A stretch of DNA of 64,000 nt, from positions 87,819 through 151,818 of the forward strand of contig JAUSCZ010000023.1 in the NCBI GenBank assembly GCA_030674475.1, written 5' to 3'. The notes beneath the pieces are model-generated. The model searched no databases, had not been told where the DNA came from, and worked only from the letters and a program-made list of their open reading frames with translations. Positions within the stretch are counted from its first letter, which is position 1, and each line of letters opens with the position of its first letter. A program made the position numbers and the translations under genes. The stretch is from Candidatus Omnitrophota bacterium (lineage in GTDB: Bacteria > Omnitrophota > Gorgyraeia > Gygaellales > UBA12090). Of the stretch, positions 1 to 64,000 are shown piece after piece.

Positions 1-33
1 TGCCTTTCGGATCATAATGAGATAATTTCGCGG

Positions 34-711
34 GTGCGGGCTAAAAGGCCGCAACTTCTCATAGTGGACAAAGACCTGGCTCCGGCAGGAGGAATTCAGG
101 TTACCCGCGAGGCAAGAGAGCTTGACCGCGACCTGAAGATTGCGCTGTTAGCGAAAGATAATCTCGGCGCTGAAGATAAGTCTAAGGCCCTTCTCTTAAA
201 CGTGCGCGGCATTAAAAAGGATTTAGACAGCCATTTTACTCTTAAGGCGCTTTTGGAGATAAGCCTAGAAATTAATGATAAGGTTGAAGAGAGCCGCTAC
301 TTTCACTTAGGGAAGGTGCTTTTGGTGGATGATGCCGTTAAAATCCGGACGCCCTTGAAGATCTTTCTGAAGACGCGGGGTCTGGATGTCCGCGAGGCCG
401 CGGACGGCAGGCAGGCATTAAGCCGGGTATACGCCGAAAGGCCAAGGCTCGCGGTTATTGACGAAAGAATGCCGGGGATGAGCGGAACAGAACTTTTAAA
501 GAAGATAAAAGAATTTGACCCTTCAATACAGGTTATCTTGATCAGTGGCACCTATGATTCGGACAGCTTCCGGAAGGCGGCGGGATTAGGGGCTTGTGAT
601 TGTATTGCCAAACCCTTCAGCCTCCAGACCCTGGAGGCCTTGGTTTTGTCTGTTTTGATCGTGTCAAGAAAGGTAACAGATGGAAAAACCGACACTGCTT
701 GTGGTCAATGA
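34..711 (+). CDS. response-regulator receiver (REC) domain protein; reading frame is open to the window edge so the true 5' end may lie upstream
   Basis: GTG at 34. The C-terminal half has CheY-like receiver motifs (LLVDD acidic pair, VIDERMPGMSG phospho-acceptor Asp region, conserved Lys in IAKPF). No stop codon in frame between position 1 and 34. Confidence 0.55.
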   Translation: MRAKRPQLLIVDKDLAPAGGIQVTREARELDRDLKIALLAKDNLGAEDKSKALLLNVRGIKKDLDSHFTLKALLEISLEINDKVEESRYFHLGKVLLVDDAVKIRTPLKIFLKTRGLDVREAADGRQALSRVYAERPRLAVIDERMPGMSGTELLKKIKEFDPSIQVILISGTYDSDSFRKAAGLGACDCIAKPFSLQTLEALVLSVLIVSRKVTDGKTDTACGQ

Positions 712-1321
712 CCAAAAGGACCAGTGTGACTGTATCTGCGGATATTTTTCAGAGAGAAATTTCTCTGTGGTGAAGGCTATGACCGGGATTGATGCCCTTG
801 TCCTGGTCAGGAACCGCCGGCCGGATATAGTGCTCCTGGATTTCTCCCTTGGCGGGATTATGGATGGCAGGAATGTCTTAAGCGAGATACGCGTCTACGA
901 CCAAAGCTTGAAGGTGATTATCATTACCGGAGGCATCCTGGACGAAGAAGAGATACAGGAAATCGTCAGTTTAGGGGTAGTCAGCCTGATTCCCAAACCA
1001 ATTGATTTGCCGGGTTTGGAGACGGCGGTCCGGGATTCTTTGGGAACCAGCCGCAAAGGTCCGCTTGAGCTTGAGGAGGCAAAGGCCGCCTTGCGCAATG
1101 TTCAGTCCGGCGGCATATCCTTGATACGGCTAAGGCATAAACTGGCAAATATTTGTAACGATATCAGCGCCCAATGCGAGTTGTATCTTCTCAATGCCAA
1201 GGAAGGTTTTTACAAGGATAAAAACTGCCAGGAGCGCCTGGATATGGCAGTAGCGGTGATTAATTCTGTTTTAGACTCCACATTAAAACTTGCCGAATTA
1301 AGCCGTAAGATTACGGTTTAA
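680..1321 (+). CDS. stand-alone receiver-domain protein with C-terminal helical extension (partly degenerate REC: N in place of second acidic residue)
   Basis: ORF of 213 aa. Receiver-like block LLVVNDQ...DIVLLDFSLGG...KVIIITG...PKPIDL. Overlaps the upstream REC gene by 32 nt, suggesting co-transcription. Confidence 0.5.
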   Translation: MEKPTLLVVNDQKDQCDCICGYFSERNFSVVKAMTGIDALVLVRNRRPDIVLLDFSLGGIMDGRNVLSEIRVYDQSLKVIIITGGILDEEEIQEIVSLGVVSLIPKPIDLPGLETAVRDSLGTSRKGPLELEEAKAALRNVQSGGISLIRLRHKLANICNDISAQCELYLLNAKEGFYKDKNCQERLDMAVAVINSVLDSTLKLAELSRKITV

Positions 1322-1476
1322 GCGATAACCAACCCCCCGTTGAAAGCCTTTTCCATTTCCCCTGCGAAGTTATACTTTTGCCATTGCCCGGCTTAACTGG
1401 GCAATCTAGTGAAAGCGTTTTCTCAAAACCCCGGTTTTGCCCTTATTTTTGCCTTTTTATGTGATATACTTTAGGT

Positions 1477-4400
1477 ATGCTCCTCAAGCTTAAAAAGCTA
1501 ATATCCCTTTTTATCTCTTTTTGCCTCATTCTTGAGCAGACTACTTTTGCTCAAAGTATAAACCTGTCGCATTACTTTGCCAATCCCGGAAAACCTATTA
1601 TTCAAAGCGATAAGTTTAGGCCCTTACACCTAAGGTATCTGGGCTATGATAACCTGAGCCAGGACTTTAAGCTACTCTTAGACAGGGGAGATACCAAGAA
1701 GAAAGACCTGGAGAACAAGGCCTACATAGAGGAAAACACCCAAACCCTGCTCAAATACTTCTTCATCGGATTAGCCTTACCCAATGAGAAGTTCTGGGTC
1801 AACCTAAGGCCGGATGCCCCGGATAACATCATAGATGATGACTTGGCCCAGACAGATGTAGGCAAGATACTTCTTGAAGCAGACCTCCAACTTAAGAAAG
1901 ACACCGCCGGCTGGACCTCGCCCCAGACCCCGGAAGGCAAAGAATATTGGGATAAACTCTACCAGAAGGCTGGAGAGCTATTCGGAACCGAGAACATCAC
2001 TATTCCCACCCTCACCCGTCCCTGGATAGTCCCGGATGAAATAATAATCAGGGAAGCCCCGGATAATGCCTATATCTATAAGGCCACCTTGAAAGTGATG
2101 TTAGAGCAGGATTATCTCCAGGGGAATCCGCGCCTCGGGAGCGCGCAAGCAGTTTATAACTTTTCAGACCCCCGCTTGAAAGAGCTCAACGAATATTCCA
2201 CCCAGCTAATCAAAGAAAAAATAATTCCTAAGTTGACCTGTGAGGTGAATACTTCCAAGAGATACGCTCCCCTTAGACAAGTCTATTACTCTTTAATCTT
2301 AGCCCAGAATTTTAAAAAGAAGTTTAGCCAATCAACCGGAGAAAACCCCTATGTCAAGCTGATTGACTCTCGTAACCTCTCTAACCTCACCTCAAAAGGA
2401 CCCTGGGATAAGCGGACCTACTTTAGGGAATACCAGAAATCATTCCAGCAAGGCGAATACAACCTCAAAGCCACCGCATCCACAGTCTACGGTCAGACTA
2501 TCAGAAGCTATATGAGCGGGGGTGTAATAGTGGATATTACCTCTTCCAGTGTTAATATAACTAAGGTAGAGGCGAATAGAGAGTTGAAGCTAATAAGTAG
2601 TAGCGCGCTACTGGGGCCGATTAAGGTTCCTGCGCCCCCTGGATTTGAGCATAATGAAGCAGGCATTCTGGTCCCAGTCCCTAAGAAAAATAATAACGAT
2701 AACATATCCAATCAAGAACCTAAAGGGCATGAGCCTACAGAAGATAAAACAAAGCCGGAAATCATACTTCCTAACAGGGTAGATATTGATGCTGTCAGTG
2801 GTAAAGACCCGACACAAGAGCAATTCCATGATAAGTTTCTCCTGGAAAGTATGTCTGTTAAGGATATTCCTTTATTCTTCAAGGACTATTTAAAATCCTT
2901 GCGCCGCTACCATCTAAGACAAAAAGACAGGGATTCAGCTTATTCTTTGGAGTTGTCCGGGAAAGGAATCAGCCTGCCTGTTGGGTATGAACTCCTTTAT
3001 AAAATATTCGTTTCTGGCCAAGAAGAGGACATCCGGGAAGAAATGAAGCATCTTAGCCTTGAGGAAAGAAAGCAATTTGATCAGGCAGTGAAAGATTTAG
3101 AGAATCTGTTTATCTTGAAAGGAGTATTCGAGAAGTTTAATACAAATAATAAAGAAAAGATACAGCTTCAGCTTCTAAAAATGGCATATGCCTTTTTTAA
3201 GAAGTTAAAACAGGCAGGATTTAATTATTCTGAAGAGTTTGCTGAAAGTATATTGGAGGGATTAGAAGGAAATATTAAATTATGGGGGGCAATATACGAT
3301 GAACTGCAGATTCATTTACGCGTTGAGACTGAAAAGGCCGGACTCTCCCACCCGGAGGAATTATCGCGTTATTATTATCGGGAAAAATTCAAGCCTTATC
3401 TTGATGTTTCTAACCAGCTCCTCTCTTTGAACGTTTATTGGGATGCCTCCCGTAAAGCAAGGCTGTTAGATAACCTTGAGGAGTTGGTGGTTGTGGAGGC
3501 AATAGAGGAATTTTCCTGGGTTAAGGATATATTCAGTCAGGAGCAAAACCCCGAATTAAAGCTAAGATTTAAATTGATTGAGCCTTTCTTTGGTAAGGTA
3601 TCTTATGAGCCTCTTGAGCATTTAGGCCCGCAAGAAGCTTTTGGTCTGGAACTGGAAAAGGATGTCACGGATGAAGTCCGCTCAGGTAAACTTTTCAACA
3701 CTTCTAAGGGTTGGGAGGCTTTAAGAAAATACTTAAAAGAATACCAGCTGGACTACAATAATACTATGCATATCCATATAGATAGAGGCCGGGGGGATAT
3801 TAATCAGAGAAACCAAGAGGTCTTATATCTTGTAACTAGTTTTCTGGAAGGATACCTATTGTCGCTTAGTACTTCTCGCGCTATAGATTACCTGATGTTA
3901 GAAGCAGATGCCCAATATGCTTTAAGGTATGATTACCTCTCATATTTATATCAAACTATGAAACACGACAGAATGATCCAGTTTAATAATATGGGCAACA
4001 CCACCATAGAATTTCGTTTTGCCATGCCGCCGTTGAGGCATTTAGCCTTAAGTGAAAAAGCCAGGATAATTTATATCAAGGACCTGATTACTCTCTTTGC
4101 CGCGTTAAAAGAGATAATAATGCATCCTGAAGATAGGCTATCCTTAAAATATCTTGGTCTTCCGGTGCAAGCGGCTCAATATAAACAAAAGATTAATTTT
4201 AACCATTTAAATAGGATATTAGAAGTAGTATTCAGGGGGCATCCCCAAGCTAAGGAATCGTTCCGGAGATTGATGCTATTCAGCCAGCGCAAGAGTATTT
4301 GTTCTTATCGCAATAGCAGCAATAAGCAAATAGAGGAAAATGAGGCAAAGGCTTCTTTGCGGAAAGAGATAAGTAATTTTTACTATCTGCAAGGGTTAGG

Positions 4401-5478
4401 TCTGCTCTATGTTATTCATAGTGAATCAAAAGAAGGCATATCCTTGAATGTAGATGAAGACATAAAGGAAAAGATAGGGCAAGCAAAAACTCGTAAAAGA
4501 GAATATCCTCTTTACCATGAGGTCGCCATGTATTTACTTCGGACAGTAGCCGATGATTATGAAAATGAAGAAACAGTAAGAGTTATCTTGGGGGAAAAAA
4601 TGCAAGCTGATGAATATATAGTGGCCTTAGACAATGCTAGTACTTTTGTTGTTCCCGCTTTAGATAAAATTGGGAATAAGAGAGACTATTTTCTAACATA
4701 TGGTCTTCCGGCTTTAGTTCAAAGAGTCCATTATAACTATGAGATGTTTGGGCTCGCCTTAAAAGCCGCTACCGCCTTTAAAGATAGGGAAGAACGAAGC
4801 TATTTTCTGAACTACAGCATCCTGTTCCTGTGGCGGATGAGCGAAGGAGATGTAGCTAAGTTTAAGAAATTACTTGAGCTTGTTCAGCAGGGAGCCGTTG
4901 CCTTTGAGCCTGGGGTAGAACGAAACAATTTCCTGGAACAGGGAGTCAATAGGCTGGCCTACGGAATCAATTATAACTATGAGATATTTGCGGAGAGGTT
5001 GCTGAACATAAAGAATAAAGAATCTTCTTCAGCGCTCACTACAGAATTAAACAGAGGCGGCATTGATCTTACCGCACTGCCTATCACTACCCAACCACCC
5101 CTAAATCAGCCTTTGACGGCTAATATCTCTATAGCCAGCTTGGCTTTAAATCTCAATATTAACTTGGATAATGAGTTCAGGCAGATTCAGGATATGCTCA
5201 AGGCCGGGATTATGCCTTCAAGCGAAAGGATAAGGGAGTATGCTTTAACATCTTCATCTTTGCAAAAAGAGGAAGGCTATGCTCAGGAGATAGGTAGAAT
5301 ACTTGGCTGTATTGCGGAGATATTGAGGTTAGAAGAGGACAGGGGAGTGTCTACTGCTTTAGCCTTAAAGGAGATGCTCATTTTGTTTGAGTCGGATAAG
5401 CCCGCGCGGGATGTGCAGTTTGCCTTAAGCAAAATTACCGTTATGCCCAGGGAGCCGGCGAAGTATAGTTCGCAATAG
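1477..5478 (+). CDS. giant protein (1333 aa), paralog 1 of a three-member novel family. Hydrophobic N-terminal leader ending FAQS, conserved ~330-aa N module, long helical variable middle, conserved ~180-aa C module (GGIDLTALPITTQ ... LKAGIMPS ... LGCIAEILRLEE)
   Basis: Long uninterrupted ORF. N and C modules align residue-by-residue with the ORFs at 5517 and 52639 (and 8280 for the C module). ATG sits directly 3' of TATACT, so possibly leaderless or nearly so. Confidence 0.7.
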   Translation: MLLKLKKLISLFISFCLILEQTTFAQSINLSHYFANPGKPIIQSDKFRPLHLRYLGYDNLSQDFKLLLDRGDTKKKDLENKAYIEENTQTLLKYFFIGLALPNEKFWVNLRPDAPDNIIDDDLAQTDVGKILLEADLQLKKDTAGWTSPQTPEGKEYWDKLYQKAGELFGTENITIPTLTRPWIVPDEIIIREAPDNAYIYKATLKVMLEQDYLQGNPRLGSAQAVYNFSDPRLKELNEYSTQLIKEKIIPKLTCEVNTSKRYAPLRQVYYSLILAQNFKKKFSQSTGENPYVKLIDSRNLSNLTSKGPWDKRTYFREYQKSFQQGEYNLKATASTVYGQTIRSYMSGGVIVDITSSSVNITKVEANRELKLISSSALLGPIKVPAPPGFEHNEAGILVPVPKKNNNDNISNQEPKGHEPTEDKTKPEIILPNRVDIDAVSGKDPTQEQFHDKFLLESMSVKDIPLFFKDYLKSLRRYHLRQKDRDSAYSLELSGKGISLPVGYELLYKIFVSGQEEDIREEMKHLSLEERKQFDQAVKDLENLFILKGVFEKFNTNNKEKIQLQLLKMAYAFFKKLKQAGFNYSEEFAESILEGLEGNIKLWGAIYDELQIHLRVETEKAGLSHPEELSRYYYREKFKPYLDVSNQLLSLNVYWDASRKARLLDNLEELVVVEAIEEFSWVKDIFSQEQNPELKLRFKLIEPFFGKVSYEPLEHLGPQEAFGLELEKDVTDEVRSGKLFNTSKGWEALRKYLKEYQLDYNNTMHIHIDRGRGDINQRNQEVLYLVTSFLEGYLLSLSTSRAIDYLMLEADAQYALRYDYLSYLYQTMKHDRMIQFNNMGNTTIEFRFAMPPLRHLALSEKARIIYIKDLITLFAALKEIIMHPEDRLSLKYLGLPVQAAQYKQKINFNHLNRILEVVFRGHPQAKESFRRLMLFSQRKSICSYRNSSNKQIEENEAKASLRKEISNFYYLQGLGLLYVIHSESKEGISLNVDEDIKEKIGQAKTRKREYPLYHEVAMYLLRTVADDYENEETVRVILGEKMQADEYIVALDNASTFVVPALDKIGNKRDYFLTYGLPALVQRVHYNYEMFGLALKAATAFKDREERSYFLNYSILFLWRMSEGDVAKFKKLLELVQQGAVAFEPGVERNNFLEQGVNRLAYGINYNYEIFAERLLNIKNKESSSALTTELNRGGIDLTALPITTQPPLNQPLTANISIASLALNLNINLDNEFRQIQDMLKAGIMPSSERIREYALTSSSLQKEEGYAQEIGRILGCIAEILRLEEDRGVSTALALKEMLILFESDKPARDVQFALSKITVMPREPAKYSSQ

Positions 5479-5516
5479 AATTTAAAATCACGAATAGATA
5501 TTGTCCTTAACTAACT

Positions 5517-6419
5517 ATGCCCCCTAAGTCTAAAAAGCTAATCTCTCTTATCCTCTGCTTCTTACTTATCTTCCAGCAGACAGGCTTTGCCCAGACCGTC
5601 AGCCTTAACCTGGCTCACTATCTTAGTCAGGCCTCTTCGCCGGTAATCTCTGATACCTTCCGTCCAATCCACCTGCGCTATATCTCTTACGACAATCTAA
5701 GTAATAATTTTAAACTCCTCTTAGATAAGGGGGACTACTTAAAAGCATCGTCAGGCCGCCAGGATACAAAGTCGTCCGAGCAGGAAGATGATCTTAGTCG
5801 TCAGACGCAAGTTTTGCTGCGATATTTCTTTATCGGCTTAGCCCTGCCCAACAGTGCATTTTGGGTAAACCTTAGACCGGATGCTCCGGATAATATCATT
5901 GATGATGACTTGGCCAAGACCGACATCGGTAAGATACTCTTAGAAGCTGACCTCAACCTTAAGAAAGGCATCTCCAGCTTTACCTCACCCCAAACTCCGG
6001 AAGGCAAGGCCTATTGGGATAAACTTTACCAGAAGGCCGAAGAATTATACGGCACCAGCCAGATAACTATCCCCACCCTAACCCGTCCCTGGATAGTCCC
6101 GGATGAAATAATCTTAAGGGAATCTCCAGACACCAGCGCCTACGTCTACAAAGCCACCCTGAAGGTTATGCTGGAAGAAGACTATCTAGGAAAATCCGAA
6201 ACCCTAAACCCTGAATCCGAAACAAATTCCAATTTAAAAATCCAAAACCAAAAACCCTATGAATTCAAAGACCTAAGATTAAGAGAGCTCAATGAATACT
6301 CTACACAGCTGATCAAAGAGTTGATTATCCCCAAACTTACCCAGGAGATCAACTCTTCCAAGAGATACGCCCCCCCTGAGACAAGTCTATTACTCCTTAA
6401 TCTTAGCCCAGCATTTTAA
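5517..6419 (+). CDS. paralog 2 of the giant-protein family, N-terminal piece truncated by a +1 frameshift in a C7 tract
   Basis: Aligns with residues 1-270 of paralog 1 and paralog 3 up to RYAP. Paralog 1 has gctccccttag where this copy has gcccccccctgag (6370-6376). Confidence 0.55.
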   Translation: MPPKSKKLISLILCFLLIFQQTGFAQTVSLNLAHYLSQASSPVISDTFRPIHLRYISYDNLSNNFKLLLDKGDYLKASSGRQDTKSSEQEDDLSRQTQVLLRYFFIGLALPNSAFWVNLRPDAPDNIIDDDLAKTDIGKILLEADLNLKKGISSFTSPQTPEGKAYWDKLYQKAEELYGTSQITIPTLTRPWIVPDEIILRESPDTSAYVYKATLKVMLEEDYLGKSETLNPESETNSNLKIQNQKPYEFKDLRLRELNEYSTQLIKELIIPKLTQEINSSKRYAPPETSLLLLNLSPAF

Positions 6420-6621
6420 AAATAAGTTTAGAAACGAATCCGGCCCCTATTCAAATCTTATAGATTCAAGAGATCTTACTAATCTCACCTCTCAAGAGCC
6501 CTGGGATAAGCTTACTTATTTCAGGGAATATCAAAAATCTTTTCAAGAGGGCGAATATAATCTTAAAGCCAACCAGCCTACAGCCTATGGCCAGACTATC
6601 CGCAGGTATATAAGCGGGGGA

Positions 6622-8064
6622 GTGGAATTGGGAAATAGCGGTTCTTCAGCTCTGATTATTCCAACGAAAAATAACAGAATTATAGATCATCCTGAGATAT
6701 TAAAGGTTAGTAGTGTTATACTGCCAGGCGACCTTAAGGCGTTCGGTAGGTCAACCAGTAGTTCGGCAGTAAAATATGTGCCAGAGCCTGAAGATTTGCG
6801 GATTAGTGATAATCCTGAAATTAGCGGTATCTGGAGTAAAATGGTTGAGGAGAATCTGAAGTTAGGTGAATTTGCCCGGAAATTAGCCGAGTTTTCCCGT
6901 CGTTACGGCGTTATCAATAAATTCCCTCCGGATATATTAAATGAATTGCGCAAGTTTAGCGAGCTTTATAACATTCCGGATAGTAAAAACAAAGCCGATA
7001 AGGACACCATAGCTTATAATTTAGGTTTTATTACTCTTAATAGCGGTATAAAAGAAGAAGATGATTCGCTGTTAGTCGCGCAATTTAAATTCAACCTCTT
7101 GTTTTTAGTGAGCATGGTTAATGCCGGAATAAAACCAGTTGAACTTTTTAATCAATTTAAAGAGATTGATAAGGATAATTTAAATAAAATAGCTACTGGA
7201 GGAAAACTCAAAGATGGTAACGCGTTTTATGATTATACCTGGAAACCGTTTAAGGATATAAGAAGTATCGCTTGGAGTAGTCTTGGCAAAAAGAAAGTTA
7301 ACGATTTCTTTAAAAAATTTGAGTTTTTATTGAACCTTTTTCAGAAAGAACGTATATCATATCATGAGATTGCGCGCCGCCGCCATGCCGGGGAGAAACC
7401 GTATATGGTGATTTTAAAGCAATACCGCGGACAATTTCCCTCGGACATTATTAATTTTCCGCGGGAATATATTGAGCAGCAAGAACCTATTACCAAATAT
7501 GCCCCTGAAGGAGGGAAAATAGGAGATACAGTAAAAAACCCCGGCGGCTTGCTTTTACCGGGTGAATCTGCGGGAAAGGTAAGAAAATTCACGCTTAACG
7601 GCCTGGAGTTTTACGCGAAACGGGTTAATTCTTTATGGACGCGATATCCTGAGGAAGAAATCATGATTTCACTGAAAGCCGCCCAAAGTTTAAAGAAAGT
7701 CAGCCCTTATTTTGGCGTGCAAGAGTTTATCGGTATCGTTTATGACCAGGGAGCCTTTTACTTATTGTCTCGGGCTATTGTCAGTGAGCAGCCTAGACCA
7801 CCGGAAACAATAAGAGATTTGAATCGATTTAAATTAGACGTAGTAGATAGTATGGTTCGCTTAGGGATGCCGAAGCATGATATCCAAAAGGAGGTTGTTA
7901 ATAAATTTGGAGAGATAACTTGGGTATTTTTAGATTTTGAAACGTTTCCTTATCGTCTTGTCAAAGACGCAGCCAAAGCCCTGGAAGCCCTTAAGAGCAG
8001 AAATAACAAAGAAAAGGCAAATGAGAATACCGTATTACTAATGATAGTGATTCAGACGAGTTAA
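6622..8064 (+). CDS. paralog 2 middle piece; reading frame actually continues from the frameshift site near 6377 (YSLILAQHFKNKF...) through to 8064
   Basis: Translating 6377-6621 in this frame restores the conserved N-module sequence (LIDSRDLTNLTSQEPWDKLTYFREYQKSFQEGEYNLK...GQTIRRYISGG) seen in paralogs 1 and 3. Confidence 0.5.
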   Translation: MELGNSGSSALIIPTKNNRIIDHPEILKVSSVILPGDLKAFGRSTSSSAVKYVPEPEDLRISDNPEISGIWSKMVEENLKLGEFARKLAEFSRRYGVINKFPPDILNELRKFSELYNIPDSKNKADKDTIAYNLGFITLNSGIKEEDDSLLVAQFKFNLLFLVSMVNAGIKPVELFNQFKEIDKDNLNKIATGGKLKDGNAFYDYTWKPFKDIRSIAWSSLGKKKVNDFFKKFEFLLNLFQKERISYHEIARRRHAGEKPYMVILKQYRGQFPSDIINFPREYIEQQEPITKYAPEGGKIGDTVKNPGGLLLPGESAGKVRKFTLNGLEFYAKRVNSLWTRYPEEEIMISLKAAQSLKKVSPYFGVQEFIGIVYDQGAFYLLSRAIVSEQPRPPETIRDLNRFKLDVVDSMVRLGMPKHDIQKEVVNKFGEITWVFLDFETFPYRLVKDAAKALEALKSRNNKEKANENTVLLMIVIQTS

Positions 8065-8279
8065 TCTTTAAAGTTAAACCTAAAGCGGAAATATTAAAAA
8101 AGGCAATTGGGTCGCTTCAGCAAAAAGCAAAAAAAATAGAAGAAGAAGGAAAAGCAATAGAAATAGAAAATGAAAAAGTAAATATTTTTGAAAAATATAC
8201 AGCATTCAAGGATGTAATAGATAAAAATATTTTAAACGATCCTGAATTAATAAAGAAAGAGATAAAAAAATTTGGAGAA

Positions 8280-9068
8280 TTGTTAGATAAGTTTGGCGCG
8301 AAGGTGAAAAACATAGTGAAAAATAACAATGAAGAAAAAGTGTCTTTTTCAGGAATAAGTATTTCTATATTTTACGATTTAGTAGATAAATTGAATAAGG
8401 CCAGGCACTACCCGTATTATATTGATTATGGAGCTAAAGTGAATAGTTTTATAAGGGTGATGGATGCGTATATAAAATTATTGTCAGATATTCAAAACCC
8501 GGGAAAAATTGAGGAAGGATGCGCAGAAAGGATGGATGAGTCAAGGAGTGAGCCGGAATTAACCTATTGGTTATTGAAAGAATATAATAAATTGCCTCAA
8601 GAAAAAGAATCTATGAATTCTTCCCCCGTCTTAGCAAGTGAAATCGGTAGAAATATTTTTGCGCCAATTAAGAAAAAAGGCGGTATTGACCTTACCGCCT
8701 TACCCATAACCACCCAATCCCACTTAAATCAGCCTTTGACGGATAATATACCTATAGCAGGCTCGGCCTTAAATCTCAATCGCGCCCTGAGCGATAGTCA
8801 AAGGGTTAATTTAGATAAGGAGCTTCGGGATATTCAGAATATGCTTAAGGCTGGGATTATGCCTTCAGGTGAAAGAATAAAGGAATATGCCTTAGCCTCT
8901 TCGTCTTTGGGGCCGGAAGACCACAACTGGGAAATTGACCGTCTGCTGGGCTGTATTGCTGATGTTTTTAGATTAGAAGAAGAAAAGGCCAAACCCACCC
9001 CGCAAATCTTAAAAGATGTGCTTATTCTGCTGGAATCGGATAACCCCGCCCCGTTACAAATTCTCTGA
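8280..9068 (+). CDS. paralog 2 C-terminal piece carrying the conserved family C module; separated from the middle piece by a second frame change around 8036-8064
   Basis: GGIDLTALPITTQSHLNQPLTDNIPIAG...LKAGIMPSGERIKEYALASSSL...LGCIADVFRLEEE is about 85% DNA-identical to the 3' end of paralog 1. The frame is open back to 8039. Confidence 0.55.
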   Translation: MLDKFGAKVKNIVKNNNEEKVSFSGISISIFYDLVDKLNKARHYPYYIDYGAKVNSFIRVMDAYIKLLSDIQNPGKIEEGCAERMDESRSEPELTYWLLKEYNKLPQEKESMNSSPVLASEIGRNIFAPIKKKGGIDLTALPITTQSHLNQPLTDNIPIAGSALNLNRALSDSQRVNLDKELRDIQNMLKAGIMPSGERIKEYALASSSLGPEDHNWEIDRLLGCIADVFRLEEEKAKPTPQILKDVLILLESDNPAPLQIL

Positions 9069-9226
9069 AACCGTATTTTATGCTATAAGTCTATTGTAAT
9101 TTATTACCGTATGTGAGGTCTCTGCGGCAAGAAACGGGAATTTGTAACGGGGCCCGCCCAGGAATTACAACTTGCCTTAGCCGGGAAACGGTAAATAATA
9201 TTTCTAATTAACCAACTAATTGCGGG

Positions 9227-9242
9227 TGTGAATTATTTCACA
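9227..9242 (+). promoter_or_regulatory. perfect CRP/FNR-family palindrome TGTGA-N6-TCACA upstream of the nuo promoter
   Basis: tgtgaattatttcaca read directly. Its centre lies 15.5 bp upstream of the -35 hexamer. Confidence 0.45.
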
Positions 9243-9249
9243 GAATCGT

Positions 9250-9278
9250 TTGACAGTAATAGGCTTTTGTGTTAAATT
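9250..9278 (+). promoter_or_regulatory. sigma70-like promoter for the nuo operon (TTGACA-N17-TAAATT)
   Basis: ttgaca at 9250-9255, 17-nt spacer, taaatt at 9273-9278, about 57 nt upstream of the nuoA ATG. Confidence 0.5.
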
Positions 9279-9334
9279 AAACTTTCTTCGCTGGCGGGTG
9301 GTTTTGAAAGGATTAAAACTCAATACAGAGTAAT

Positions 9335-9694
9335 ATGTTAGTTAATACTTATAGTTGTGTACTTTTGTTTTTAGCGGCTTCAACTGTGTTTGTCCTGGCC
9401 TCTTTTGTTACCTCCTGGGTTTTAAGGCCGCATAAGCCCAGCCCCCAGAAGCTCTCTACCTATGAATGCGGTGAACCGACTAAAGGGACCAGCTTTATCC
9501 AGTATAATGTTCGCTATTACTTGTTTGCCTTAGCCTTTGTTATTTTTGACGTGGAGGCGGTGTTTTTACTGCCTTGGGCCGTGGTCTGCAAAGACTTCGG
9601 CCTTTTCGGCTTTATTGAGGCAGTGGTTTTCATCTTTATCCTTTTGGCCGGCTTAGTTTATGCCTGGAAAAAGAAGGTGCTGGAATGGCTCTAA
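9335..9694 (+). CDS. nuoA: NADH-quinone oxidoreductase subunit A
   Basis: 119 aa, three TM helices. Typical NuoA/ND3 length and the YECGEP motif. First gene of a contiguous nuo cluster. Confidence 0.85.
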
Positions 9695-10191
9695 TCAATA
9701 AGCTTCCCATAATTACCGAGAAATTGCCCGGCGGCCAGATTATCCTGGCTTCGGTAGATTTTATCCTGAATTGGTCTAAGGAATCCAGCCTCTGGCCGAT
9801 GAGCTTTGGCCTGGCCTGTTGCGCCATTGAGATGATGGCTGCCGGCGCCGCCCGATATGATATGGACCGTTTTGGGGCCGGGGTTTTTCGGGCTTCTCCC
9901 CGGCAGTGCGACCTGATGATTGTTGCCGGCACCGTTAATGAGAAGATGTCCAAGCGGCTCAGGTTGTTATACGACCAGATGCCTGAACCCAAATATGTGA
10001 TGGCTATGGGCAGCTGCGCTATTTCCGGCGGGCCGTATTATTATGATAGTTATAATGTGGTTAAGGGCGTGGATTTAATTGTTCCGGTGGATGTGCATAT
10101 TCCGGGTTGCCCTCCCCGGCCAGAGGCTTTGCTTTTCGGCCTGATGCAGTTACAGAAAAAAATCAAGAAGGAAAGTATTAAAAATGGCTGA
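9685..10191 (+). CDS. nuoB: NADH-quinone oxidoreductase subunit B (N2 Fe-S cluster subunit)
   Basis: [15 protein letters not shown] and PGCPP cysteine motifs of NuoB/PSST. Confidence 0.9.
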
Positions 10192-10633
10192 TCCGGATTG
10201 GGTTTTGGCCCTGAAAAATAAATTTTCTGATACAGTTGAGGAAGTCTCTATCGGCTGTTTGGTCCTGCCCAAGGAAGATATTTTTAGGGCTATTAATTTC
10301 TTAAAGAGAGAATATGGCTTTGATTATCTGATGAATCTGGCGGCTTTGGATTATAAGGATAGATTGGCCGTGGTTTATAATCTGTATTCGTTTAGGCTTA
10401 AGGGTAAGCTTTGCCTGAAGGTATTCTTGCCTCGGGATAATCCCGCCCTAGAAAGCATAACCGGGATTTACGCGGCGGCTAATTGGCAGGAAAGGGAGGC
10501 CTTTGATTTGATGGGAATAAATTTTACCGGCCATCCGGATTTAAGAAGAATCCTCCTGCCGGATGATTATGCCGGATACCCTTTAAGAAAAGATTACACT
10601 AAAGAAGGCTTTCTTCCCATGCCCGCGGTTTAA
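10184..10633 (+). CDS. nuoC: NADH-quinone oxidoreductase subunit C
   Basis: 149 aa, NuoC/30-kDa subunit-like. Position between nuoB and nuoD; not fused to nuoD. Confidence 0.8.
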
Positions 10634-10634
10634 T

Positions 10635-11741
10635 ATGCCTACCTTAGAGACTCAGCAATTTAGCGTAAGTTTTGGCCCTCAGCACCCTTCCACCCACGGA
10701 GTTTTGCATCTGCAGATGGATTTGGACGGCGAGGTGATTGTCAATTGCACGCCCCATATTGGCTATCTCCACCGCGATTTTGAGAAAATCTGCGAAAATA
10801 GAACTTATACCCAGATTATCCCTTTTACCGACCGCCTGGATTATCTGGGGGCGATGAATAATAACTTTGGATACTGTTTGACGGTAGAGAAACTACTGGG
10901 AGTGGTTATTCCGGAGCGCGCCGAATATATCCGGGTGATTATTGCCGAGTTAAACCGGATTGCCAGCCACTTATTGGCCGTGGGCACCTTTGTCCAGGAC
11001 CTGGGGGCCTTTGGCACGCCTCTTTTATATTGCTTCCGGGAAAGGGAGATGATCCTGGATATCTTTGAGCTGACCTGCGGAGCCCGGCTTACCTATAATT
11101 ACTATCGTCTGGGTGGAGTTTCCGCGGATATCCCGGAGGGGTTTGTCCAAAAGGTCAAGGATTTTATCCGCTATTTCCGGCCAAAGTTAACTGACTATCA
11201 CCGTCTAATTACCAATAATGCCATTTTTCTTATCCGCACCAAAGACATTGGGGTTTTGAGTAAGGAAAAGGCGCTTAACTATGCTATTAGCGGCCCCAGC
11301 CTAAGGGCCAGCGGGATAAAGTTTGATTTAAGAAAGGAAGAGCCTTATTCTATTTATCCGCGTTTTGAATTTGACATTCCCACCAGAAATAGCGGCGACT
11401 GCTGGGATAGATATATTGTCAGGATGGAAGAGATGGAGCAGTCCCTGCGCATAGTGGAACAGGCCATAGATAAGATTCCCGAAGGGGATTTTAGCGCCAA
11501 ACTGCCCAAGATTATCAAGGTGCCTGCCGGTGAGTTGTATTTCCGGACTGAATCTCCCCGCGGGGAGCTGGGTTTCTATCTAATCAGCGATGGCTCGGCT
11601 AAGCCTTATCGCTTGAAATGTCGGGCGCCTTCATTTTCCAATTTAAGTGTTATCGCGGAATTAGTCAAAGGGGTAAAGATAGCCGATGTAATCGCTATCC
11701 TGGGAAGCCTGGATATTGTGTTGGGTGAGATAGACCGATGA
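10635..11741 (+). CDS. nuoD: NADH-quinone oxidoreductase subunit D (49-kDa subunit)
   Basis: 368 aa; NiFe-hydrogenase large-subunit-like fold motifs (HPSTHGVL..., RGELGFYL). Confidence 0.9.
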   Translation: MPTLETQQFSVSFGPQHPSTHGVLHLQMDLDGEVIVNCTPHIGYLHRDFEKICENRTYTQIIPFTDRLDYLGAMNNNFGYCLTVEKLLGVVIPERAEYIRVIIAELNRIASHLLAVGTFVQDLGAFGTPLLYCFREREMILDIFELTCGARLTYNYYRLGGVSADIPEGFVQKVKDFIRYFRPKLTDYHRLITNNAIFLIRTKDIGVLSKEKALNYAISGPSLRASGIKFDLRKEEPYSIYPRFEFDIPTRNSGDCWDRYIVRMEEMEQSLRIVEQAIDKIPEGDFSAKLPKIIKVPAGELYFRTESPRGELGFYLISDGSAKPYRLKCRAPSFSNLSVIAELVKGVKIADVIAILGSLDIVLGEIDR

Positions 11742-12727
11742 TGTTTAAAATATCCCCGGAAAATTGGGCTTTTTTAATTGAGTTTGCTTGGCTTTGCGCC
11801 AAGGCCGCCGGGCTTTTGGGCTTTGTCAGCCTTTCGGTTATGTTTTTAATCTGGTGGGAGAGAAAAGTCAGCGCCCATATCCAGTCGCGCCTGGGGCCGA
11901 TGCGGGTGGGTTGGCATGGCTGTCTGCAGACCATTGCCGACACCATCAAGCTTTTGCTTAAAGAAAATATCGTGGCCAAGGATACGGATAAGGTTTCTTT
12001 TTGGCTGGCTCCGCTGGTGTCTTTTGTGGCGGCTTTTCTGCCTTTCGCGGCTATACCTTTTGCTAAGAATTTGGTGGTTCAGGATTTTGGGTTAGGCTTG
12101 CTCTATATCTTCGCGGTGAGCAGTCTGGGAGTAATCGGGGTGTTTATGGCCGGTTGGGGCTCCGGGAATAAATATTCTTTGCTGGGGGCAATGCGGGCCT
12201 CGGCCCAGATTATCAGCTATGAGATTCCTCTGGTGCTTTCGGTCTTAAGTATTGTGATGCTCACCGGAAGCCTGAATATGACTAAGATTGTGGAGGCTCA
12301 AGGGCAGGTGTGGTTTGCCTTTAGCCAGCCGATAGCCTTTTTGATTTATTTCATTTCCGCCTTAGCTGAGACCAACCGGGCCCCTTTTGACATCTCTGAG
12401 GCTGAGTCTGAACTGGTGGCCGGATTTCACACCGAATACAGCGGGATGAAATTTTCCATGTTTTTCCTGGCTGAATATACCAATATGTTTGTTGTTTCCG
12501 CCATAGCCGCCACGCTTTTTTTGGGCGGCTGGCAGGGGCCGTTTTTACCGGGAATATTCTGGTTTCTGGCTAAGGTCTATTTTCTTATATTTTTAATGAT
12601 GTGGATACGTTGGACCTTTCCCCGTTTTAGGGTTGATCAGCTGATGAACTTTGCCTGGAAATTTTTAGTGCCGTTGGCTTTCCTGAATATCTTAGCCACC
12701 GCGTTATTCTTAGTACTAAAAAAATAA
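11738..12727 (+). CDS. nuoH: NADH-quinone oxidoreductase subunit H
   Basis: 329-aa polytopic membrane protein; NuoH/ND1 signatures (ERKVSAHIQSRLGP, EAESELVAGFHTEYSG). Confidence 0.9.
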   Translation: MMFKISPENWAFLIEFAWLCAKAAGLLGFVSLSVMFLIWWERKVSAHIQSRLGPMRVGWHGCLQTIADTIKLLLKENIVAKDTDKVSFWLAPLVSFVAAFLPFAAIPFAKNLVVQDFGLGLLYIFAVSSLGVIGVFMAGWGSGNKYSLLGAMRASAQIISYEIPLVLSVLSIVMLTGSLNMTKIVEAQGQVWFAFSQPIAFLIYFISALAETNRAPFDISEAESELVAGFHTEYSGMKFSMFFLAEYTNMFVVSAIAATLFLGGWQGPFLPGIFWFLAKVYFLIFLMMWIRWTFPRFRVDQLMNFAWKFLVPLAFLNILATALFLVLKK

Positions 12728-12729
12728 AA

Positions 12730-13149
12730 ATGATCAAGAGAATAAAAAGAATATTTTCTGATAGTTTCAGCCTGCTCCAGGGTTTAGCGGTTACCGCCAA
12801 GTATTTATTTAGCCCGGCAGTTACCCTGCAATATCCCACACAACGCTGGACGCCTCCGGAGCGTTACCGGGGGAGGGTGGCTTTGCGGCCGAAGAAATGT
12901 ATCTCTTGCCAGATGTGCGTCCGGGCCTGTCCGAATTATTCCTTAGAGGTGAAGTTTAGCCTGGGGGAAGATAAGAAGAGAAAATTGAGTGGCTTTATAT
13001 ATCATTTAGATACCTGCTTGTTCTGCGGCTTATGCGTTGAACCCTGCCCTACCGCGGCGATATTTATGAACCAGGAGTATGAGCTCGCGGTGTATGAGCG
13101 CAAGGAACTAGTGATGGACTTGACTGAGGCGGATAAAAATGTGGAGTAA
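12730..13149 (+). CDS. nuoI: NADH-quinone oxidoreductase subunit I (2x[4Fe-4S] ferredoxin-like)
   Basis: Two CxxCxxCxxxCP motifs (CISCQMCVRACP, CLFCGLCVEPCP). Confidence 0.9.
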   Translation: MIKRIKRIFSDSFSLLQGLAVTAKYLFSPAVTLQYPTQRWTPPERYRGRVALRPKKCISCQMCVRACPNYSLEVKFSLGEDKKRKLSGFIYHLDTCLFCGLCVEPCPTAAIFMNQEYELAVYERKELVMDLTEADKNVE

Positions 13150-13639
13150 TTTTCTTAGCGCGTCAATTTTTTATCTGATAGCTATAGTCGGCATTATTTT
13201 CGCCATACTCTCGGTTACCTTGAAGAATATGTTTCATAGCGCCCTGGCCTTAATCGTGATGCTTCTGGGTGTAGCGGTGGTCTATATCTATTTAGACGCG
13301 GAGTTTCTGGCCCTGGTCCAGATTTTGATTTATGTGGGGGCGATTATGACCCTGGTTATCTTTGCCATAATGCTTACCGCGGAAATCTATAATAAAAACA
13401 TTAAGCGCCACAACCAGCAGAAGCTGATTTCCCTTATCATTGCCTCCAGTATGGCCGGTTTCCTAATCTTTGTCTTGAGCCGCTTTAAGGCCCAGGCAGG
13501 AGTAAGTTTTTTTGAACCGCTGACTTTAGCCATGATTGGAAAAGAACTATTAACTAAGTATGTGTTGCCTTTTGAGCTGATTTCAATAATCCTGCTGGCG
13601 GCCCTGGTGGGCTCGGCGGCTATAAGCAAGAAAGAATGA
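13139..13639 (+). CDS. nuoJ: NADH-quinone oxidoreductase subunit J
   Basis: 166-aa membrane protein, ND6-like; position in the operon. Confidence 0.8.
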   Translation: MWSNFLSASIFYLIAIVGIIFAILSVTLKNMFHSALALIVMLLGVAVVYIYLDAEFLALVQILIYVGAIMTLVIFAIMLTAEIYNKNIKRHNQQKLISLIIASSMAGFLIFVLSRFKAQAGVSFFEPLTLAMIGKELLTKYVLPFELISIILLAALVGSAAISKKE

Positions 13640-13944
13640 TACCTTTAAGCCATTATCTGATTTTATCGGCCATATTATTTTCTATCGGCCTTTACGGGGT
13701 CTTTACCCGTCGTAGCGCGATAGGGATTTTATTGTCTTTGGAGATTATGCTCAATGCCGTAAATATCAATTTTGTGGCCTTTGCTAAATTTATGGCTCCG
13801 CAAGCCCTCGCCGGGCAGATTTTTGTCATCTTTACTATTGGCGTAGCCGCGGCTTCCACCGTGGTGGGCCTGGCTATAATCGTGGCTATCTACCATAATT
13901 ATAAGACTATTTTTGTGGATGAGATAGATGTGATGAAATGGTAA
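13636..13944 (+). CDS. nuoK: NADH-quinone oxidoreductase subunit K
   Basis: 102 aa, three TM helices, ND4L-like; position in the operon. Confidence 0.85.
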   Translation: MIPLSHYLILSAILFSIGLYGVFTRRSAIGILLSLEIMLNAVNINFVAFAKFMAPQALAGQIFVIFTIGVAAASTVVGLAIIVAIYHNYKTIFVDEIDVMKW

Positions 13945-15857
13945 ACTACGCGTATCTAATTCCTCTGTTTCCTTTGCTGGCTTTCGCGGTTAATATCTTC
14001 TGGGGCCGCAGGCTAAAGGCTAAAAGCGCGCCGGTGGCTATTCTGGCTATGCTGGGCTCTTTGGTTATTTCCTGCCTAATCCTTAAAGAAGTTATTACCG
14101 GGAAAACCCTGGAGCAGAGCGTAGAGTGGTTTAAAGTTGGCCGGTATTCTTTTGAGGCCGGCTTTTTGGTTGACCCCTTGAGCGCGATGATGTTGTGTGT
14201 GGTTACCCTGGTGGGGCTTTTGGTTGAGGTATATTCCATCGGCTATATGCGCGGGGATAAGCGCTATCATCTTTTCTTTGCCTATGTATCCTTATTTATC
14301 TTTTCAATGTTGGGCCTGGTTTTATCCAACAATCTTATCCAGACGTATGTATTTTGGGAGTTGGTGGGGGTGTGTTCGTATCTGTTGATTAGCTTCTGGT
14401 TTGAGAAGAAATCCGCCGCCGACGCCGGGAAAAAGGCCTTTATCACTAACCGGATAGGAGATGCCGGATTTTTCTTAGGCTTGTCTACCCTGTTTTATTA
14501 TTTAGGCACGGCTAACTTTACTCAAATCAGCCAAAGATTAATGCATCATCCTGAGGGCTTAAGCCAGGGTATTTTGGCCCTGGCGGCAGTGCTGATTTTC
14601 TGCGGGGCAGTGGGTAAATCGGCCCAGTTTCCCCTGCATGTCTGGCTGCCGGACGCGATGGAGGGCCCTACCCCGGTAAGCGCTTTGATTCACGCCGCCA
14701 CCATGGTTGCCGCCGGAGTGTATCTGGTTGCCCGAAGCTACGCGGTCTTTGCCGCGGGGCATCTTTCCTTAGAAGTAGTTTCTTATATCGGAATCATCAC
14801 TTCGTTTATGGCCGGCTCAATCGCCCTGGTGCAGACCGATATCAAGCGCATCCTGGCTTATTCCACGGTCAGCCAATTAGGCTATATGATGATAGCTTTG
14901 GGGGTGGGTGGTTATAGCGCCGGGGTGTTTCATTTGATGACCCACGCCTTTTTTAAGGCCCTGCTTTTCCTGTGCGCCGGAAGCGTAATTCATGCTTGCG
15001 GGGTTCAGGATATCCGCCAGATGGGCGGTTTATTCGGGAAGATGAAGGTAACCGCGACTACCTGCCTGATTGGCTGTCTGGCTATTTCCGGGGTTCCGCC
15101 CTTAAGCGGCTTCTGGAGCAAGGATGAGATTTTATTATCGGTGTATAACAGCGGAAACCGGGTGCTTTACGGCCTGACTTTAATTGTGGCTTTTATGACC
15201 GCCTTTTATATGTTCCGGCTTTTGTTTTTGACATTTTTCGGAAAACCCAGGGAGAAACTGCATATCCATAAACCGGCCCCAACCATGGATTGGCCGTTGA
15301 TTATTTTAGCGGTATTCAGTATATTTTCCGGATTTGTCGGCTCACCTTTGATGGGCCATGCCTTTTCCCGTTTTATCTATTTTCATCCTGAGCATACTGA
15401 ACCGAATTATATGGTGATGATTTCTTCTGTTATCGTAGGTTTGGCCGGCATATCTTTGGCTTGGGTATTTTATATTTTATCTCCGGCACTACCCGCGGCC
15501 CTGGCTAAAAATTTCCAGCCGGTTTATAATCTTTTGCTGAATAAATACTGGATTGATGAGATTTACGACAGGTTTATCATTCAGCCGTTTTTACGCCTGA
15601 CCAAGTTTGCTTTCTCCTTTGACCGCTATCTGATTGACGGGGCAGTGAATCTTACCGGAACATCCTGCGTGGCGGTCAGCCGGGTTAAGGGCTGGATTGA
15701 TAAATATATCGTTGACGGTCTGGTTAACCTGATTGCCCTGGTGGTGGGGGCATTGGGTGAGGTTTTCCGCCGCTTACAGACCGGACTTATTCAAAACTAT
15801 ATCCTGTTGATTTTTACCGGGGTGGTGGTAATTGTTTTCTTGTTGAGATTTATTTAA
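13938..15857 (+). CDS. nuoL: NADH-quinone oxidoreductase subunit L (antiporter-like)
   Basis: 639 aa; Mrp/ND5 antiporter-like motifs (WLPDAMEGPTPVSALIHAATMV). Confidence 0.9.
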   Translation: MVNYAYLIPLFPLLAFAVNIFWGRRLKAKSAPVAILAMLGSLVISCLILKEVITGKTLEQSVEWFKVGRYSFEAGFLVDPLSAMMLCVVTLVGLLVEVYSIGYMRGDKRYHLFFAYVSLFIFSMLGLVLSNNLIQTYVFWELVGVCSYLLISFWFEKKSAADAGKKAFITNRIGDAGFFLGLSTLFYYLGTANFTQISQRLMHHPEGLSQGILALAAVLIFCGAVGKSAQFPLHVWLPDAMEGPTPVSALIHAATMVAAGVYLVARSYAVFAAGHLSLEVVSYIGIITSFMAGSIALVQTDIKRILAYSTVSQLGYMMIALGVGGYSAGVFHLMTHAFFKALLFLCAGSVIHACGVQDIRQMGGLFGKMKVTATTCLIGCLAISGVPPLSGFWSKDEILLSVYNSGNRVLYGLTLIVAFMTAFYMFRLLFLTFFGKPREKLHIHKPAPTMDWPLIILAVFSIFSGFVGSPLMGHAFSRFIYFHPEHTEPNYMVMISSVIVGLAGISLAWVFYILSPALPAALAKNFQPVYNLLLNKYWIDEIYDRFIIQPFLRLTKFAFSFDRYLIDGAVNLTGTSCVAVSRVKGWIDKYIVDGLVNLIALVVGALGEVFRRLQTGLIQNYILLIFTGVVVIVFLLRFI

Positions 15858-15929
15858 ATGAAAGTTTTCCCTTGCGTAAACGCTCGTAAATTTCTGCGAA
15901 ATTTACTTCGCACGCTACGGGATTAATTC

Positions 15930-15982
15930 GCGCATAAACTTATGCCTTCCTGCCTACCGGCAGGCAGGCATAAGTTTAGCGC
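15930..15982 (+). repeat. long imperfect palindrome / stem-loop in the nuoL-nuoM intergenic gap; its core TATGCC-TYCCTGCC-TACCGGCAGG resembles the palindrome inside the heptamer-array element at 59918-60024
   Basis: gcgcataaacttatgcc...ggcataagtttagcgc arms of about 15 bp with a central CCTACCGGCAGG, read directly. Confidence 0.5.
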
Positions 15983-16001
15983 TCATTAAGGAGGCTTAGC
16001 A

Positions 16002-17483
16002 ATGTTAGGTTTTCCACTTTTAAGTTCAGCTGTATTCTTGCCGATTTTGGGGATTTTGATTTTGTTTTTTATCCCTAAAAATAAAACCGCTCTAATCCGG
16101 GTAACCAGCGGCATAATTACTTTTCTTACCCTGATTGTTTCGCTGGTAATCTTTACTCACTTTAATAGCAATGACCCCGGCCTGCAATTGCAGGAACGCT
16201 TGAGCTGGATACCCCAGGTGAATATCAATTATCATTTGGGAGTTGACGGATTAAGCTATTCTATGGTTTTCCTGACCGCGCTTTTGTGTTTTCTGGCCTG
16301 CATTGCCTCTAATTCCATCAAGGAGAGAATTAAGGAGTATTATATCTTCTTTCTGCTCTTAGAAACCGGGATGATGGGGACATTCCTGGCTTTGGATCTG
16401 TTTTTGTTTTATGTCTTCTGGGAGATAACCCTGGTTCCGATGTATTTCTTAATCGGTATCTGGGGCGGGCCGAGAAAGGAATACGCGGCCATAAAGTTTT
16501 TCCTGTATACCTTAGCCGGCAGTGTCTTTATGCTCCTGGGTATTTTAGCTTTGTATTTTACCAGCACTCCCCATACCTTTAATATTTTAGAGTTGACCCA
16601 GCAGTCTAAGTTTTTCGCCCAGGCTTTTCAGAACATTGTCTTTTTGGCCTTGTTTTTCGGCTTCGCGGTTAAGGTGCCGGTGTTTCCTTTTCATACCTGG
16701 CTGCCGGATGCCCATGTGGAGGCCCCGACTCCGATAAGCGTGCTTTTGGCCGGGGTTTTGCTGAAGATGGGCGCGTATGGTTTTTTCAGGATAAGCTATC
16801 CTATATTACCCCAGGCCGCCAATTATTTCGGTTTCGCCATCGCGGTGCTGGCGGTAATCAATATCGTGTATGGGGCTTTTGTAGCCATGGCCCAGACGGA
16901 TTTCAAGAAGATGGTGGCCTATTCCAGCGTCAGCCATATGGGCTTTGTAATGCTGGGCCTGGCGGCCTTAAGCCCGGTGGGCTTTAGCGGCGCGGCAATG
17001 CAGATGTTTAACCACGGGATCATCACCGGGGCTATGTTTTTATTGGTGGGAGTTCTTTATGACCGCTCGCATACCCGGGAGATGGGCGCTTTTGGAGGCC
17101 TACGGGTAAACTTGCCGGTTTTCTCGGCAGTGTTGATTTTCTTTTCCATGGCTTCTTTGGGGCTTCCCGGTTTAAGCGGTTTTATCGGTGAGTTTTTATC
17201 TTTGCTGGGCGGCTTTAAGGCTTTTAAGCTGCTCACCGCCATCTCGGTCCTGGGCATTGTGATTACTGCCGGGTATATCCTGGTGATGATTCAAAAGGTT
17301 CTCTTGGGGCCGATGAATGACAAATGGAAGGGCCTGAGCGAAATTAGCTTTCGGGAATTGGTAACCGTGGTGCCTTTGTTAGTTATTGTCTTGGTTTTAG
17401 GGGTTTATCCCAAGCTGGCCCTGGATATTATCAATCCCGCTTTAAATCTTATTCTGAATAATATGGGAGTGGTTTTACCTTGA
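16002..17483 (+). CDS. nuoM: NADH-quinone oxidoreductase subunit M (antiporter-like)
   Basis: 493 aa, ND4-like (WLPDAHVEAPTPISVLLAGVLLKMG). Confidence 0.9.
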   Translation: MLGFPLLSSAVFLPILGILILFFIPKNKTALIRVTSGIITFLTLIVSLVIFTHFNSNDPGLQLQERLSWIPQVNINYHLGVDGLSYSMVFLTALLCFLACIASNSIKERIKEYYIFFLLLETGMMGTFLALDLFLFYVFWEITLVPMYFLIGIWGGPRKEYAAIKFFLYTLAGSVFMLLGILALYFTSTPHTFNILELTQQSKFFAQAFQNIVFLALFFGFAVKVPVFPFHTWLPDAHVEAPTPISVLLAGVLLKMGAYGFFRISYPILPQAANYFGFAIAVLAVINIVYGAFVAMAQTDFKKMVAYSSVSHMGFVMLGLAALSPVGFSGAAMQMFNHGIITGAMFLLVGVLYDRSHTREMGAFGGLRVNLPVFSAVLIFFSMASLGLPGLSGFIGEFLSLLGGFKAFKLLTAISVLGIVITAGYILVMIQKVLLGPMNDKWKGLSEISFRELVTVVPLLVIVLVLGVYPKLALDIINPALNLILNNMGVVLP

Positions 17484-18919
17484 TGAATTTATTGCTTGAT
17501 TTAAAATTTATCCAGCCGGAGATTATCTTAATTATTGCCTCTATCCTGGTATTGATGCTGGATTTTATATTCAAATCCAAGCGCCTGTTGGCCTATTTTT
17601 CCCTGTTTTCTTTATTTTCGGCTTTGCTGGTTTTGGGCCGGGGAACTCTATCGGCTCACAGCCTGTTTTCCGGGATGTTGGTCAGCGACCCCCTGGCTTT
17701 GTTTTTACGGATACTCTCGGTTTTTATTACGGCAATGGTAATTTTGCTCTCCATTGATTATCAGGAGATAGGCCCGGGAATGAGGTCAGAGCTTTATTCC
17801 CTCTTATTGATGGCGGCTTCGGCAATGATGTTTCTTTCCGCTGCCAACAATCTCTTGATGATTTATTTGGGGATTGAATTCATCAGCCTGATTTCTTATG
17901 TCCTGGCCGCCTACTGGAAAGGGAATCTTAAATCCAGCGAGGCCGGACTTAAATATTTTCTTTTTGGTACCGCCTGCTCCATCACTATGCTTTATGGTAT
18001 GTCAATTATCTACGGCATAACCGGCACCCTGGACTTACCGCAGATGAACCAGGCCTTGTTCAATAATCAATTTAGCCCTATAGTCATTTACATTGCTATC
18101 TTGATGGTCTCGGTGGGCCTGGCCTTTAAAGTGGCGATGGTGCCCTTTCATTTCTGGTGCCCGGATGTCTACGAGGGGGCTCCTACGCCGGTAACCGCCT
18201 TTTTCTCCGTGGGCCCTAAGCTGTTGGGATTCGCGGTGTTATTAAGATTTTTGCTCGGAGGCAGTGCTTTATTCTATCAGCATTGGATGCATCTTTTGGG
18301 GATTCTGGCCATCGCCACTATGGTGGTAGGAAATCTGACCGCCCTGGCCCAGACTAATATTAAGAGATTGCTGGCCTATTCTTCAATTGCCCACGCCGGC
18401 TATGCCTTAATTGGCTTAGTGGTCAATACCACTGCCGGATACATTAGCCTGTTTATTTATTTATCAACCTACATCGTGATGAATTTGGGGGCCTTTGCCG
18501 TGGTAATCGCGGTCTCGAACCAGACCAAAAGCGATGAGATCAAGGATTACGCCGGTTTATCGGTCCATTCCCCTTATTTAGCCGCCCTGTTTAGTCTGTT
18601 TCTGATTTCTTTAGCCGGCATCCCGCCCCTGGCCGGCTTTATCGGCAAGTTTTATATCTTTAGCTCGGCCATTAAAGAAGGTTTTCTCTACTTAGCGATT
18701 GCCGCGGTCCTCAACAGCGTCATTGCCGCCTACTACTATTTTAATATCATCCGCGTAATGTATTTAGTTCCCCCTTGCGCCTCAGCCGTAAAAATCAAGC
18801 CCTCCCCAGCCTTAAATCTGGCCCTAGTCTTAAGCTTACTCCTGGTTTTAGCTATGGGCTTGTATCCCAAACCGGTTATAGACTGGGTCAGTGCCGCCCT
18901 AGTCTTTCCCTCGCCCTAA
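17480..18919 (+). CDS. nuoN: NADH-quinone oxidoreductase subunit N (antiporter-like)
   Basis: 479 aa, ND2-like (FHFWCPDVYEGAPTPVTAFF). Confidence 0.9.
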   Translation: MMNLLLDLKFIQPEIILIIASILVLMLDFIFKSKRLLAYFSLFSLFSALLVLGRGTLSAHSLFSGMLVSDPLALFLRILSVFITAMVILLSIDYQEIGPGMRSELYSLLLMAASAMMFLSAANNLLMIYLGIEFISLISYVLAAYWKGNLKSSEAGLKYFLFGTACSITMLYGMSIIYGITGTLDLPQMNQALFNNQFSPIVIYIAILMVSVGLAFKVAMVPFHFWCPDVYEGAPTPVTAFFSVGPKLLGFAVLLRFLLGGSALFYQHWMHLLGILAIATMVVGNLTALAQTNIKRLLAYSSIAHAGYALIGLVVNTTAGYISLFIYLSTYIVMNLGAFAVVIAVSNQTKSDEIKDYAGLSVHSPYLAALFSLFLISLAGIPPLAGFIGKFYIFSSAIKEGFLYLAIAAVLNSVIAAYYYFNIIRVMYLVPPCASAVKIKPSPALNLALVLSLLLVLAMGLYPKPVIDWVSAALVFPSP

Positions 18920-18965
18920 AATTCATCTCAATCCGTTTATCACGTTTAACTATTTTCTCTCTATT

Positions 18966-19050
18966 TCCTCTCCCCTTGCGGGAGAGGTAAGAAATCCTCC
19001 CCTTACCAAGGGGAGGCGAGGAGGGGTTAGGTGAGGGGAAAAATTGCGAG
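18966..19050 (+). terminator. tandem GC-rich hairpins downstream of nuoN (cctctcccc/gggagagg, cctcccctt-acc-aaggggagg, ggggaaa-...-tttcccc)
   Basis: Three perfect 7-9 bp stems read directly after the operon's last stop codon. Confidence 0.5.
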
Positions 19051-19435
19051 TTTCCCCTGATAATTGACTGGCTACCCTAATTGTGATATTTTTATCGACA
19101 ATGGCAATGGCTGTGATAAACTGGGTGTATAAATTGGCCAAAGTAGCTTTGTTACGAGAGTGGAACTATTAGCGGGGTATTGGGATAGATTGGTAAGGCA
19201 ATGGAAGCGAATGATAAAGTTTTGGATTCGTCAGTCATTTGATAGCATCGAACAAGTTGAAAATAGATACGCGAATTTAACCGTGCCTGTTGAAGTGGCT
19301 TTGCAGTAGTTTCCACGAATCAACTTGTTGATAAGGGTACCAATGAAACTATGGAGAGAAACGAGGGATTAAAATCACTCACATTCAGGCGGTGTCATCA
19401 ATAGGGCATTGTGGCCACTGGGGAGCAAGGATATA

Positions 19436-19465
19436 ACACCTTGGCCTATCGGAAGGCCAAGGTGT
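19436..19465 (+). promoter_or_regulatory. perfect 11-bp-arm inverted repeat (acaccttggcc-tatcggaa-ggccaaggtgt) immediately upstream of the hsdM ribosome-binding site
   Basis: Read directly; followed by AAGGAG at 19476-19481 and GTG at 19489. Confidence 0.4.
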
Positions 19466-19488
19466 TCGCTTGTGCAAGGAGATCTCGA

Positions 19489-21495
19489 GTGACAATCAAT
19501 TTTAAAGAAAGCGCAAATTTTATCTGGGGTATTGCCGATCTTTTGCGCGGTGACTATAAACAGTCCGAATATGGTCGTATAATACTGCCTCTCACGGTTT
19601 TACGGCGTTTGGACTGTGTGCTTGAGCCGACCAAGGAAGCGGTTTTGTCATATCTTCCGCAGACCAAAGGCTTATCTCCGGAAGCCGCTGAGACGGTGCT
19701 TAAGAAAAAAGCGAAGTTGTCATTTTGTAATAAGAGCAAATTTGATTTCCAAAAACTGGTTGCCGACCCGAACGATATCGCCGTTAATCTTCGCAATTAC
19801 ATCAATGGTTTCTCCAAAAATGCCCGCAATATTCTGGAGCATTTCAACTTTGATGACCACATCGAGCGGCTCGATAAATCAAACCTCTTATATATGATCG
19901 TCAAGCGTTTTGCCGAAGTTGATTTGCATCCGAACAAGATCCAAAACATCGAGATGGGCTATATATTTGAAGAGCTTATCCGCAAATTCGCTGACTTATC
20001 AAACGAGACTGCCGGAGAACACTTTACGCCTCGTGAAGTTATTCGGCTTATGGTTAATATTCTCTTTCTAAACGACAAGGATGTCCTTACAAAGAAAGGA
20101 ATCGTTAAAACCTTATATGACCCGGCCTGTGGAACCGGCGGCATGCTTTCTGTGGCAGAAGAATATCTTCGCGAGCTTAACCCCGATGCGGATTTACGCG
20201 TATTCGGTCAAGAGTTAAATCCCGAGTCTTACGCTATTTGCAATTCCGATATGCTCATCAAGGGGCAGAATACCGATCACATCAAGTTTGGCAACTCTTT
20301 TACGCAAGACGGCCTTAAGGATGAAAAGTTTGATTATATGCTTAGCAATCCGCCTTTTGGCGTGGAGTGGAAAAAGATAGAAGAAGAGATTACTAAAGAA
20401 TACGAGCAGTTAGGTTTCTCCGGCCGTTTTGGCGCGGGGTTTCCGCGGATTAGCGACGGGTCTTTTCTGTTTCTACAGCATATGATTTCAAAGATGAAGC
20501 CGGAGAATGGCGGCGCGCGGCTGGGGATAGTCTTTAATGGTTCGCCTCTTTTTTCAGGCGGAGCCGGAAGCGGTGAAAGCGAAATCCGCAAATGGATCAT
20601 TGAAAATGATATGCTTGAGGCCATTATCGCGATGCCGGATCAGCTTTTCTATAACACCGGTATTTCAACTTATATCTGGATTGTTACCAACCGTAAGCTC
20701 AAGGATCGTAAAGGAAGAATTCAACTTATCAACGCGGTCGGATTCTTCAAGAAGATGTCCCGGAGCCTCGGCAACAAACGTAATGAGATCAGCGATGAAC
20801 ATATCGCGGAGGTCACAAAGATTTATGGCGCGTTTAAAAATGGGGAATTCAGCAAGATCTTTCCTAATGAGTATTTTGGGTATACCCGTGTAACGGTCGA
20901 GCGGCCATTGCGGTTGAATTTTCAAACTTCCAATGAGAGGATCTCCCGGCTGGATCAGCAAACAGGATTCGTTAATCTTGCCAAGTCTAAGAAAAAAGGC
21001 AGGGAAGGTATCAAAGAGGTTGAGGAAGGCGAAAAATCACAGAAAGCAATCAAAGCTATGCTTGCGGGAATAGACGGAACTCATTTCTATAAGAACCGGG
21101 AGAAGTTTGTAAGGGTTATGGAAGCGGCTATAGATAAGGCTGAATTAAAGATTAAAGCGCCGGTAATAAAAGCTATTCTTGGGGCCCTTTCGGAGAGGGA
21201 TGAGACAGCGGATGTGTGCAAGGACAGGGATGGTAAGCCGGAACCCGACAGCGAATTACGCGACTGTGAGAATGTGCCGCTCGCAGACAACATTGAAACC
21301 TATTTTAAGCGTGAAGTTCTACCTCACGTGCCGGACGCGTGGATGGACAGAGGCAGGGACAAGGTTGGATATGAGATCAACTTTACGAAGGAATTCTACA
21401 AATACAAACCATTGAGAAGCATCAAGGAGATACAAAAAGACATTTTAGAATTAGAGCAACAAACAGAAGGTTTATTAAAGGAGATTTTGCAATGA
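19489..21495 (+). CDS. hsdM: type I restriction-modification N6-adenine DNA methyltransferase subunit M (ORF is open from 19411; the GTG at 19489 has a perfect AAGGAG box 7 nt upstream)
   Basis: HsdM N-terminal domain (NFKESANFIWGIADLLRGDYKQSEYGRIILPLTVLRRLDCVL), motif I DPACGTGGML, motif IV NPPFG. Confidence 0.9.
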   Translation: MTINFKESANFIWGIADLLRGDYKQSEYGRIILPLTVLRRLDCVLEPTKEAVLSYLPQTKGLSPEAAETVLKKKAKLSFCNKSKFDFQKLVADPNDIAVNLRNYINGFSKNARNILEHFNFDDHIERLDKSNLLYMIVKRFAEVDLHPNKIQNIEMGYIFEELIRKFADLSNETAGEHFTPREVIRLMVNILFLNDKDVLTKKGIVKTLYDPACGTGGMLSVAEEYLRELNPDADLRVFGQELNPESYAICNSDMLIKGQNTDHIKFGNSFTQDGLKDEKFDYMLSNPPFGVEWKKIEEEITKEYEQLGFSGRFGAGFPRISDGSFLFLQHMISKMKPENGGARLGIVFNGSPLFSGGAGSGESEIRKWIIENDMLEAIIAMPDQLFYNTGISTYIWIVTNRKLKDRKGRIQLINAVGFFKKMSRSLGNKRNEISDEHIAEVTKIYGAFKNGEFSKIFPNEYFGYTRVTVERPLRLNFQTSNERISRLDQQTGFVNLAKSKKKGREGIKEVEEGEKSQKAIKAMLAGIDGTHFYKNREKFVRVMEAAIDKAELKIKAPVIKAILGALSERDETADVCKDRDGKPEPDSELRDCENVPLADNIETYFKREVLPHVPDAWMDRGRDKVGYEINFTKEFYKYKPLRSIKEIQKDILELEQQTEGLLKEILQ

Positions 21496-22583
21496 AAAAA
21501 CCATATGCTCCGCAATCATTGCCGCTTGATTCATTAGATTGGGTTAGATTTGTTTCGCTTATAGGACCGGCCAATGCCGAATTGGCGCGCTATGACGGAA
21601 TTCTGCAAGGGATTCTTAACCCTAGAGTACTGCTTTCCCCGCTAACAACCAATGAGGCAGTTCTTTCTTCAAAAATTGAAGGAACGCAGGCTTCGTTACA
21701 GGAAGTTTTGGAGTTTGAGGCATCCCCTGATTTAAGAACAGAGAAGCGAGAAGATATTCTGGAGATTCTCAATTATCGTAAGGCGATGCAGTTGTCCGTA
21801 GATTGGCTTAAGTCCAAGCCCATTACGCTTAATATGATCAAGGATGTTCATAACACGCTTTTAGACAGCGTGAGAGGTAAGGATAAAGCCCGCGGGCAAT
21901 TTCGCAGGTTACAAAATTGGATTGGGAAACCCGGGACGCCCATGGAAGAAGCTATGTATATTCCTCCAGACCCTATGTTTCTCATGGATCATTTATCCAA
22001 TTTTGAGAAATATATCCATTTTGATGAAAAAGACCGGCTTGTTCAGTTAGCCATCGTTCACGCGCAGTTTGAAATTATTCATCCTTTTTTAGATGGGAAT
22101 GGACGTTTGGGGCGTATTCTGATACCACTCTTTCTTTATGAGAAGAAAGCATTAGGGTCGCCGATGTTTTATATCAGTGAATATCTGGAATCCCATCGCG
22201 ATGAATATTACGCCAGGTTGAACGCGATAACCTCCGATGGGCAATGGAACGACTGGATTGAGTTTTTCTTAAAAGCCGTGCTTGAACAGGCAAAGAATAA
22301 TAGCGCAAAGGCAAAGGCTATCTTAGATCTTTACAATGCCAAAAAAGATAAGATTATGGCCGTAACTCATTCGCAATATACAGTTAAAATTTTGGATACT
22401 TTATTCAAGACGCCGATTTTTAATATGACTGATTTTATAAAAATTTCAGGTATTCCCAAAGCAAGCGCAACCCGAATTCTGAATATTCTTAAAAAAGAAG
22501 AAATGCTGGCGGTTTTACATCAAGGGAGAGGGAGATCTCCCGGGGTTATGGCTTTTACCAAATTATTAAAGATTTGTGGCTAA
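21492..22583 (+). CDS. Fic/Doc family protein (AMPylase-type, with C-terminal winged-helix) inserted between hsdM and hsdS
   Basis: Canonical Fic motif HPFLDGNGRLGR; overlaps the hsdM stop by 4 nt. Confidence 0.85.
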   Translation: MKKPYAPQSLPLDSLDWVRFVSLIGPANAELARYDGILQGILNPRVLLSPLTTNEAVLSSKIEGTQASLQEVLEFEASPDLRTEKREDILEILNYRKAMQLSVDWLKSKPITLNMIKDVHNTLLDSVRGKDKARGQFRRLQNWIGKPGTPMEEAMYIPPDPMFLMDHLSNFEKYIHFDEKDRLVQLAIVHAQFEIIHPFLDGNGRLGRILIPLFLYEKKALGSPMFYISEYLESHRDEYYARLNAITSDGQWNDWIEFFLKAVLEQAKNNSAKAKAILDLYNAKKDKIMAVTHSQYTVKILDTLFKTPIFNMTDFIKISGIPKASATRILNILKKEEMLAVLHQGRGRSPGVMAFTKLLKICG

Positions 22584-22735
22584 TAAAATTGCCTTTATCG
22601 TACATAACAATTCTTGTGTATATTCTATTGCGCGCAAATTACTTTGTGTCTCGTAATATCATATAAATGAGACACAAATTGGTTTATGAATAATGCGTGA
22701 AACACGAGCCATTTATAGCATAACTCATTATTTAA

Positions 22736-22861
22736 CAGACGGTTATGAAATACATAAAAATAGAATATCAGTCTTTACGTAGCCTTGAGGAAATTAGCAA
22801 AGATATCCTGGCCCTGGAAAAAGGAACTGAGGGGTTGATGGATGAGATTTTGGGAGGATAG
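22736..22861 (+). pseudogene. remnant of a second hsdM 3' end (about 40 codons)
   Basis: Translation TVMKYIKIEYQSLRSLEEISKDILALEKGTEGLMDEILGG parallels the C-terminus of the intact HsdM (TKEFYKYKPLRSIKEIQKDILELEQQTEGLLKEILQ). Confidence 0.6.
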
Positions 22862-22866
22862 ATAGT

Positions 22867-24213
22867 ATGAGTAACAATGATAATTATAGGATTGGAGAAC
22901 ATATCCGTGAAGACGGAAAGAAATATGCGGAGTTTGATACATTGGGTTTTGACTCTACGCGGGAAATTTTCATAAAAGTCATTAAGCCTGCGGGGCCTCC
23001 TCTGACGATTGGACTATATGGCTCGTGGGGAAGCGGAAAAACTGAGATGATAAAGGCGCTGGAAGAGGATTTAAAAACCAGCGACTGTTTAACGTTGATT
23101 TTTGATGCGTGGAAATATAGATATGAATGCAACTTGATTTTGCCTCTTATCTGTGCCCTTCAGCGGGAGCATCTATCTAAAATTGAGGATGCCAAAGATA
23201 GCGCTAAGAAGATAGTAACAAGCGCCGCGCTGGTTATGGCTAATCAGTTTCTTAAAAATAAGATAGGAGTTAATATCGGAGAAGTAAAGATGGCTCTCCA
23301 GACTTATGAGGAGGAATACAAACACTACAAGAAATACGATGATAATGTTGCGTTGATAGAGAAAGAATATAAGGATTTTATTGGGGTCCTTTTGAATAAA
23401 ACAGAGAAGAAAAAATTAACAGTATTCATCGATAATCTTGATCGTTGCCTTCCGGATATTACTGTAAACCTTTTAGAGGATATTTCTAGTTTTCTTTCGA
23501 TTCAAGGGGTGCCATGTATTTACGTGTTAGCAATGGATAAAGAGAATGTTATTAAGGCAATAAATCATCGTTACCCGGATTTTGACGGAATGCATTATTT
23601 AGAGAAAATCGTACATATCGGATTGAAGATGCCTTTGCCACGTAAAAGAGAAAATCACAACTCCAGTTATGGGACATATCATTTTCTCAAAAGATATGAG
23701 TGGGGTAAAAAATATGAAGCAGTTTCAAAATCTGGGGATTCAAGGGATAAATTGTTTGAAAGATTAGTTGCTATCGATAATGTGTTTGGAGGTGACCTTT
23801 TAGGAAATCCTCGGCGTGCAGAGCGTATCGTGAATAAGCTGATGATGTTAGAGATAATGGGGTTATTCCAGGCAGAAAGAAGCCATGACGACGTCTCTAT
23901 GTTGATTTTTTTATTGCTTCTTTGCGAGTATTTCCCGAAAATTTACGAGTCTTTAAAAGATAATGCGGATTTTAAATATCTGTTGGAAAATTTACAGATG
24001 TGCAAACAAAAAGAAACCACGCCATTTAATCAAAGAAAAGAAAGAGAAAGGCTTGAACCAAACTCGCGCATTCCAAACGAGATTATCTTTAATGCATATT
24101 GCGACGATGAAAAATTTTTCCATTTTATTAGAGACTTTGCAGATTTGGCAAATATTAATGATCTGCCAAAAAGGTTGATGGAAATAAAAAGTAATTTGGG
24201 TTATATCGGATGA
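22867..24213 (+). CDS. KAP-family P-loop NTPase
   Basis: Walker A GLYGSWGSGKT near the N-terminus, Walker B-like VFIDNLDRC, 448 aa; typical KAP NTPase architecture. Confidence 0.7.
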   Translation: MSNNDNYRIGEHIREDGKKYAEFDTLGFDSTREIFIKVIKPAGPPLTIGLYGSWGSGKTEMIKALEEDLKTSDCLTLIFDAWKYRYECNLILPLICALQREHLSKIEDAKDSAKKIVTSAALVMANQFLKNKIGVNIGEVKMALQTYEEEYKHYKKYDDNVALIEKEYKDFIGVLLNKTEKKKLTVFIDNLDRCLPDITVNLLEDISSFLSIQGVPCIYVLAMDKENVIKAINHRYPDFDGMHYLEKIVHIGLKMPLPRKRENHNSSYGTYHFLKRYEWGKKYEAVSKSGDSRDKLFERLVAIDNVFGGDLLGNPRRAERIVNKLMMLEIMGLFQAERSHDDVSMLIFLLLLCEYFPKIYESLKDNADFKYLLENLQMCKQKETTPFNQRKERERLEPNSRIPNEIIFNAYCDDEKFFHFIRDFADLANINDLPKRLMEIKSNLGYIG

Positions 24214-24229
24214 TGGCGAAGAAGAACTT

Positions 24230-25474
24230 ATGAAAAGGTATCCTGTATATAAAAATTCGGGGATTGAGTGGATTGGGAAAGTGCCGCAAGATTGGCAAGT
24301 TAATCGCCTGAAAACAGTCTGTACTTTTACCTATGGAGATTCTTTGGCGGATGAAGATCGGATTGAGGGCGGCATCCCTGTTTATGGCTCAAACGGAATT
24401 GTCGGTTATCATAACAAAGCAATTACCCATAAGCCGTGCATTATTATCGGGCGCAAAGGTTCATACGGCAAAGTGAATTTTTCGCAAACAGAATGCTTCC
24501 CAATTGATACTACCTATTTTGTTGATGATCGTTCAGCAAAATGTGATTTGAAATGGCTTAGCTATGTTTTGCCGCTTTTAGAACTGGATAAATTTTCCAA
24601 GGACACCGGCGTTCCAGGGCTTAATCGCGAAGATGCGCATGATAAAAGAGTGCCAATTCCTGAAAGTGAGGTTAAAAAAGTCATTACTGATTATCTTAAC
24701 CGCAAGACGGCGCAGATTGATGACCTGATTGCTAAAAAAGAGCGCATGATTGAGCTTCTCAAGGAGGAGCGGACGGTGATTATCAATCAGGCTGTGACAA
24801 AGGGGCTTAATCCCAAAGCTGAAATGAAAGAATCTGGCATTGAATGGTTAGGTAGGGTACCGAAACATTGGAGACTAAAACGGCTGAAATATGTCGTCAA
24901 TATCAATCCAGTAAGACCAAATACAATTTCAGAAGAATCAAAGGTTATTTTTATAGCCATGGAATCTATGAGTACTGACGGAACTTATGACAATTCTGTT
25001 ATGCGTTCATATTTAGAAGTAAAGACCGGATTTACTTATTTTGCTGAAGACGATGTAATTTTTGCTAAAATAACACCATGTTTTGAAAATGGCAAGGGGG
25101 CATTACTCCGTAATTTAGGATCTGCCATTGGCTTTGGCTCAACAGAATTTCATGTTTTGCGTTCAGTGAGAAATGAAACAATTCCAGAATATTTGTATTT
25201 TCTTACAATCTCTGGGTTATTCCGGAGATTAGGCGAAGCATTTATGCAGGGCGTGGCTGGACAGAAAAGAGTAACAAACGATTTTGTGCAAAATTTTCTT
25301 ATTGGAGTGCCTCCGATTGATGAGCAAGAGGCCATTTCCTCTTTTCTTGCAGATAAAATAAGAAAAATCGATGCGCAAGTGGCGCGAGAACAAAAATCAA
25401 TCGAGCTGCTCAAAGAATACCGCACTTCTTTGATCTCTGAAGTAGTAACGGGGAAAATCTGTTTATGCGAGTAA
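24230..25474 (+). CDS. hsdS: type I restriction-modification specificity subunit S (two target-recognition domains)
   Basis: Two variable TRDs separated by the conserved central repeat (TAQIDDLIAKKERMIELLKEERTVIINQAVTKGL) and C-terminal repeat (IRKIDAQVAREQKSIELLKEYRTSLISEVVTGKI). Confidence 0.85.
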   Translation: MKRYPVYKNSGIEWIGKVPQDWQVNRLKTVCTFTYGDSLADEDRIEGGIPVYGSNGIVGYHNKAITHKPCIIIGRKGSYGKVNFSQTECFPIDTTYFVDDRSAKCDLKWLSYVLPLLELDKFSKDTGVPGLNREDAHDKRVPIPESEVKKVITDYLNRKTAQIDDLIAKKERMIELLKEERTVIINQAVTKGLNPKAEMKESGIEWLGRVPKHWRLKRLKYVVNINPVRPNTISEESKVIFIAMESMSTDGTYDNSVMRSYLEVKTGFTYFAEDDVIFAKITPCFENGKGALLRNLGSAIGFGSTEFHVLRSVRNETIPEYLYFLTISGLFRRLGEAFMQGVAGQKRVTNDFVQNFLIGVPPIDEQEAISSFLADKIRKIDAQVAREQKSIELLKEYRTSLISEVVTGKICLCE

Positions 25475-25483
25475 TGTTACGAG

Positions 25484-26692
25484 GTGTTGATTATGCCACA
25501 TAGTATTCCGGCACTTGTTACGCCATCGGTTATGAGGTGGGCGCGAGAACAGGCAGGGTTTGACATCCCGACTGCTGCGCATCGTATTGGACGTTCAGAA
25601 GCAGATATTCGAGCATGGGAAAATGAAGCGACAACGACAAGGCCAACTTTGGCGCAAGCTCGTAAAGCAGCTGAAGTATATCGTAGGGCACTGGCAGTTT
25701 TTTATCTATCGGAACCACCCAAAGGATACCAAGTTATTAGGGACTTTAGACATTTAACAGATGCCAGTCTGCAAGCATTTAGTCCTGAATTGATGCAGGT
25801 AATTAATTTATTAGAATATAGACAAGAGTGGTTAAGAGAGTGGCGGATTGAAGAAGGGGAAAAAAAGATTGATTTTATTGGGTCTATAGCGATTACTATG
25901 GCGCCAGATAAAGTCGCTGGTGAAATAAAAGATAAGCTAGGCGTTGATTTCAAAGAGCATTTTAAGCGTCGGACTCGCGAGGATACATTATTGTTATGGG
26001 TTCGTTATGCAGAAGCTTTAGGCATTAATATCTGTCGTCAAGGCGAAATTGCATGTGAAGAAGCTAGGGGCTTCGTACTAACGGATGAATACGCCCCCTT
26101 TGTGTATATTAATAGTTCTGATGCAAAGGTGGCCCAACTTTTTACCTTAGTTCATGAGTTGGTACATTTGTGGCTTAACTTGTCAGGTATTTCTAATCTT
26201 GAAGGTATTGGGCGCACTGGGAAGACAGAAAACGACCGGATTGAAATATTTTGCAATAAAGTCGCATCGTTAGTATTGCTGGATGATAAACTATTCTTAG
26301 AGAAATGGGCAAAAACAGATACAAACGACCCTCTTGAAAAAAAGATAGCAGATGTCGCTAACATTGCAAAGGTTAGCGATGAAGTAGTTGCTAGGCGTCT
26401 TTTAGACAAGAGTATAATTACCATTGATAAATACGTTGATTTACGCAGGCAGTTTCAAGAGCGCTGGATACAGCATAAAAAAGACGCAAAGATTAGAAGA
26501 CAGGATTCCAAGGGTTATCCTTCTCCGCACTTAATGGCTGTCTTGGGAAATGGAAGGCTTTTTACCACAGCTGTCTTAGATTCATATTCTGGGGGATTTT
26601 TGTCGAGTACAATCGCGGCTAGTTTGTTAAATGCGAAAGTTAACAATTTCCAGAAGCTATCCGTATATGCCGGTATGGGTGAGGGGAAATAA
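25484..26692 (+). CDS. ImmA/IrrE-family zinc metallopeptidase fused to an N-terminal Xre-type HTH (COG2856-like)
   Basis: HEXXH motif HELVHLWL, N-terminal HTH region, 402 aa. Confidence 0.7.
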   Translation: MLIMPHSIPALVTPSVMRWAREQAGFDIPTAAHRIGRSEADIRAWENEATTTRPTLAQARKAAEVYRRALAVFYLSEPPKGYQVIRDFRHLTDASLQAFSPELMQVINLLEYRQEWLREWRIEEGEKKIDFIGSIAITMAPDKVAGEIKDKLGVDFKEHFKRRTREDTLLLWVRYAEALGINICRQGEIACEEARGFVLTDEYAPFVYINSSDAKVAQLFTLVHELVHLWLNLSGISNLEGIGRTGKTENDRIEIFCNKVASLVLLDDKLFLEKWAKTDTNDPLEKKIADVANIAKVSDEVVARRLLDKSIITIDKYVDLRRQFQERWIQHKKDAKIRRQDSKGYPSPHLMAVLGNGRLFTTAVLDSYSGGFLSSTIAASLLNAKVNNFQKLSVYAGMGEGK

Positions 26693-27186
26693 TGGACTTG
26701 AATAAGAAATACTGTCTTGATGCCAATGCATTTATTGAGCCATGGAATAAATATTTCACTATTAACCGGTGTCCTGGATATTGGGATATTTTAGAGGATT
26801 TGGGCAAGAAGCTAATTATTTTTTGCCCTGATCAAGTTAAGCGAGAAATTGATAGGGTCGACGATGGTCTAAAATCGTGGCTCGATGCGAGGCATTTCTT
26901 CTTTAGGCAAGAAACAGAGGTTGTACAGCAACATGTGCGTACGATTTTAAAAGCATTTCCTCAGTTAATCAATGTTGGGGCAAATCGGTCTATGGCCGAT
27001 CCATGGGTTATTGCTCACGCAATGGCTGAACAGGCGGTTGTAGTAAGTAAAGAATATCTGGTGCGTCCGGGACAGAAGAGTGCACAAATAAAGGTCCCAG
27101 ATGTGTGTAAGCATTTCAAGATCGCCTGTATTAATGATTTTAGTTTTATTGATGAGCTTGGCATAAAATTTAAGGCTAGTATTTAA
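26692..27186 (+). CDS. DUF4411-family protein (recalled as a predicted PIN-like nuclease partner of ImmA/IrrE; not verified)
   Basis: 164 aa; start overlaps the ImmA/IrrE stop (ATGA). Family assignment is from memory of the sequence pattern and the usual ImmA/IrrE pairing. Confidence 0.45.
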   Translation: MDLNKKYCLDANAFIEPWNKYFTINRCPGYWDILEDLGKKLIIFCPDQVKREIDRVDDGLKSWLDARHFFFRQETEVVQQHVRTILKAFPQLINVGANRSMADPWVIAHAMAEQAVVVSKEYLVRPGQKSAQIKVPDVCKHFKIACINDFSFIDELGIKFKASI

Positions 27187-27619
27187 ATTTGCGGATGAGG
27201 CAGTTTAAGTGCTATTTATAGTTTTTTTGAAGGGTTAATGAGGAGCTGGGGGGATTGATAAAATGAAAAGGGGCTGTTAGGTTCGGGCCAACAACCCCTC
27301 AGAAATGCCGACGGCTTTACTTGGTAAAGCCTTTATATAGTATATCATAGCATAGCATATATGCAAAAAAATAAAATTTTAGTGGATGGTGCAAAGTTGT
27401 TATTGAAATACGTGCATCAACAATGCAAGAAATATTACTCCAACCGCTGGTTGGAGTAATCGGCTGAGATGTTAGCTATATTTTGTTTTGGGCCTGATTT
27501 TTTATGTAACGCGATGTAACTGAAAGTGTTTAAAAATATAAACATTATTACAATACATTGATAATAAATGAGTTATGAGCATAAAGCATGTATCTTATAT
27601 GTAATTTTTGAAATAATTT

Positions 27620-30600
27620 ATGAGGCTTAGAATGGTTTCAATTATTAACGAAAAAGCTTTTGAAGAATCCATCGAACAAAGCCTGATTGATCATGGCGGC
27701 TATGTGAAGGGCGATCCGAATAATTTCAGTCGGGATCTGGCGATTGATCAAGCGGTCCTGTTTCAGTTCATCAAGGATACCCAGAAGAATGTTTGGGATA
27801 GCTTGACGGCTATCCATGGCGCGGATGTTGAAAAGAAGTTTTTATATCGTCTCAATCAAGAACTGGACGCGCGTGGAATGCTTGATTGTTTGCGCCGCGG
27901 CGTCACTGATTATGGCAAGAAAATCATGCTCGCCTATTTTAAGCCGGTCAGCAAATTAAACCCGGAAACCCAGAAACTGTTCGATAAAAACATCCTCACC
28001 GTTACCCGGCAGGTTCATTACAGCACCAAAGATGAAAGCTCGATAGACATGCTTTTGTCTATCAACGGCCTTCCTGTGGCTACCATTGAGTTAAAGAACC
28101 CGTTTACCGGTCAGGATGTGGATGATGCCAAGCGGCAGTATAAATATGACCGCGACGAGCGTGAGCTTTTGTTTCAGTTTAAGAAGCGCGCCCTTGTCCA
28201 CTTTGCCGTGGATACGGATGTTATTTACATGACTACGCGCCTTCAGGGGAGCAAGACAAGGTATTTGCCTTTTAATAAAGGCTATAACAAAGGTTCCGGG
28301 AATCCCCCGAATCCAAGCGGCCATAAGACAGCGTATTTATGGGAAGTCGTCTTGGTAAAAGATAGCTGGATGGATATCTTGGGAAGATTTTTGCATTTAG
28401 AAGTTGAAGAAAAGGCTTTTGATGGTAGAAAGTTCAAGATTGAGACACTGATATTCCCGCGCTATCACCAGCTTGATAGCGTCCGGAAGCTTTCCTCCGA
28501 TGCTCTTGCAAATGGAGCAGGAAAGAATTATTTGATTCAACACAGCGCCGGGAGCGGAAAAAGCAATTCTATCGCATGGCTTGCCTATCATTTGGCGGGC
28601 CTGTATGACAAAGGCGATAAGCGGATATTTGACGCAGTGATTGTGATCACCGATCGCATTGTTCTGGATAAGCAGTTACAGGATACGATTTATCAATTTG
28701 AGCACAAGTTAGGGGTGGTTGAGAAGATTGACAAAGATTCTACCCAATTGGCTCAAGCTCTCACCAGCGGAACGAATATTATTATCACCACGCTTCAAAA
28801 ATTTCCCTTTGTTTTGGATAAGGTTGGGGCATTGCCTAGGCGAAATTACGCGGTTATTGTTGATGAGGCGCATAGCTCGCAGGGTGGCGAATCCGCTAAA
28901 AAAATGAAAGACGTTCTTTCGGCCCTTGATAAAACCGAGATCGTATCGGAGAAGGCCGATGAGGACGATGATATTGAAGATGAAATCCGTGAATCCATGC
29001 TTAAACGGGGCCCTCGGCCAAATTTGAGCTTCTTTGGATTTACCGCAACACCCAAAGCAAAAACGCTGGAGTTTTTTGGACAAAAGGGCATAGACGGCAA
29101 ACCACAACCATTTCATCTTTATTCTATGCGGCAGGCGATCGAAGAAAGATTTATTTTTGATGTCCTTGAAAACTACACTAGCTATCAAACATTTTTCCAG
29201 TTGTCCAAGAAGATCGAAGACGACCCGAATATGAATAAGAAAAAGGCCGCCTGCGCGATTGCGCGCTTCTTGACGCTCCATCCGTATAACTTGGCGCAGA
29301 AGACCGAGGTCATGATTGAGCATTTCCGGCAGGTCACTATGAAAAAGATCGGTGGTAAAGCTAAAGCGATGGTAGTTACGGCTTCGCGCGAGCATGTGGT
29401 GCGGTATAAACATGAGTTTGACCGTTATCTAAAAGAAAAAGGGTATAAAGATATAAAGGCTCTCGTTGCTTTTTCCGGAAAAGTTTTATTGGATGGAATT
29501 CCTCCGGAATATACCGAAGAGGGTATTAATACCTATATTGATAAACAAGGGCAAACCAGATATGTTAGGGAAAAGGAGTTACCTGGGAAGTTTGCTACTT
29601 CTGAATATCAGATTTTACTTGTAGCAGAAAAATATCAGACCGGCTACGATGAGCCGCTTTTGCATACCATGTATGTGGATAAGCGGCTTGACGGCGTTAA
29701 AGCGGTGCAGACGATGAGCCGTTTAAACAGGACGTGTCCGGGTAAAGAAGATACATTTATCTTGGACTTCGTTAATAAGCGCGAAGACATATTAGCGGCT
29801 TTCCAGCCATATTATGAGCAGACCCAGTTAAGCGATGTTACGGATCCGAACAAGCTTTACGACCTCAAAACCAAGCTGGATTCGTTTAGGGTGGTATATC
29901 AATCAGACATTGATGCATTCTGTGTCGTATTCTTCAGGAATAAAGAATTACAGACGAAGCGCGAGCATGCTCAATTGAATTCAATAGTAGATGTGGCGGT
30001 TGAGCGGTTTAAGGTAATTGAAAAAGATGAGCACAAAGAAGATTTTGTCAATACCTTGGGCGTATTTGTTCGGCTGTATGCGTTCTTGGCGCAGATTATG
30101 CCCTTTCAGGATATTGAGCTCGAGAAATTCTACGCCTATTCCCGACTATTGTTGAAAAAACTTCCGGGGCCTGACCGCGGCGAAAGGTATCATCTTGGCG
30201 ATGAGGTCGCTCTTGAGTATTACCGCCTGCAAAAAATAGCTGATGGCAAAATTCAATTGCAAAAGGATTCGGGTGCGGCTATCGAGCCGATTTCAGAGGC
30301 CGGAACAAAGAAAGACAAAGACGAATACGCCTTGTTGTCCGAAATAATCAATCTTCTTAATGACAGATTCGGGACTGATTTTACCGAAGCCGACAAGCTT
30401 TTCTTCGATCAGATTGAAGAAGAAATGGTTATGGATGAGAAATTAGGCGTTCAAGCCAAGACCAACACAATGGATAATTTCAAATACGGGTTTGAAGATG
30501 TGTTTATCGCGAAGCTTGTTGACCGGATGGATCAGAATCAGGATATCTTCAACAAAATTATGGATGACAAAGCTTTCGCGGCTGTCGTAAAAGACTATTT

Positions 30601-31150
30601 ATTGAAAAAGGTTTACGATCGCTTAAATAAGGACAGTGGCGATCAGCCAGAACGTCCGTTGTTTTTTAAAGATGTGAGTCCGGATGAAGAGGTTGCGGAG
30701 GACCAGAAGTATGTTGATTTTCTGCCGGTATATTCGCTCCAGGCTGTAGCGACAAGCTTTGGTAAGGAAGAGCACGTGGAAATGCTTGGATGGAAGAAAA
30801 TAAAAAATAAACGGCTGAATAAAGACATGTTTATTGCTCAGGTTGTTGGTAAGTCAATGGAGCCGACAATTTTGGATGGTAGTTTTTGTCTTTTCCGCTT
30901 TGAGCGGGGCGGCTCGCGCAATGGTTTGGTGGTGCTTGTCGAATCTCGGTTGGTTACCGATCCTGAAACCAGCCAGAAATTTACAATCAAGCGCTATAAA
31001 AGTGAAAAAGAAACTTTGCCCGATGGCGGGTGGAGGCACAAGCGCATAATACTCTCACCTGATAACAAAGACTTTAAAGATATCACTCTGGAGAATGTGA
31101 GCGGTGATGATTTTAGAATCGTAGCAGAATTTGTAGAGGCATTATCTTAA
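27620..31150 (+). CDS. hsdR: type I restriction enzyme R subunit with a C-terminal LexA/UmuD-like S24 serine peptidase domain fusion
   Basis: SF2 helicase motifs (GSGKS Walker A, VIVDEAHSSQ DEAH box, GFTATP, QTMSRLNR). The C-terminal ~110 aa carry S24 motifs: VVGKSMEPTILDGSFCLF (Ser nucleophile), FTIKRYK (catalytic Lys), RIILSPDNKDF...GDDFRIVAEFVEAL. Confidence 0.85.
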   Translation: MRLRMVSIINEKAFEESIEQSLIDHGGYVKGDPNNFSRDLAIDQAVLFQFIKDTQKNVWDSLTAIHGADVEKKFLYRLNQELDARGMLDCLRRGVTDYGKKIMLAYFKPVSKLNPETQKLFDKNILTVTRQVHYSTKDESSIDMLLSINGLPVATIELKNPFTGQDVDDAKRQYKYDRDERELLFQFKKRALVHFAVDTDVIYMTTRLQGSKTRYLPFNKGYNKGSGNPPNPSGHKTAYLWEVVLVKDSWMDILGRFLHLEVEEKAFDGRKFKIETLIFPRYHQLDSVRKLSSDALANGAGKNYLIQHSAGSGKSNSIAWLAYHLAGLYDKGDKRIFDAVIVITDRIVLDKQLQDTIYQFEHKLGVVEKIDKDSTQLAQALTSGTNIIITTLQKFPFVLDKVGALPRRNYAVIVDEAHSSQGGESAKKMKDVLSALDKTEIVSEKADEDDDIEDEIRESMLKRGPRPNLSFFGFTATPKAKTLEFFGQKGIDGKPQPFHLYSMRQAIEERFIFDVLENYTSYQTFFQLSKKIEDDPNMNKKKAACAIARFLTLHPYNLAQKTEVMIEHFRQVTMKKIGGKAKAMVVTASREHVVRYKHEFDRYLKEKGYKDIKALVAFSGKVLLDGIPPEYTEEGINTYIDKQGQTRYVREKELPGKFATSEYQILLVAEKYQTGYDEPLLHTMYVDKRLDGVKAVQTMSRLNRTCPGKEDTFILDFVNKREDILAAFQPYYEQTQLSDVTDPNKLYDLKTKLDSFRVVYQSDIDAFCVVFFRNKELQTKREHAQLNSIVDVAVERFKVIEKDEHKEDFVNTLGVFVRLYAFLAQIMPFQDIELEKFYAYSRLLLKKLPGPDRGERYHLGDEVALEYYRLQKIADGKIQLQKDSGAAIEPISEAGTKKDKDEYALLSEIINLLNDRFGTDFTEADKLFFDQIEEEMVMDEKLGVQAKTNTMDNFKYGFEDVFIAKLVDRMDQNQDIFNKIMDDKAFAAVVKDYLLKKVYDRLNKDSGDQPERPLFFKDVSPDEEVAEDQKYVDFLPVYSLQAVATSFGKEEHVEMLGWKKIKNKRLNKDMFIAQVVGKSMEPTILDGSFCLFRFERGGSRNGLVVLVESRLVTDPETSQKFTIKRYKSEKETLPDGGWRHKRIILSPDNKDFKDITLENVSGDDFRIVAEFVEALS

Positions 31151-31181
31151 GGTAAAAATAAATAAATAAGGGATAGCTCAA

Positions 31182-31209
31182 TTGATTTAAAAGGTTTATT
31201 TGTTATAAT
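31182..31209 (+). promoter_or_regulatory. sigma70-like promoter TTGATT-N16-TATAAT upstream of the ABC-F gene
   Basis: ttgatt at 31182-31187, tataat at 31204-31209. Confidence 0.45.
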
Positions 31210-31306
31210 GGCGCTAAACTTCCTAACACTGGTTTGTTTATGCCGAATTCGTGGCGCGATGTCTACCGCGGCAATCGTTTTTTATGAAAGGTTAAAGGGA
31301 TAAAAT

Positions 31307-32941
31307 ATGATTTCAGTTAATAATGTGTCATTACAATTCGGTCAGCGTAAGCTGTTCTCAGAGGTCAGCATTGTTTTTTCGCCGGGCAACTGCTATGGCT
31401 TGATTGGCGCCAATGGTTCGGGTAAATCCACATTTTTAAAGATTCTTTCCGGAGAGGTTGATTCGTCCGCGGGAGAAGTTGCTATTGCTCCGGGTAAGCG
31501 GCTCTCTACCTTAAGACAGGATCAATTTGCCTTTGATGAATATACGGTATTAACCACGGTGATTATGGGGCATAAAAAGCTTTATGAAATTATGCTGGCC
31601 AAAGACGCGATATATTCTAAAACGCCTTTTACCGACGCTGACGGAATGCACGCCGCGGAGCTGGAGGGAGAGTTCGCTGAACTAGAGGGATGGAACGCTG
31701 AATCCGACGCGGCTAAGTTGTTAAGCGAACTGGGTATTGAGGAATTCCTGCATACGGCGCAAATGAAAACGCTTGAGGCCGGGCAGAAGGTGCGAATATT
31801 GTTGGCCCAGGCCTTATTTGCTAATCCCGATATCCTGCTCTTGGATGAGCCTACCAATTATCTGGATGTTGAGTCGAGTATGTGGCTGGAGGAATTTCTC
31901 TACGCTTTTGAGAATACCGCTATCATTGTCTCGCACGACCGGCATTTCTTAGATAAAGTCTGCACCCATATCGCGGATATTGATTTCGGTAAGATCCATC
32001 TCTATCCCGGCAATTATACTTTTTGGTCGGAGGCCAGCCAGCTGGCGGCGCGCCAGCGCAGTGAATCTAACAAAAAGATAGAAGAGCGGCGCAAGGAATT
32101 GAAAGATTTTATTATGCGTTTTTCCGGCAACGCCTCTAAGGCCCGCCAGGCCACCAGCCGCAAAAAAACCCTGGAAAAGCTTACTATAGAGGACATTGAA
32201 CCTTCTTCGCGCAAATACCCCTATATCAATTTTGAACCGGAGCGCGAGGCCGGCAATGACCTCCTGAATATAGATCATCTGTTTAAAACAGTTGACGAGC
32301 AGAGTATGTTTGAGCGGTTGAATATTACCATTCGCAGGGGTGATAAGGTTGCTTTTGTCGGCCCAAATGACCTGGCCAAGACCATACTTTTTCAGATTTT
32401 GATGAATGAGGCTCAATCGGATAGCGGCACTTTTAAGTGGGGCTCTTCTACCAAGCGGGCGTATTATCCCAGAGATAATTCCGCGTTTTTTAGCCGGGAC
32501 CTGACCATTATTGATTGGCTCAGGCAGTATTCCGCCAACACGGAACAGGAGTTTATCCGCGCCTTCTTAGGCCGGATGCTTTTTTCCGGGGAAGAATCGC
32601 TTAAGCCGGTAACTGTTTTATCCGGAGGAGAGAAGGCGAGGTGTATGTTAGCCCGGATGATGGTTTCTCAGCCTAATGTGCTTATTCTGGATGAACCGAC
32701 CAATCATCTGGACTTGGAAGCGATCACCTCCTTAAACCGAGGCCTGGAGAAATTCCGCGGGACCATCTTGTTTTCTTCCCACGATCATCAGTTAGTCCAG
32801 ACGGTAGCCAACCGCATTATCGAGATTACCCCTAAGGGATATATTGACCGGGTGGACACCACCTATGATGAATACCTGGCCAATGAGCAGATAAAACAAC
32901 AGCGCCATGAACTATACGCGGGGCGCCCGCTAAGTAAATAA
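31307..32941 (+). CDS. ABC-F family ATPase (two nucleotide-binding domains, no TM domain)
   Basis: NBD1 Walker A GANGSGKST, Walker B ILLLDEPTNYLD. NBD2 signature LSGGEKAR, Walker B ILILDEPTNHLD. NBD2 Walker A (GPNDLAKT) and NBD1 signature (LEAGQ) are degenerate. Confidence 0.8.
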   Translation: MISVNNVSLQFGQRKLFSEVSIVFSPGNCYGLIGANGSGKSTFLKILSGEVDSSAGEVAIAPGKRLSTLRQDQFAFDEYTVLTTVIMGHKKLYEIMLAKDAIYSKTPFTDADGMHAAELEGEFAELEGWNAESDAAKLLSELGIEEFLHTAQMKTLEAGQKVRILLAQALFANPDILLLDEPTNYLDVESSMWLEEFLYAFENTAIIVSHDRHFLDKVCTHIADIDFGKIHLYPGNYTFWSEASQLAARQRSESNKKIEERRKELKDFIMRFSGNASKARQATSRKKTLEKLTIEDIEPSSRKYPYINFEPEREAGNDLLNIDHLFKTVDEQSMFERLNITIRRGDKVAFVGPNDLAKTILFQILMNEAQSDSGTFKWGSSTKRAYYPRDNSAFFSRDLTIIDWLRQYSANTEQEFIRAFLGRMLFSGEESLKPVTVLSGGEKARCMLARMMVSQPNVLILDEPTNHLDLEAITSLNRGLEKFRGTILFSSHDHQLVQTVANRIIEITPKGYIDRVDTTYDEYLANEQIKQQRHELYAGRPLSK

Positions 32942-32963
32942 AGGACCCCACGATTCTGAAAAT

Positions 32964-34487
32964 ATGAAAAAAATTATAATAGTGGGTTTTGTTATGTCAG
33001 TAAGCGTTAGCATCGGTATTTTTTTTATTCTTCAAAAGCGTTCAGTGCCGCCACCGGTTAGTAAATGCGGCGATAACATCTGCGATGAATTTGAAAAAAG
33101 AAGCCCTTATTTATGTCCCAAAGATTGCGTATCTCTGCCCAGCGTTTTTAATAGGTCATCGCTTGATTCTCCCTTTGGAATGTTGCCATTTTTTTCGTTT
33201 GATAAGTCTCTTCGCGAAGGCCCGCCGCCGAAGCCCGAGCACTTTGATTTTAAGCCAACCGAAGATTTGGGTCTTAAATGGGGCAGGGCTCATTATTTAA
33301 TATGGTCAATGGTTCAGCCCACAAAGAACGATGTTGATAAAGAAAGGTATGATTGGTCGGATAGTGATTCGGTTTTAGGCTCTTATCCGGAGGGTTTCAA
33401 TGCCGTTGAAAACATAATAGCGTTTTCCGCCAAGGTGGATGATGAAGGAGAACATCTGGATAATTTTTCCTTTCCCAATAAAGAAGCAGAGGAGGAATAT
33501 ATTCGTTTTGTCAAAAAAGGAGTAGAAAGATATGACGGAGACGGCAAAGATGATATGCCTGGTTTGAAAAACCCGATAAAATATTGGCAAGTTGAAAACG
33601 AGCCGGACTTAAAAGCGAAAAAAGATTGGAGCGGTTACGCGAATTTGCTGAAAATAACTTATGAGGGGATAAAATCGGTGTGCGCCGATTGCCAGGTTAT
33701 AATCGGAGGAATGGGCGGGGAAATGAGAGGGTTAAATGAATTTTTTAAACCTGCTTTAGAAAAGCTTGGCGGGAAATATTTTGATATTTTTGACTACCAT
33801 TGTTATGGGAGTAAGGAAGATTGGTATAAATGCGGGCGCTTGGCGGAAGAAATAAAGATGGCTTTCCCGGATAATAATTTTGAAATCTGGCTTACTGAAA
33901 CGGGCACATGGAGTGGAAATCATAACGACCCGTCCGGCCAACCTTCCAAAATACAAACAGAAGAGGATCAGGCAAAAGCCCTTGTCAAATTCTATGTGTA
34001 TCCTCTTTCTAGGGGGGTTAAGAAAGTTTTCTGGGCATGGGGAATTTTGGAGGGTTTTGGAGGTCCGGAAAATAACATTTTTGATAAAACAGGTTTGATG
34101 TATGACGGTTATTATTCTGATGATCTTGGTTTCGGAGTCAAAAAACTCTCCTATTACACCTACAAAAAAATGGTGGAAATGCTTGAAGGCAGTGAGTGGG
34201 ATACTATTGAAACAATTACCGAGAAAAATGATATGTACGCGTATAAGTTTTTAAGAGGCGGCAAAACTGTCTGGATCGCGTGGAACGATAGCGATAGCGA
34301 GAAAGAGGTGGTAATAGAAGATATTGGTTCGCAAGAAGTTAAAATAACCGAAGCAGTCGCGAATTGCGACTCAGGAAAAGAGGTTAAGGATCGCTCAACC
34401 GCCTTCTCAACAAAAACTGAAGGCATTAAAAACGGGAAGATAATGCTAAAGATAAAAGATATACCGGTTTTTGTGGAGGAAATTTAG
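32964..34487 (+). CDS. membrane-anchored or secreted glycoside hydrolase, clan GH-A (cellulase-like TIM barrel)
   Basis: N-terminal hydrophobic helix. ENEP (acid/base) in WQVENEPDL and TETG (nucleophile) in IWLTETGTW, spaced as in GH5/GH39-type enzymes. Confidence 0.55.
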   Translation: MKKIIIVGFVMSVSVSIGIFFILQKRSVPPPVSKCGDNICDEFEKRSPYLCPKDCVSLPSVFNRSSLDSPFGMLPFFSFDKSLREGPPPKPEHFDFKPTEDLGLKWGRAHYLIWSMVQPTKNDVDKERYDWSDSDSVLGSYPEGFNAVENIIAFSAKVDDEGEHLDNFSFPNKEAEEEYIRFVKKGVERYDGDGKDDMPGLKNPIKYWQVENEPDLKAKKDWSGYANLLKITYEGIKSVCADCQVIIGGMGGEMRGLNEFFKPALEKLGGKYFDIFDYHCYGSKEDWYKCGRLAEEIKMAFPDNNFEIWLTETGTWSGNHNDPSGQPSKIQTEEDQAKALVKFYVYPLSRGVKKVFWAWGILEGFGGPENNIFDKTGLMYDGYYSDDLGFGVKKLSYYTYKKMVEMLEGSEWDTIETITEKNDMYAYKFLRGGKTVWIAWNDSDSEKEVVIEDIGSQEVKITEAVANCDSGKEVKDRSTAFSTKTEGIKNGKIMLKIKDIPVFVEEI

Positions 34488-34565
34488 TAAACTTGGTTTC
34501 TGTGATAAAGTAGTAGCACGAAAATAGCTATTGTTAGGTAATGCTCCCCATTACGCAAGGACAGA

Positions 34566-34802
34566 ATGAATAATAGTATTGAAAGGGATTTGGGCGAACA
34601 GCCTATAGCGCGGATAATGATAGCGGATGGATTAAGCCCGCATGATATTGTAGCCGCCTCAACCAAACAGATGACGCACAAGATGATATCGCGCGCGGCC
34701 AAGGGCAGAAGATTGACGCCCCCGGTGCAATTAAAGATTCTTAACGCCTTAAACAAAGCCACAGGAAAAAACTATTCATTAAGGGATCTCTTTAATTATT
34801 AA
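34566..34802 (+). CDS. small hypothetical protein (78 aa), possibly DNA-binding
   Basis: ORF preceded by AAGGA 5 nt upstream of ATG; preferred over the overlapping minus-strand ORF. Confidence 0.35.
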   Translation: MNNSIERDLGEQPIARIMIADGLSPHDIVAASTKQMTHKMISRAAKGRRLTPPVQLKILNALNKATGKNYSLRDLFNY

Positions 34803-34833
34803 ATCAAAGACCTTTAGAGGAAGGGAGTGAGCT

Positions 34834-36144
34834 ATGAATAAGATGGGTATAAAGTGGCTTTATCAGGAGTTGCCTGAGTTAATAATCAGGGGTGTTTTGA
34901 CCCAAGAAGCGGCTGATAAGATACGGCAGTATTATGGCGAAGTAAAAAGTATAAGTAAAACGACTGTAATGCTGATTATTTTAGGAACCATAGGAGCTCT
35001 TTTAATCGGCCTGGGGATAATCCTTTTGCTTGCCCACAACTGGGAGCAGCTTTCACGATTTACCAGAGCTGTCCTTTCTTTGGTCCCCTTAGTCATAGGA
35101 CAAGCCTTGGCCTTATGGGTTTTGTGGAAAAGGCCGCAATCCGGCGCGTTCAAAGAAGGCTCGGCAACTTTTTTGAGCCTCATGGCGGGAGCCTCAATAG
35201 CCTTAATCAGTCAGACCTATAATATCCCAGGAGATACAGGGACTTTTATTTTAACCTGGATGCTTCTTATTATCCCTTTGGTGTATCTTATGCAAGCGTC
35301 AATACCCGCGGTAATTTATTTAATAGGCATTACCGCCTGGTCCGGAACCCATGGGGATAACCCGGTTACGTCGGTTCTGTTCTGGCCTTTAGCGGCCATA
35401 GCTATGCCGCATTTTATCTGGGCTTTACGTCAAGAGATGTATGCCTTGCGCGCTGCCTTATTTTCTTTAACTATGATTATCTGCGTTTCTTATGCCGCCA
35501 GTTTCAGCTTGGGAAAAACCTGGCCCGGCTCCTGGGTTATTATTTTCCCCAGCATATATTCTGTGTTTTATTTTCTTGGGCGATTAGAAGTTAACAAGAT
35601 TACTACTAATTGGCAAAGGCCGTTACGTCTGATAGGGGCCATAGGGTTATTTATACTCGCGTTTCTATTTACCTTTCGTTATATCTGGCAGTATTTAGAT
35701 GATTATTCTTACGGAATGAGCGGAAATATCGCCGGCATCAGCGCTCTGCCGGATTATATTATAACCTTAGCGATCATAGCCGCGGCAATATTGTTATTCT
35801 ACGACCAGGTTAAACGTAAGAACATTACGATTTCATTGCCGGGGGCAGTTCCTTTATTAGCAATAATAGCTTATTTTTTTCGCGGACAGTCAATAGTCTT
35901 ACCTTTAATGATTTTTAATCTTTACCTGTTTATTTTGAGTCTGAGCCGGATGACAGCCGGTATTCGCGGCAATAATCTGGCGGTTATTAATACCGGGATG
36001 TTGATGCTGGCGATACTCATTATCGCCAGGTTTTTTGACAGCGATATTAGTTTTATCATAAAAGGGCTGGTATTCATAATCGTAGGTATCGGATTTTTAG
36101 TTACCAACGCGATACTCGTCCGCCGAATGAGAGGTGTAAAATGA
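34834..36144 (+). CDS. polytopic membrane protein, DUF2157-like
   Basis: 436 aa, about 12 predicted TM helices. Translationally coupled (ATGA overlap) to the downstream GDYXXLXY-like gene, a pairing I recall for DUF2157. Confidence 0.45.
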   Translation: MNKMGIKWLYQELPELIIRGVLTQEAADKIRQYYGEVKSISKTTVMLIILGTIGALLIGLGIILLLAHNWEQLSRFTRAVLSLVPLVIGQALALWVLWKRPQSGAFKEGSATFLSLMAGASIALISQTYNIPGDTGTFILTWMLLIIPLVYLMQASIPAVIYLIGITAWSGTHGDNPVTSVLFWPLAAIAMPHFIWALRQEMYALRAALFSLTMIICVSYAASFSLGKTWPGSWVIIFPSIYSVFYFLGRLEVNKITTNWQRPLRLIGAIGLFILAFLFTFRYIWQYLDDYSYGMSGNIAGISALPDYIITLAIIAAAILLFYDQVKRKNITISLPGAVPLLAIIAYFFRGQSIVLPLMIFNLYLFILSLSRMTAGIRGNNLAVINTGMLMLAILIIARFFDSDISFIIKGLVFIIVGIGFLVTNAILVRRMRGVK

Positions 36145-36701
36145 ATCGCAGGCTGATTATCGGATTATTTATATGCCTATCCTTTATTCAAATCACTGCT
36201 CCTCTGTCCATGATTATAAGGCGGGAATCTGTTCTTAAGAATGGCGAGCAGTTTAAATTCAAGACCGCGCCGGTTGATCCTTACGATGCCTTTAGGGGAA
36301 GATATGTTGCCTTGCGCCTTGAAGAGAATTATGTTCCTGCCGTGAAAGAAATAAAATTAAGCCGGGGCCGGACGGTATACGCGCTTATCACTACAGATAG
36401 CCAGGATTTCGCGAGATTTACTGCCGTAGTTACCGCCAGGCCGTCCGATAAACCGTATATTCAGACAAAGGTGCTATATGTCACCAGTGATAAAGTATAT
36501 TTAGATTTACCAATTGACCGGTATTATATGGAAGAAACTGCCGCTCCTGCGGCAGAAAGAATTTATCAGGAACACGCTCAGCGCGGCGCGCAAGACGCCT
36601 ATATTATGGTGAGGATAAAAGACGGCTTCGCTGTTATAGAAAGTCTTTATGTCGGCGCTCAGACCATTGAAGACGCGCTTAGGCAGGAAAGAAAAAGATA
36701 A
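36141..36701 (+). CDS. GDYXXLXY-domain-like protein with N-terminal signal/anchor
   Basis: 186 aa, N-terminal hydrophobic helix. C-terminal QDAYIMVRIKDGFAVIESLYVG resembles the GDYxxLxY motif region. Confidence 0.4.
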   Translation: MNRRLIIGLFICLSFIQITAPLSMIIRRESVLKNGEQFKFKTAPVDPYDAFRGRYVALRLEENYVPAVKEIKLSRGRTVYALITTDSQDFARFTAVVTARPSDKPYIQTKVLYVTSDKVYLDLPIDRYYMEETAAPAAERIYQEHAQRGAQDAYIMVRIKDGFAVIESLYVGAQTIEDALRQERKR

Positions 36702-36719
36702 TAGGTTTGAGCCGGCTAG

Positions 36720-36753
36720 GTCTTGAAACTTGACGGTTACTTTCTAAACATGG
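36720..36753 (+). repeat. direct repeat copy 1 (GTCTTGAAAnTTGACnGTTACTTTC...ATG) flanking the 36982-38016 cassette
   Basis: gtcttgaaacttgacggttactttctaaacatg; matches 38065-38097 at about 28 of 33 positions. Confidence 0.55.
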
Positions 36754-36981
36754 TAAAACATATCAGGGATATCTTTGAGGAAAATAAATCCGGGAGCGAA
36801 TATTAAAATTAATAATTAAGTATCGTATCCCGCTAATCTTTATGCGAGATACCGTTTGACTAAGAAGGGTGCTAAGGAAAAGATGAGATAATGTTTAATG
36901 TCCGGGTCTGACCCCTAAAGTTTCTGGTAACGCTAAAGCTATTTATTTTTTGGGTAATTAAGATGGTGAAGGAGAAATAAA

Positions 36982-37395
36982 ATGAAAAAACTAACGGTTT
37001 TGTTATTGTGCTTATTTTGTTTTGGTTGCGAGCAGAAATCAATCAAACCACCTTCAAAATTAGAAGACAGAGAAGCAGAACTTTTAATGAAAAATTCACT
37101 TAATGAAAATATAGAATTATTGGCTGTCAAATATGGCGTTGATACAAAGACTCTGGAAGGGGTTATTGGCGATTATGAAGAATTAACTCAAGGGATTAGT
37201 ATAACAAGAGCAATGCATAATATTGCAGATAAAACCAATGAAGAAAAAGCTACGACTTTAAAGCCGCAAATCGTGAGTATTCAGGTTGCTATAGAAGCGG
37301 TAAGCAACAAGTATCAAATTCCTAAGGAGAAAGTCGGCAATATATTGATTGATAACAAAATGATGATGCAGTATTCAGGGGAGCGAGATGAATAA
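36982..37395 (+). CDS. small lipoprotein (lipobox LFCFGC)
   Basis: Signal peptide plus lipobox cysteine MKKLTVLLLCLFCFGCEQ; GGAGA 6 nt upstream of ATG. Confidence 0.5.
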   Translation: MKKLTVLLLCLFCFGCEQKSIKPPSKLEDREAELLMKNSLNENIELLAVKYGVDTKTLEGVIGDYEELTQGISITRAMHNIADKTNEEKATTLKPQIVSIQVAIEAVSNKYQIPKEKVGNILIDNKMMMQYSGERDE

Positions 37396-37615
37396 AAAAC
37401 AATTAATAGTTGCTTGGGTGTCAATTTTATCTTATTGCTTAATGCTTTTATATTTTATGCTAAAGCGTTGGGCTTTATTCTATGAAACTGGGGGGTATGG
37501 TAAAAGCTTATCTGAACTTTTAACCGGAGTATACCAAGTTATAACACTATACTTTATTCCAATCTTTATTATTGGCGGTCTCATAATCTATACTCTAAGG
37601 GACAAGAAGAAATGA
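37388..37615 (+). CDS. small membrane protein (75 aa, 2 TM)
   Basis: Overlapping start/stop with neighbours, indicating a three-gene operon. Confidence 0.4.
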   Translation: MNKKQLIVAWVSILSYCLMLLYFMLKRWALFYETGGYGKSLSELLTGVYQVITLYFIPIFIIGGLIIYTLRDKKK

Positions 37616-38016
37616 AAAATAAAGCGTTGGTTCAAAAACAATTTGATAAAATTTTTGAATATTTTAAAGAAGATGTTTTTACTGGACAGACTGATAGAAA
37701 AAAAATGGAGAAAATAGCCAAATTGGTTGCTGATAATATTAATAATAACTATAAACAATTAATCTTCTTTTTATTATTAAAACTTGCAAAAATAGATAAA
37801 AAAATTGATGAGTATTTTGAGTTCATTGGGGTTAGTTCTGCAGCTAATGCGTATTGCATTGTAAAGAAGTTAGGTTTAAATAATAAGGAAACCAAAGAAA
37901 TTTTTGCTGATATGCAGACAGAAACTAAGTGGGGTATAGAAAAAATAAGAAAAGAAAAGAAAGAAATAAGAGAATTGGTAAAGATGTTTTCATTAAGATT
38001 GAGAAGAAAAAAATGA
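37612..38016 (+). CDS. hypothetical lysine-rich protein (134 aa)
   Basis: ORF coupled to the upstream gene; no recognisable motif. Confidence 0.35.
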   Translation: MKNKALVQKQFDKIFEYFKEDVFTGQTDRKKMEKIAKLVADNINNNYKQLIFFLLLKLAKIDKKIDEYFEFIGVSSAANAYCIVKKLGLNNKETKEIFADMQTETKWGIEKIRKEKKEIRELVKMFSLRLRRKK

Positions 38017-38064
38017 CTTTCAGGCTAATACAGACGTCTTAAATAGAGCATTAAAGGGGTCAAG

Positions 38065-38097
38065 TCTTGAAAATTGACAGTTACTTTCCAGATATGA
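38065..38097 (+). repeat. direct repeat copy 2 (partner of 36720-36753)
   Basis: gtcttgaaaattgacagttactttccagatatg. Confidence 0.55.
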
Positions 38098-38339
38098 GAG
38101 AATGGCGGGGTTAACCCTTGTCCCGACGAAAAGTCGGGATCCCGACCTTGTCGGGAAAATGTGAAAAGATTTGATAAATAAAGAAAAGGATTGCCCATAA
38201 TTTTAGAGTTAGGTTGATTGAGGCATATAGTTGTTATAAAAACTTGTAATTTACGGCAAAGAGTGATGTAATTGTATCAGATATTGAAGCGATTAATAAG
38301 CTTAATCGCCTCTCGGATTATTAATTTTATCTTTTCTAC

Positions 38340-38669
38340 ATGGCAACAAGTAATTGCAGAGATTTTGGCATTGAAAACATCAATGCTTTCCGCGTTAATG
38401 AAAATATTCACGATTTTTCAAATTTGATTAAAGATTATAAGCATAGATTAAAAACAACAGCAGAAAAATGTTCACGTTCATATCCTTCAGGAATAGTAGA
38501 ATATGATGAATATTATCCTGCAAAATCAAGGGATATCATCGACCAGATTGACTGTCTTCTTGCCCAGCACTACGGTTTCACCCACGAGGAGTTGGATTTC
38601 ATCATTAACTACGACAACAAATACCGCATGGGCAAGGAACTGGACAATGGGGAGGAGAATGAAAAATGA
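38340..38669 (+). pseudogene. 3'-terminal fragment of a DNA methyltransferase / type IIG-like restriction-modification gene
   Basis: C-terminal block LAQHYGFTHEELDFIINYDNKYRMG is the characteristic tail of N6-adenine MTase/Eco57I-like proteins; no catalytic domain is present upstream. Confidence 0.5.
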
Positions 38670-39700
38670 GCAAAACGATGCGTAAAACTTTTATCTCTGA
38701 AATCAAAGAAATCATAAACCAATCACGCAGAGCGGCCATTCGTAATGTGGACTTTCAACGTGTGTTAATGTATTGGCATATTGGGAAAGGTATATTTGAA
38801 GAAGAACAGCATGGCAAAGAGCGAGCTTACTATGGTGATTATCTTATTAAGAACCTGGCTAAAGAATTGGAACCAGAATATGGAAGTGGTTTCTCAGTAA
38901 GAATTTTGGAAATCAGCCGCCAATTTTATCGTACTTATCCAATTGCGAACGCGCTGCGTTCGCAATTGAACTGGAGTCAGTACCGGCTTTTGTTACGCAT
39001 TGGGAATCAGGATAAAAGAGAATACTATCTGCTCGAAGCAATTAATAATAGCTGGACTGGCAGGGAATTGGAGAGACAGATAAACTCAGGTCTGTATGAA
39101 CGATTGTTATTAAGCAACAATAAAGAAGCGGTTTTATCTGTAGCCCGCAAAGAGAAGATGCCTGAAGAACCGCAGGAAATCATCAAAGACCCAATGGTGT
39201 TAGAATTCCTTGGTTTGGAGCGTAAAGCAAAATACTATGAAAGAGATCTCGAAACCGCGATAATCAATCATCTTCAAATCTTCTTGCTGGAATTGGGAAA
39301 TGGTTTTTCTTTTGTAGCAAGACAAAAGCGGATACTCTTAGAAGATGATGAGTTTTTTGTGGACTTGGTGTTTTACAACCGCTTGCTGCGGTGTTTTGTC
39401 ATTATTGAGATCAAAGCGCAAAAACTCACGCATCAGGATTTAGGACAGCTGCAAATGTATGTGAATTACTACGACCGCACTGAAAAGTTACCAAAAGAAA
39501 ATCCGACTATCGGAATTTTACTTTGCGCTGATAAAAATAATACAGCGGTTAAATTTGCCCTCCCGGAAGATAATAAGACGATTTTGACGAGTCAATATCA
39601 GTTGTATCTGCCCACAGAAAAGCAGTTAATCAGTGAAGTAAAAAAAGACTTGGAAAGATACCGCATGGGCAGCCAACAGGATAACGGGGACGAGAAATGA
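38666..39700 (+). CDS. DUF1016 (YhcG-like) PD-(D/E)xK nuclease-family protein
   Basis: N-terminal YhcG_N-like block (NVDFQRVLMYWHIGKGIFEEEQHGKERAYYGDYLIKNLAKELEPEYGSGFSVRILEISRQFYRTYP). C-terminal PD-(D/E)xK core (VDLVFYNRLLRCFVIIEIKAQK). Confidence 0.7.
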   Translation: MSKTMRKTFISEIKEIINQSRRAAIRNVDFQRVLMYWHIGKGIFEEEQHGKERAYYGDYLIKNLAKELEPEYGSGFSVRILEISRQFYRTYPIANALRSQLNWSQYRLLLRIGNQDKREYYLLEAINNSWTGRELERQINSGLYERLLLSNNKEAVLSVARKEKMPEEPQEIIKDPMVLEFLGLERKAKYYERDLETAIINHLQIFLLELGNGFSFVARQKRILLEDDEFFVDLVFYNRLLRCFVIIEIKAQKLTHQDLGQLQMYVNYYDRTEKLPKENPTIGILLCADKNNTAVKFALPEDNKTILTSQYQLYLPTEKQLISEVKKDLERYRMGSQQDNGDEK

Positions 39701-39909
39701 TTGCGGCAGTTGATGCCGGAAGATTGTTGATTGTTACACCGTTTGTAAATAGCGTGAAGCGCGTATCAGCAGAAACCGCGGAAAAAAGAAATCGATTCAT
39801 GTTTGAACTGGCGGATGAGATTGCCATTGGCTATGCCGGCAAGGGCGGTATGTTAGAGAGGCTGGTTGCAGAAGTTAAAGGTAAGAAAGTAATCAGGATT
39901 CAAGAATGA
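39697..39909 (+). CDS. short ORF (70 aa), probable gene remnant of unknown family
   Basis: Coupled to the DUF1016 stop. Contains IVTPF...GYAGKGGMLERL resembling the C-terminal part of a Rossmann-like enzyme; no full domain. Confidence 0.25.
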   Translation: MIAAVDAGRLLIVTPFVNSVKRVSAETAEKRNRFMFELADEIAIGYAGKGGMLERLVAEVKGKKVIRIQE

Positions 39910-39942
39910 ATGTCCCGCTAATCTTTCTCCAGGAGGTGAAAA

Positions 39943-41904
39943 ATGGACTCAAGGGCGAAAAAAATGGAAACAGTTTCATCGGAAAATAGGCAATTCCCTC
40001 CGTCAGAGGCTTTCCGCCGGCAGGCCTATATTTCTTCAATGGCAGAGTACACCAAACTCTATAAAAAAAGTATTCGCGATCCCGAAGGTTATTGGGAATC
40101 CGTGGCCAAGGAACTTACCTGGTTTCAGAAATGGGATAAAGTCCTGGATGAGAGCGGCGCCCCTTTTTACAAATGGTTTGTCAACGGAAAAACAAATATT
40201 ACCTATAACTGCCTTGACCGCCATTTAGGAAGCGCGACGGGTAATAAGGCGGCGCTGATCTGGGAAGGGGAGACCGGGGAACAGCGCACGCTTACCTATA
40301 TCCAGCTCCACCGGCAGGTATGCCGGTTTGCCAATGCTTTAAAAAATATGGGTATTGGCCGCGGTGACCGGGTGGCTATTTACCTGCCTATGATTCCGGA
40401 GCTGGTTATCAGTATGCTGGCCTGCGCCAGGATAGGGGCGGTGCATTCGGTGATTTTCGCGGGATTTTCCGCGGACTCTATCCGTGACCGCGCGCTTGAT
40501 TGCGAGGCTAAGCTTATTATCACCGCTGATGGCGGATGGCGCCGGGGTAACATTTTACAGCTAAAAAATATTGTGGATGAAGCGATGCATGAGTGCGCCT
40601 GCGTTAAAAACATTATTGTAGTCAGGCGCTCTCCGGATAATTCTTTTCCCTGCCATATGAAAGAAGGGCGCGACCATTGGTATCATAGCATTATTGACGG
40701 TGTTTCTTCGGAGTGCGCGCCTCTGCCAATGGATAGCGAAGATATGCTTTTCCTTCTTTATACCAGCGGAACCACCGGCAAGCCCAAGGGAATTATCCAT
40801 ACCACCGGTGGATATATGGTGTATACCTACATTACTACCAAATATGTATTTGATTTAAAACCTCACGATGTTTATTGGTGCACTGCTGATATTGGGTGGG
40901 TTACCGGCCATAGCTATACGGTGTATGGGCCGCTGGCTAACGCCGCAACAGTGCTTATTTACGAAGGCGCGCCGAACTGGCCGGATAAAGGGCGCCTATG
41001 GAAAATGGTTGAGGAACATTCGGTAACCATATTCTATACCGCGCCGACCGCTATTCGCTCATTTATGAAATGGGGAGATGAATGGCCCAATAAATACAAT
41101 CTTTCCTCACTGCGCTTACTGGGGACAGTGGGAGAGTCAATTAACCCTGAGGCCTGGATGTGGTATCAACGCGCTATCGGTAAAGACCGATGTCCTATTG
41201 TGGATACCTGGTGGCAGACTGAAACCGGCGGGATTATGATTACTCCTTTACCCGGCTGCACATCTACCAAGCCGGGCAGCGCCACTCTGCCTTTTTTTGG
41301 GATAGAGGCGGCAGTTTTATCGGAAGAAGGTAAAGATGTTGAAGCCGGGATACTTGCTATCTGTAAGCCGTGGCCGGGAATGTTGCGGGGGATTTACGGT
41401 GATAATGAACGTTATAAGCAGGCCTATTGGTCAAAATGGCCGGGAAAATATTTTCCCGGGGACGGTGCCAAGAAAGACAAAGACGGTTATTATTGGATTT
41501 TGGGCCGGATAGACGATGTGGTTAATGTTGCCGGGCACAGGATAGGCACCGCGGAGCTGGAGAGCGTGTTTGTTGAGCATGAGACTGTCGCGGAAGCGGC
41601 AGTTATTAGTATTGACCATGAAATTAAGGGTCAGTGTTTGGTGGGTTTTATCAGTTTAAAAGAAAGCCGTCAAGCTGATGATAAACTGGCTGAGGAATTA
41701 AAAGAGTGGATTGGCAAAAAGATTGGACGATTCGCCATGCCGGAGAAAATTATTTTTGCCTCCGACCTTCCTAAAACCCGATCGGGAAAGATTATGCGAC
41801 GCCTCCTGCGTGATATCGCTAGCGGACGCGCGTTGGGTAATGTTGCTACTTTGGCCGACGCCAGTGTGGTTGAGCAATTAAAAAAGAAATACGAAGAGGA
41901 TTAG
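39943..41904 (+). CDS. acs: acetyl-CoA synthetase (AMP-forming)
   Basis: [14 protein letters not shown]-binding motif, [27 protein letters not shown]-terminal [11 protein letters not shown]; 653 aa. Confidence 0.85.
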
Positions 41905-41923
41905 AAAAAACATGGGAGCGGAT

Positions 41924-42052
41924 ATGATTAAGAAAACATTCAAGTTTATTATTGTGGGGATATTGTTGCTGTCTACTTCAGGCTGTGCCTTATTGGGTAT
42001 CGCGGCGAGCGCGGCGGCCAGCTATGGAATTTACCAGGCTACCAGGAAATAA
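41924..42052 (+). CDS. small lipoprotein peptide (42 aa, entericidin-like size)
   Basis: ATG at 41924 preceded by GGGAG. MIKKTFKFIIVGILLLSTSGC lipobox; below the ORF-track length cutoff. Confidence 0.4.
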   Translation: MIKKTFKFIIVGILLLSTSGCALLGIAASAAASYGIYQATRK

Positions 42053-42246
42053 ACTCAGGCCCTGGACTTAAAACTTGGCAGACACCTTGGCGTTTTGGCT
42101 ATATTGAAAGCCAATGCCAAAGATATTAAATAAAAGGATTGGATTCCGCGAAGGGTTTATGCTAATATAGCGGAAGTTTAATTATAGGCTCTTGCCGGAG
42201 TTTTTAGAGAAGTTGGCAGGAGAGAGTATTACAAAAAGGAGGTAAG

Positions 42247-42417
42247 ATGGGATATCAAGATGGTGGTGGTGGTGGATTTAATAGGGGGCCGCGGGAAATG
42301 CACAAAGCGGTTTGCGATGATTGCAAAAAAGAGTGCGAAGTTCCTTTCAAGCCCAGCGGAGGCCGTCCGATTTACTGTAAGGATTGTTTCTCTAAGCGCA
42401 AAGACAGCGGTCGTTAA
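42247..42417 (+). CDS. small zinc-ribbon protein (56 aa, Gly-rich N-terminus, CxxC...CxxC)
   Basis: MGYQDGGGGGFNRGPREMHKAVCDDCKKECEVPFKPSGGRPIYCKDCFSKRKDSGR. AAAGGAGGT 4 nt upstream of ATG, intrinsic terminator immediately downstream; missed by the 60-aa ORF cutoff. Confidence 0.55.
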   Translation: MGYQDGGGGGFNRGPREMHKAVCDDCKKECEVPFKPSGGRPIYCKDCFSKRKDSGR

Positions 42418-42430
42418 GAAGGCCATAAAG

Positions 42431-42476
42431 GAAACAAAAGGGACGGTTCTATTTTTTAAAGAATAGAATCGTCCCT
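42431..42476 (+). terminator. intrinsic terminator after the zinc-ribbon gene
   Basis: aaagggacggttcta-ttttttaaagaa-tagaatcgtccctttt: about 14-bp stem followed by a T run. Confidence 0.6.
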
Positions 42477-42527
42477 TTTGTTCAAATATCGTTGCCTGGC
42501 ATTATTTCTTGTGATAAGATAAGGCTT

Positions 42528-44252
42528 ATGAACGTGGATATTACCATAAAAATAGCCGGGGAGGCCGGCCAGGGCTTGCAGACTATTGGCCGGCTTCTGG
42601 CTAAGGCGTTTTCCCGGGGAGGCTGGCATGTATTTGCCAATCAGGTTTTGCAATCAAGAATCCGGGGCGGGCACAATTGGTTTCAAGTCCGAGTCTCGGA
42701 TATTAAAATTTTGGCCCCCGCGGAGGTTACTGATATTCTGATTGCCCTGGATAATGAAAGTGTTTATCATACCCGAGAGCTTAGTGAAAATTCGATTACC
42801 ATCTTTGATTCTTCCCTGATTAAATATAATTCCGAAAAGGGATTAATTTTGGATATTCCCTTTGAAAAGACCGCCAAAGAAAGCGGGGGAAATAAGCTGA
42901 TAAGTAATACCGTGGCCCTGGGAGCGGTGTTAGGCCTTCTGGAATACGATATAAATATTTTATTTGGCCTGCTTAAGGAAAGCTTTCAAGAAAAGGATCA
43001 AGGGATTGTTCAGGCTAATATTCAGGCGGCCCAGGCCGGATACAATCTCGCCTACCAAAAGATTAAAGCAAATAAGCTTCCCCGTTTAAACAGGACAAAC
43101 GGCCATCCGAGGATGCTGATTAATGGAAGCGAGACCATAGCTTTAGGGGCCTTGGCCGCCGGATGTAAATTTATCTCAGCTTATCCGATGAGCCCTTCCA
43201 CCGGCATAATGACCTATCTTGCTTCCCAGGCGGAGGAGTTTAAGGTATTAGTGGAGCAGTCCGAGGATGAGATTGCTTCCATAAATCTGGCCTTAGGGGC
43301 TTCTTATGCCGGGGTCCGGGCCATGACCGCTACCAGCGGCGGAGGTTTCGCCCTGATGGTTGAGGGCCTCAGCTTAGCCGGGATGACTGAAACCCCAATA
43401 GTTATTGTGGATGCCCAAAGGCCGGGCCCGGCCACCGGTCTGCCTACCCGGACCGCCCAGGAGGATTTGGAGTATGTAATTTATGCCGGTCACGGTGAAT
43501 CTCCCCGGGCGGTATTGGCTCCTCTAAGCATAGAAGATGCCTTTTATCTGACGGTAAAGGCCTTTAACCTGGCGGATAAATACCAGATACCGGTAATAAT
43601 TTTGAGCGACCAATTATTAGCTGATTCCTATTTAACCGTGGATAGTTTTGATGTTGAAAGCCTAAAGATTGAAAGGCATATCTTAAGCGATGAGGAGTTA
43701 AAGAATATAAAAAACTACAAAAGATACCAAATTACCGATTCGGGAATTTCTCCCCGGGCCTTGCCGGGAAATCCTTACGGCCTGGTGGTGGCGGATAGTG
43801 ATGAACACGATGAAGAGGGCCATATTACCGAGGATGTGGATTATATACGCCCGGAGATGGTCAAGAAAAGAAATCGTAAGACAGCCGGTTTATTGAAAGA
43901 GATGTCCGCGCCGATACAATACGGCCCCCCGGAGGCCAAAAACATAATCATCGGTTGGGGTTCAAGTTACGGCGCGCTTAAAGAAGCGGTGGATATCCTG
44001 AATTCGGAAAAAGAAAAGGTGAGCTTAGCGCATTTTAACCAGGTCTGGCCTTTAAATAAAGAATATTTTGACTTTCTGAATACGGCGGAATTCGTCTGCG
44101 TTGCGGAAAATAATTTCCGCGGGCAATTCGCCCATTTGATTGCCGGGGAAACCGGAAAGGTAATCAAAAACAGGATAAATAAATTTAACGGCTTGCCTTT
44201 TTCGGCGGCAGAGATAGTCCGGGAATATAAGAGGCTAAAAAATAGTTTATAG
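42528..44252 (+). CDS. korA: 2-oxoacid:ferredoxin oxidoreductase, fused gamma-alpha subunit (ORF opens with TTG at 42492; ATG at 42528 preferred)
   Basis: N-terminal gamma-like domain (IKIAGEAGQGLQT), alpha domain (SETIALGALAAGCKFISAYPMSPST), C-terminal domain III; 574 aa from 42528. Confidence 0.8.
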   Translation: MNVDITIKIAGEAGQGLQTIGRLLAKAFSRGGWHVFANQVLQSRIRGGHNWFQVRVSDIKILAPAEVTDILIALDNESVYHTRELSENSITIFDSSLIKYNSEKGLILDIPFEKTAKESGGNKLISNTVALGAVLGLLEYDINILFGLLKESFQEKDQGIVQANIQAAQAGYNLAYQKIKANKLPRLNRTNGHPRMLINGSETIALGALAAGCKFISAYPMSPSTGIMTYLASQAEEFKVLVEQSEDEIASINLALGASYAGVRAMTATSGGGFALMVEGLSLAGMTETPIVIVDAQRPGPATGLPTRTAQEDLEYVIYAGHGESPRAVLAPLSIEDAFYLTVKAFNLADKYQIPVIILSDQLLADSYLTVDSFDVESLKIERHILSDEELKNIKNYKRYQITDSGISPRALPGNPYGLVVADSDEHDEEGHITEDVDYIRPEMVKKRNRKTAGLLKEMSAPIQYGPPEAKNIIIGWGSSYGALKEAVDILNSEKEKVSLAHFNQVWPLNKEYFDFLNTAEFVCVAENNFRGQFAHLIAGETGKVIKNRINKFNGLPFSAAEIVREYKRLKNSL

Positions 44253-44329
44253 TTTATAGTTGATAGTTTATAGTTAATAGCAAATATAGCTAAAACCCTA
44301 AACCCTAAACCCTAAACCCTAAACTAAAT
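44244..44329 (+). mobile_element. heptamer-array element copy A: (AGTTKAT)x5 - AGCAAATATAGCT - (AAACCCT)x4, filling the korA-korB gap
   Basis: Tandem 7-mers read directly. The korA stop codon lies inside the first array and the korB ATG abuts the last repeat; related copies at 52528-52638 and 59918-60024. Confidence 0.6.
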
Positions 44330-45184
44330 ATGATGGTTGATTTGAACAGTTTTGGAAAATTTGAAACGGCCTGGTGTCCGGGATGCGGAGACTTCGGGAT
44401 TCTGGGGGCGCTCAAAGACGCCTTGGTTAAGCTTGACCTTGAGCCGCATAAAATGGTCCTGGTTTCCGGCATAGGCCAGGCGGCGAAATTGCCCCATTAT
44501 CTTTATAGTAATGTTTTTAACGGCCTGCACGGCCGGGCCATTCCGGCGGCCACCGGCATCAAGATGGCCAACAATAAATTGACGGTGTTAGTTACCTCCG
44601 GTGACGGGGATATCTATGGCGAAGGCGGTAATCATCTTATCCACGCTATCCGCCGGAATATAGATATAACCGTGATAGTGCATAATAATCAGGTGTATGC
44701 CCTCACCCTGGGCCAGGCTTCTCCCACCAGTGACTTAGGCTATGTAACCAGGGTCCAGCCGCGCGGGGTGATTGATGAGCCGATTCATCCTCTGGCTATG
44801 GCCATAGCTTTGGGCGCAGGTTTCGCGGCCAGGAGTTTTGCCGGGGACAAGGAGCATCTTTCTTTGATGATTCAGGAGGGGGTAAAATACCGGGGTTTGG
44901 CCATTATTGATGTCTTGCAGTGGTGCGTTACCTTTAATAAAAAAAATAATTTTGCCTGGTATAAAAAACGGGTTTATAAATTAGGGCCGGAGTATGATTC
45001 TTCTGATAAAACTAAGGCCTTAGAAAAATCCCTGGAATGGGGAGATAAAATTCCCCTGGGAATAATCTATAAGAACGGCCGACCCAGTTTTGAAGAGGCC
45101 TACGGCCTGCCGAAAGACAAGGCCCTGGTAGATGAGGAAATTGAGCCGGCCAAAGTAAATTCAATCTTAAAGGAATTTATTTAG
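44330..45184 (+). CDS. korB: 2-oxoacid:ferredoxin oxidoreductase beta subunit (TPP-binding)
   Basis: CPGCGDFGIL N-terminal motif and TPP-binding GDGD (TSGDGDIYGEGGNH). Confidence 0.85.
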   Translation: MMVDLNSFGKFETAWCPGCGDFGILGALKDALVKLDLEPHKMVLVSGIGQAAKLPHYLYSNVFNGLHGRAIPAATGIKMANNKLTVLVTSGDGDIYGEGGNHLIHAIRRNIDITVIVHNNQVYALTLGQASPTSDLGYVTRVQPRGVIDEPIHPLAMAIALGAGFAARSFAGDKEHLSLMIQEGVKYRGLAIIDVLQWCVTFNKKNNFAWYKKRVYKLGPEYDSSDKTKALEKSLEWGDKIPLGIIYKNGRPSFEEAYGLPKDKALVDEEIEPAKVNSILKEFI

Positions 45185-45192
45185 AGATAAAG

Positions 45193-47061
45193 ATGATTGA
45201 TTATCGGAATTTTTTATCCAGCCTTTCTAAAAAGCAGTGGGAAAGGATTGGTTTACAGCGGCGCTCCGGGGTAGTCGCGCCTTTGTTTTCCCTTTATTCG
45301 CAATACAGCTCCGGAATAGGGGAATTGACGGATTTAATCTTTTTGATTGATTGGTGTAAGGCTTGCGGGATGAGTATTATCCAATTACTTCCGATGAATG
45401 ATGTGGGTTTTGACTTCCGGCCTTACGATGCCCAGAGCACTTTTGCCCTGGAGCCGATGTATCTGTCTTTGCGGGGGCTAAAGGCAGTCAAGATGTCTGC
45501 TTTTAAGGCTAAGCTGGATAAGCTCAGTGAGAAGTTTCCGGCCGGGGGAGAGCGGGTGGATTATGGAATAAAACAGGCTAAGCTAGAGCTTCTCTGGGGA
45601 GTCTTCGAGAATCACCGGGATTTGACTGACTCCGGCGGCGTTAAAGATTTCAACCGTTATTTAGAGGAGAATAAATTTTGGCTCGCGGATTATGCCTTAT
45701 TCAAGGTAATTAAGGAAAAGAATAATCAGTCCGGATGGGAAGCCTGGGAAGATAAGCTGAAATATCGGGATCAAAAGGCCCTTGAATTATTTGAGCAAGA
45801 TAATTTAGAAAGGATAAGTTTTCACAAATGGCTGCAGTGGCAGTTATATGAGCAGTTTAGGGTGATCAAGAAATATGCCCAAGGCCGGCAGGTTTTCATA
45901 ATGGGAGATTTGCCGTTTTTGGTTTCCCGGGACAGCGCTGATGTCTGGGCCAAGCAGGATTATTTTAAGTTGCATCTTTGCTCCGGAGCGCCCCCGGATA
46001 TGTATTTTGCTCACGGCCAGCGCTGGGGGATGCCGGTGTATAATTGGCCGGCGATTGAGAAGAATGATTACGATTACCTGAAAGAAAAATTAAAATATGC
46101 CCAGAATTTCTACGATTTTTTTCGGATAGACCATGTGGTGGGAATATTCCGGGTCTGGACTATACCTTTAGATGAGCCTCAGGAAACCGGCGGCCTAAAT
46201 GGCACCTTTGACCCGGCTGATGAAAGCGTATGGGAGGAACACGGCCGCAAGATCCTTACGGTGATGGTGGAAAATACCACTATGCTGCCTTGCGCCGAGG
46301 ACTTAGGGGTAATACCACCTTGTTCTAATAAAGTTTTGTATGAACTGGGCATCCCCGGCATAGAGGTCCAGCGCTGGTCTAAGGATTGGGGCCGGACCTA
46401 TAATTTTAAGGCCCCGGGTGATTACCGGATAAATTCGGTGGCTACGGTTTCAACTCACGACAGCAGTTCGCTGTGCGCCTGGTGGCAGTTTGAGGCCGGG
46501 ACTATTGATGAACAGCTTTTTAAGAGAAAGTGCAAAAAATGGGGAGTGAACTTTGAGGAGTTAAGGAATGAACTTTTTGATTTAAAGCAATCAACGCATA
46601 ACCGTCTGCGCTGGAAAGAGAGCGTCCAAAACCCGGATGTCCTGCTTGAGAAATTGAAATTACCCCGGGATAGGGCCGGAGAATTTATCAATTTGTACTT
46701 AGAATCCCACGGAGAAAAAGGCAAGTTCTTAAATTATTTGGAGCCACAGGCGAAGCAGAAGGCAGGTCCTTCCGAGCCCGCTCGCATAGCTATGGAGAAG
46801 GCCTGTCTTTCTGACCTTATCCGTATGGCTATGGAGAAGGCCAGTAACACCGCTTCTATTTTCAGTATTCAGCTTCTCCATGATTGGATTTCCATAGACT
46901 GCCTGAATGAATGCGACCTTTGGGAATTCCGGATTAATTTTCCCGGAACCGTCAGCCCTAAGAATTGGTCATTAGTTATGCCTTTGTCTTTAGAGGATAT
47001 GCTGGCTTTACCGATGAATACTATTATCAAAAATATTAATTCCAAAGCCGAAAGGATATAA
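45193..47061 (+). CDS. malQ: 4-alpha-glucanotransferase (amylomaltase, GH77)
   Basis: GH77 catalytic motifs (RIDHVVGIFRVW, MGDLPFLVSRDSADVWA, LPCAEDLGVIP, STHDS); 622 aa. Confidence 0.8.
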   Translation: MIDYRNFLSSLSKKQWERIGLQRRSGVVAPLFSLYSQYSSGIGELTDLIFLIDWCKACGMSIIQLLPMNDVGFDFRPYDAQSTFALEPMYLSLRGLKAVKMSAFKAKLDKLSEKFPAGGERVDYGIKQAKLELLWGVFENHRDLTDSGGVKDFNRYLEENKFWLADYALFKVIKEKNNQSGWEAWEDKLKYRDQKALELFEQDNLERISFHKWLQWQLYEQFRVIKKYAQGRQVFIMGDLPFLVSRDSADVWAKQDYFKLHLCSGAPPDMYFAHGQRWGMPVYNWPAIEKNDYDYLKEKLKYAQNFYDFFRIDHVVGIFRVWTIPLDEPQETGGLNGTFDPADESVWEEHGRKILTVMVENTTMLPCAEDLGVIPPCSNKVLYELGIPGIEVQRWSKDWGRTYNFKAPGDYRINSVATVSTHDSSSLCAWWQFEAGTIDEQLFKRKCKKWGVNFEELRNELFDLKQSTHNRLRWKESVQNPDVLLEKLKLPRDRAGEFINLYLESHGEKGKFLNYLEPQAKQKAGPSEPARIAMEKACLSDLIRMAMEKASNTASIFSIQLLHDWISIDCLNECDLWEFRINFPGTVSPKNWSLVMPLSLEDMLALPMNTIIKNINSKAERI

Positions 47062-47063
47062 GT

Positions 47064-47366
47064 ATGTTTATTTTTTCTAACTTTTTAATGGCTATTGCCC
47101 ATATCTTAGAAATTGCTTTGACTATTTTCTATTGGCTAATACTCATCCGGGCTCTGATCAGCTGGGTGAGCCCTGACCCTTATAATCCGGTAGTACAGTT
47201 TCTGGAGAAAGCTACCGAATGGGTGCTCTCGCCGATAAGGAGGATGCTCCCCCATAACCTTAGAATGGGAATTGACCTCTCGCCCCTGATTGCTTTCTTC
47301 GCGATCATGTTCTTAAAGTCGTTTTTGGTCAAGACCTTAGCGGATATAGCGTTAAGAATGAGATAG
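47064..47366 (+). CDS. yggT: YggT/Ycf19-family small membrane protein
   Basis: 100 aa, two TM helices, LIRALISWVSPDPYNPVVQFL...SPIRRMLP characteristic of YggT. Confidence 0.7.
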   Translation: MFIFSNFLMAIAHILEIALTIFYWLILIRALISWVSPDPYNPVVQFLEKATEWVLSPIRRMLPHNLRMGIDLSPLIAFFAIMFLKSFLVKTLADIALRMR

Positions 47367-47368
47367 GG

Positions 47369-48112
47369 ATGTTTAATAAAATATTCAAAGCGGACACCCG
47401 TTGGTATGCCGCGGCCTTTATTGTTATCCTTCTGGTATCGGCAAAGTTTTATCAGCCTAAGGATATAGGCTATGTATTTTCAATCTGTGTTTCAAGCTGT
47501 ATTTTAGATTTTATCATACTGTGTTTAATCAACCGCAGGCCTTCTTTTCCCTTGAGCGCCCTGGTAAGCGGCTTAATAATCTCCGGGGTATTGGCCCCCG
47601 GCAGTTTTTCTTATGTGGCGGCGCTGGCGGCTATTTTTTCTAAACATATAATCAGGATTTCCGGAAGGCATATCTTTAATCCGGCTGGGTTCGGACTTTT
47701 TATTGCCAACGTTTTTTTAGGCCTGCCGCTTATCTGGACAGTATACGTGAATCCCTGGTTAGCGGTTCTATTCGGCCTGTTCCTGGCTTATAGGGTTAGA
47801 AAGCTAAGTTTAGTTCTTAGTTTCACCTTAAGCCTTTTTTTGTTATCCTTAGCGTATAGCCTGATTACGCGTCAGGGAGCATGGGCTAATGCCGGGCTTC
47901 TGAATTATTTCTTTATTTTCTTTATGCTCATTGAACCTAAGACCTCCCCGGTTTATTTAAGAAGCAAGATTATCTATGGTATAATAGTTAGCGTTTTGGT
48001 TATTCTGTGTTTTGCCTTTTTGCCCAAATATGACTTTTTGGTCTTGGGTTTGTTGTCGGGAAATATGCTACATGCCCTGTTGCGGCGAAAGACAGCTTTA
48101 AACTGGAGGTGA
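47369..48112 (+). CDS. short RnfD/NqrB-like polytopic membrane protein (247 aa), lacking the usual C-terminal flavin-attachment region
   Basis: HIFNPAGFGLF resembles the GxNxFNPA motif and FFMLIEPKTSP resembles the FFMxTDPVTSP motif of RnfD/NqrB. The protein is about 100 aa shorter than canonical RnfD. Confidence 0.4.
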   Translation: MFNKIFKADTRWYAAAFIVILLVSAKFYQPKDIGYVFSICVSSCILDFIILCLINRRPSFPLSALVSGLIISGVLAPGSFSYVAALAAIFSKHIIRISGRHIFNPAGFGLFIANVFLGLPLIWTVYVNPWLAVLFGLFLAYRVRKLSLVLSFTLSLFLLSLAYSLITRQGAWANAGLLNYFFIFFMLIEPKTSPVYLRSKIIYGIIVSVLVILCFAFLPKYDFLVLGLLSGNMLHALLRRKTALNWR

Positions 48113-48115
48113 AAT

Positions 48116-48226
48116 ATGGTTACAGTTATAGTGGTATTAGTCGTGGTTTTGATTATCGCGGCCTTCTTGCTCAAGAATAAAGGCGGTGGATGCGGCTGTG
48201 GAAGCACTCCTGAGAAAAAAGCTTGA
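48116..48226 (+). CDS. FeoB-associated Cys-rich membrane peptide-like small ORF (36 aa)
   Basis: MVTVIVVLVVVLIIAAFLLKNKGGGCGCGSTPEKKA: single TM helix, then basic residues, then a GCGCG cluster. GGAGGT 5 nt upstream of ATG. Overlaps the start of the next gene in another frame. Confidence 0.4.
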   Translation: MVTVIVVLVVVLIIAAFLLKNKGGGCGCGSTPEKKA

Positions 48227-49034
48227 GAAATTAAAAGAGGCCCTCTTATCCTATAAGAAGGTGGTTATTGCTTATTCCGGCGGGGTTGATTCCAGCTTCT
48301 TGCTTAAATGCTGTGTTGATTTTTTAGGTCCAGACCAGACTATCGCGGTAACCGCGGTTTCGCCTACCTATACCCGAAAAGAACTGCAAACCGCCCAGGA
48401 AATTGCCCAAGGGTTAGGGGTTATTCACAAAATTATTCACACCTCGGAAGTAGATGACCCAAATTTCAAGGCCAATCCCCAGAACCGCTGTTACTATTGT
48501 AAGAGCGAACTATTTTCCCTGTTGCAGTCATTAGCCAAAAAAGAGAAGGTGAGCTTTGTCCTGGACGGCACCAATGCCGATGACCTGAAAGACTATCGTC
48601 CGGGAAGCCTGGCTAAGAATGAGTTGGGAGTAAAATCGCCATTGGCTGAGGCGAATTTTACCAAAGAAGAAATCCGTGCTGCCTCTAAGGAATTGGGATT
48701 AGCAACCTGGGACGCGCCCCAGATGTCCTGTCTGGCCTCGCGTTTTGCCTACGGCCAGGAAATAAGATTAGAGGATTTAAGCCGGATTGAAAAAGCGGAA
48801 AATTACATCCGCGCCTTAGGCTTTAAGATGGTGCGCCTGCGGCATTATAAGCTCGCGGATGAAACCCTTTTGGCCCGCCTGGAGGTGGAGGGGGAAGATG
48901 TAGAGAAGGTTGCAAGTTACAAGTTGCAAGTTACAAATAAATTGAAAGAATTGGGATATAATTATATCACGCTGGATTTGGAAGGATATCGAACAGGAAG
49001 CATGAATGAGGGAATAACCGGAGGTAAGATATAA
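48186..49034 (+). CDS. PP-loop ATP pyrophosphatase, LarE-like ATP-dependent sulfur transferase family (COG1606)
   Basis: SGGVDSS PP-loop motif (VVIAYSGGVDSSF), 282 aa; family-typical Cys (QMSCLASRF). Confidence 0.6.
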   Translation: MDAAVEALLRKKLEKLKEALLSYKKVVIAYSGGVDSSFLLKCCVDFLGPDQTIAVTAVSPTYTRKELQTAQEIAQGLGVIHKIIHTSEVDDPNFKANPQNRCYYCKSELFSLLQSLAKKEKVSFVLDGTNADDLKDYRPGSLAKNELGVKSPLAEANFTKEEIRAASKELGLATWDAPQMSCLASRFAYGQEIRLEDLSRIEKAENYIRALGFKMVRLRHYKLADETLLARLEVEGEDVEKVASYKLQVTNKLKELGYNYITLDLEGYRTGSMNEGITGGKI

Positions 49035-49035
49035 A

Positions 49036-50199
49036 ATGGAACGGATATATTTAGATTACGCGGCTACTACGCCTTGCGACGCGCGGGTAGTGGAGGCAAT
49101 GCAGCCGTATTTTAGCGAGAAGTTCGGCAATCCCTCAAGCATACATTCTTTTGGTCAGGAGGCCAAGAAGGGTTTGGAGGATAGCCGTCAGGTTTTAGCG
49201 GATTTTTTGGGGGCAAAGCCTGAAGAGATTGTTTTTACCTCTGGTGGCACTGAGTCTAATAATTTTGCAATTTTTGGCATTGCCGCGGCGCAAGAGAAAA
49301 AAGGTAATCATATTATTACCAGCGTGATTGAACATCACGCGGTGAGCGAGCCGTGCAAAGTTTTAGAGAAGAAAGGCTATGCTACAACTTATGTGAAAGT
49401 GGATAAAGAGGGCATAATTGATCCGGCCGAGGTTAAAAAAGCGATTACCGATAAAACGGTCTTGATCTCCATAATGCAGGCTAATAATGAAATTGGGACC
49501 ATTCAGCCCATAGCGGAAATCGGTAAAATTGCCAAAGAAAAAGGGATTACCTTTCATACCGACGCGGTGCAAAGCGTAGGCCATATCCCGGTCAATGTCA
49601 ATGAGTTGAGTGTGGATTTATTAAGCCTTTCGGCGCATAAGTTTTACGGGCCCAAAGGGGTCGGGGCGTTGTATATCCGTAAGGGCATCCGGATAAACCG
49701 TCTTTTGCATGGTGGAGACCAGGAAAAAGGCCGCCGGGCCTCAACCTCTAATGTCAGCGGTATTGTGGGCATGGCCAAGGCCATTGAATTATGTAAAGAA
49801 AAGTTAAATGAGGAAGTCAAATTTCAGTCTGATTTACGCGATACCCTGATTAAAGGTTTAACGGCTAAGATTGAGAGAATTTATCTTAATGGCCATTCTA
49901 AATTGAGACTGCCTAACAATGTAAATATATCTTTTGAGTATATTGAAGGCGAGTCAATGCTTTTGAATCTGGATATGTTAGGGATTGCCGCTTCCACCGG
50001 CTCAGCCTGCACCTCCAGTTTTTTAGAGCCTTCCCATGTCCTGCTGGCTATTGGCCGTCCGCATGATCTAGCCCATGGCTCATTAAGGTTTTCTTTAGGC
50101 CGCTGGACTAAAAAAAGCGATATTGATTACCTTATTGAGGTTCTTCCGGGAATAGTGGATAAATTGCGCCAGATGTCGCCTCTATATGAAAAAAAATAA
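49036..50199 (+). CDS. nifS: cysteine desulfurase (NifS/IscS class)
   Basis: PLP-Lys motif SAHKFYGPKG, active-site loop SGSACTS, 387 aa. Confidence 0.85.
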   Translation: MERIYLDYAATTPCDARVVEAMQPYFSEKFGNPSSIHSFGQEAKKGLEDSRQVLADFLGAKPEEIVFTSGGTESNNFAIFGIAAAQEKKGNHIITSVIEHHAVSEPCKVLEKKGYATTYVKVDKEGIIDPAEVKKAITDKTVLISIMQANNEIGTIQPIAEIGKIAKEKGITFHTDAVQSVGHIPVNVNELSVDLLSLSAHKFYGPKGVGALYIRKGIRINRLLHGGDQEKGRRASTSNVSGIVGMAKAIELCKEKLNEEVKFQSDLRDTLIKGLTAKIERIYLNGHSKLRLPNNVNISFEYIEGESMLLNLDMLGIAASTGSACTSSFLEPSHVLLAIGRPHDLAHGSLRFSLGRWTKKSDIDYLIEVLPGIVDKLRQMSPLYEKK

Positions 50200-51217
50200 G
50201 AAAGCGTTAAGAACTAAAAAATACAGGCTGATGCCAGGAGATGGTAGTTTTATAGCGCGTATCACGGATAGCGTGCTTAAAGGGAGAGAGGTGAATCTCA
50301 GGCAGGCTAAGAGGCTGAACGCGATAAAAGGCGACGATATTTACAGTCTTTTTAATTCGGCCTACAAAATCCGCAAGAAATTTCGGGGGAAAAAGGTGGA
50401 GCTTTGCGCCATCACCAATGCCCGAAGCGGGGCCTGCGCGGAGAACTGCGCTTTTTGCGCCCAGTCCAGTTGGAATAAAACCGCGGTTAAGGTTTATCCC
50501 TTACTTAGCGAGAATGAGCTCTTTAAAAGGGCTAAGCAGGCCCAAAAAACCGGGGCGGGTTATTTTTGTATTGTTACCAGCGGCCGGCGCATCCAGAAGA
50601 AAAGCGATTTTTTGAAAATCTGTAAGGCTATTTCCAAAATCCGCTCTAAGCTAAAACTTAATGTTGATGCCTCATTAGGAGAACTAAGCCTTGATGAAGC
50701 CCGGGCGCTTAAAGACGCTGGCTTATTTCGCTATAACCATAACTTGGAGACTGCCGCAAGCCTGTATCCGGAAGTCTGCACTACCCACACCTATTCTGAC
50801 CGGATAAGGACAATTGAAAATGTCAAACAGGCGGGTTTAGAACTTTGCTGCGGCGGGATATTCGGGATGGGGGAGAGCTGGGCCCAGAGACTGGATCTGG
50901 CTTTTGCCTTGAAAAAGTTTAACCCGGAGTGCATCCCGGTAAACTTCCTGAATCCTGTTGCCGGAACTAGACTTGGCCGGAAAAAACCCTTATCTCCCCT
51001 GGAATTCCTCAAGATTACCGCTATCCTGCGTTTTATCTTTCCCCGCCAGGAAATAAAAATCTGCGGTGGCAGAGAGACCAACCTAAGGAGCCTTCAGCCG
51101 TTAATGTTTTTGGCCGGAGCAGACTCAATGATTATCGGCGACTACCTCACCACCAAAGGCAATCCTCCCCAGGACGACCTTAAAATGATTCAGGATTTAG
51201 GTTTATCCACGAATTGA
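50186..51217 (+). CDS. bioB: biotin synthase-like radical SAM enzyme
   Basis: CxxxCxxC (CAENCAFC) radical-SAM triad, YNHNLETA motif as in BioB; genomic context with bioF/bioC/bioH/bioDA. Confidence 0.65.
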   Translation: MKKNKKALRTKKYRLMPGDGSFIARITDSVLKGREVNLRQAKRLNAIKGDDIYSLFNSAYKIRKKFRGKKVELCAITNARSGACAENCAFCAQSSWNKTAVKVYPLLSENELFKRAKQAQKTGAGYFCIVTSGRRIQKKSDFLKICKAISKIRSKLKLNVDASLGELSLDEARALKDAGLFRYNHNLETAASLYPEVCTTHTYSDRIRTIENVKQAGLELCCGGIFGMGESWAQRLDLAFALKKFNPECIPVNFLNPVAGTRLGRKKPLSPLEFLKITAILRFIFPRQEIKICGGRETNLRSLQPLMFLAGADSMIIGDYLTTKGNPPQDDLKMIQDLGLSTN

Positions 51218-51232
51218 CCCGGACGTGCTACA

Positions 51233-51275
51233 GTAGCGGCGCGATTTATCGCGCTTGGAAGGAGATTTTCGGGTG
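51233..51275 (+). promoter_or_regulatory. conserved leader element (palindrome GGCGCGAT-TT-ATCGCGCT + AAGGAG + N8 + GTG) upstream of bioF; second copy at 62324-62366
   Basis: 43-nt sequence about 88% identical to 62324-62366; the differences inside the palindrome are compensatory. Confidence 0.55.
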
Positions 51276-52436
51276 ATAAATTTTAAAGAAGAATTGGCCG
51301 CGCTGGAAGCCAGAGGCTTAAGGCGCAAAATGCGCTTTGTTTCTTCGTCTTGCGATAGATACATCACGATTGAGGGTAAAAAGGTTTTAAACTTTTGCTC
51401 CAATAATTATCTGGGCCTGGCTAATGATAAACGGCTGAAAGCGGCGGCAATCTCGGCAATCAATAAATTTGGAGTGGGAACTGGGGCCTCAAGATTAGTT
51501 TCCGGCAGTAATATCCTGCATAAGCAATTAGAAGAAAAATTGGCTGATTTTAAAAGGCAGGAAGCCTGTTTAGTTTATCCCAGCGGCTATAGCGCCAATT
51601 TAGGGATAATTTCCGCCTTGGCAGATAGAAACAGTATTGTTTTTTGCGACCGCTTGAATCACGCTTCAATTATTGACGGGATTATCTTAAGCCGGGCCGA
51701 GCTGGTGAGGTATCCGCATCGGGATGTAGAAGCGTTAGAAAAATTGTTAGGTTACCATGTCACAAAGTCACAAAGTCACCAGAAACGATTGATAGTAACC
51801 GATAGCGTATTTAGTATGGATGGGGATATTGCTCCTTTGCCGGAGCTTTTGCGCTTAGCCAAAAAATACGATTGCCTGCTGATGATTGATGAAGCCCACG
51901 CCACCGGCGTTTTGGGTAAGAGCGGCAGAGGGACCTTGGAACATTTTGGCCTCAAGGCCAATAAGCGGATAATCCAGATGGGGACTTTGAGCAAGGCTTT
52001 GGGTGGCCTGGGCGGATTTCTCTGCGCAAGCCGGGAGCTGATTGACTATTTGGTTAACCGTTCGCGTTCCTTTATCTTTAGCACTGCCTTGCCCGCGGCT
52101 CTATGCGCCAGCGCTTTAGAGGCAATCAGGATAATTGAGAGAGGCGGCAATCAGCACGCAAGGCTTTTAAGTAATGCCAATTTTTTAAGAGACGGCCTAA
52201 ACTCCTTAGGTTTTAATACCTTAGAGTCTCAAACCCCGATTATTCCCATCCTCACCAAAGAACCGCGCCTAACCATGGAGTTCAGCCAAAAGCTATTTGA
52301 AAAAGGCATCTTGGTTCAAGGCATCCGCCCCCCGGCTGTCCCCGATAACCTCTGCCGTCTCCGGGTCACGGTGACGGCCAGCCACACCAAAGGCGATTTA
52401 GAGTTTGCCTTAAGTATGTTTAAAAAGATAAGATAA
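51273..52436 (+). CDS. bioF: 8-amino-7-oxononanoate synthase (ORF track starts at TTG 51255; GTG 51273 has AAGGAG 8 nt upstream)
   Basis: Class II aminotransferase fold of alpha-oxoamine synthases; PLP-Lys in TLSKALGGLGG; context with other bio genes. Confidence 0.65.
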   Translation: MINFKEELAALEARGLRRKMRFVSSSCDRYITIEGKKVLNFCSNNYLGLANDKRLKAAAISAINKFGVGTGASRLVSGSNILHKQLEEKLADFKRQEACLVYPSGYSANLGIISALADRNSIVFCDRLNHASIIDGIILSRAELVRYPHRDVEALEKLLGYHVTKSQSHQKRLIVTDSVFSMDGDIAPLPELLRLAKKYDCLLMIDEAHATGVLGKSGRGTLEHFGLKANKRIIQMGTLSKALGGLGGFLCASRELIDYLVNRSRSFIFSTALPAALCASALEAIRIIERGGNQHARLLSNANFLRDGLNSLGFNTLESQTPIIPILTKEPRLTMEFSQKLFEKGILVQGIRPPAVPDNLCRLRVTVTASHTKGDLEFALSMFKKIR

Positions 52437-52527
52437 TAGTAGCTCCTGCCCAAGAAAGCGCTTGCCCAAAACCCCTGTTTTGCCCTTGTTTTTACCCCTT
52501 TTATGTGGTTTACTTTAGGTAGCCGAA

Positions 52528-52638
52528 TTAGTTTATAGCTGATAGTTGATAGTTTAGAGCAAAAGATTAGCGAACTAAATAGAATTTATGTTTGTTTTTT
52601 TGCTATCAACTATCCGCTATCAACTATCAACCAAATAT
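52528..52638 (+). mobile_element. heptamer-array element copy B with terminal inverted heptamer arrays, inserted exactly between the ancestral leader (…CTTTAGGT) and the start codon of giant paralog 3
   Basis: Left array agtttat-agctgat-agttgat-agtttag, right array (reverse complement) gctatca-actatcc-gctatca-actatca. The flanking 52464-52524 aligns with 1424-1476 upstream of paralog 1, where the ATG follows immediately. Confidence 0.65.
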
Positions 52639-55600
52639 ATGCCTTTACGCCTAACCAAATTCCTATCTCTGTTTCTCTCTTTCTGCCTTATCCTTGAGCA
52701 GAGCGTCTTTGCTCAAAGCATAGACCTTTCCCATTACTTTGCCAACTCTGGCAAACCTATTATCCAGAGCGATAAATTTCGGCCCTTACACCTAAGGTAT
52801 CTAGGCTATGATAACTTGAGTCAGGACTTTAAGCTACTTTTAGATAAGGGAGATACTAAGAAGGAGGACTTAGAGAACAAAGCCTACATAGAAGAAAACA
52901 CCCAAACCCTGCTCAAATACTTCTTCATCGGATTAAGCCTGCCTAATGATAAGTTTTGGGTTAACCTAAGGCCGGATGCCTCGGAGAATATCATAGATGA
53001 CGACTTAGCCAAGACAGATATCGGCAGGATTATGCTGGAAGCTGATGTCCAGCTAAAGAAGGATACTGCAAGCTATACCTCACCCCAGGCCAAAGAAGGC
53101 CGGGAATACTGGGATAAGCTGTATAAGAAAGCAGAAGAGCTATTCGGAACCGAAAACATCACCATCCCCACCCTAACTAGGCCATGGATTGTCCCGGACG
53201 AGATTATTTTAAGAGAATCTCCGGATAACAGCGCCTACATTTACAAAGCTACCCTCAAGGTGATGTTGGAAGAGGACTACCTAAAAACCAGCAACCAGCC
53301 CGTCCTGGCAAAGCGAAGCGGGCCAGGGAAACCAGTAACCAGTAACCAGGTATATTCTTTTAGTGACCCCAGGCTAAAAGAGCTTAATCAATATTCTACC
53401 CAGCTAATCAAGGAAACCATAATCCCCAAGCTCACCCAGGAGATCAACTCATCCAGGAGATACGCTCCCCTAAGACAAGTCTATTACTCTCTCATCTTAG
53501 CCCAGCACTTTAAACGGAAGTTTGCCAAGCAGCCCTCGGGGCAGGCAGGAGAAAATCCCTATGTTAAGCTGATTGACTCCTGTAACCTTACCAACCTAAC
53601 CTCCAAAGAACCCTGGGATAAACTTACCTGCTTCCAAGGCTATCAGAAATCCTTTCAGCAGGGAGAATACAATATTCAAGAGCCGGTGTATACGCCTACG
53701 GGGCAGGCAATAAGAAGCTATTTTAGTGGGGGGCAGCTTCTAACAAATATTCTCAGAGTAACAACGGTAACCCCGGGGTTTGGACCACCTTCTATTTCAG
53801 GCAGCATCCATTTGAAAAAAATTGACTATTCTGTTTCGCCGGTTGCCAAAGGGGACGTAAGCCTTTTGACTGGGTTAAGGTCAAGCTCAGCGATTGAGGA
53901 AAGAAATAATGCGTCTTTATTATCTATGGGAAACTCGACCTTGAAAGGAAGGCCAACGAGAATAATGCTTTCTTTCTTTTCTAACGTTCGTGATAAATCT
54001 AAGCTTGACAATCCATTGGGAGTCGCAGTCTTAGGTGGTACTTTGAAACAGCAACTTAAGGATACTGTCCATATTGTTATGGCACATCATCTGATTGATG
54101 GCGGAGTAGAAGGAATCATCGAAAAAATAAAGATTGAGCATCCGGAAATATTAGGATTATCTCTCGGCTTTGGTTCTTTGCAACAACTGATTACTGTTAT
54201 GCAATATATTCGTTCATTGCCAGCCGCGGAAAGACCCATTGTTGCTTTAGGTAATGTTGTAGCGACTTATAACACAGAATTTTTTCTGAAGCAATACCCG
54301 GAGGTTTTTATTTGTGCAGGGCAAGGTGAAATGGCAATAGTCGATCTCGTCAAATATCGCAGAGGCGAAATAAAGAAAAATGAAATACATGATGTTGTGT
54401 ATATGAATGATGGTCAGATTATTGCAAATCCAAGGAGTCAGTCATTTCTCGTAGATATGGGAACGCCTATGACAGACTTTTTGCCCGATGTAGTAAAATC
54501 CGGGGGTGTTGTTTATATGGAGACCTCGCGCGGCTGTCCTTTTAATTGTACGATATGCGCGCGCAGACCTTTTTTGGGCATAGGTTGGAAAGGCAGGAAT
54601 TTAGATAATATTATTGGCGATATGGAGAAGGCGGCTAACTTGGGCGTCAAATTTATTAACTTTGTTGATGAAGATCTATTTGCTGGCGGTATGAAAAGGG
54701 TGATTCGTTTTGCTCAAATGATTCATGAGGCAAGAAAAGCAGGACGGATTCCTGATGATCTTATTTTTGGTACATCGGTAAGCGTAAGGAATATTTACAG
54801 AATAAATGATTCATTAGAAAATAATCTAAAAAGAAAGCAAGCCTTGGAATTATTGAAAGAGGCCGGCCTTACAGTTCTTTTCATAGGGATTGAATCTGGT
54901 TCGCCAAAGCAACTCGAGCGCTATGGTAAGGCTGCAACCATCAAAGAGAACGAGGAAGCCATTAGGATTATTGAGGATTGTGGAATATGGACTATCCCGG
55001 GTTTTATTATGCTGGATCCGCTTGTGACAATAGAGGAGATCAGGGAGAATATTGATTTTTTAAGACGAACAGGGATGGATGCCCGGATTACGTATCCTTT
55101 AAAGACATATATCCCAATGATAGGAAGCTCTTACACTCAAAAATTAATTGAAGAAGGTTTAGTTTATTCAGTCTCCTATATTCCTGATCGGTTAGCATAC
55201 GAATATTCATTTAGAGAAAAAAGAGTCGCAGATATCTTAAAAAGAATAAAAGATTGGGAAGAAAGCCAAGCAATGTTTTTCTGGGATCTAAAAATTATTT
55301 TTCGTTCCTCGCGTTTTGGTGAATTAAGCCGGGATAAACAAGAATTGGTTAGGACATTAGTTGATAAACAAACCAAGATTTTATTAGATTATTTGGATGA
55401 AATGGTTAATCTAAGCTTGAGCGAAATAGAACAAAAAGAAGTTTTTCAGAGAATATCTTTTAAGTTTGGCGTCCGCTTGATTAACGATATGTTGGAGGCC
55501 TTGCAGTACGTGGAAAATGGTTATTTGCCGCTTGGAGACAAAGAATTCAGAAGTATTATACAGAAAAGTATTATTCGGGAGATTTTGCGGTTATACTTTA

Positions 55601-56247
55601 CACAAAAACAATTTTCGATGGAGGAAGTAAGGCGTATTATCTCTGAGGAATTCCACTATAAATTTAAAGAAGATATTTTAAAGGAAATTTTTGCTTTGTT
55701 TATTAAGGAAGAACGCATCAAACAAATAGACGATAAGACGTTCTGCTTACACGAAAAGTTTTTTGTCTACAGGAATATTCCGTGGCCAGATTTGCCTAGG
55801 CCAGCTAAAGTTATAGTTGGCATTGATGATTTGGCAAGCTCGCCGTTGATTCCTCAGAAAGTTAAATTCCCGGGTGGCATCGACTTACGTTTTCTCCCTA
55901 TAGTTACCCAGGCCATAAGCAACCTAAGTTTGAACGCTTCCCGTATTCCTTTAAGCAAGTTGGATAGCATTAACCTTAATCAGGAATGGCGCCAGATACA
56001 AAAGATGGTTGAAGCCGGCATTACGCCATCAGCGGAGAGGATTAAGGAGTATATCCAGCTATCTTATCTTAATAAAGGTGAACCTAATGATATGCAGAAA
56101 GTCATTTCTTGCATTGCGGATATATTAAGATCTGAAGAAGAGCGCTGCGTTTCTACTGAGCCAACGCTAAAAGATATTCTGGTTGTGCTTGAGTCAGGAC
56201 GGTCGGCTCAGGAACTAAAAGCTGTTTTTACCGGTAGTCAGTCCTAA
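52639..56247 (+). CDS. giant paralog 3 (1203 aa from ATG 52639; ORF track begins at 52588 inside the inserted element). Family N module + B12-binding-like domain + radical-SAM core + family C module
   Basis: N-terminal 330 aa align with paralogs 1 and 2. Middle has a Rossmann-like B12-binding region, then radical SAM CxxxCxxC (CPFNCTIC) and FINFVDEDLF. C-terminus has the family C module (GGIDLRFLPIVTQ ... VEAGITPSAERIKEY ... ISCIADILRSEEER). Confidence 0.7.
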   Translation: MPLRLTKFLSLFLSFCLILEQSVFAQSIDLSHYFANSGKPIIQSDKFRPLHLRYLGYDNLSQDFKLLLDKGDTKKEDLENKAYIEENTQTLLKYFFIGLSLPNDKFWVNLRPDASENIIDDDLAKTDIGRIMLEADVQLKKDTASYTSPQAKEGREYWDKLYKKAEELFGTENITIPTLTRPWIVPDEIILRESPDNSAYIYKATLKVMLEEDYLKTSNQPVLAKRSGPGKPVTSNQVYSFSDPRLKELNQYSTQLIKETIIPKLTQEINSSRRYAPLRQVYYSLILAQHFKRKFAKQPSGQAGENPYVKLIDSCNLTNLTSKEPWDKLTCFQGYQKSFQQGEYNIQEPVYTPTGQAIRSYFSGGQLLTNILRVTTVTPGFGPPSISGSIHLKKIDYSVSPVAKGDVSLLTGLRSSSAIEERNNASLLSMGNSTLKGRPTRIMLSFFSNVRDKSKLDNPLGVAVLGGTLKQQLKDTVHIVMAHHLIDGGVEGIIEKIKIEHPEILGLSLGFGSLQQLITVMQYIRSLPAAERPIVALGNVVATYNTEFFLKQYPEVFICAGQGEMAIVDLVKYRRGEIKKNEIHDVVYMNDGQIIANPRSQSFLVDMGTPMTDFLPDVVKSGGVVYMETSRGCPFNCTICARRPFLGIGWKGRNLDNIIGDMEKAANLGVKFINFVDEDLFAGGMKRVIRFAQMIHEARKAGRIPDDLIFGTSVSVRNIYRINDSLENNLKRKQALELLKEAGLTVLFIGIESGSPKQLERYGKAATIKENEEAIRIIEDCGIWTIPGFIMLDPLVTIEEIRENIDFLRRTGMDARITYPLKTYIPMIGSSYTQKLIEEGLVYSVSYIPDRLAYEYSFREKRVADILKRIKDWEESQAMFFWDLKIIFRSSRFGELSRDKQELVRTLVDKQTKILLDYLDEMVNLSLSEIEQKEVFQRISFKFGVRLINDMLEALQYVENGYLPLGDKEFRSIIQKSIIREILRLYFTQKQFSMEEVRRIISEEFHYKFKEDILKEIFALFIKEERIKQIDDKTFCLHEKFFVYRNIPWPDLPRPAKVIVGIDDLASSPLIPQKVKFPGGIDLRFLPIVTQAISNLSLNASRIPLSKLDSINLNQEWRQIQKMVEAGITPSAERIKEYIQLSYLNKGEPNDMQKVISCIADILRSEEERCVSTEPTLKDILVVLESGRSAQELKAVFTGSQS

Positions 56248-56329
56248 CCAAAAAGTGGCATTTCCCGCCTAGTTTATTTTTTTTCCGCCTTCTCTTCCAT
56301 TATTCAATTTATCATTAGTAACTGTTAAG

Positions 56330-56400
56330 CCAAACCTACCCCGCTAACCTTAAAAGATGTGCTTATCCGGCTGGAAAATGACCCATCCTTATTTGACTAA
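56330..56400 (+). pseudogene. orphan 3'-end remnant of another giant-family paralog
   Basis: cctaccccgctaaccttaaaagatgtgcttatccggctggaaaatgac parallels 8994-9045 of paralog 2 (…TPQILKDVLILLESDNP); an in-frame stop interrupts it. Confidence 0.5.
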
Positions 56401-56537
56401 AGAGGGCTGGAAGAAGCTGGGGGGAGATAAAAGAGGGGGAGGAGATTGCCTGCCTATCCTGCCATCGGCTTCCCGTCTCGCCTTTGGCTCGCCGAGGCGG
56501 ACGCCGCGAGGCGAGCAGTCAAGCGGTATTAGGAGAT

Positions 56538-56801
56538 TTATCTTCTACGGTAGGCGTCTTCGCGGGTGTCAACGCCGTCAATAATTATATTAAGGCCTTC
56601 AATATAGAAACAAATACGATACTTTCCGACTCTGAATCTATGTGTAGCTGGCGGAAGATTAACCAGGGGTTTGGCAAAATGCAGGGGATTGCGGGAGGAA
56701 ATATATAGGCCGATTTTCTCGATAATTCTGTTTTGCAGTTGGTGGGAGAGCCTCTTGAAGTCTCGTTCTCCGGCAGGGGTAAATTCAAGACTTTCAATCA
56801 T
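56538..56801 (-). CDS. RelE/ParE-family type II toxin
   Basis: 87 aa; LEFTPAGERDFKRL ... HRFRVGKYRICFYI ... VDTREDAY matches the RelE/ParE fold signature. Confidence 0.75.
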   Translation of the reverse strand: MIESLEFTPAGERDFKRLSHQLQNRIIEKIGLYISSRNPLHFAKPLVNLPPATHRFRVGKYRICFYIEGLNIIIDGVDTREDAYRRR

Positions 56802-56809
56802 CTTGCTGG

Positions 56810-57262
56810 TCAGGATAATCCTAGCTCATGCTTGATCTTCTCAAAAGGAACCAGCCCTAACTTTTGGGCTTCAACAATGCCCTTTTTTAGTTTTAGCGCT
56901 AATTTAGGGTTGACCGGCAGGTGGGTTTCGATGGCGTCAATAAGCCAGCCGACAGGATTGTGGTGGACATATTCTTTGGCTGGAACGTTTTCTTCAAATT
57001 TCGTATCAAAGGCACAAAGCATATCCCAAAGCGAATATGTGTCAAATATAAAATACTTAGGAGAGCCGCCCTTATCTGTTATTACTCCGGCTTTGAAATT
57101 TTTAGGAGAAGATAATCCGGCATTTTTAAGCTCTTTGGCAGAAACAGCTGAAAATTTTGTCAGCTTCTCTAGCTTCACTAATTTTTTCCCCAAAGATATA
57201 CTGGACAATGATTTTGCTTTCATTTCTTTGCTCCTCAATAAAGAGGATAACATATCCAGCAA
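56810..57262 (-). CDS. Phd/YefM-like antitoxin (start codon uncertain; internal Met codons possible)
   Basis: Directly upstream of and co-oriented with the RelE gene (8-nt gap); the central region resembles the Phd/YefM fold. Confidence 0.5.
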   Translation of the reverse strand: MLDMLSSLLRSKEMKAKSLSSISLGKKLVKLEKLTKFSAVSAKELKNAGLSSPKNFKAGVITDKGGSPKYFIFDTYSLWDMLCAFDTKFEENVPAKEYVHHNPVGWLIDAIETHLPVNPKLALKLKKGIVEAQKLGLVPFEKIKHELGLS

Positions 57263-57329
57263 TTCAAGTCAAGGCAATTTCCAGGATTTGTCTTGATACT
57301 GAGTGATTACTTTAAGATTATATAGTATC

Positions 57330-57360
57330 TTGACAAGTCATATATAATATGTTATATAAT
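57330..57360 (+). promoter_or_regulatory. sigma70-like promoter (TTGACA-N17-TATATA/TATAAT) positioned so that transcription would start at or within about 3 nt of the ATG of the HTH-Fic gene (leaderless mRNA candidate)
   Basis: ttgaca at 57330-57335; tatataat at 57353-57360; ATG at 57365; no SD. Confidence 0.4.
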
Positions 57361-57364
57361 AATT

Positions 57365-58291
57365 ATGCTGAATAGCAATAATTATATTGGCAAAATCAGG
57401 GAAATGCTGGAAAAAACCGGCTGGGGGCAAGCTCAATTTGCCCAGGAGCTGGGCGTAACTTTTGCCACAGTTAACCGCTGGCTCAACGGCCACCACAGGC
57501 CGCATTTGAGCCAGATACGCCAGATTGAGAGGTTACATAAAAACATTATCGGAATCATCCCGGTAACCAAGCAAGAAATGGAGCAGATTATTTTACAGTT
57601 GAAGGCCAAGATAAAGCAGTATCCGGATATTAAGAAAATCTTGCGGGATGATACAACATCCGAGGAGTTTCTGTTGGAGTTGACCTATAATTCCGACGCC
57701 ATTGAGGGGAATACATTAACTAAGAAAGAGACGGAAACAGTTATCTTCAATAACGCCTCTATCAAGGATAAAAGCTTAATTGAACATCTGGAGGCGGTAA
57801 ATCATGCGGTGATCCTGAAGGATATTTTTTCGGGGAAGATTGGCTGCCCGGTTGATGAAGAGCTGATAAAAAAGACGCATAAGATATTGATGCAGGGCAT
57901 CCGGGATGACGCCGGCGAATACGCCAGCCATCAGAGGGCAATCCGGGGGGTGGATTTGATCCTGCCGTCCCCCGATGATATTGCCGGGGAAATGAAGTTA
58001 TTTTTAAGCAAAGTTAATGACTTCCCGCCTCGACCGATTGAGCATATTGCCAGGATGCACGCGGATTTTGAGGCGATTCATCCTTTCGGCGACGGCAATG
58101 GCCGCGTAGGACGGCTGATTATGATTGTTCAGTTAATTCATTGTGGTTTTGCTCCCTGTATCATTAGCGTTAATGAAAAAGCCCGGTATTATGAATCCCT
58201 AGAATATGTCCAAAAAAAGTCTGAAACGCATCTTGTGTGTTTCCTGGCTGAAGCGGTATTGAAGGGCTATGAGTTAATTAGTTCTCACTGA
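57365..58291 (+). CDS. Fic-family protein with N-terminal Xre-type HTH
   Basis: HTH (GQAQFAQELGVTFATVNRWLNG) and Fic motif HPFGDGNGRVGR. Confidence 0.8.
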   Translation: MLNSNNYIGKIREMLEKTGWGQAQFAQELGVTFATVNRWLNGHHRPHLSQIRQIERLHKNIIGIIPVTKQEMEQIILQLKAKIKQYPDIKKILRDDTTSEEFLLELTYNSDAIEGNTLTKKETETVIFNNASIKDKSLIEHLEAVNHAVILKDIFSGKIGCPVDEELIKKTHKILMQGIRDDAGEYASHQRAIRGVDLILPSPDDIAGEMKLFLSKVNDFPPRPIEHIARMHADFEAIHPFGDGNGRVGRLIMIVQLIHCGFAPCIISVNEKARYYESLEYVQKKSETHLVCFLAEAVLKGYELISSH

Positions 58292-58450
58292 AAAACTCTC
58301 GTTTTTCAGTGAGAACTAATTCCAAAGGGGCTCACGCCCCTATGGCGTTCGTTCCGACTCCGTCGGAACTCACTGTTACCCCTTAAGGGGGTTGCCTGCA
58401 ACCCCCTTAAAATCCCCCAGTAGTTACCACTTTTTCAGTGGTAACTAATT
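58279..58450 (+). other. cluster of five consecutive perfect stem-loops bounded by direct repeats TTTTTCAGTGRKAACTAATT (58302-58321 and 58431-58450); candidate structured RNA or REP/MITE-like insertion
   Basis: Five stems read directly: a 17-bp stem covering the Fic stop; aggggc-tcac-gcccct; gttccgac-tcc-gtcggaac; ttaagggggttg-cctg-caacccccttaa; agttaccact-ttttc-agtggtaact. Confidence 0.5.
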
Positions 58451-58469
58451 GGCAAGAGATATAAATGAT

Positions 58470-59171
58470 ATGGTTAAGACCCTGGTCTTTATCCACGGCT
58501 GGGCCAGCGCGCCGGAGATCTGGCAGAGGCAGAGGGAATATTTTGCCAAAGATTATGAGGTTGTCCTGCCGGATATAAGTCCGGCCCGGGATATTCAAGA
58601 AGCGGCAGGCCTGCTCAAGGATGCAATTAAAGACAGGAAGGATTTTGTCCTGATTGGCTGGTCTCTGGGCTGGATGGTGATTTTAGAAGCGCTCAAGAGT
58701 TTATCCTTAAAGCCTAAGGCCGTGGTGGCGGTAAATTCTACGCCTAATTTTTGCTCTGACGAATATCTGGAGACAGGTTTTACCCAAACCCATCTGAATA
58801 AGATGATAAGGGATTGTAAGCGCGATCCCCAAAAGACCAGGGAGAATTTTTATAAAGGACTCCTTACAGAGAGCGGAAAGAGCATGGCCAGCAGTTTTCA
58901 GTTTAAAAACATAGATTATAGCAAGCTGATTTATGGCTTGTCCATGCTTAAGGATGCTAATTACCGGGATTTTATCCGGGCTATAGATATCCCGGCGCTG
59001 ATTATTACCGGGGCCAGGGATACTATTTGTGTTCCTCAGGTATCCGAATATATGCGTCAGAGGATTAAGCAGTCGGAATTAAAGGTTTTTGACTGTGGGC
59101 ACTTGCCGTTTCTGGATAAGGCTGAGGAATTTAATTTCGCGATAGCTGATTTTATTAGAAAGTTAAAATGA
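58470..59171 (+). CDS. bioH: alpha/beta hydrolase, BioH-like pimeloyl-ACP methyl ester esterase (ORF track starts at TTG 58449)
   Basis: VFIHGW N-terminal motif, nucleophile elbow GWSLG, C-terminal His in CGHLPF; adjacent and coupled to bioC. Confidence 0.55.
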   Translation: MVKTLVFIHGWASAPEIWQRQREYFAKDYEVVLPDISPARDIQEAAGLLKDAIKDRKDFVLIGWSLGWMVILEALKSLSLKPKAVVAVNSTPNFCSDEYLETGFTQTHLNKMIRDCKRDPQKTRENFYKGLLTESGKSMASSFQFKNIDYSKLIYGLSMLKDANYRDFIRAIDIPALIITGARDTICVPQVSEYMRQRIKQSELKVFDCGHLPFLDKAEEFNFAIADFIRKLK

Positions 59172-59929
59172 TTTCCACTCAAAAAATAAGAGATAATTTT
59201 TCCCGCAGCGCGATACATTATGAGAAATACGCGGATATTCAGGCCAAGCTGGCCCAAGAACTACTGGAAGAGGTAATCGGAGCAGGATATACAGCGAATG
59301 AGGTCTTGGACATTGGATGCGGAACCGGATGGCTATTGGGTGAGCTAAAGAGATTTCTGCCCCAAAGCCGGCTCTGGGGTTTGGATATCAGCCTGGCAAT
59401 GGCGCGTAAGACAAAAGCAAAGATTGAAGAGGTGTTGACCGCGGATGCCGCCTTTTTGCCGTTTAAGGATAAGGCCTTGGACCTGGTTTTATCCAATGCC
59501 GTTTATCAATGGGTGCCGGATTTGGAGGCGGCCTTTAAAGAGGCGCGTAGGATTCTTAAATCCGGCGGCTGTTTTATGTTTAATTGCTTTGGGGCCAAGA
59601 CCTTGCGGGAACTGCGCCAGTGTTTTGGGATAGAGGAAACCTTTCTTCCTCGGGCGGATTTTATAAGAGAGGCGTTGGAGAGGGCAGGGTTTTCCTGCCC
59701 GGAGTTTAAGGTCAGGGAGTGCAACCGGCATTTTGATAATTTAGCCGATATCTTAAGCTGGCTGAAATATATCGGGGTAAACCGGATTAATCAGCATCAG
59801 GGGTTTTTAACCCCGTCCCGGCTGGCTAAGGCCGACCATTTCTATCGCAGTAACTTTCGCGGTAACGGCCAGGTCTATGCCACCTTTGAGGTCATCAGCG
59901 TAAAAGCAATAAAAGCAGTTGATAGTTGA
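59168..59929 (+). CDS. bioC: malonyl-ACP O-methyltransferase
   Basis: SAM-binding motif LDIGCGTGW, about 250 aa, N-terminal YEKYADIQ typical of BioC; the stop codon lies inside element copy C. Confidence 0.6.
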   Translation: MISTQKIRDNFSRSAIHYEKYADIQAKLAQELLEEVIGAGYTANEVLDIGCGTGWLLGELKRFLPQSRLWGLDISLAMARKTKAKIEEVLTADAAFLPFKDKALDLVLSNAVYQWVPDLEAAFKEARRILKSGGCFMFNCFGAKTLRELRQCFGIEETFLPRADFIREALERAGFSCPEFKVRECNRHFDNLADILSWLKYIGVNRINQHQGFLTPSRLAKADHFYRSNFRGNGQVYATFEVISVKAIKAVDS

Positions 59930-60024
59930 TAGTGTATGCCTGCCTGCCGGCAGGGTTTATAGCAAATAAATTAAAACTGTTTATCAATGAGCTATAAACT
60001 ATCAACCATAAACCATAAACTAAA
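59918..60024 (+). mobile_element. heptamer-array element copy C (GTTGATAGTTGATAGT - palindrome CCTGCCGGCAGG - …AAACTAT CAACCAT AAACCAT AAACTAA) between bioC and bioDA
   Basis: Read directly; provides the bioC stop codon and abuts the bioDA ATG with no SD. Confidence 0.6.
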
Positions 60025-62049
60025 ATGTCTAATTCTATATTTATCACCGCAACCGATACCGGAGCCGGGAAAACCATTATTTCCTGCGCCATTGGCCTGG
60101 CCTTGCAAAAAAAAGGTATTGATGTTGGATATATGAAACCATTTCAATGCTCCGGCGATGACACGGATTTTGTGATTAAGACCTTAGGTATTCAAGACGA
60201 TAAAAATTTGGTTAATCCTTATTACGCGAAAGAGCCGCTTGCTCCCTATGTCGCCTTTAAAAGGGAAAAAATAAGGATCAATTTAGATAAAGTCTTTTCC
60301 GCGTATCATAAGTTAAAAAAAAGACACGAATTCCTTATCATTGAAGGCGCCGGCGGGCTGTTAGTTCCCTTGCGAGAAAATTATCTGGTTGCGGATTTGA
60401 TCCGGGACCTGGATGTCCCGGCGCTCATTGTGGCCAGGGCAGGCTTAGGGACATTGAATCATACTTTGCTTACCCAAAGATACGCCCTGGATTACGGGGT
60501 TAAGGTTAAAGGCGTAATCATTAATAATTATCAAGGAAAGACTGCCGCGGAAAAGACCAATCCCAATGTCTTAAAGGAATTCCTGGATGTGCCTATTTTA
60601 GGAATAGTTCCTTGGTTGAAAAATGTTAAGTCTAAAGATGGCTTGAGGAGGCTGGGGAAAATAGCCGGGGAAAATATAGATTTAAAGACTTTACTAAAAA
60701 CAGAAAAGCCCCTCACCCGGCAGTTGATTAAGCGGGATAAGGATTTCCTCTGGCATCCTTTTACCCAGATGCGGGATTGGCTTAAGGATGAGCCTTTAAT
60801 TATTGATGAGGCCAAGGGGAATTATTTGAAAGATACTAACGGCAAATGGTATTTAGACGGAGTCTCCAGCCTTTGGGTGAATGTTCACGGCCACCGCAGA
60901 AGAGAGATAGACATAGCCATAAATAGACAACTGAATAAGGTGGCCCATAGCACATTGTTGGGATTAAGCAATGTGCCTTCTATTGAATTGGCCCAGCGGC
61001 TGGTAGAGATTGCCCCCAAAGGCCTGATCAAGGTTTTTTATTCCGACAGCGGCTCAACCGCGGTGGAGATTGCCTTGAAGATGGCTTATCAATATTGGCA
61101 GTATCTGGATAAGGCTAAAACAAGATTTATTCATTTGGAGAACGCCTATCATGGAGATACCATAGGCTCGGTGAGTGTGGGCGGGATGGATTTGTTTCAT
61201 AAGACCTACAAGGGTCTGCTTTTTGAGAGCTATAAGGCGGATTCGCCTTATTGCTACCGCTGTCCCAAGGGTAAAAATTATCCTGGGTGTAATTTTGAGT
61301 GTCTGGATAGGCTAAGAGATATTTTAAGACAACATCATTCTTCAACTGCCGCGCTTATAGTTGAGCCTTTAGTCCAGGCCGCCGGCGGTATCATTGTTTG
61401 GCCTGAAGGCGTATATAGGAAGATGCGCGAGCTTTGCCATAAGCATAATGTGCTTTTGATTGCCGATGAGGTGGCCGTAGGTTTTGGGAGGACTGGCTAT
61501 ATATTTGCCTCTGAGACTGAAGGTGTAACGCCGGATATCTTGTGCTTAGCCAAGGGGATTACCGGGGGGTATCTGCCTTTAGCCGCCACCCTGACTACCC
61601 AAAAGATATTTGATGCCTTTTCGGGAGAGTATAAGGAACAAAAGACTTTTTTTCACGGACACACCTATACCGGAAATCCCCTGGCCTGCGCCGCTGCCTT
61701 GGCCAATTTAGGGCTTTTTAAAAAAGAAAAAACCCTCCAAAAACTTCAGCCCAAGATTAAATTTTTAGGAAAAGAATTAGAGAAGTTTAAGAAATTGGAG
61801 CATATCGGAGACATCCGCCAGAAGGGTTTTATGGTGGGAATTGAACTGGTAAAAAATAAAGGAACCAAAGAGCCGTATTCCTGGGAAGAAAGGATTGGGA
61901 TAAAGATTTGCCAAAAGGCCAGGGAATATGGGGTCATCCTGCGCCCCTTAGGCAATGTCATTGTCCTTATGCCGCCTTTGGCGATAAGCAAAGAGGAATT
62001 GAAACAGCTTGTTGATGCCGCCTATAAGGCGATAAGTTTTGTGCAATGA
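60025..62049 (+). CDS. bioDA: bifunctional dethiobiotin synthetase / adenosylmethionine-8-amino-7-oxononanoate aminotransferase fusion (BioD-BioA)
   Basis: N-terminal BioD P-loop FITATDTGAGKT and EGAGGLLVP. C-terminal class-III aminotransferase motifs (DEVAVGFGRTG, HGHTYTGNPLACAAALA). 674 aa, a single ORF. Confidence 0.8.
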   Translation: MSNSIFITATDTGAGKTIISCAIGLALQKKGIDVGYMKPFQCSGDDTDFVIKTLGIQDDKNLVNPYYAKEPLAPYVAFKREKIRINLDKVFSAYHKLKKRHEFLIIEGAGGLLVPLRENYLVADLIRDLDVPALIVARAGLGTLNHTLLTQRYALDYGVKVKGVIINNYQGKTAAEKTNPNVLKEFLDVPILGIVPWLKNVKSKDGLRRLGKIAGENIDLKTLLKTEKPLTRQLIKRDKDFLWHPFTQMRDWLKDEPLIIDEAKGNYLKDTNGKWYLDGVSSLWVNVHGHRRREIDIAINRQLNKVAHSTLLGLSNVPSIELAQRLVEIAPKGLIKVFYSDSGSTAVEIALKMAYQYWQYLDKAKTRFIHLENAYHGDTIGSVSVGGMDLFHKTYKGLLFESYKADSPYCYRCPKGKNYPGCNFECLDRLRDILRQHHSSTAALIVEPLVQAAGGIIVWPEGVYRKMRELCHKHNVLLIADEVAVGFGRTGYIFASETEGVTPDILCLAKGITGGYLPLAATLTTQKIFDAFSGEYKEQKTFFHGHTYTGNPLACAAALANLGLFKKEKTLQKLQPKIKFLGKELEKFKKLEHIGDIRQKGFMVGIELVKNKGTKEPYSWEERIGIKICQKAREYGVILRPLGNVIVLMPPLAISKEELKQLVDAAYKAISFVQ

Positions 62050-62323
62050 GGATGAAGAGAATGTGGCTGACGGTTTTCTCGCTCAAGTCGATTTTGCCCC
62101 GCCTTTGGCGGGGCCGCCAAAGGTCTTTCGTATTTTCGGCGGCGGCGGGCCTCGCCCCGGCGGCCTCGTCGGGGCTCCGACAGCCGCGCCGTCCCGATAT
62201 TGTCCCGACTATCGTCGGGACATCGGGATTCCCGAAAATCCGAAAGCTGCTTTGGCTAAAATCGACATTCGCTGCGAAAACCGTCAGCCCCATTATTTAC
62301 ATTCTATCTTTTAGAAGTTTTAT

Positions 62324-62366
62324 GTAGCGGTGCGATTTATCGCACCTGTAAGGAGATTTTCAGGTG
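62324..62366 (+). promoter_or_regulatory. second copy of the conserved leader element (palindrome GGTGCGAT-TT-ATCGCACC + AAGGAG + N8 + GTG) upstream of the YjeF-N gene
   Basis: See 51233-51275; the palindrome arms carry compensatory substitutions. Confidence 0.55.
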
Positions 62367-63017
62367 AAAAATATAATTTCTGTCAGCCAGGCCAGAGAAA
62401 TTGATAACAGGATGCGGGAGAATTTTGGCGTGCCTTGTCTTGTGCTTATGGAAAATGCCGGAAGGTCGGTTGCTGAGGAGGCATTAAAGGCGTTAAGGGA
62501 TAAGAAAAGAACAGGTGTTGTTATCGTATGCGGAAAAGGTAATAACGGCGCTGACGGATTGGCCGCCTGCCGCCATCTGATGTGCCGGGGAATCAAGCCC
62601 AAGATATTCTTAGCCGCAAAGATTAGCCAGGTGCGGGGTGAAGCCAGGGTAAATTTGGATATTCTCTTAAAAATGAAACAGAAGGTGGTTGAGGTAAATA
62701 ATAAGAACTTAGCATTGGTAAGAAGATCTATTCTTGAATCCGGTTTGATTATTGATGCCCTTTTGGGAATAGGGATAAAAAGAGAGGTAAGAGGGATATT
62801 CCGGGATTTGATAAATATTATTAATGTCAGTAAGGCTTATATAATCGCGGTGGATGTCCCTTCAGGCCTGGATGCGGATAGCGGTAAGGCGCTGGGTTGT
62901 TGCGTAAAGGCGGATAAGACCGTAACCTTTGTGGCTAAGAAACAAGGAATGATTTCAGGGGCCGGCCCTGAATACTGCGGCAGGGTGATTGTGAGAGATT
63001 TAGGCGTAAAAATATAA
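62364..63017 (+). CDS. nnrE: NAD(P)H-hydrate epimerase (YjeF N-terminal domain, stand-alone)
   Basis: VIVCGKGNNGADG motif of the YjeF-N domain; 217 aa, with no C-terminal dehydratase domain. Confidence 0.65.
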   Translation: MKNIISVSQAREIDNRMRENFGVPCLVLMENAGRSVAEEALKALRDKKRTGVVIVCGKGNNGADGLAACRHLMCRGIKPKIFLAAKISQVRGEARVNLDILLKMKQKVVEVNNKNLALVRRSILESGLIIDALLGIGIKREVRGIFRDLINIINVSKAYIIAVDVPSGLDADSGKALGCCVKADKTVTFVAKKQGMISGAGPEYCGRVIVRDLGVKI

Positions 63018-63024
63018 CTTACTT

Positions 63025-63858
63025 ATGTCTGGGATTTTTAAGACGGAGAATACTCCGACTATTCTTTATCGGCAATGGATGATTCCAGAGTCCGGGGTGG
63101 TGTTGTTGCTGGTCCACGGTCTTGGCGCGCATACCGAGCGTTGGGAAGCCTTGGCGGATTTTTTTCAAAAGAATAATATCTCATCTTACGCCCTGGAACT
63201 TAAGGGTTTTGGCCGAACACAAGGAGAAAGAGGGGATGTGGATAGTCTGGATACCTACTTTCAGGATATTCGCTCACTCTATGATATAATCAGACAGGAG
63301 AATCCGAATAAAAAAATCTTTCTCCTGGGCGAGAGTATGGGGGCATTGATTTGTTTTTTATTTGCCGTTTCAGCCCCGCGGCTTTTTCCCGGCTTAATCT
63401 GTATCAGCCCGGCCTTTGCCGGTAAACTGCATTTTAACCTTTGGACATATCTAAATATAGGGCTGGCCTTGGTTTTTAATCTTAAAAGGCATTTTCCAGT
63501 GCCGATTACTCCTCAAATGTGCACCCAGGATACTGAATATCAAAAGATAATTGATGCTGACCCTCTGGATAAGCATACTGCCACAGCCCGGCTTTACTGG
63601 AATATCTTTAAGGCTCAAAAGAAGGTTAAATCTTGGGGAGATAAAATCAATATTCCCTTGTTGGTTTTAACCGCGGGAGAAGATACGGTAGTGGATTCTT
63701 TAGCCACGCGCAAAATTTTCAACAGCTTAAGAATTAAAGACAAAGAGATTATCAATTATGCCGGCATGCGCCATGCCCTTTCCGTTGATTTAGGAAAGGA
63801 AAAGGTTTTTGGAGATATTTTACGCTGGTTAGAGAAAATAATGAGAGGATCGCTATGA
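63025..63858 (+). CDS. alpha/beta hydrolase (lysophospholipase/monoacylglycerol lipase-like)
   Basis: LLVHGLGAH, nucleophile elbow GESMG, C-terminal His in MRHAL; 277 aa. Confidence 0.6.
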
Positions 63859-64000
63859 AAAAATGTCCTTATTGCGCTGAAGAGATACAGGATGAGGCCC
63901 TTAAATGCAAGCACTGCGGGGAGTTCCTGGAGAAGAAAGAAAAGGAGAAATGGTATCTTAAGACTAATATACTGATAATTTCTTTTCTCTGCACGGGGCC
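63856..64000 (+). CDS. partial ORF (runs off the window end): zinc-ribbon (CPYC...CKHC) followed by a TM segment
   Basis: ATG at 63856 overlaps the upstream stop; [45 protein letters not shown]…. Confidence 0.35.

Follow-up and report, generated by a model that had tools for sequence, protein, structure and literature searches.

Inverted arrays of heptanucleotide repeats at Shine-Dalgarno-less start codons in a Candidatus Omnitrophota genome, a local example of a widespread bacterial repeat class

Three elements of 86–112 nt, referred to here as A (44244-44329), B (52530-52638) and C (59917-60024), occupy gaps between co-oriented genes in the window, i.e. the whole 64-kb stretch of Candidatus Omnitrophota DNA analysed. 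Element A separates a korA-like from a korB-like gene (POR/POR_N alpha subunit and TPP_enzyme_C/PFO_beta_C beta subunit), element B precedes the third paralog of a giant radical-SAM/B12 protein, and element C lies between the gene of a BioC-like methyltransferase and a BioD-BioA fusion (bioDA). All three follow a common plan: a 5' array of AGTTKAT units, an apical stem of the AGCAAA…GCT type, and a 3' G-free array (CTAAACC or ATMAACY) that stops 0–6 nt 5' of an ATG lacking a Shine-Dalgarno (SD) sequence, the unit being 7 nt, repeated head to tail, in each of them. An earlier note on this DNA had recognised a three-copy family of one design in gaps between co-oriented genes; the three copies are indeed present, and its gene names are borne out by Pfam.

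In element A, the 5' arm (44244-44278, on the forward strand as are all features described here) is made of five AGTTKAT-type units (AGTTTAT/AGTTTAT/AGTTGAT/AGTTTAT/AGTTAAT), and is followed by the apical stem-loop (44279-44292; AGCAAATATAGCT at 44279-44291, with a UAGC / GCUA stem in the predicted fold), and by a G-free 3' arm (44293-44329) consisting of 4.6 copies of AAACCCT (44293-44324) and then AAACTAAAT. Counting AAACTAAAT, the distance to ATG 44330 of the korB-like gene is 0 nt. A Logan assembly contig (L001) breaks off at window position 44295, within the AAACCCT array. The 5' arm of element B (52530-52564) reads AGTTTAT AGCTGAT AGTTGAT AGTTTAG AGCAAAA, its loop region spans 52565-52596, and its 3' arm (52597-52638) is made of TTTTTGCTATCAACTATCCGCTATCAACTATCAACC plus AAATAT, the inverted array GCTATCAACTATCCGCTATCAACTATCAACC occupying 52602-52632; the arms are 92% complementary over 24 nt, and the final 20 nt hold no G. 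The array ends 6 nt before ATG 52639, where giant paralog 3 truly starts; the ORF start called mechanically at 52588 is a spurious in-frame ATG within the loop. Element C starts with AGTTGAT AGTTGAT AGTGTAT (5' arm, 59917-59937), followed by a nested GC-rich mini-palindrome (59938-59954, …CCTGCCGGCAGG, the palindrome proper being 59943-59954), by an inner part (59955-59993) running from GTTTAT AGCAAAT (59955-59967) to GAGCT, with an AGC/GCU apical stem and a variable loop, and by the G-free 3' arm ATAAACT ATCAACC ATAAACC ATAAACT AAA (59994-60024), whose array ends 3 nt before the adjoining ATG 60025 of the bioD-bioA fusion. Among the three copies only C carries this 16-nt GC-rich palindrome, which recurs, with the same TATGCCTKCCTGCC..GGCAGG core, in the hairpin of the nuoL-nuoM gap (15941-15972; -58.6 kcal/mol for 151 nt, z -6.25).

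Tandem Repeats Finder (TRF) reports two arrays per element, with copy numbers of 5.6 + 4.6 in A, 3.7 + 4.1 in B and 2.4 + 3.9 in C, and no further intergenic period-7 array of at least 3 units in the 64 kb outside them. When two mismatches are allowed, AGTTKATAGTTKAT has 17 matches against 2.2 expected, a number reached in 0 of 100 shuffles, and 16 of the 17 fall within A, B or C. The 5' arms of A and B are 89% identical over 35 nt, and the loop sequences of the three copies are unrelated to one another. The right-end arrays that the earlier note had listed as different kinds (AAACCCT, AACCATA and a reverse-complement array) all exist, but as variants of the reverse-complement unit ATMAACY, so that A, B and C are all imperfect palindromes. 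Similarly, the AGCAAAWA core is present, not as a separate motif but as one side, the 5' one, of the apical stem (AGCAAA/TTTGCT or AGC/GCU).

The elements are intergenic but for the final 2-4 codons of the upstream gene, which reach into the array, and the (AGTTKAT)n arm, which has stop codons in all frames, takes in the end of that gene. The korA-like stop (TAG 44250-44252) spans units 1 and 2 of the 5' arm of A, and the bioC-like stop (TGA 59927-59929) lies in unit 2 of that of C, as had been read from the sequence before, together with the missing SD sequences: at all three downstream starts there is no SD core of at least 4 nt and not a single G from -20 to -1, compared with an SD core at 17 of 49 starts (35%) window-wide. 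Element B differs in that the preceding gene ends 93 nt before it, leaving its arm without an upstream stop. A block at 52447-52523, conserved in the alignment upstream of all paralogs and orthologs of the giant gene, contains a promoter-like TTGTTT-N17-TTTACT, and the ATG of giant-gene paralog 1 lies 6 nt past a TATACT box. Since B sits between this promoter-like block and the ATG, it probably makes up almost the entire 5' UTR of giant paralog 3. A promoter and terminator scan gave no enrichment over shuffles and nothing specific at the three elements, and Rfam 15 has no match at gathering score across the whole window.

In predicted RNA folds the arms pair with each other in all copies, with minimum free energies of -17.3, -36.1 and -28 kcal/mol for A, B and C, respectively (z-scores -2.9, -5.3 and -2.1). 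For B and C, and for the elements of the related genomes L126, L131 and L133, the predicted stems measure 25-35 bp. Element A has a weak stem, with 5-bp helices split by 2x2 loops, owing to the drift of its 3' arm to CTAAACC, so that pairing is not strictly kept; the version in the relative L122 reaches -7.3 to -10 kcal/mol. Taken alone, (AUCAACU)6, (AUAAACU)6 and (CUAAACC)6 are predicted at 0.0 kcal/mol each, and the 5'-arm units at about -4 kcal/mol. The predicted outer helix of A begins at 44243, with the korA-like stop 7 nt inside; all six A-type and C-type orthologs have the stop within the 5' strand of the outer helix, at a depth of 3-12 nt, and the start at -1 to 19 nt past the 3' strand. 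The sequences 3' of the stems are AAAUAUG, CAAAUAU and CAUAAACC, and no terminator-like match, with a GC-rich stem and a U-tract, is found at A, B or C.

Orthologous elements are present at two of these junctions in relatives, and copy number at the same locus varies between related genomes in 7-nt unit steps. Between korA and korB, the 5' arm counts 5 units in the window, 1 in L122 and 4 in L129, and the 3' arm approximately 5, 3 and 2, respectively, the AGCAAA..AGCT core being retained; at the bioC/bioDA junction the 5'/3' counts are 3/4 in the window, 4/4 in L131 and 4/6 in L133. The AGCAAATATAGCT apical stem-loop of A is identical in L122-type relatives, while the mini-palindrome of C (59938-59954) is missing from the orthologous element of L130 and L131, two versions that are one loop SNP apart. 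The L122-type korA/korB element is identical in 8 independent assemblies, and a metagenome scan with the element-A/korB junction AAACTAAATATGATGSTTGATTT returned four contigs, all of the L122 type, with no new variants. This constancy implies that the site is not a hypervariable contingency locus: the changes in copy number among close strains that mark phase-variable contingency repeats are not seen among these assemblies.

Other relatives (L126/L132, L138, L140 and L141) have a junction without any element, where stop and start overlap or abut (ATGGTTGA, ATGTCTAA, ATGA); judged from these sequences this is the ancestral state, and ATGGTTGA is preserved intact behind element A in the window. 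Copy B is missing in the closest relative, L122, where there is no clean empty site, and at the same site L126 has inverted arrays of another heptamer, GAAAGTA/TACTTTC, with a predicted fold as good as that of B (-38.2 kcal/mol, z -4.8). A GGGGATT-type inverted pair is also found approximately 70 nt upstream of the korB start in Omnitrophica RIFOXYC2_FULL_43_9 (L139), and perfect heptamer arrays of different units occur inside conserved genes of the clade, at orthologous positions. The distribution of filled and empty junctions conflicts with a tree of 7 proteins (2515 positions), ((window,L122),L126,(L129,L138)), with a neighbour-joining bootstrap of 100% and informative sites split 52:23:21. 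Each of the two junctions therefore requires at least two gains, or one gain and two precise losses, and copying between sites or lineages may accordingly have taken place. The two filled lineages, about 25% diverged in protein, carry their elements at two junctions, the same in both, among approximately 25, with a common non-repeat core that in-situ growth alone does not easily explain. That the arrays grew out of ATGGTTGAT in korB itself, or out of AAACTGATG at bioC/bioDA, was considered and left as a conjecture, since the order of the arms does not fit a simple expansion.

To what extent is this arrangement found elsewhere? An exact scan of species-representative public genomes for three consecutive AGTTKAT units gave at least 120 stretches, including, among the matches listed, 51 in Bacteroidota, 40 in Cyanobacteria, 6 in Planctomycetota, 3 in Hydrogenedentales and a few in others. 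Among the 354 period-7 arrays of the matches listed, which are non-independent, come from loci picked for one unit type and were placed with crude ORF calls (first ATG, at least 150 codons), those ending within 30 nt before the ATG of a long ORF have less G than C on the sense strand in 53 cases and more in 3, those after stops are G-rich in 91 cases vs 19, and inverted pairs have the GT-arm followed by the AC-arm in 35 cases, the opposite order occurring once. The bias before starts is also seen, among the matches listed, for units unrelated to AGTTKAT (G-poor 32 vs 4). This makes a simple and falsifiable polarity rule for the matches listed: on the sense strand, arrays are G-poor before starts and G-rich after stops, and inverted pairs run from GT to AC. 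In the examples inspected in detail elsewhere, the flanking ORFs abut the arms. An inverted partner lies near 28 of 191 AGTTKAT-family arrays of other phyla (a rough figure; 35 pairs in a second count), again among the matches listed. Divergent gene pairs also carry arrays (e.g. L015), and each mRNA would then hold the G-free arm alone, so that the hairpin is not the universal active form.

The reading that we favour, with a probability of about 0.5, places A, B and C in the general class that holds STRRs, TAACTGA repeats and Mrazek's long simple-sequence repeats. They would be heptanucleotide arrays prone to slippage, here forming a palindromic spacer whose G-free arm would serve as an SD-independent leader free of structure and whose hairpin would set the stop of one gene by the start of the next. 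The arrays would lengthen and shorten in 7-nt steps by slippage, and the G-free arm would act as the translation-initiation leader of the downstream gene, through SD-independent (S1-type) binding of the 30S subunit: having no G, it offers no self-fold, no AUG, GUG or UUG and no mimic of an SD sequence, and may thus form an open landing site. In the polycistronic RNA, the 5' arm would pair with this leader; as the stop is 3-12 nt deep in the 5' strand of the stem and the start comes after the 3' strand, a terminating ribosome would have to melt the stem and would be released beside the freed start. The downstream gene would in this way be kept translationally coupled, as it is with the ancestral overlapping stop and start. 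Because KorB belongs to an enzyme of two subunits, element A must permit its translation; coupling is no explanation for B, whose arm has no upstream stop, and relatives without elements express the same operons, so that the elements are dispensable. The suggestion, already made in the earlier note, of an effect on coupling or mRNA stability is plausible to the extent that A, B and C are predicted to fold into hairpins.

A bolder version, which we regard as rather improbable, would make of palindromic heptamer arrays a modular bridge from stop to start across phyla, in which the stop is followed by a G-rich arm and the start preceded by a G-free one, repeatedly replacing overlapping stop/start junctions, the ribosome melting the hairpin or being shunted over it to an SD-free initiation site. 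If so, finding one design and one unit in Omnitrophota, Planctomycetota, Hydrogenedentota, Bacteroidota and Cyanobacteria would reveal either a common trait of SD-independent ribosomes or a copying mechanism that installs bridges at starts.

Several other explanations have to be weighed against the favoured reading. The earlier note had likened the elements to MITEs or to REP/BIME-like mobile sequences, and a mobile origin is possible given their patchy phylogenetic distribution, yet a non-autonomous element (MITE/PATE/REPIN-like) seems unlikely on balance. It would account for the single design and its short non-repeat core (AGCAAA…GCT), absent from six examples inspected in other phyla, for the likeness of the A and B 5' arms, for the multiple gains that the 7-gene tree asks for at each of two junctions, for the absence of copy B from L122, for the GC-rich palindrome nested in copy C only and found again in the nuoL-nuoM gap, and for the intact ATGGTTGA behind element A, as an insertion predicts. 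However, alignment of the copies and comparison of filled with empty junctions show no consistent direct repeat at the borders of the six filled junctions, hence no target-site duplication; there are no fixed termini beyond the units, nor any dispersed copies close to identity; the loops have unrelated sequences, what separates the copies is whole units instead of point mutations, and L126 has another heptamer at the copy-B site. Independent random insertions are unlikely to have hit the same two junctions of about 25 in two lineages, no transposase or RAYT gene was noticed adjoining the elements in an unsystematic look, and orthologous genomes hold the same sequences at the junctions of copies A and C, which by the note's own account speaks against a mobile family. 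Alternatively, the arrays could be functionless debris of a high rate of 7-nt slippage in this clade, persisting where they are harmless, in line with the arrays inside conserved genes, with the lack of visible consequence in relatives without elements, and with the attribution of the heptamer excess to polymerase slippage by Mrazek (2007, as reported in PMC4679880 and PMC4692102). We consider this quite unlikely, in view of the strongly non-random orientation among the matches listed (53:3, 91:19 and 35:1), of an architecture and core conserved across lineages with about 25% protein divergence, and of a copy number constant across 8 assemblies; at the least, selection would filter which orientation can persist, and to say so is already to make the leader argument.

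Hairpins acting in mRNA processing or stability, as RNase III-type sites or protective stem-loops (cf. the R sites of T7 early mRNA, and REP), start-codon adjacency being then secondary, would fit the intercistronic or 5'-UTR position, the long stems predicted for B, C, L126, L131 and L133, and the presence in the window of other strong operon-gap hairpins such as that of nuoL-nuoM. They are a decidedly improbable answer, as the stems of A and L122 are weak or short, a terminator-like signature with a U-tract is absent, no hairpin would be transcribed between divergent genes, and, among the matches listed, most AGTTKAT-family arrays elsewhere have no inverted partner, yet the start polarity holds for period-7 arrays. 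Very improbable are arrays bound by proteins at the DNA level, iteron- or operator-like, as are the TTTTGAT heptads in the ctx promoter of Vibrio cholerae. Dimeric binders would be suited by heptads at even intervals and by a palindromic layout, and heptamer repeats near the recO and recF starts are reported to alter the response to NtcA and LexA in Nostoc (preprint 10.1101/2022.06.06.494920), but among the matches listed polarity follows the sense strand and the start and stop codons, pointing to RNA or translation, the units vary widely while the G-poor rule stays, and neither A nor C, both intra-operonic, has an evident promoter (the promoter scan being uninformative here). A rut site in the C-rich, G-poor arm was also considered and ruled out: many such arrays are found in Cyanobacteria, which to our knowledge have no Rho, and a rut site placed in the sense direction before a start would be self-defeating. 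A, B and C are thus best described as a local example of a widespread and poorly understood class of bacterial heptamers, and not as a clear-cut jumping element.

Bacterial heptamer repeats in tandem have been known since 1990. In 2007, heptamers were reported to be the most over-represented class of long simple sequence repeats. In the literature searched, a single paper (MacGregor 2015, Front Microbiol, PMC4679880) ties such repeats to SD-less starts, no experimental follow-up of it was found, and there was no report of heptamer repeats in Omnitrophota; string searches of the literature gave no bacterial paper for ATCAACT/AGTTGAT arrays, and only plant-telomere papers for CCCTAAACCCTAAACCCT. 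What is added here is Omnitrophota as a host phylum, and a palindromic architecture that bridges the stop and start of neighbouring genes. The natural filled and unfilled versions of two operon junctions in relatives are ready-made test constructs, and if the polarity rule reflects SD-independent initiation, it bears on the choice of start sites in Bacteroidota, Cyanobacteria and many uncultured phyla. Such arrays also break short-read assemblies, as in the Logan contig mentioned above, and since (CCCTAAA)n is the plant telomere repeat, they could raise false flags of contamination.

Compared with known systems, A, B and C resemble MITEs in their size (~100 bp), inverted ends, non-coding nature and presence or absence among relatives. 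Overlapping junctions without an element occur in L126/L132, L138, L140 and L141, in a pattern at odds with the 7-gene tree, while the filled sites are orthologous and copy B has no clean empty site in L122. The elements differ from MITEs in having no target-site duplication, no conserved terminal inverted repeat beyond the units, no near-identical copies and no visible parent transposon, the three copies in 64 kb having inverted arms of variable unit count. REP/BIME/REPIN sequences of Enterobacteria and Pseudomonas are likewise extragenic palindromes between co-transcribed genes, forming RNA hairpins with a possible effect on segmental mRNA stability, but they are GC-rich, do not vary in sequence or length, number in the hundreds and are mobilised by RAYT transposases, whereas A, B and C are AT-rich, with a variable count of 7-nt units and no conserved ends. 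At the coat-replicase junction of the RNA phage MS2, coupling via an intercistronic hairpin has been shown experimentally. As would be the case here, the downstream start region is paired with a sequence unwound by the ribosome translating or terminating upstream; the MS2 stems are of unique sequence, whereas those of A, B and C are repeat arrays for which coupling is deduced from geometry.

Closer to the elements are the STRR heptanucleotides of heterocystous cyanobacteria (Mazel et al. 1990, as cited in PMC4692102). Like A, B and C they are tandem intergenic heptamers, at many loci per genome and in several unit families. STRRs were defined in cyanobacteria as markers for hybridisation and PCR, and their units (reportedly CCCCAGT, TTGGTCA and CAACAGT for STRR1-3) differ from those of A, B and C; we know of no start-codon polarity or palindromic pairing described for them. 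Elhai is also said to have described, in 2008, small dispersed repeats in Nostoc. The GGGAATC / GGGGA(T/C)T heptamers of Xanthomonas and Nostoc (Rehm et al. 2015, PLoS One, PMC4692102) are intergenic repeats as well, whose length varies at the same gene pairs between related genomes, and some form convergent inverted pairs able to fold into stem-loops or cruciforms; they are G-rich and were studied as G-quadruplex formers, whereas the units of the window are A/T-rich, with no G-quadruplex possible.

The nearest counterpart is the TAACTGA direct repeat of marine Beggiatoaceae, also found in Cyanobacteria and Bacteroidetes (PMC4679880), whose sets end approximately 1 nt before SD-less starts, some of them overlapping the end of the upstream ORF, and whose function is unproven, with binding of S1, Csp or CsrA proposed and a repeat RNA predicted to be unstructured. 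The elements have in common with it tandem, intergenic 7-nt units in forward orientation that end a few nucleotides before SD-less starts, sets that run into the upstream ORF as the 5' arms of A and C do, a start-side repeat RNA predicted without self-structure (0.0 kcal/mol here), and an enrichment in Cyanobacteria and Bacteroidota in both surveys (here among the matches listed). In contrast, the units here are ATMAACY / CTAAACC in the 3' arm and AGTTKAT in the 5' arm, in a Candidatus Omnitrophota host, and since the unit is not TAACTGA, A, B and C belong to the same class and not to that named family. They also differ in having orthologous empty junctions with overlapping stop and start, and in being inverted pairs with a potential hairpin spanning the whole gap, where a single 'indirect repeat' is reported in the BOGUAY genome (PMC4679880).

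Elements A (44244-44329), B (52530-52638) and C (59917-60024) follow a common plan of four parts, with an AGTTKAT-type 5' array, a short stretch containing AGCAAA, a middle part that varies, and a 3' array reaching the ATG. In copy A, direct reading of the sequence gives five 5' units (44244-44278), followed by AGCAAATATAGCT, (AAACCCT)x4.6 (44293-44324) and AAACTAAAT, up to the ATG at 44330. Copy B begins with four units and AGCAAAA (52530-52564), and its inverted array GCTATCAACTATCCGCTATCAACTATCAACC (52602-52632) is separated by AAATAT from the ATG at 52639. Copy C starts with AGTTGAT AGTTGAT AGTGTAT (59917-59937), continues with the palindrome CCTGCCGGCAGG and GTTTAT AGCAAAT, and its 3' array ATAAACT ATCAACC ATAAACC ATAAACT AAA ends at the ATG at 60025, all of these features being on the + strand. 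Read on the opposite strand, AGTTKAT becomes ATMAACT, and both AAACCCT (equivalent to CTAAACC) and ATAAACC are variants of that unit, so that all three elements are imperfect palindromes. The repeat motif has 17 matches in the window for 2.2 expected (0 shuffles reach 17), 16 of them within the elements, and TRF detected no further intergenic heptamer array of at least three units in the window. The description of the three elements in the earlier note was thus borne out at all three places. The (AAACCCT)x4.6 array (44293-44324) has the sequence of plant telomeric repeats, (CCCTAAA)n, a literature search with this type of string returned matches only in plant-telomere papers, and the array could pass for eukaryotic contamination; the proteins flanking A, B and C have their best named homologues in Candidatus Omnitrophica/Omnitrophota.

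All neighbouring genes lie on the + strand and were assigned by Pfam. Element A separates the alpha (korA-like, 42492-44252) and beta (korB-like, 44330-45184) subunits of a 2-oxoacid:ferredoxin oxidoreductase, element B neighbours an aminotransferase and a 1200-aa radical-SAM/B12-binding protein (the giant gene, paralog 3), and element C, near a BioH-like hydrolase, separates a BioC-like methyltransferase (59168-59929) from a BioD-BioA fusion (60025-62049). The only database protein 100% identical to this fusion is a 441-aa BioA-only Omnitrophota entry (P0165), and the source genome as deposited seems to have this gene annotated in split or truncated form. As the earlier note had it, upstream genes end inside the elements, the korA-like stop (TAG, 44250-44252) and the bioC-like stop (TGA, 59927-59929) being located within the 5' arrays of A and C. 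The true start of the giant gene is, judging from its paralogs, the ATG at 52639; the start at 52588 given by mechanical ORF calling falls in the loop of element B. When the 49 candidate starts of the window were scored by MacGregor's criterion, a Shine-Dalgarno (SD) core was present at 17 and at none of the three element-adjacent starts, in agreement with their earlier description as SD-less. Only four starts of the window have no G at all between -20 and -1, and three of these are the element-adjacent ones.

At the RNA level, the 5' array of each element is predicted to pair with its 3' array (A, -17.3 kcal/mol, z -2.9; B, -36.1, z -5.3; C, -28, z -2.1). The AGCAAAWA-containing core reported previously corresponds to the 5' strand of the predicted apical stem (AGC/GCU in A and C, AGCAAAA/UUUUGCU in B). 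The upstream stop of every A-type and C-type element (six in total, those of relatives included) falls within the 5' strand of the predicted outer helix, at a depth of 3-12 nt, and the start codon comes -1 to 19 nt past the 3' strand. The start-proximal units folded as hexamers give 0.0 kcal/mol. Neither Rfam matches nor a terminator-like signature were found at the elements.

Orthologous junctions were compared in contigs that encode close KorB and BioDA homologues, those numbered L122-L131 deriving from groundwater samples (for example PRJNA268031 and JGI 33000250xx/33000253xx). In the closest lineage (L122-L125, KorB identity 92%), the korA/korB junction contains a short form of element A (AAAAAT AGTTTAT AGCAAATATAGCT AAAACCAT AAACTAT AAACTAAAT ATG), and the more distant L129 (KorB identity 81%) harbors AGTTGAT GGTTGAT AGCTCAT AGTTTAT AGCAAAAAAGCT CTT AAACCAT AAACTAA ATAAG ATG. 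Similarly, the bioC/bioDA junctions of L130/L131 and L133 share the architecture of element C, with different unit numbers and loops. Arrays are stable within a lineage, since the L122-type element is identical in the four first and in four further metagenome contigs. The comparison with element-less orthologous gaps proposed in the earlier note gave overlapping or abutting genes in L126/L132, L138, L140 and L141 (ATGGTTGA, ATGTCTAA, ATGA, TAA-T-ATG). As ATGGTTGA is still intact in the window, directly after element A, an empty, overlapping junction is likely ancestral. Upstream of the giant gene, a promoter-like block is conserved, and what comes next differs among genomes: the ATG at once (paralog 1), 27 nt (L122), element B (window), or, in L126, a 125-nt inverted pair of another heptamer (GAAAGTA-type/TACTTTC-type; predicted fold -38.2 kcal/mol, z -4.8). 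The ATG of giant paralog 1 (1477) is located 6 nt past a TATACT box within the conserved upstream block (1400-1479), and the mRNA of this gene may be leaderless.

The MITE or REP/BIME-like family put forward in the earlier note finds little echo in these data, and a mobile origin appears unlikely: target duplications were looked for at the elements and none was found, there are no fixed ends, loops are unrelated in sequence, copies differ by whole units, in 7-nt steps, and L126 carries a different unit at the site of element B. It is also improbable that independent insertions would have hit precisely the same two junctions out of about 25. Some kind of copying is nevertheless suggested by a neighbor-joining tree of seven linked proteins (2515 ungapped positions), ((window,L122),L126,(L129,L138)), with 100% bootstrap and informative sites of 52:23:21, in which the two lineages with elements do not group together. 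This implies for each junction two gains at least, or else a single gain with two precise losses, and AGCAAA..GCT (the non-repeat core) and the tail AAACCATAAACTAAAT are common to the elements of both lineages.

Element C contains a nested GC-rich palindrome of 16 nt that its L131 ortholog lacks and that recurs in a hairpin of the nuoL-nuoM gap; from these occurrences, it looks like a separate small insert. This gap (15858-16001) measures 144 nt, compared with 12 nt in L126, and contains two hairpins, followed by a clear SD (AAGGAGG); a near-perfect palindrome (GCGCATAAACTTATGCCTTCCTGCC TACC GGCAGGCAGGCATAAGTTTAGCGC, 15928-15983) has a core matching the 16-nt insert, and the 151-nt region has a predicted fold of -58.6 kcal/mol (z -6.25). 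Other strong intergenic palindromes of the window include one of 25+25 nt with 92% complementarity (42433-42482), located before the korA-like gene in a gap of 587 nt, and a perfect one of 21+21 nt (58276-58321) that extends over the end of the ORF at 57365-58291 and is matched by a third arm 135 nt downstream (58431-58450). In L126, which is devoid of A and C, the otherwise syntenic region includes a PIN-domain gene (7.6-8.2 kb) preceded by a 54-aa ORF, and an AbiEii-family gene (18-20 kb) after an unannotated ORF (L126 18579-19980/L132 3152-4553).

Beyond Omnitrophota, a scan for exact AGTTKAT x3 (one genome per species) yielded at least 120 stretches, the matches listed comprising at least 40 from Cyanobacteria, 51 from Bacteroidota, 7 from Bacillota, 6 from Planctomycetota, 3 from Chloroflexota, 3 from a Hydrogenedentales MAG and 10 others, including an Ignavibacteria MAG; the window's own genome is absent among them. 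Among these matches, an ATG-ORF follows the array within 60 nt in 50 cases on the AC-rich strand (about half within 11 nt; for example atcaactatcaact ATG) vs 17 on the GT-rich strand, and inverted pairs are ordered GT-arm then AC-arm in 35 cases vs 1. A Prevotellaceae MAG displays the same tail as in the window (ataaact CCAAACTAAAT ATG). In the examples read in detail, from Planctomycetaceae, Hydrogenedentales and Muribaculaceae, flanking ORFs abut the arms, and in the last case the pair lies between divergent genes, with the AC-rich strand 3-4 nt before each ATG. The polarity extends to 354 period-7 arrays of at least three units of any sequence in the matches listed (shadow ORFs removed): with crude ORF calls, non-independent arrays and loci picked via one unit, the sense strand has G<C in 53 vs G>C in 3 of the arrays within 30 nt before a start, and the former still prevails, 32 vs 4, for units unrelated to AGTTKAT. 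Just after a stop, with the same caveats, the sense strand has G>C in 91 vs G<C in 19, a ratio favored by the larger number of stop codons in G-containing units. In the Omnitrophica WOR_2 genome RIFOXYC2_FULL_43_9 (L139, 3480-3590), an inverted pair of GGGGATT/GGAGATT-type and AATCCCC-type heptamers, of the same kind as the G-quadruplex-type repeats of Nostoc and Xanthomonas, precedes the start of korB by about 70 nt, again with the G-rich arm ahead of the C-rich one.

KorB must be made together with KorA, and element A therefore has to permit initiation. The G-free arm could provide an open landing site, free of start codons and SD, for SD-independent initiation, and in A-type and C-type elements, a ribosome terminating in the 5' arm would melt the stem and free the start, thus keeping the coupling once given by the ancestral overlap. 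Element B is probably a 5'-UTR hairpin; together with the divergent-gene cases, it shows that the active form does not always include the hairpin. Competing explanations are a role in RNA processing or stability, arrays bound by proteins at the DNA level, or neutral debris whose polarity would result from filtering by orientation; none of them, nor a mobile origin, is mutually exclusive with the G-free arm acting as leader and the stem in coupling. The earlier finding is real and more general than thought, its mobile nature not being demonstrated.

Heptamer arrays also occur inside genes. A conserved LarE/NAD-synthase-like gene carries one at the same position in four orthologs with different units, GTTGCAA/GTTACAA x2 (window, 48905-48936), AGTTACC/AGTTGCC x2.5 (L122, 6941-6975), GTCGCAA x4.3 (L126, 14854-14883) and TCGTCCA x4.7 (L129, 9761-9793), coding for a variable 10-aa patch (VASYKLQVTN/VTSCQLPVAS/VASRKSQVAS/FVHRPSSIVH) in a protein otherwise 65-86% identical. 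Other examples are (AGCTCTC)x4.4 in an MnmA-like gene (L130, 8727-8757), degenerate in the same gene of a relative (L132, 17785-17807), (CCGACGC)x3.7 in a class I/II aminotransferase (BioF-like) gene (L129, 12754-12779), and AAACCCT-type and AACCAGT-type runs within giant paralogs (6192-6256 and 53286-53349).

The literature search found no paper on ATCAACT/AGTTGAT arrays, on heptamer repeats of this sort in Omnitrophota, or on a sense-strand polarity rule. Related repeats have been described: 169 sets of TAACTGA repeats in the orange Guaymas 'Maribeggiatoa', mostly in forward orientation and ending about 1 nt before SD-less start codons, are present also in Cyanobacteria and Bacteroidetes, their RNA being predicted as unstructured, with binding of S1, Csp or CsrA proposed without experiment (MacGregor 2015, PMC4679880). 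G-rich heptamers of Xanthomonas and Nostoc are intergenic, differ from relative to relative at a given gene pair, and in some cases form convergent inverted pairs (Rehm 2015, PMC4692102); according to the same article, which reviews the work of Mrazek and of Mazel, no class of long SSRs is more over-represented than heptamers, which were also reported in Calothrix. In Nostoc, heptamer repeats near or overlapping the recO/recF start codons led to speculation on a role in translation (preprint 10.1101/2022.06.06.494920). Elements A, B and C belong to this known, poorly understood kind and call for no new category, the novelty residing in the unit, the host phylum and the palindromic architecture extending from stop to start.

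Follow-up and report, generated by a model that had tools for sequence, protein, structure and literature searches.

The biotin genes of Pseudomonas aeruginosa exemplify the bioBFHCD-type operon under a BirA operator, and the BirA regulon was reportedly described by Rodionov et al. in 2002. In Arabidopsis, BIO3-BIO1 is, like its fungal counterparts, a bifunctional DTB synthetase/DAPA aminotransferase. Type II biotin synthases, as in Blautia obeum and Veillonella parvula, carry a [4Fe-5S] auxiliary cluster; their sulfur donor was stated to be unknown, and neighbourhood searches gave no helper gene (PMC10813225). [4Fe-5S] chemistry is also used by LarE, and a cysteine desulfurase was experimentally shown to supply sulfur to [4Fe-4S] LarE, as for the Thermotoga maritima enzyme with IscS (PMC9283937).

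The locus described here lies in a 64-kb stretch of DNA from an uncultured member of Omnitrophota (the window) and is a complete Omnitrophota biotin operon, divided in two by a ~6-kb stretch of accessory and defence DNA. Profile searches gave the order LarE, NifS, BioB, BioF, the 6-kb block, a BioH-like esterase, BioC and BioD-BioA, and the order bioB, bioF, bioH, bioC, bioD is common to P. aeruginosa and the window. Compared with the P. aeruginosa-type operon, bioA is fused to bioD in the window, 6 kb of accessory DNA split the operon, and LarE and NifS are joined at its 5' end; in addition, the locus of the window lineage is devoid of birA and operator, whereas its Omnitrophota relatives have a palindromic BirA site over the -35, ~50-60 nt 5' of bioB. 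All genes named in the first-pass annotation were recovered in place or a few codons away (ORFs, Pfam, NCBIfam), and profile searches bore out its statement that the bio genes adjoin one another except for a block at 52437-58448. Since every real gene in the window, a toxin-antitoxin pair excepted, lies on the plus strand, co-orientation is no evidence for an operon. The biotin-related features are:

48116-48226, plus strand: 36-aa ORF with one hydrophobic helix followed by GGGCGCGS, overlapping the LarE start
48186-49034, plus strand: LarE-family PP-loop ATP pyrophosphatase of the [4Fe-4S] type (SGGVDS, CyyC...C; alternative start 48198)
49036-50199, plus strand: NifS-type cysteine desulfurase (PLP lysine in SAHKFYGPKG, persulfide cysteine loop STGSACTS)
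50186-51217, plus strand: biotin synthase BioB (likely true start 50231)
51233-51270, plus strand: 38-nt hairpin and Shine-Dalgarno element just 5' of the BioF GTG start
51273-52436, plus strand: BioF, 8-amino-7-oxononanoate synthase (alternative start 51255; the GTG start at 51273 matches the L001 gene call)
58449-59171, plus strand: BioH-like alpha/beta-hydrolase, putative pimeloyl-ACP methyl ester esterase (likely start 58470)
59168-59929, plus strand: BioC, malonyl-ACP O-methyltransferase (TIGR02072, 172 bits, below the cut-off of 185)
60025-62049, plus strand: BioD-BioA fusion of 674 aa, dethiobiotin synthetase N-terminal and DAPA aminotransferase C-terminal

LarE scored 320 bits against TIGR00268 (cut-off 150; this and the following TIGR scores from NCBIfam) and matched the L. 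plantarum LarE structure 5udq with an E-value of 7e-49, equivalents of Ser180, Arg212 and Arg214 being retained. With T. maritima LarE it shares the SGGxDS PP-loop, the CxxC...C motif (the [4Fe-4S] motif being defined after PMC9283937) and the substrate-phosphate residues, and a cysteine desulfurase, the donor type of the T. maritima enzyme, again accompanies it; the desulfurase genes of T. maritima, however, are far from larE, whereas in the window NifS (TIGR03402, 583 bits, cut-off 531) adjoins larE, starting 1 nt past its stop, and the pair is kept phylum-wide. A small gene is called at the position of the 36-aa ORF also in the L001 and P0016 contigs, and an NCBIfam search with this ORF gave no match. 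BioF was assigned with 470 bits (TIGR00858, cut-off 426), and the 38-nt element preceding it has a second copy at 62324-62361, 5' of a YjeF_N gene, with a compensatory stem change (two matches found, none expected). The BioH-like protein reached only 97 bits against TIGR01738, below the cut-off of 207; it has the GWSLG nucleophile elbow and the C-terminal His, and its position between bioF and bioC is kept in all Omnitrophota loci examined.

BioB was identified with 395 bits (TIGR00433, cut-off 225), and its homologues align from Met16 (50231), on which start the NifS/BioB junction depends: the genes overlap by 14 nt from 50186 and are separated by 31 nt from 50231. Its best structural-sequence match was PDB 8vdw (295 bits, versus 169 bits for E. 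coli 1r30), and we take 8vdw and 8vcw to be the Blautia obeum and Veillonella parvula Type II enzymes. The nearest kind to the window BioB is Type II, with which it has in common a Cys at E. coli position 43 and an anaerobic organism. At the auxiliary-cluster positions it has Cys43, Cys97, Asp128 and Cys-Cys188 (E. coli numbering); position 97 is Ser in Type II, and position 128 is Cys in both Type I and Type II. These C-C-D-C-type positions are invariant in the 17 closest BioB homologues, every named one from Omnitrophota/Omnitrophica. Judged by its sequence, the window BioB resembles Type II overall, with an apparently unusual pattern of auxiliary-cluster ligands.

BioD-BioA is one continuous ORF (AAA_26, aa 4-202; BioA, aa 242-670; linker of ~25 aa) with the domain order of the Arabidopsis BIO3-BIO1 and fungal enzymes, BioD N-terminal and BioA C-terminal in a single polypeptide. 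The first-pass annotation was right about this 674-aa ORF and misleading in calling such fusions uncommon in bacteria, given at least 115 homologue clusters of full-length fusions, every named one from Omnitrophota/Omnitrophica; the fusion is typical of the phylum (bioD and bioA are also fused in L002, L005, L007, L060, L082, L084 and L170) and probably limited to Omnitrophota and related PVC bacteria. In contrast to the plant fusion, the BioA half in the window has Bacillus subtilis BioA as its closest match (3dod, 522 bits), and no plant fusion chain was found among the top 60 PDB matches, which suggests that the Omnitrophota fusion arose independently.

The interruption between bioF and bioH contains the following features:

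52437-58445 (block also given to 58448): accessory insertion of ~6.0 kb between bioF and bioH
52454-52521, plus strand: promoter-like upstream region of 68 nt, 85% match to 1411-1477 (giant paralog 1)
52588-56247, plus strand: 1219-aa member of the giant family, its N-terminus resembling a signal peptide
56329-56376, plus strand: remnant (48 nt) of a giant-family paralog, from its 3' end, 90% match to 8988-9035
56538-56801, minus strand: RelE/ParE-like putative toxin of 87 aa (PF05016 ParE_toxin weak, E 3e-4, 21.7 bits, cut-off 23)
56810-57262, minus strand: putative antitoxin, partner ORF upstream of the putative toxin (probable start Met14)
57365-58291, plus strand: HTH_3 and Fic protein (Pfam Fic 74 bits, HTH_3 32 bits)
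58276-58450, plus strand: cluster of five stable hairpins (MFE -94.4 kcal/mol, z = -11.4)

The giant gene, the paralog remnant, the HTH-Fic gene and the hairpin cluster are all present as first annotated; of the proposed RelE/Phd pair, the toxin match stays short of its cut-off and the partner ORF gave no match in family searches. Homology with uninterrupted relatives ends at 52423-52436 and restarts at 58446-58485, and neither an integrase, a tRNA nor a flanking direct repeat or att site was found at the insertion (tRNA scan, junction search). The giant protein has conserved N-terminal (~aa 18-418) and C-terminal (~aa 1096-1215) regions, both paralogous to 1477-5478, and a lineage-specific middle, which in the window copy is a B12-binding and radical-SAM module; 5517-9068 is a further paralog in the window. 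Because its upstream region is common to giant paralog 1, the inserted gene would carry its own promoter. The HTH-Fic protein scored 135 bits against PADLOC PDC-S04 and 97 bits against SoFic; TTGACA (57330-57335) and an extended -10 ~17 nt later lie 5' of its ATG, a spacing by which transcription would begin on the ATG or close to it, making a leaderless mRNA plausible. The first hairpin overlaps the Fic stop and is related in sequence to the last.

In relatives, bioF is followed directly by bioH, both in sister genomes, L084/L085 and the P0016 contig (BioB ~80% identical), and in distant Omnitrophota/PVC loci (L002, L005, L007, L023, L060). L056, L072, L075 and L081 are likewise uninterrupted. 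Apart from the window, a giant-family gene occupies this site only in L170 and L082, the two genomes nearest to it, and the small cargo differs: L082 has AbiEi/AbiEii, a giant-family gene of 1006 aa, an antitoxin pair and, upstream of bioH, 75 nt left over from the 3' end of Fic; L170 has a giant-family gene (993 aa or more) and, 5' of bioH, a 102-aa gene. The block is not conserved across lineages, and the earlier view of it as accessory DNA inserted into the operon is supported by this synteny. The alternative of a block that is conserved and functional within the biotin cluster, the B12/radical-SAM giant protein perhaps acting in the pathway, could draw on the giant-family gene in three related genomes; this is contradicted by synteny and extremely improbable: neither the sister clade nor any other Omnitrophota bio operon examined has the block, only the window copy has the radical-SAM middle, giant paralogs occur elsewhere in the window and the neighbours are toxin-antitoxin and defence genes. 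Probably, the window/L170/L082 sub-lineage gained a giant-family gene, complete with promoter, between bioF and bioH, and the toxin-antitoxin/defence cargo would since have been exchanged (ParE-like pair and HTH-Fic in the window, AbiE in L082). One site with variable cargo among relatives is also the feature of defence and toxin-antitoxin islets at hotspots (AbiE, SoFic/PDC-S04, ParE-like); the window site differs in lying within a biosynthetic operon, in having no detected integrase or att site and in its constant element, an uncharacterised giant secreted-type protein family.

Across Omnitrophota, a cassette of NifU-like, LarE, NifS and BirA genes recurs. LarE-NifS-BirA is present in L087, L090, L092-L094, L096, L098, L101, L157, L173 and L007, mostly preceded by the small NifU-like gene, and L091, L097, L099 and L100 have LarE-NifS on contigs that stop before any birA. 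A search for the BirA operator pattern TGT[ACT]AACC-N14-16-GGTTGACA gave 46 matches in 2.15 Mb of loci, of which 44 lay where expected; in most of ~40 loci, with taxonomic labels from many phyla, the operator lies ~50-60 nt upstream of bioB. It is located 4-5 nt past the birA stop in L005, L007, L095, L096, L101, L116 and L157, and in L096 and L101 the gene after it encodes a TonB-dependent receptor; in L173, birA is followed by such a receptor. Because operator and promoter come after birA, the regulated bio unit begins at bioB. In L121, the operator lies 117 nt upstream of NifS, followed by BirA, BioF, BioH, BioC and BioDA, so that NifS is controlled by biotin in at least one lineage. The window bio region and the whole of L082, L084 and L089 gave neither birA nor the operator (even with 3/16 mismatches), the few 3-mismatch matches all being far from bio genes. 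The ancestral Omnitrophota layout may have been a small NifU-like gene, [4Fe-4S]-type LarE, NifS and birA, then a BirA operator overlapping the -35 of the bio promoter and a biotin-acquisition module, either bio operon or TonB-dependent receptor, with MnmA and NadA after it. In the window family, birA and operator would have been lost, leaving LarE, NifS, bioB and bioF as one tight, presumably co-transcribed unit with no recognisable BirA control; on gene order, the tight NifS-bioB junction is a derived state, NifS apparently being joined to bioB because of this loss.

The first-pass annotation had read LarE and NifS as a dedicated sulfur supply for BioB. We consider it rather probable that the locus is an Omnitrophota biotin operon with two lineage-specific rearrangements, in which LarE-NifS is a general sulfur supply and BioB one client. 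NifS would be the general persulfide donor of the cell, likely serving the open-site [4Fe-4S] enzymes LarE, MnmA, NadA and Type-II-like BioB, and BioB would be one client among several and not the reason for the pair. The dedicated arrangement was not supported as proposed: the pair is normally followed by birA, which leaves LarE and NifS outside the regulated unit, the cassette is kept just as well in loci with a TonB-dependent receptor in place of bioB (L096, L101, L173), and NifS relatives of 55-64% identity in other lineages adjoin MnmA in at least 11 loci and NadA in at least five (MnmA, with or without NadA, comes after bioDA in L005 and L007 and downstream in L169). Moreover, L002, L023 and L060 have bio operons with neither LarE nor NifS alongside, and L005 has no LarE. 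A relay in which NifS persulfide, directly or via the [4Fe-4S] LarE-like protein, reloads the non-core sulfide of the BioB auxiliary cluster and enables multiple turnovers is therefore very doubtful; against it also stand the lack of NifS next to BioB in all 74 non-Omnitrophota BioB loci, the retention of every P2CMN-binding residue in the window LarE, with no sign of new function, and the adenylating activity of LarE, for which the BioB reaction offers no obvious carboxylate substrate. What remains of the BioB link is a residual signal: NifS behind the operator in L121, the BioB ligand pattern and, outside Omnitrophota, two unrelated high-GC genomes whose LarE gene runs into the start of bioB. 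These are L052 (NadA, LarE, BioB, one gene, MnmA) and L064 (CysK, CysE, LarE, BioB); LarE identity between the two is only 48%, and by a rough estimate ~0.02 such overlap pairs are expected by chance among 74 loci. Besides L121 and these pairs, the relay could draw on the tight junction in the window family, the nearest match of BioB to the 4Fe-5S Type II structures, the Type II sulfur donor stated to be unknown with no helper gene from neighbourhood searches, and the [4Fe-5S] chemistry common to LarE and Type II BioB.

Part of this signal weighs against a purely historical synteny, in which LarE-NifS serves a nickel-pincer cofactor or general Fe-S/tRNA thiolation and lies near bio through birA only, with no tie to BioB. 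Conservation of the cassette with or without bio genes would fit this explanation, as would LarE in unrelated contexts (L086, L088, L171, L172) and the single strand and short gaps of the window genes, which make tight spacing the local norm. Yet the LarE-BioB pairs recur outside Omnitrophota, NifS follows the operator in L121, the NifS-birA adjacency survives deep Omnitrophota divergence (BioB ~50% identical), and the LarE neighbourhoods examined contained no larA, larB or larC; we hold this explanation unlikely. NifS, alone or together with LarE, is a testable candidate for the sought sulfur donor of anaerobic BioB.

The window is part of an uncultured Candidatus Omnitrophota genome, and NCBI proteins identical (100%) to its BioB and LarE exist. 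All the biotin and sulfur genes named in the first-pass annotation were recovered by profile searches of the window, in the following arrangement.

Biotin and sulfur genes of the window (window coordinates, strand, identity)
48186–49034, + strand, LarE (TIGR00268, full-length, 320 bits against a cut-off of 150)
49036–50199, + strand, NifS (TIGR03402, 583 bits against a cut-off of 531)
50186–51217, + strand, BioB (395 bits against a cut-off of 225)
51273–52436, + strand, BioF (profile search)
58449–59171, + strand, BioH-like hydrolase (TIGR01738, 97 bits, under the cut-off of 207)
59168–59929, + strand, BioC (profile search)
60025–62049, + strand, BioD-BioA (one continuous ORF of 674 aa)

The hydrolase scored only 97 bits against 207 with TIGR01738 but retains the GWSLG motif, a C-terminal His and the conserved position between bioF and bioC. 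Since every real gene in the 64 kb lies on the + strand, save a putative toxin-antitoxin pair, co-orientation carries no weight as evidence of coupling. The alignment of BioB with its homologues begins at Met16 (50231); with that start, NifS and BioB could be 31 nt apart instead of overlapping by 14 nt. An Rfam scan of the whole window at the gathering threshold detected no structured RNA and no riboswitch.

Several other elements were observed in the window. A 38-nt hairpin with a Shine-Dalgarno sequence occurs at 51233–51270 and 62324–62361, directly before two genes that start with GTG, bioF and one with a YjeF_N domain, the two copies differing by a compensatory pair in the stem; further copies were present only in L001, the window's own contig, and none in the other 167 fetched loci. 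A short intergenic repeat rich in GATAGTT (ATAGTTGATAGTT...) lies in the gap separating the two POR subunit genes, in the one separating bioC from bioDA, and before and after the start of a long uncharacterised gene (44240–44284, 59991–60023, 52529–52563 and 52598–52634). In a 1176-aa ORF (27620–31150), helicase domains like those of type I restriction HsdR are joined to a Peptidase_S24 (LexA-like) domain at the C-terminus, which is an unusual fusion.

The 6-kb block at 52437–58448, which had been described as accessory DNA within the bio operon, was confirmed as an insertion by comparison with other genomes. The loci of the closest relatives (L082, L084/L085, L170 and the P0016 contig) were reached by exact-protein look-ups. 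In the sister genomes L084/L085 (the public assembly GCA_003499645.1 and a metagenome contig that matches it, with BioB at 80% identity) and in the P0016 contig, as in the distant loci L002, L005, L007, L023, L060, L056, L072, L075 and L081, bioF lies directly beside or overlaps bioH, and homology between the window and uninterrupted relatives ends at about 52436 and restarts at about 58446–58485. The two closest relatives, L170 and L082, are both interrupted at this site, with differing cargo: L170 (about 89% nucleotide identity from bioH to bioDA) holds a gene of at least 993 aa belonging to the same family as the long gene at 52588 (the giant family) and a 102-aa gene, while L082 holds AbiEi/AbiEii, a 1006-aa giant-family gene, an antitoxin-like pair and, immediately upstream of bioH, a 75-nt remnant of the 3' end of the window's Fic gene. 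Most simply, a giant-family gene would have been inserted once, in the ancestor shared by the window, L170 and L082, after which small toxin-antitoxin and defence genes would have turned over at the site. The giant gene at 52588 has a 68-nt upstream region in common with its paralog at 1477. The block contains the window's only minus-strand genes, a pair whose putative toxin matched ParE_toxin weakly (21.7 bits against a cut-off of 23) and whose partner ORF had no family match, as well as a Fic protein matching the PADLOC candidates PDC-S04 and SoFic, and it ends at its 3' side in five strong hairpins (z = −11.4). Neither flanking direct repeats at the junctions (blastn, word size 7) nor an integrase or transposase in the block (Pfam) were found, and a scan of the whole window detected no tRNA and thus no tRNA attachment site for the insertion. 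The split of the bio operon is ordinary accessory-DNA biology.

Copies of the giant family were seen at 1477–5478, 5517–9068 (split into three ORFs) and 52588–56247 of the window, at 13997–17017 of L082 and at 2–2983 of L170. They share a start resembling a signal peptide and conserved regions of about 370 aa at the N-terminus and about 110 aa at the C-terminus, and the middle is completely different from copy to copy; a B12-binding/radical-SAM middle occurs only in the copy at 52588 and is odd in what looks like a secreted protein. Searches with PADLOC and NCBIfam assigned these proteins to no family beyond the radical-SAM domain. A role of the giant radical-SAM protein in biotin synthesis was considered and rejected, since the sister genomes lack this protein and paralogs of it occur at other places in the window.

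The BioD-BioA fusion, which the first-pass annotation had called uncommon in bacteria, is real, with no internal stop, but it is far from isolated: it was also present in L002, L005, L007, L060, L082, L084 and L170, and full-length homologues formed at least 115 clusters (57–91% identity), all of them from Omnitrophota/Omnitrophica where named. Separate bioD and bioA genes were found in L023 and in loci labelled Geobacter or Desulfobacterota. The fusion is a phylum-level trait, and sequence comparison suggests that its origin was probably independent of that of the plant and fungal fusion: Bacillus subtilis BioA is the nearest match to the BioA half, and the top PDB matches include no plant fusion. 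In the source genome as annotated by NCBI, a 441-aa BioA product (protein entry P0285, 100% identical) stands in place of the continuous 674-aa ORF with its BioD part; here the fusion has probably been under-annotated.

BioB carries the radical-SAM motif CxxxCxxC (CAENCAFC), the YNHNLE motif (YNHNLET) and a BATS domain scoring 97 bits, and it matched the structure 8vdw, taken to be Type II (4Fe-5S), with 295 bits as against 169 bits for the E. coli enzyme. At positions 43/97/128/188 (E. coli numbering) it has Cys, Cys, Asp and Cys-Cys, with an extra Cys three residues before Arg260 (C74, C128, D161, C221/C222, C293 and R296 in its own numbering); around position 260, CGGRE was aligned with SAGRE by HMMER. 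From Type I enzymes ([2Fe-2S]; Cys97, Cys128, Cys188 and Arg260, with Ser43) it differs by Asp128 and Cys43, while with Type II enzymes ([4Fe-5S]; Cys43, Ser97, Cys128 and Cys188) it shares Cys43 and Cys188 but differs by Cys97 and Asp128; its overall similarity is highest to Type II structures. The predicted ligand set of the window BioB thus fits neither pattern. Cys43/Cys97/Asp128/Cys188 was invariant in the 17 closest homologues, all from Omnitrophota/Omnitrophica where named. Among the matches listed, related BioBs labelled as belonging to other anaerobic phyla showed C-S-C-C, C-G-S-C, C-G-C-C, C-C-C-C, C-D-C-C and others, and related anaerobe BioBs displayed at least eight ligand combinations besides that of the window. 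The published scheme sets the class by position 97 alone, so the window BioB would be filed as Type I; C-C-D-C is a ligand pattern outside the Type I/Type II scheme.

The LarE protein has the SGGxDS PP-loop (SGGVDS) and, conserved in all aligned homologues, the tri-cysteine site CxxC...C (RCYYCK and MSCLASRF) that defines the [4Fe-4S] LarE subclass (PMC9283937). The P2CMN-phosphate residues are also kept (SRF and VRLR align with Ser180, Arg212 and Arg214, L. plantarum numbering), and by these motifs the protein is predicted to be a textbook [4Fe-4S]-type LarE, a class in which sulfur comes from a cysteine desulfurase (PMC9283937). NifS has its PLP lysine in SAHKFYGPKG and the persulfide cysteine loop SxGSAC as STGSACTS. 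No larA, larB or larC (no AIRC-type LarB, DUF111 or DUF2088) was found in the neighbourhoods of about 20 LarE loci of about 20 kb each. Overlapping the start of LarE is a 36-aa ORF (48116–48226) with one transmembrane helix and, after it, GGGCGCGS. Upstream of this ORF lies an RnfD/NqrB-like membrane protein of 247 aa and, in relatives, also a YHS-domain protein; together these may make up a membrane module ahead of LarE that handles metals or thiols.

Among 80 metagenome loci centred on relatives of NifS, those with a NifS at least 69% identical, which we read as the Omnitrophota type, nearly always had a cassette of a small NifU-like gene, LarE, NifS and BirA. MnmA and NadA come after the biotin module in L005, L007 and L101, and NifS relatives in other lineages directly adjoin MnmA or NadA. 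Since these genes stand beside the biotin module or NifS, and since the cassette precedes either bioB or a TonB-dependent receptor, the backbone looks like a neighbourhood of sulfur-using enzymes around NifS in which birA and the biotin module are embedded. Further sulfur-assimilation genes were seen upstream of the cassette in L096 (HcyBio and NIL-ferredoxin, 355–1982) and L173 (ThiF, Rrf2, MetY, CysK, MetX and MetW, 1–5741), which suggests a larger sulfur island.

The start of the regulated biotin unit is marked by a BirA operator, TGT[ACT]AACC-N14–16-GGTTGACA, whose right half also provides the −35 TTGACA. This motif was highly specific, with 46 matches in 2.15 Mb of fetched loci, 44 of them where expected, in loci within L002–L081 and L095–L157 (for example L007, 6699–6728, and L121, 8855–8884). 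Some 40 loci bearing the labels of many phyla have it near bioB, in most of them about 50–60 nt ahead of the gene. With loci labelled Geobacteraceae, Desulfobacterota, Nitrospirota, Planctomycetota and Omnitrophota among them, the motif serves as a marker of bio promoters across loci labelled as many anaerobic phyla. In L005, L007, L095, L096, L101, L116 and L157 it follows the birA stop by 4–5 nt, so LarE and NifS fall outside the regulated unit; in Omnitrophota this unit begins after birA, with LarE and NifS upstream of it. A TonB-dependent receptor, presumably for biotin uptake, takes the place of bioB behind the operator in L096 and L101, and L173 has the same order, known there from the genes and not from the operator motif. 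The bio regions of the window, L001, L082/83, L084/85, L089 and the P0016 contig contained neither birA nor the operator. A search of this family with TGTnAACC-N14–16-GGTTnACA, allowing up to 3 mismatches in 16, yielded in the window, L082, L084 and L089 only 3-mismatch matches far from the bio genes.

The adjacency of LarE, NifS and bioB had been read as suggesting a sulfur supply dedicated to BioB. This is not the best reading, because deletion of the birA-operator segment in the window's family would itself have placed NifS beside bioB and because the same cassette also precedes a TonB-dependent receptor; the idea should be weakened accordingly. A functional link is still pointed to by the following observations: in L121 an operator lies 117 nt upstream of NifS, followed by BirA, BioF, BioH, BioC and BioDA; LarE overlaps the bioB start in L052 (NadA, LarE, BioB, one gene, MnmA) and L064 (CysK, CysE, LarE, BioB), two unrelated high-GC genomes with no other bio genes nearby, whose LarE proteins are 48% identical and whose BioB ligand patterns are unlike; and the LarE neighbourhoods are free of larA, larB and larC. 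The probability that NifS, alone or together with LarE, services the window's unusual BioB is low but not negligible.

The sulfur donor of Type II BioB is unknown, and gene-neighbourhood searches by its discoverers gave no helper gene (PMC10813225); our literature search found no paper tying LarE to BioB through genome context. It is a long shot that a [4Fe-4S] LarE-family protein and NifS form the missing sulfide-reloading system of anaerobic BioBs, in Omnitrophota and sporadically elsewhere, here serving the undescribed Cys43/Cys97/Asp128/Cys188 variant. If so, LarE would have a function outside nickel-pincer cofactor synthesis. For the question of which sulfur source lets anaerobic (Type II) biotin synthases turn over (PMC10813225), Omnitrophota offer a useful test: across the phylum the biotin module is physically linked with a cysteine desulfurase, in most cases accompanied by a [4Fe-4S] LarE, and this desulfurase lies in the same gene string as bioB in the window's lineage and behind a BirA operator in one other.

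What the first reader, a model, noticed from the sequence alone, without database searches (positions are those of the whole stretch)
51233..51275. Conserved 43-nt leader (palindrome-AAGGAG-N8-GTG) shared by bioF and nnrE, with compensatory changes in the palindrome
gtagcggCgcgatttatcgcGcTtgGaaggagattttcGggtg (51233-51275) and gtagcggTgcgatttatcgcAcCtgTaaggagattttcAggtg (62324-62366) differ at five positions. Within the 8-bp arms (GGYGCGAT / ATCGCRCY) the C-G pair becomes U-A and a G.U wobble becomes G-C, so the hairpin is preserved. A stem-loop 5 nt upstream of a perfect SD, repeated in front of unrelated genes, suggests a functional RNA element. It could be a stabiliser, RNase site or translational regulator, or a binding site for a dimeric protein. 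Other 5' regions in the window do not carry it.
Basis: seen in the sequence. Interest (0 to 1): 0.6.

Follow-up and report, generated by a model that had tools for sequence, protein, structure and literature searches.

The report
REP hairpin fused to ribosome-binding site
The shared 43-base "leader" is a copy of a widespread bacterial repeat, a GTAG-tagged REP hairpin, which in this Omnitrophota lineage is joined to a ribosome-binding site and a GTG start codon and sits directly in front of several unrelated genes.

Summary
Two 43-nt blocks (51233-51275, 62324-62366) are 38/43 identical and have unrelated flanks. Each ends in the GTG start of a gene, bioF and nnrE.

The 5' 23 nt is not a private leader. 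GTAGC plus a 7-bp stem and TTTA loop is a GTAG-tagged REP hairpin. The same 22-mer occurs at more than 117 loci: REP doublets in Pantoea/Erwinia, and copies in Omnitrophota, WOR-3, Zixibacteria, Planctomycetota and other phyla. The C-G to U-A change is the difference between two common sub-variants.

What is unusual is the fusion of hairpin, AAGGAG, an 8-nt spacer and GTG as one unit. This unit also precedes a secreted-protein gene and a pilin-like gene in other Omnitrophota.

Orthologous bioB-bioF junctions carry it in the closest relatives, with 1 change in 43 nt where the coding flanks differ by about 19%. Two outgroups are empty (stop, 4 nt, ATG).

I read it as a REP-derived unit that supplies translation initiation signals and is kept by selection. 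A role for the hairpin in RNA is inferred, not shown. It is a new variant of a known kind, of moderate interest.

The parts
50186..51217 (+). bioB (biotin synthase), the gene upstream of copy 1
   Evidence: Pfam Radical_SAM + BATS. Its TGA stop lies 15 nt before the GTAG tag.
51218..51232 (+). 15-nt spacer between the bioB stop and the tag; possibly a diverged 5' extension of the unit (CGTGCTACA, compared with CCGTGTCGC in L127/L128/L145)
   Evidence: Alignments. It is much less conserved between orthologs than the block (11-12/16).
51233..51237 (+). Unpaired GTAGC tag of REP copy 1
   Evidence: Invariant in all 10 block copies. It is the defining GTAG tag of the REP superfamily (PMC3733652).
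51238..51255 (+). Hairpin of copy 1: stem 51238-51244 with 51249-51255 (outer pair G.U), loop TTTA
   Evidence: Fold, pair counts, covariance model hit at 39.3 bits and E 4e-7.
51259..51264 (+). Shine-Dalgarno AAGGAG of bioF, part of the repeated unit
   Evidence: Empty orthologous junctions have no such motif.
51273..51275 (+). GTG start codon of bioF, the last 3 nt of the unit
   Evidence: It occupies the same codon position as the ATG of orthologs that lack the block. Homologs cover 100% of the 387-aa protein.
51273..52436 (+). bioF (8-amino-7-oxononanoate synthase)
   Evidence: Pfam Aminotran_1_2 and named homologs.
62324..62328 (+). Unpaired GTAGC tag of REP copy 2
62329..62346 (+). Hairpin of copy 2: stem 62329-62335 with 62340-62346 (U-A variant, outer pair G-C), loop TTTA
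   Evidence: and (39.2 bits, E 4e-7).
62350..62355 (+). Shine-Dalgarno AAGGAG of nnrE, part of the unit
62364..62366 (+). GTG start codon of nnrE, the last 3 nt of the unit
   Evidence: The 217-aa product is identical to the NCBI protein.
62364..63017 (+). nnrE (YjeF_N, NAD(P)H-hydrate epimerase). The gene and its leader are absent from relatives L133 and L132, where bioD-bioA abuts the hydrolase gene.

Best explanation
The 43-nt block is a composite of two things. The first is a GTAG-tagged REP (repetitive extragenic palindrome) hairpin: GTAGC, a 7-bp GC-rich stem and a TTTA loop. The second is a complete translation initiation region: AAGGAG, 8 nt and GTG.

In one Omnitrophota lineage this composite behaves as a single unit of 43 nt, or about 60 nt in some copies. 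It has been installed directly in front of codon 2 of at least four unrelated genes: bioF, the nnrE locus, a CarboxypepD_reg-like secreted protein and a pilin-like gene. At bioF it replaced a 4-nt junction with no Shine-Dalgarno motif and an ATG start.

Once installed it is the only ribosome-binding site and start codon of the downstream gene, so purifying selection keeps it.

Shown here:
- Membership of the hairpin in a widespread REP family.
- Multiple copies of the full unit in front of unrelated genes.
- Filled versus empty orthologous sites.
- Much stronger conservation of the block than of the flanking coding sequence.
- Maintenance of pairing, with only G.U exceptions on the sense strand.

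Inferred:
- The hairpin is transcribed with the gene and acts in the mRNA as an intercistronic or 5' stem-loop. It could block 3' exonucleases for the upstream cistron, protect the 5' end of a processed downstream cistron, or both.
- The unit originally spread by the REP/RAYT (Y1 transposase) route or by recombination at the hairpin.

The confidence given applies to the identity of the block (a REP hairpin fused to, and serving as, the translation initiation region). The RNA-level role of the hairpin on its own I put at about 0.4.
For: (1) REP identity.
- In Pantoea/Erwinia it forms typical inverted doublets.
- In Pantoea locus L088, clusters of it flank a weak Y1-transposase gene.
- Other Omnitrophota MAGs carry it as doublets.
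- The GTAGGGG variant is in 7 viral contigs.
- At least 12 stem variants keep full complementarity, while the tag and the ATTYAT loop are constant.
- This matches the published description of GTAG REPs (PMC3733652).

(2) The unit includes the Shine-Dalgarno motif and the start codon.
- L127, L128, L145/L146 and L144 carry the same block before unrelated genes. All end at the start codon: GTG in all but L144, which has ATG.
- The W2 and L145 blocks are 43/43 identical.

(3) Gain.
- The block is present at the bioB-bioF junction in L130/L131 (89% and 88% nt identity to the window over 3.4 kb) and L133-135 (84%).
- It is absent in the successive outgroups L132 (78.5%) and L142/L143 (73.6%). These have stop, 4 nt and ATG at the same codon.
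- L147 is empty at the secreted-protein gene.

(4) Selection.
- Two independent ortholog pairs give 4 differences in 86 block positions, against 162 in 841 adjacent coding positions (Fisher p = 3e-4).
- At the orthologous nnrE site the window has U-A where L136 has C-G.
- All six non-Watson-Crick cells are G.U on the sense strand, from about four independent events. None is A.C.

(5) Placement.
- In non-enterobacterial genomes, 7 of 42 canonical copies lie 12-29 nt before a Shine-Dalgarno-led start in sense orientation, and 0 in antisense (p = 0.016).
- In Enterobacterales 2 of 93 copies do so (Fisher p = 0.004).
Against: - No transcript data. An RNA role for the hairpin is only inferred.
- Predicted accessibility of the Shine-Dalgarno motif is no better with the hairpin than with a scrambled or deleted one.
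- The fold energy of the 43-mers is not exceptional against shuffles (z -1 to -1.7).
- When all stem variants are counted, the orientation bias weakens to 9 versus 2 (p = 0.065).
- The invariant unpaired GTAGC tag and the invariant loop are what a RAYT-type DNA-level constraint predicts, not what a simple RNA stabiliser needs.
- Only two copies are seen in 64 kb, and no RAYT gene is in the window. High copy number and a cognate transposase could not be checked in the source genome.
- How a unit could land exactly at a start codon is unknown.
Confidence: 0.65

Rival explanations
1. The hairpin is a purely selfish or neutral REP with no host function. The REP landed next to, or was copied together with, a ribosome-binding site. 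The hairpin is conserved because of REP/RAYT maintenance or gene conversion among copies. Only the Shine-Dalgarno motif and GTG are under host selection.
For: - The unpaired GTAGC tag and the TTTA loop are invariant in all 10 copies, as expected for RAYT recognition (PMC3733652).
- The W2 and L145 blocks are 43/43 identical although their downstream genes are unrelated. This fits recent copying or conversion.
- The hairpin has no predicted effect on accessibility of the Shine-Dalgarno motif.
- In compact genomes the intergenic spacer is little more than REP plus ribosome-binding site, so closeness to the start may be forced.
Against: - The hairpin half is as conserved as the Shine-Dalgarno half across orthologs that differ by about 19% in coding sequence.
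- W1 and W2 in the same genome are not homogenised (5 differences), which argues against strong gene conversion.
- Non-Watson-Crick changes are all G.U on the sense strand.
- Sense orientation before gene starts is enriched.
- No RAYT gene is seen in the window or in the Omnitrophota loci held.
Confidence: 0.25
2. The hairpin is a DNA-level recombination site at whose 3' foot genes, each with its own ribosome-binding site, are exchanged or inserted. This would make it a cassette junction rather than an RNA element.
For: - L137-L140 share the window's upstream flank (98/105 identical) and the hairpin. They diverge from the last two stem bases onward, and a SIR2_2 gene sits between the hairpin and nnrE.
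- nnrE together with its leader is present or absent between bioD-bioA and the hydrolase gene in close relatives.
- From my own knowledge, REPs are reported targets of insertion sequences and sites of recombination.
Against: - This rests on a single example.
- At bioF the same gene lies downstream in both filled and empty genomes, so no cassette was exchanged there.
- No recombinase gene is adjacent.
Confidence: 0.07
3. It is a gene-specific regulatory leader for biotin or NAD-repair genes. It would be either an operator for a dimeric repressor such as BirA or a metabolite-sensing RNA.
For: - Both window copies lie inside or next to the biotin cluster (bioB, bioF, bioH-like, bioC-like, bioD-bioA).
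- The site is a palindrome.
Against: - The same block precedes pilin-like and secreted-protein genes.
- The hairpin occurs at more than 117 unrelated loci.
- Biotin clusters of the outgroups lack it.
- The stem sequence varies while complementarity is kept.
- Rfam gives nothing. The best local hit is SAM-VI at 16 bits against a 57.5-bit threshold, E 1.6.
- The hairpin does not pair with the Shine-Dalgarno motif.
Confidence: 0.02
4. It is a recent local duplication, a chance similarity or an assembly artefact with no significance.
For: Only two copies are present in the window.
Against: - The chance expectation is about 2e-7.
- The block is found in independent assemblies from NCBI, ENA, JGI and Logan.
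- It is conserved at orthologous loci down to 84% nucleotide identity.
Confidence: 0.01

Closest known systems
GTAG-tagged REP / REPIN elements (Nunvar 2010, PMC2817692; Bertels & Rainey 2011, PMC3116915; Di Nocera 2013, PMC3733652), including the SMAG repeats of Stenotrophomonas
   Same: - Unpaired 5' GTAG tag next to a 6-13-bp GC-rich stem with a 2-4-nt loop.
- Extragenic location.
- Sub-families that differ by complementary stem changes.
- G.T pairs that suggest a transcribed role.
- The identical 22-mer forms classical inverted doublets, and flanks a Y1-transposase-like gene, in Pantoea.
   Different: - Published REPs between same-direction genes lie close to the 3' end of the upstream ORF and at variable distance from the downstream one. 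These copies instead sit at a fixed register before the downstream start.
- They are singletons.
- The repeated unit extends 20 nt beyond the hairpin to include a Shine-Dalgarno motif and the start codon.
- Copy number and a RAYT gene in the source genome are unknown.
- The held literature has no paper that mentions Omnitrophota together with extragenic palindromes.
MIRUs (mycobacterial interspersed repetitive units; Supply 1997, as summarised in PMC12548453)
   Same: Short intercistronic repeats, oriented with the flanking genes, that sit exactly at start codons. They carry translation signals, so the downstream gene stays expressed.
   Different: - MIRUs work through a small internal ORF translationally coupled to the gene (-4 overlap), and they occur as tandem arrays.
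- Here every copy does end in GTGA or ATGA, but the overlapping reading frame is not conserved: it is closed by a stop in L130 and has no start in W2.
- There are no tandem arrays.
- The unit has a REP hairpin and a canonical Shine-Dalgarno motif instead.
5'-terminal or intercistronic stabilising stem-loops of bacterial mRNAs, such as the ompA 5' hairpin and the REP-stabilised malE 3' end (from my own knowledge)
   Same: A stable hairpin without a U-tract sits just outside the ribosome-binding region of a gene within an operon.
   Different: Those are single-locus elements with experimental support. Here nothing is known about transcript ends, and the hairpin belongs to a multi-copy repeat family.

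Membership tests
GTAG-tagged REP superfamily | Unpaired GTAG (GTRG) tetranucleotide at one end of the palindrome | tested here: met
   GTAGC directly precedes the stem in both window copies and is invariant in all 10 block copies.
GTAG-tagged REP superfamily | Short GC-rich stem (6-13 bp) with a small loop (2-4 nt) | tested here: met
   7-bp stem and TTTA loop.
GTAG-tagged REP superfamily | Sub-families with alternative complementary stem residues | tested here: met
   At least 12 stem variants, almost all 4/4 complementary at the four variable pairs. They were collected without requiring complementarity.
GTAG-tagged REP superfamily | Many copies per genome, in extragenic positions | tested here: inconclusive
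   Both window copies are extragenic, but there are only 2 in 64 kb and the rest of the source genome is not available. Pantoea sp. App145 has 18 loci (19 counting its plasmids) among the 117 the truncated scan returned. Logan contigs L125 and L146 both break inside the hairpin, as expected for a repeat.
GTAG-tagged REP superfamily | Frequent inverted doublets (REPIN/BIME) | tested here: not met
   The window copies and all full-block copies are singletons. Doublets of the same family do occur in other Omnitrophota MAGs (L054, L045, L123) and in Pantoea. Singleton-rich REP families are known, so this does not exclude membership.
GTAG-tagged REP superfamily | Cognate RAYT (Y1 transposase) gene in the genome, typically flanked by the REPs | not testable with these tools
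   tblastn with E. coli RayT gives no hit in the window, and the source genome beyond 64 kb could not be fetched. In Pantoea L088 a weak Y1_Tnp ORF (17.5 bits; tblastn E 2e-4) is flanked by clusters of this REP.
GTAG-tagged REP superfamily | Typical placement close to the 3' end of the upstream ORF, at variable distance from the downstream ORF | tested here: not met
   The block abuts the downstream start codon at every locus. In non-enterobacterial genomes the distance from hairpin to start clusters at 17-22 nt. This is a description of usual behaviour rather than a definition.
MIRU-like start-codon repeats | Internal small ORF whose stop overlaps the start codon of the downstream gene (translational coupling) | tested here: not met
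   All copies end in GTGA or ATGA, but the frame ending at that TGA has no conserved start and is closed by a stop in L130.
Known cis-regulatory RNA families (Rfam 15) | Match to a curated covariance model | tested here: not met
   No hit at gathering thresholds in the window. Only chance-level hits appear locally at E up to 10.
Intrinsic terminator | GC-rich hairpin followed by a U-tract | tested here: not met
   The hairpin is followed by TTGGAAGGAG or CTGTAAGGAG, with no T run. The scan does not call it as a terminator.

The most novel reading that the evidence does not exclude
The unit is a portable translation-initiation cassette derived from a REP. It is a mobile element of 43 to about 60 nt that homes to start codons. 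It brings its own hairpin, strong Shine-Dalgarno motif and GTG, and so converts coupled or Shine-Dalgarno-less genes into independently initiated ones.

The underlying hairpin family, with a near-identical 22-mer from Pantoea to Omnitrophota, WOR-3, Zixibacteria, Planctomycetota, Chloroflexia and others, would then be either transferred between phyla or recognised by an ancient conserved factor. That would run against the view of REP/RAYT systems as lineage-specific and vertically inherited.
Probability: 0.25. Interest if true: 0.7.

Novelty: new variant of a known kind. Interest (0 to 1): 0.5.

Why it matters
REPs are usually treated as 3'-end or intergenic hairpins, and their effect on genes is seen as incidental. 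Here a REP is welded to a ribosome-binding site and a start codon. The unit is repeated in front of unrelated genes and is then conserved more strongly than the genes themselves.

If confirmed, it would be a clear natural case of a repeat element supplying translation signals. The nearest parallel is the mycobacterial MIRU, but the mechanism differs.

It also bears on annotation. NCBI placed the bioF start 19 codons too far downstream, and hairpins of this kind can be mistranslated into short spurious ORFs.

Finally, the near-identity of the hairpin across more than ten phyla raises the question of how REP families spread.

Tried and rejected
- **Biotin or NAD-specific operator or riboswitch:** rejected. 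The block sits before unrelated genes, outgroup biotin clusters lack it, and Rfam gives nothing.
- **Leader peptide coupled through the GTGA overlap, as in MIRUs:** rejected. The frame is not conserved.
- **Hairpin as an insulator that keeps the Shine-Dalgarno motif single-stranded:** not supported. Partition-function calculations with native, scrambled and deleted hairpins show no consistent effect.
- **Sigma-70-type promoter just upstream of copy 2** (TTTACA-17-TTTTAT seen by eye), which would put the hairpin at the mRNA 5' end: the consensus scan finds no promoter at either copy. Omnitrophota promoters are unknown, so this stays open.
- **Intrinsic terminator:** rejected because there is no U-tract.
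- **RAYT gene in the window:** none found by tblastn with E. coli RayT. The Y1 transposase in WOR-3 locus L098 is flanked by different hairpins, so it is not informative.
- **More copies in viral contigs:** none.
- **Whether the third block (L145/L146) is in the same genome as the window:** unresolved. It comes from the same sequencing run, but its NCBI protein accession lies in a different range, which suggests another MAG.

Full report
**Observation**

They share 38 of 43 positions, and the flanks on both sides are unrelated. About 2e-7 such pairs are expected by chance in 64 kb. The palindrome pattern is strongly over-represented against shuffles.

Each block reads: GTAGC, a 7-bp stem, a TTTA loop, 3 nt, AAGGAG, 8 nt, GTG. 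The GTG is the start of bioF (51273) in one copy and of a YjeF_N/nnrE gene (62364) in the other. RNAfold gives the hairpin in both. A covariance model of the hairpin family finds these two copies and nothing else in the window.

**Context**

The window comes from a Candidatus Omnitrophota MAG. Copy 1 lies in the 55-nt spacer between bioB and bioF. Copy 2 follows a 315-nt repeat-rich spacer downstream of a bioD-bioA fusion gene.

**What the 5' half is**

The 22-mer GTAGCGGNGCGATTTATCGCNC is not private to this genome.

- In Pantoea, Erwinia and relatives it is a classical REP. It occurs at many loci per genome, mostly as inverted doublets with the GTAG tags outermost.
- In Pantoea locus L088, clusters of it flank a weak Y1-transposase ORF, the arrangement expected of a RAYT gene with its REPs.
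- The T..A variant seen at nnrE occurs in MAGs of Omnitrophota, Ratteibacteria, Sumerlaeota, WOR-3, Zixibacteria, Planctomycetota, Desantisbacteria, Edwardsbacteria and Clostridia.
- The C..G variant seen at bioF also occurs in Chloroflexia and Armatimonadia.
- A GTAGGGG variant is in seven viral contigs.

I collected family members without requiring complementarity. At least 12 different 4-bp stem cores turned up, almost all perfectly complementary, while the tag and the ATTYAT centre stay constant.

This is the published description of GTAG-tagged REPs: a terminal GTAG, stems of 6-13 bp, loops of 2-4 nt, sub-families with complementary stem changes, and G-T pairs (PMC3733652).

**What is unusual**

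The similarity between the two window copies continues for 20 nt beyond the hairpin, through the Shine-Dalgarno motif and spacer to the GTG. None of the 135 genome hits shares that 3' half. A metagenome scan for the hairpin arm followed by TGNAAGGAG did find two more full blocks:

- L127, before a signal-peptide protein.
- L128, before a gene with a prepilin N-terminal methylation motif.

Orthologs of the L127 gene gave three further loci:

- L145/L146. Its block is 43/43 identical to the nnrE copy. L146 comes from the same sequencing run as the window, but probably from another MAG.
- L144. It has a U.G intermediate in the stem and an ATG start.
- L147. It is empty, with ATG at the same codon position.

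In L127, L128, L144 and L145 the shared sequence extends about 16 nt further 5' (GGATCATCCGTGTCGC). The bioF spacer looks like a diverged version of this extension.

So a unit of 43 to about 60 nt, ending exactly at the start codon, precedes at least four unrelated genes.

**Orthologous sites**

Synteny around bioF is conserved in relatives.

- The block sits at the bioB-bioF junction in L130 and L131 (89% and 88% nucleotide identity to the window over 3.4 kb) and in L133-135 (84%).
- The successive outgroups L132 (78.5%) and L142/L143 (73.6%) have stop, 4 nt and ATG instead. They have no Shine-Dalgarno motif, and codon 2 onward is collinear.
- One gain in the ancestor of the inner clade is the most economical reading.

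Since that gain the block has changed at 1 of 43 positions between the window and L133. The adjacent bioF coding sequence differs at 17-19% of positions, and the 16 nt upstream at 25%. Pooling two independent ortholog pairs gives 4/86 differences in the block against 162/841 in coding sequence (Fisher p = 3e-4).

At the nnrE locus:

- The syntenic relative L136 carries the block with C-G where the window has U-A.
- L133 and L132 lack nnrE and its leader altogether.
- L137-L140 share the window's upstream flank and the hairpin, but a SIR2_2 gene with a diverged Shine-Dalgarno region has been inserted before nnrE.

**Structure**

On the ten block copies every cell of the 7-bp helix pairs. The variable pair is CG in 5 copies, UA in 4 and UG in 1. 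All six non-Watson-Crick cells are G.U on the sense strand, which corresponds to about four independent events. None is the A.C that an antisense or strand-neutral constraint would allow.

This is suggestive evidence that the sense strand, as RNA or as single-stranded DNA, is what is constrained. It is not strong evidence.

**Placement in other lineages**

Among canonical hits from non-enterobacterial genomes, 7 of 42 lie 12-29 nt upstream of a Shine-Dalgarno-led start in sense orientation, mostly at 17-21 nt. None does so in antisense (p = 0.016). In Enterobacterales 2 of 93 do so (Fisher p = 0.004).

With all stem variants counted the contrast is 9 versus 2 (p = 0.065). Several of these copies fill short spacers between genes that point the same way. 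The published pattern for REPs is the opposite: close to the upstream stop and at variable distance from the downstream start.

**Mechanism**

The Shine-Dalgarno motif and GTG of the unit are the only initiation signals of the downstream genes. Their function and conservation therefore need no further explanation.

For the hairpin I favour a role in the mRNA as an intercistronic or 5' stem-loop that affects transcript stability. Three things point that way: sense-strand wobble pairs, sense orientation, and conservation equal to that of the Shine-Dalgarno half.

This remains an inference, for these reasons:

- There are no transcript data.
- In-silico accessibility of the Shine-Dalgarno motif is unaffected by the hairpin.
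- The invariant unpaired tag and loop fit RAYT-type recognition at least as well.

The main rival is that the hairpin is a selfish REP carried along with an adopted ribosome-binding site. A minor rival, prompted by the SIR2_2 insertion, is that the foot of the hairpin is a recombination junction.

I reject the gene-specific regulator, terminator, coupled leader peptide, chance and artefact readings.

**Comparison and verdict**

The hairpin meets the structural definition of a GTAG REP. Copy number and a cognate RAYT gene could not be tested in the source genome.

The fusion to a ribosome-binding site and start codon, the fixed register at gene starts and the singleton state set it apart from described REP families. 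The nearest functional parallel is the mycobacterial MIRU, which inserts at start codons (PMC12548453), but its coupled small ORF is not conserved here. The held literature has no paper that mentions Omnitrophota together with extragenic palindromes.

I rate it a new variant of a known kind, with interest 0.5.

Noticed in passing
window 62049-62305: A unit of about 257 bp bounded by 30-nt imperfect terminal inverted repeats (83% complementary), with a GC-rich interior full of small hairpins. It lies directly upstream of copy 2. Relatives L133 and L132 lack the whole 62032-63114 segment. It looks like a MITE-type insertion.
   Followed up: partly
window 44242-44324, 52526-52560, 52599-52631, 59903-59937, 59987-60023: Short heptamer arrays in intergenic spacers: ATAGTTT x5.6, then AAACCCT x4.6 (the plant-telomere-type unit), and CTATCAA/TAGTTGA arrays in inverted orientation. 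The last flank the segment between bioF and bioD-bioA that holds the B12-radical-SAM, Fic, bioH-like and bioC-like genes.
   Followed up: no
window 51273 versus 51330: The NCBI protein for bioF (368 aa) starts 19 codons downstream of the GTG. The 387-aa form is supported by full-length homologs and by conservation of the N-terminal residues in orthologs that lack the block. The deposited start is probably wrong.
   Followed up: yes
L137-L140 (for example L137:170-1250): These loci have the same upstream flank and hairpin as window copy 2. A SIR2_2-domain gene, a family often linked to phage defence, with its own diverged Shine-Dalgarno motif and GTG, sits between the hairpin and nnrE. Sequence divergence starts at the last two bases of the stem.
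   Followed up: partly
L125:1 and L146:1 (Logan contigs of SRR13727527): Two independent contigs begin at the same base inside the hairpin (TCGCACCTGTAAGGAG...). This is as expected if the identical 43-mer exceeds the assembler's k-mer and breaks the graph. It is indirect evidence that the block is repeated in that sample.
   Followed up: partly
loci L008-L124 (genome-contig hits): A near-identical REP 22-mer is shared by Enterobacterales (Pantoea, Erwinia) and by MAGs of more than ten other phyla. In the uncultured phyla it is often paired with a second hairpin that has a different stem but the same CCGCTAC end (for example GTCGGATGAATCCGACCGCTAC). REP families are usually described as lineage-specific.
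   Followed up: partly
window 1502-2546, 5815-6644, 52664-53756: Three paralogous stretches (65-85% identical) belong to large genes. The one scanned, 52588-56247, encodes a 1219-aa protein with B12-binding and radical-SAM domains. It is inserted between bioF and the rest of the biotin genes.
   Followed up: no
window 15935-15978 and 59935-59954: A near-perfect 20-nt inverted repeat (TAAACTTATGCCTTCCTGCC ... GGCAGGCAGGCATAAGTTTA), with a related GCCTGCCTGCCGGCAGG palindrome in the bioC/bioD-bioA spacer. This is another small repeat family. A degenerate GTAGCG-tagged hairpin lies on the minus strand at about 15918.
   Followed up: no
window 58276-58321: A perfect 21-nt inverted repeat with a 4-nt loop overlaps the last 16 nt of the HTH-Fic gene (57365-58291) and extends 30 nt beyond its stop. 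It is probably a terminator or another hairpin repeat.
   Followed up: no
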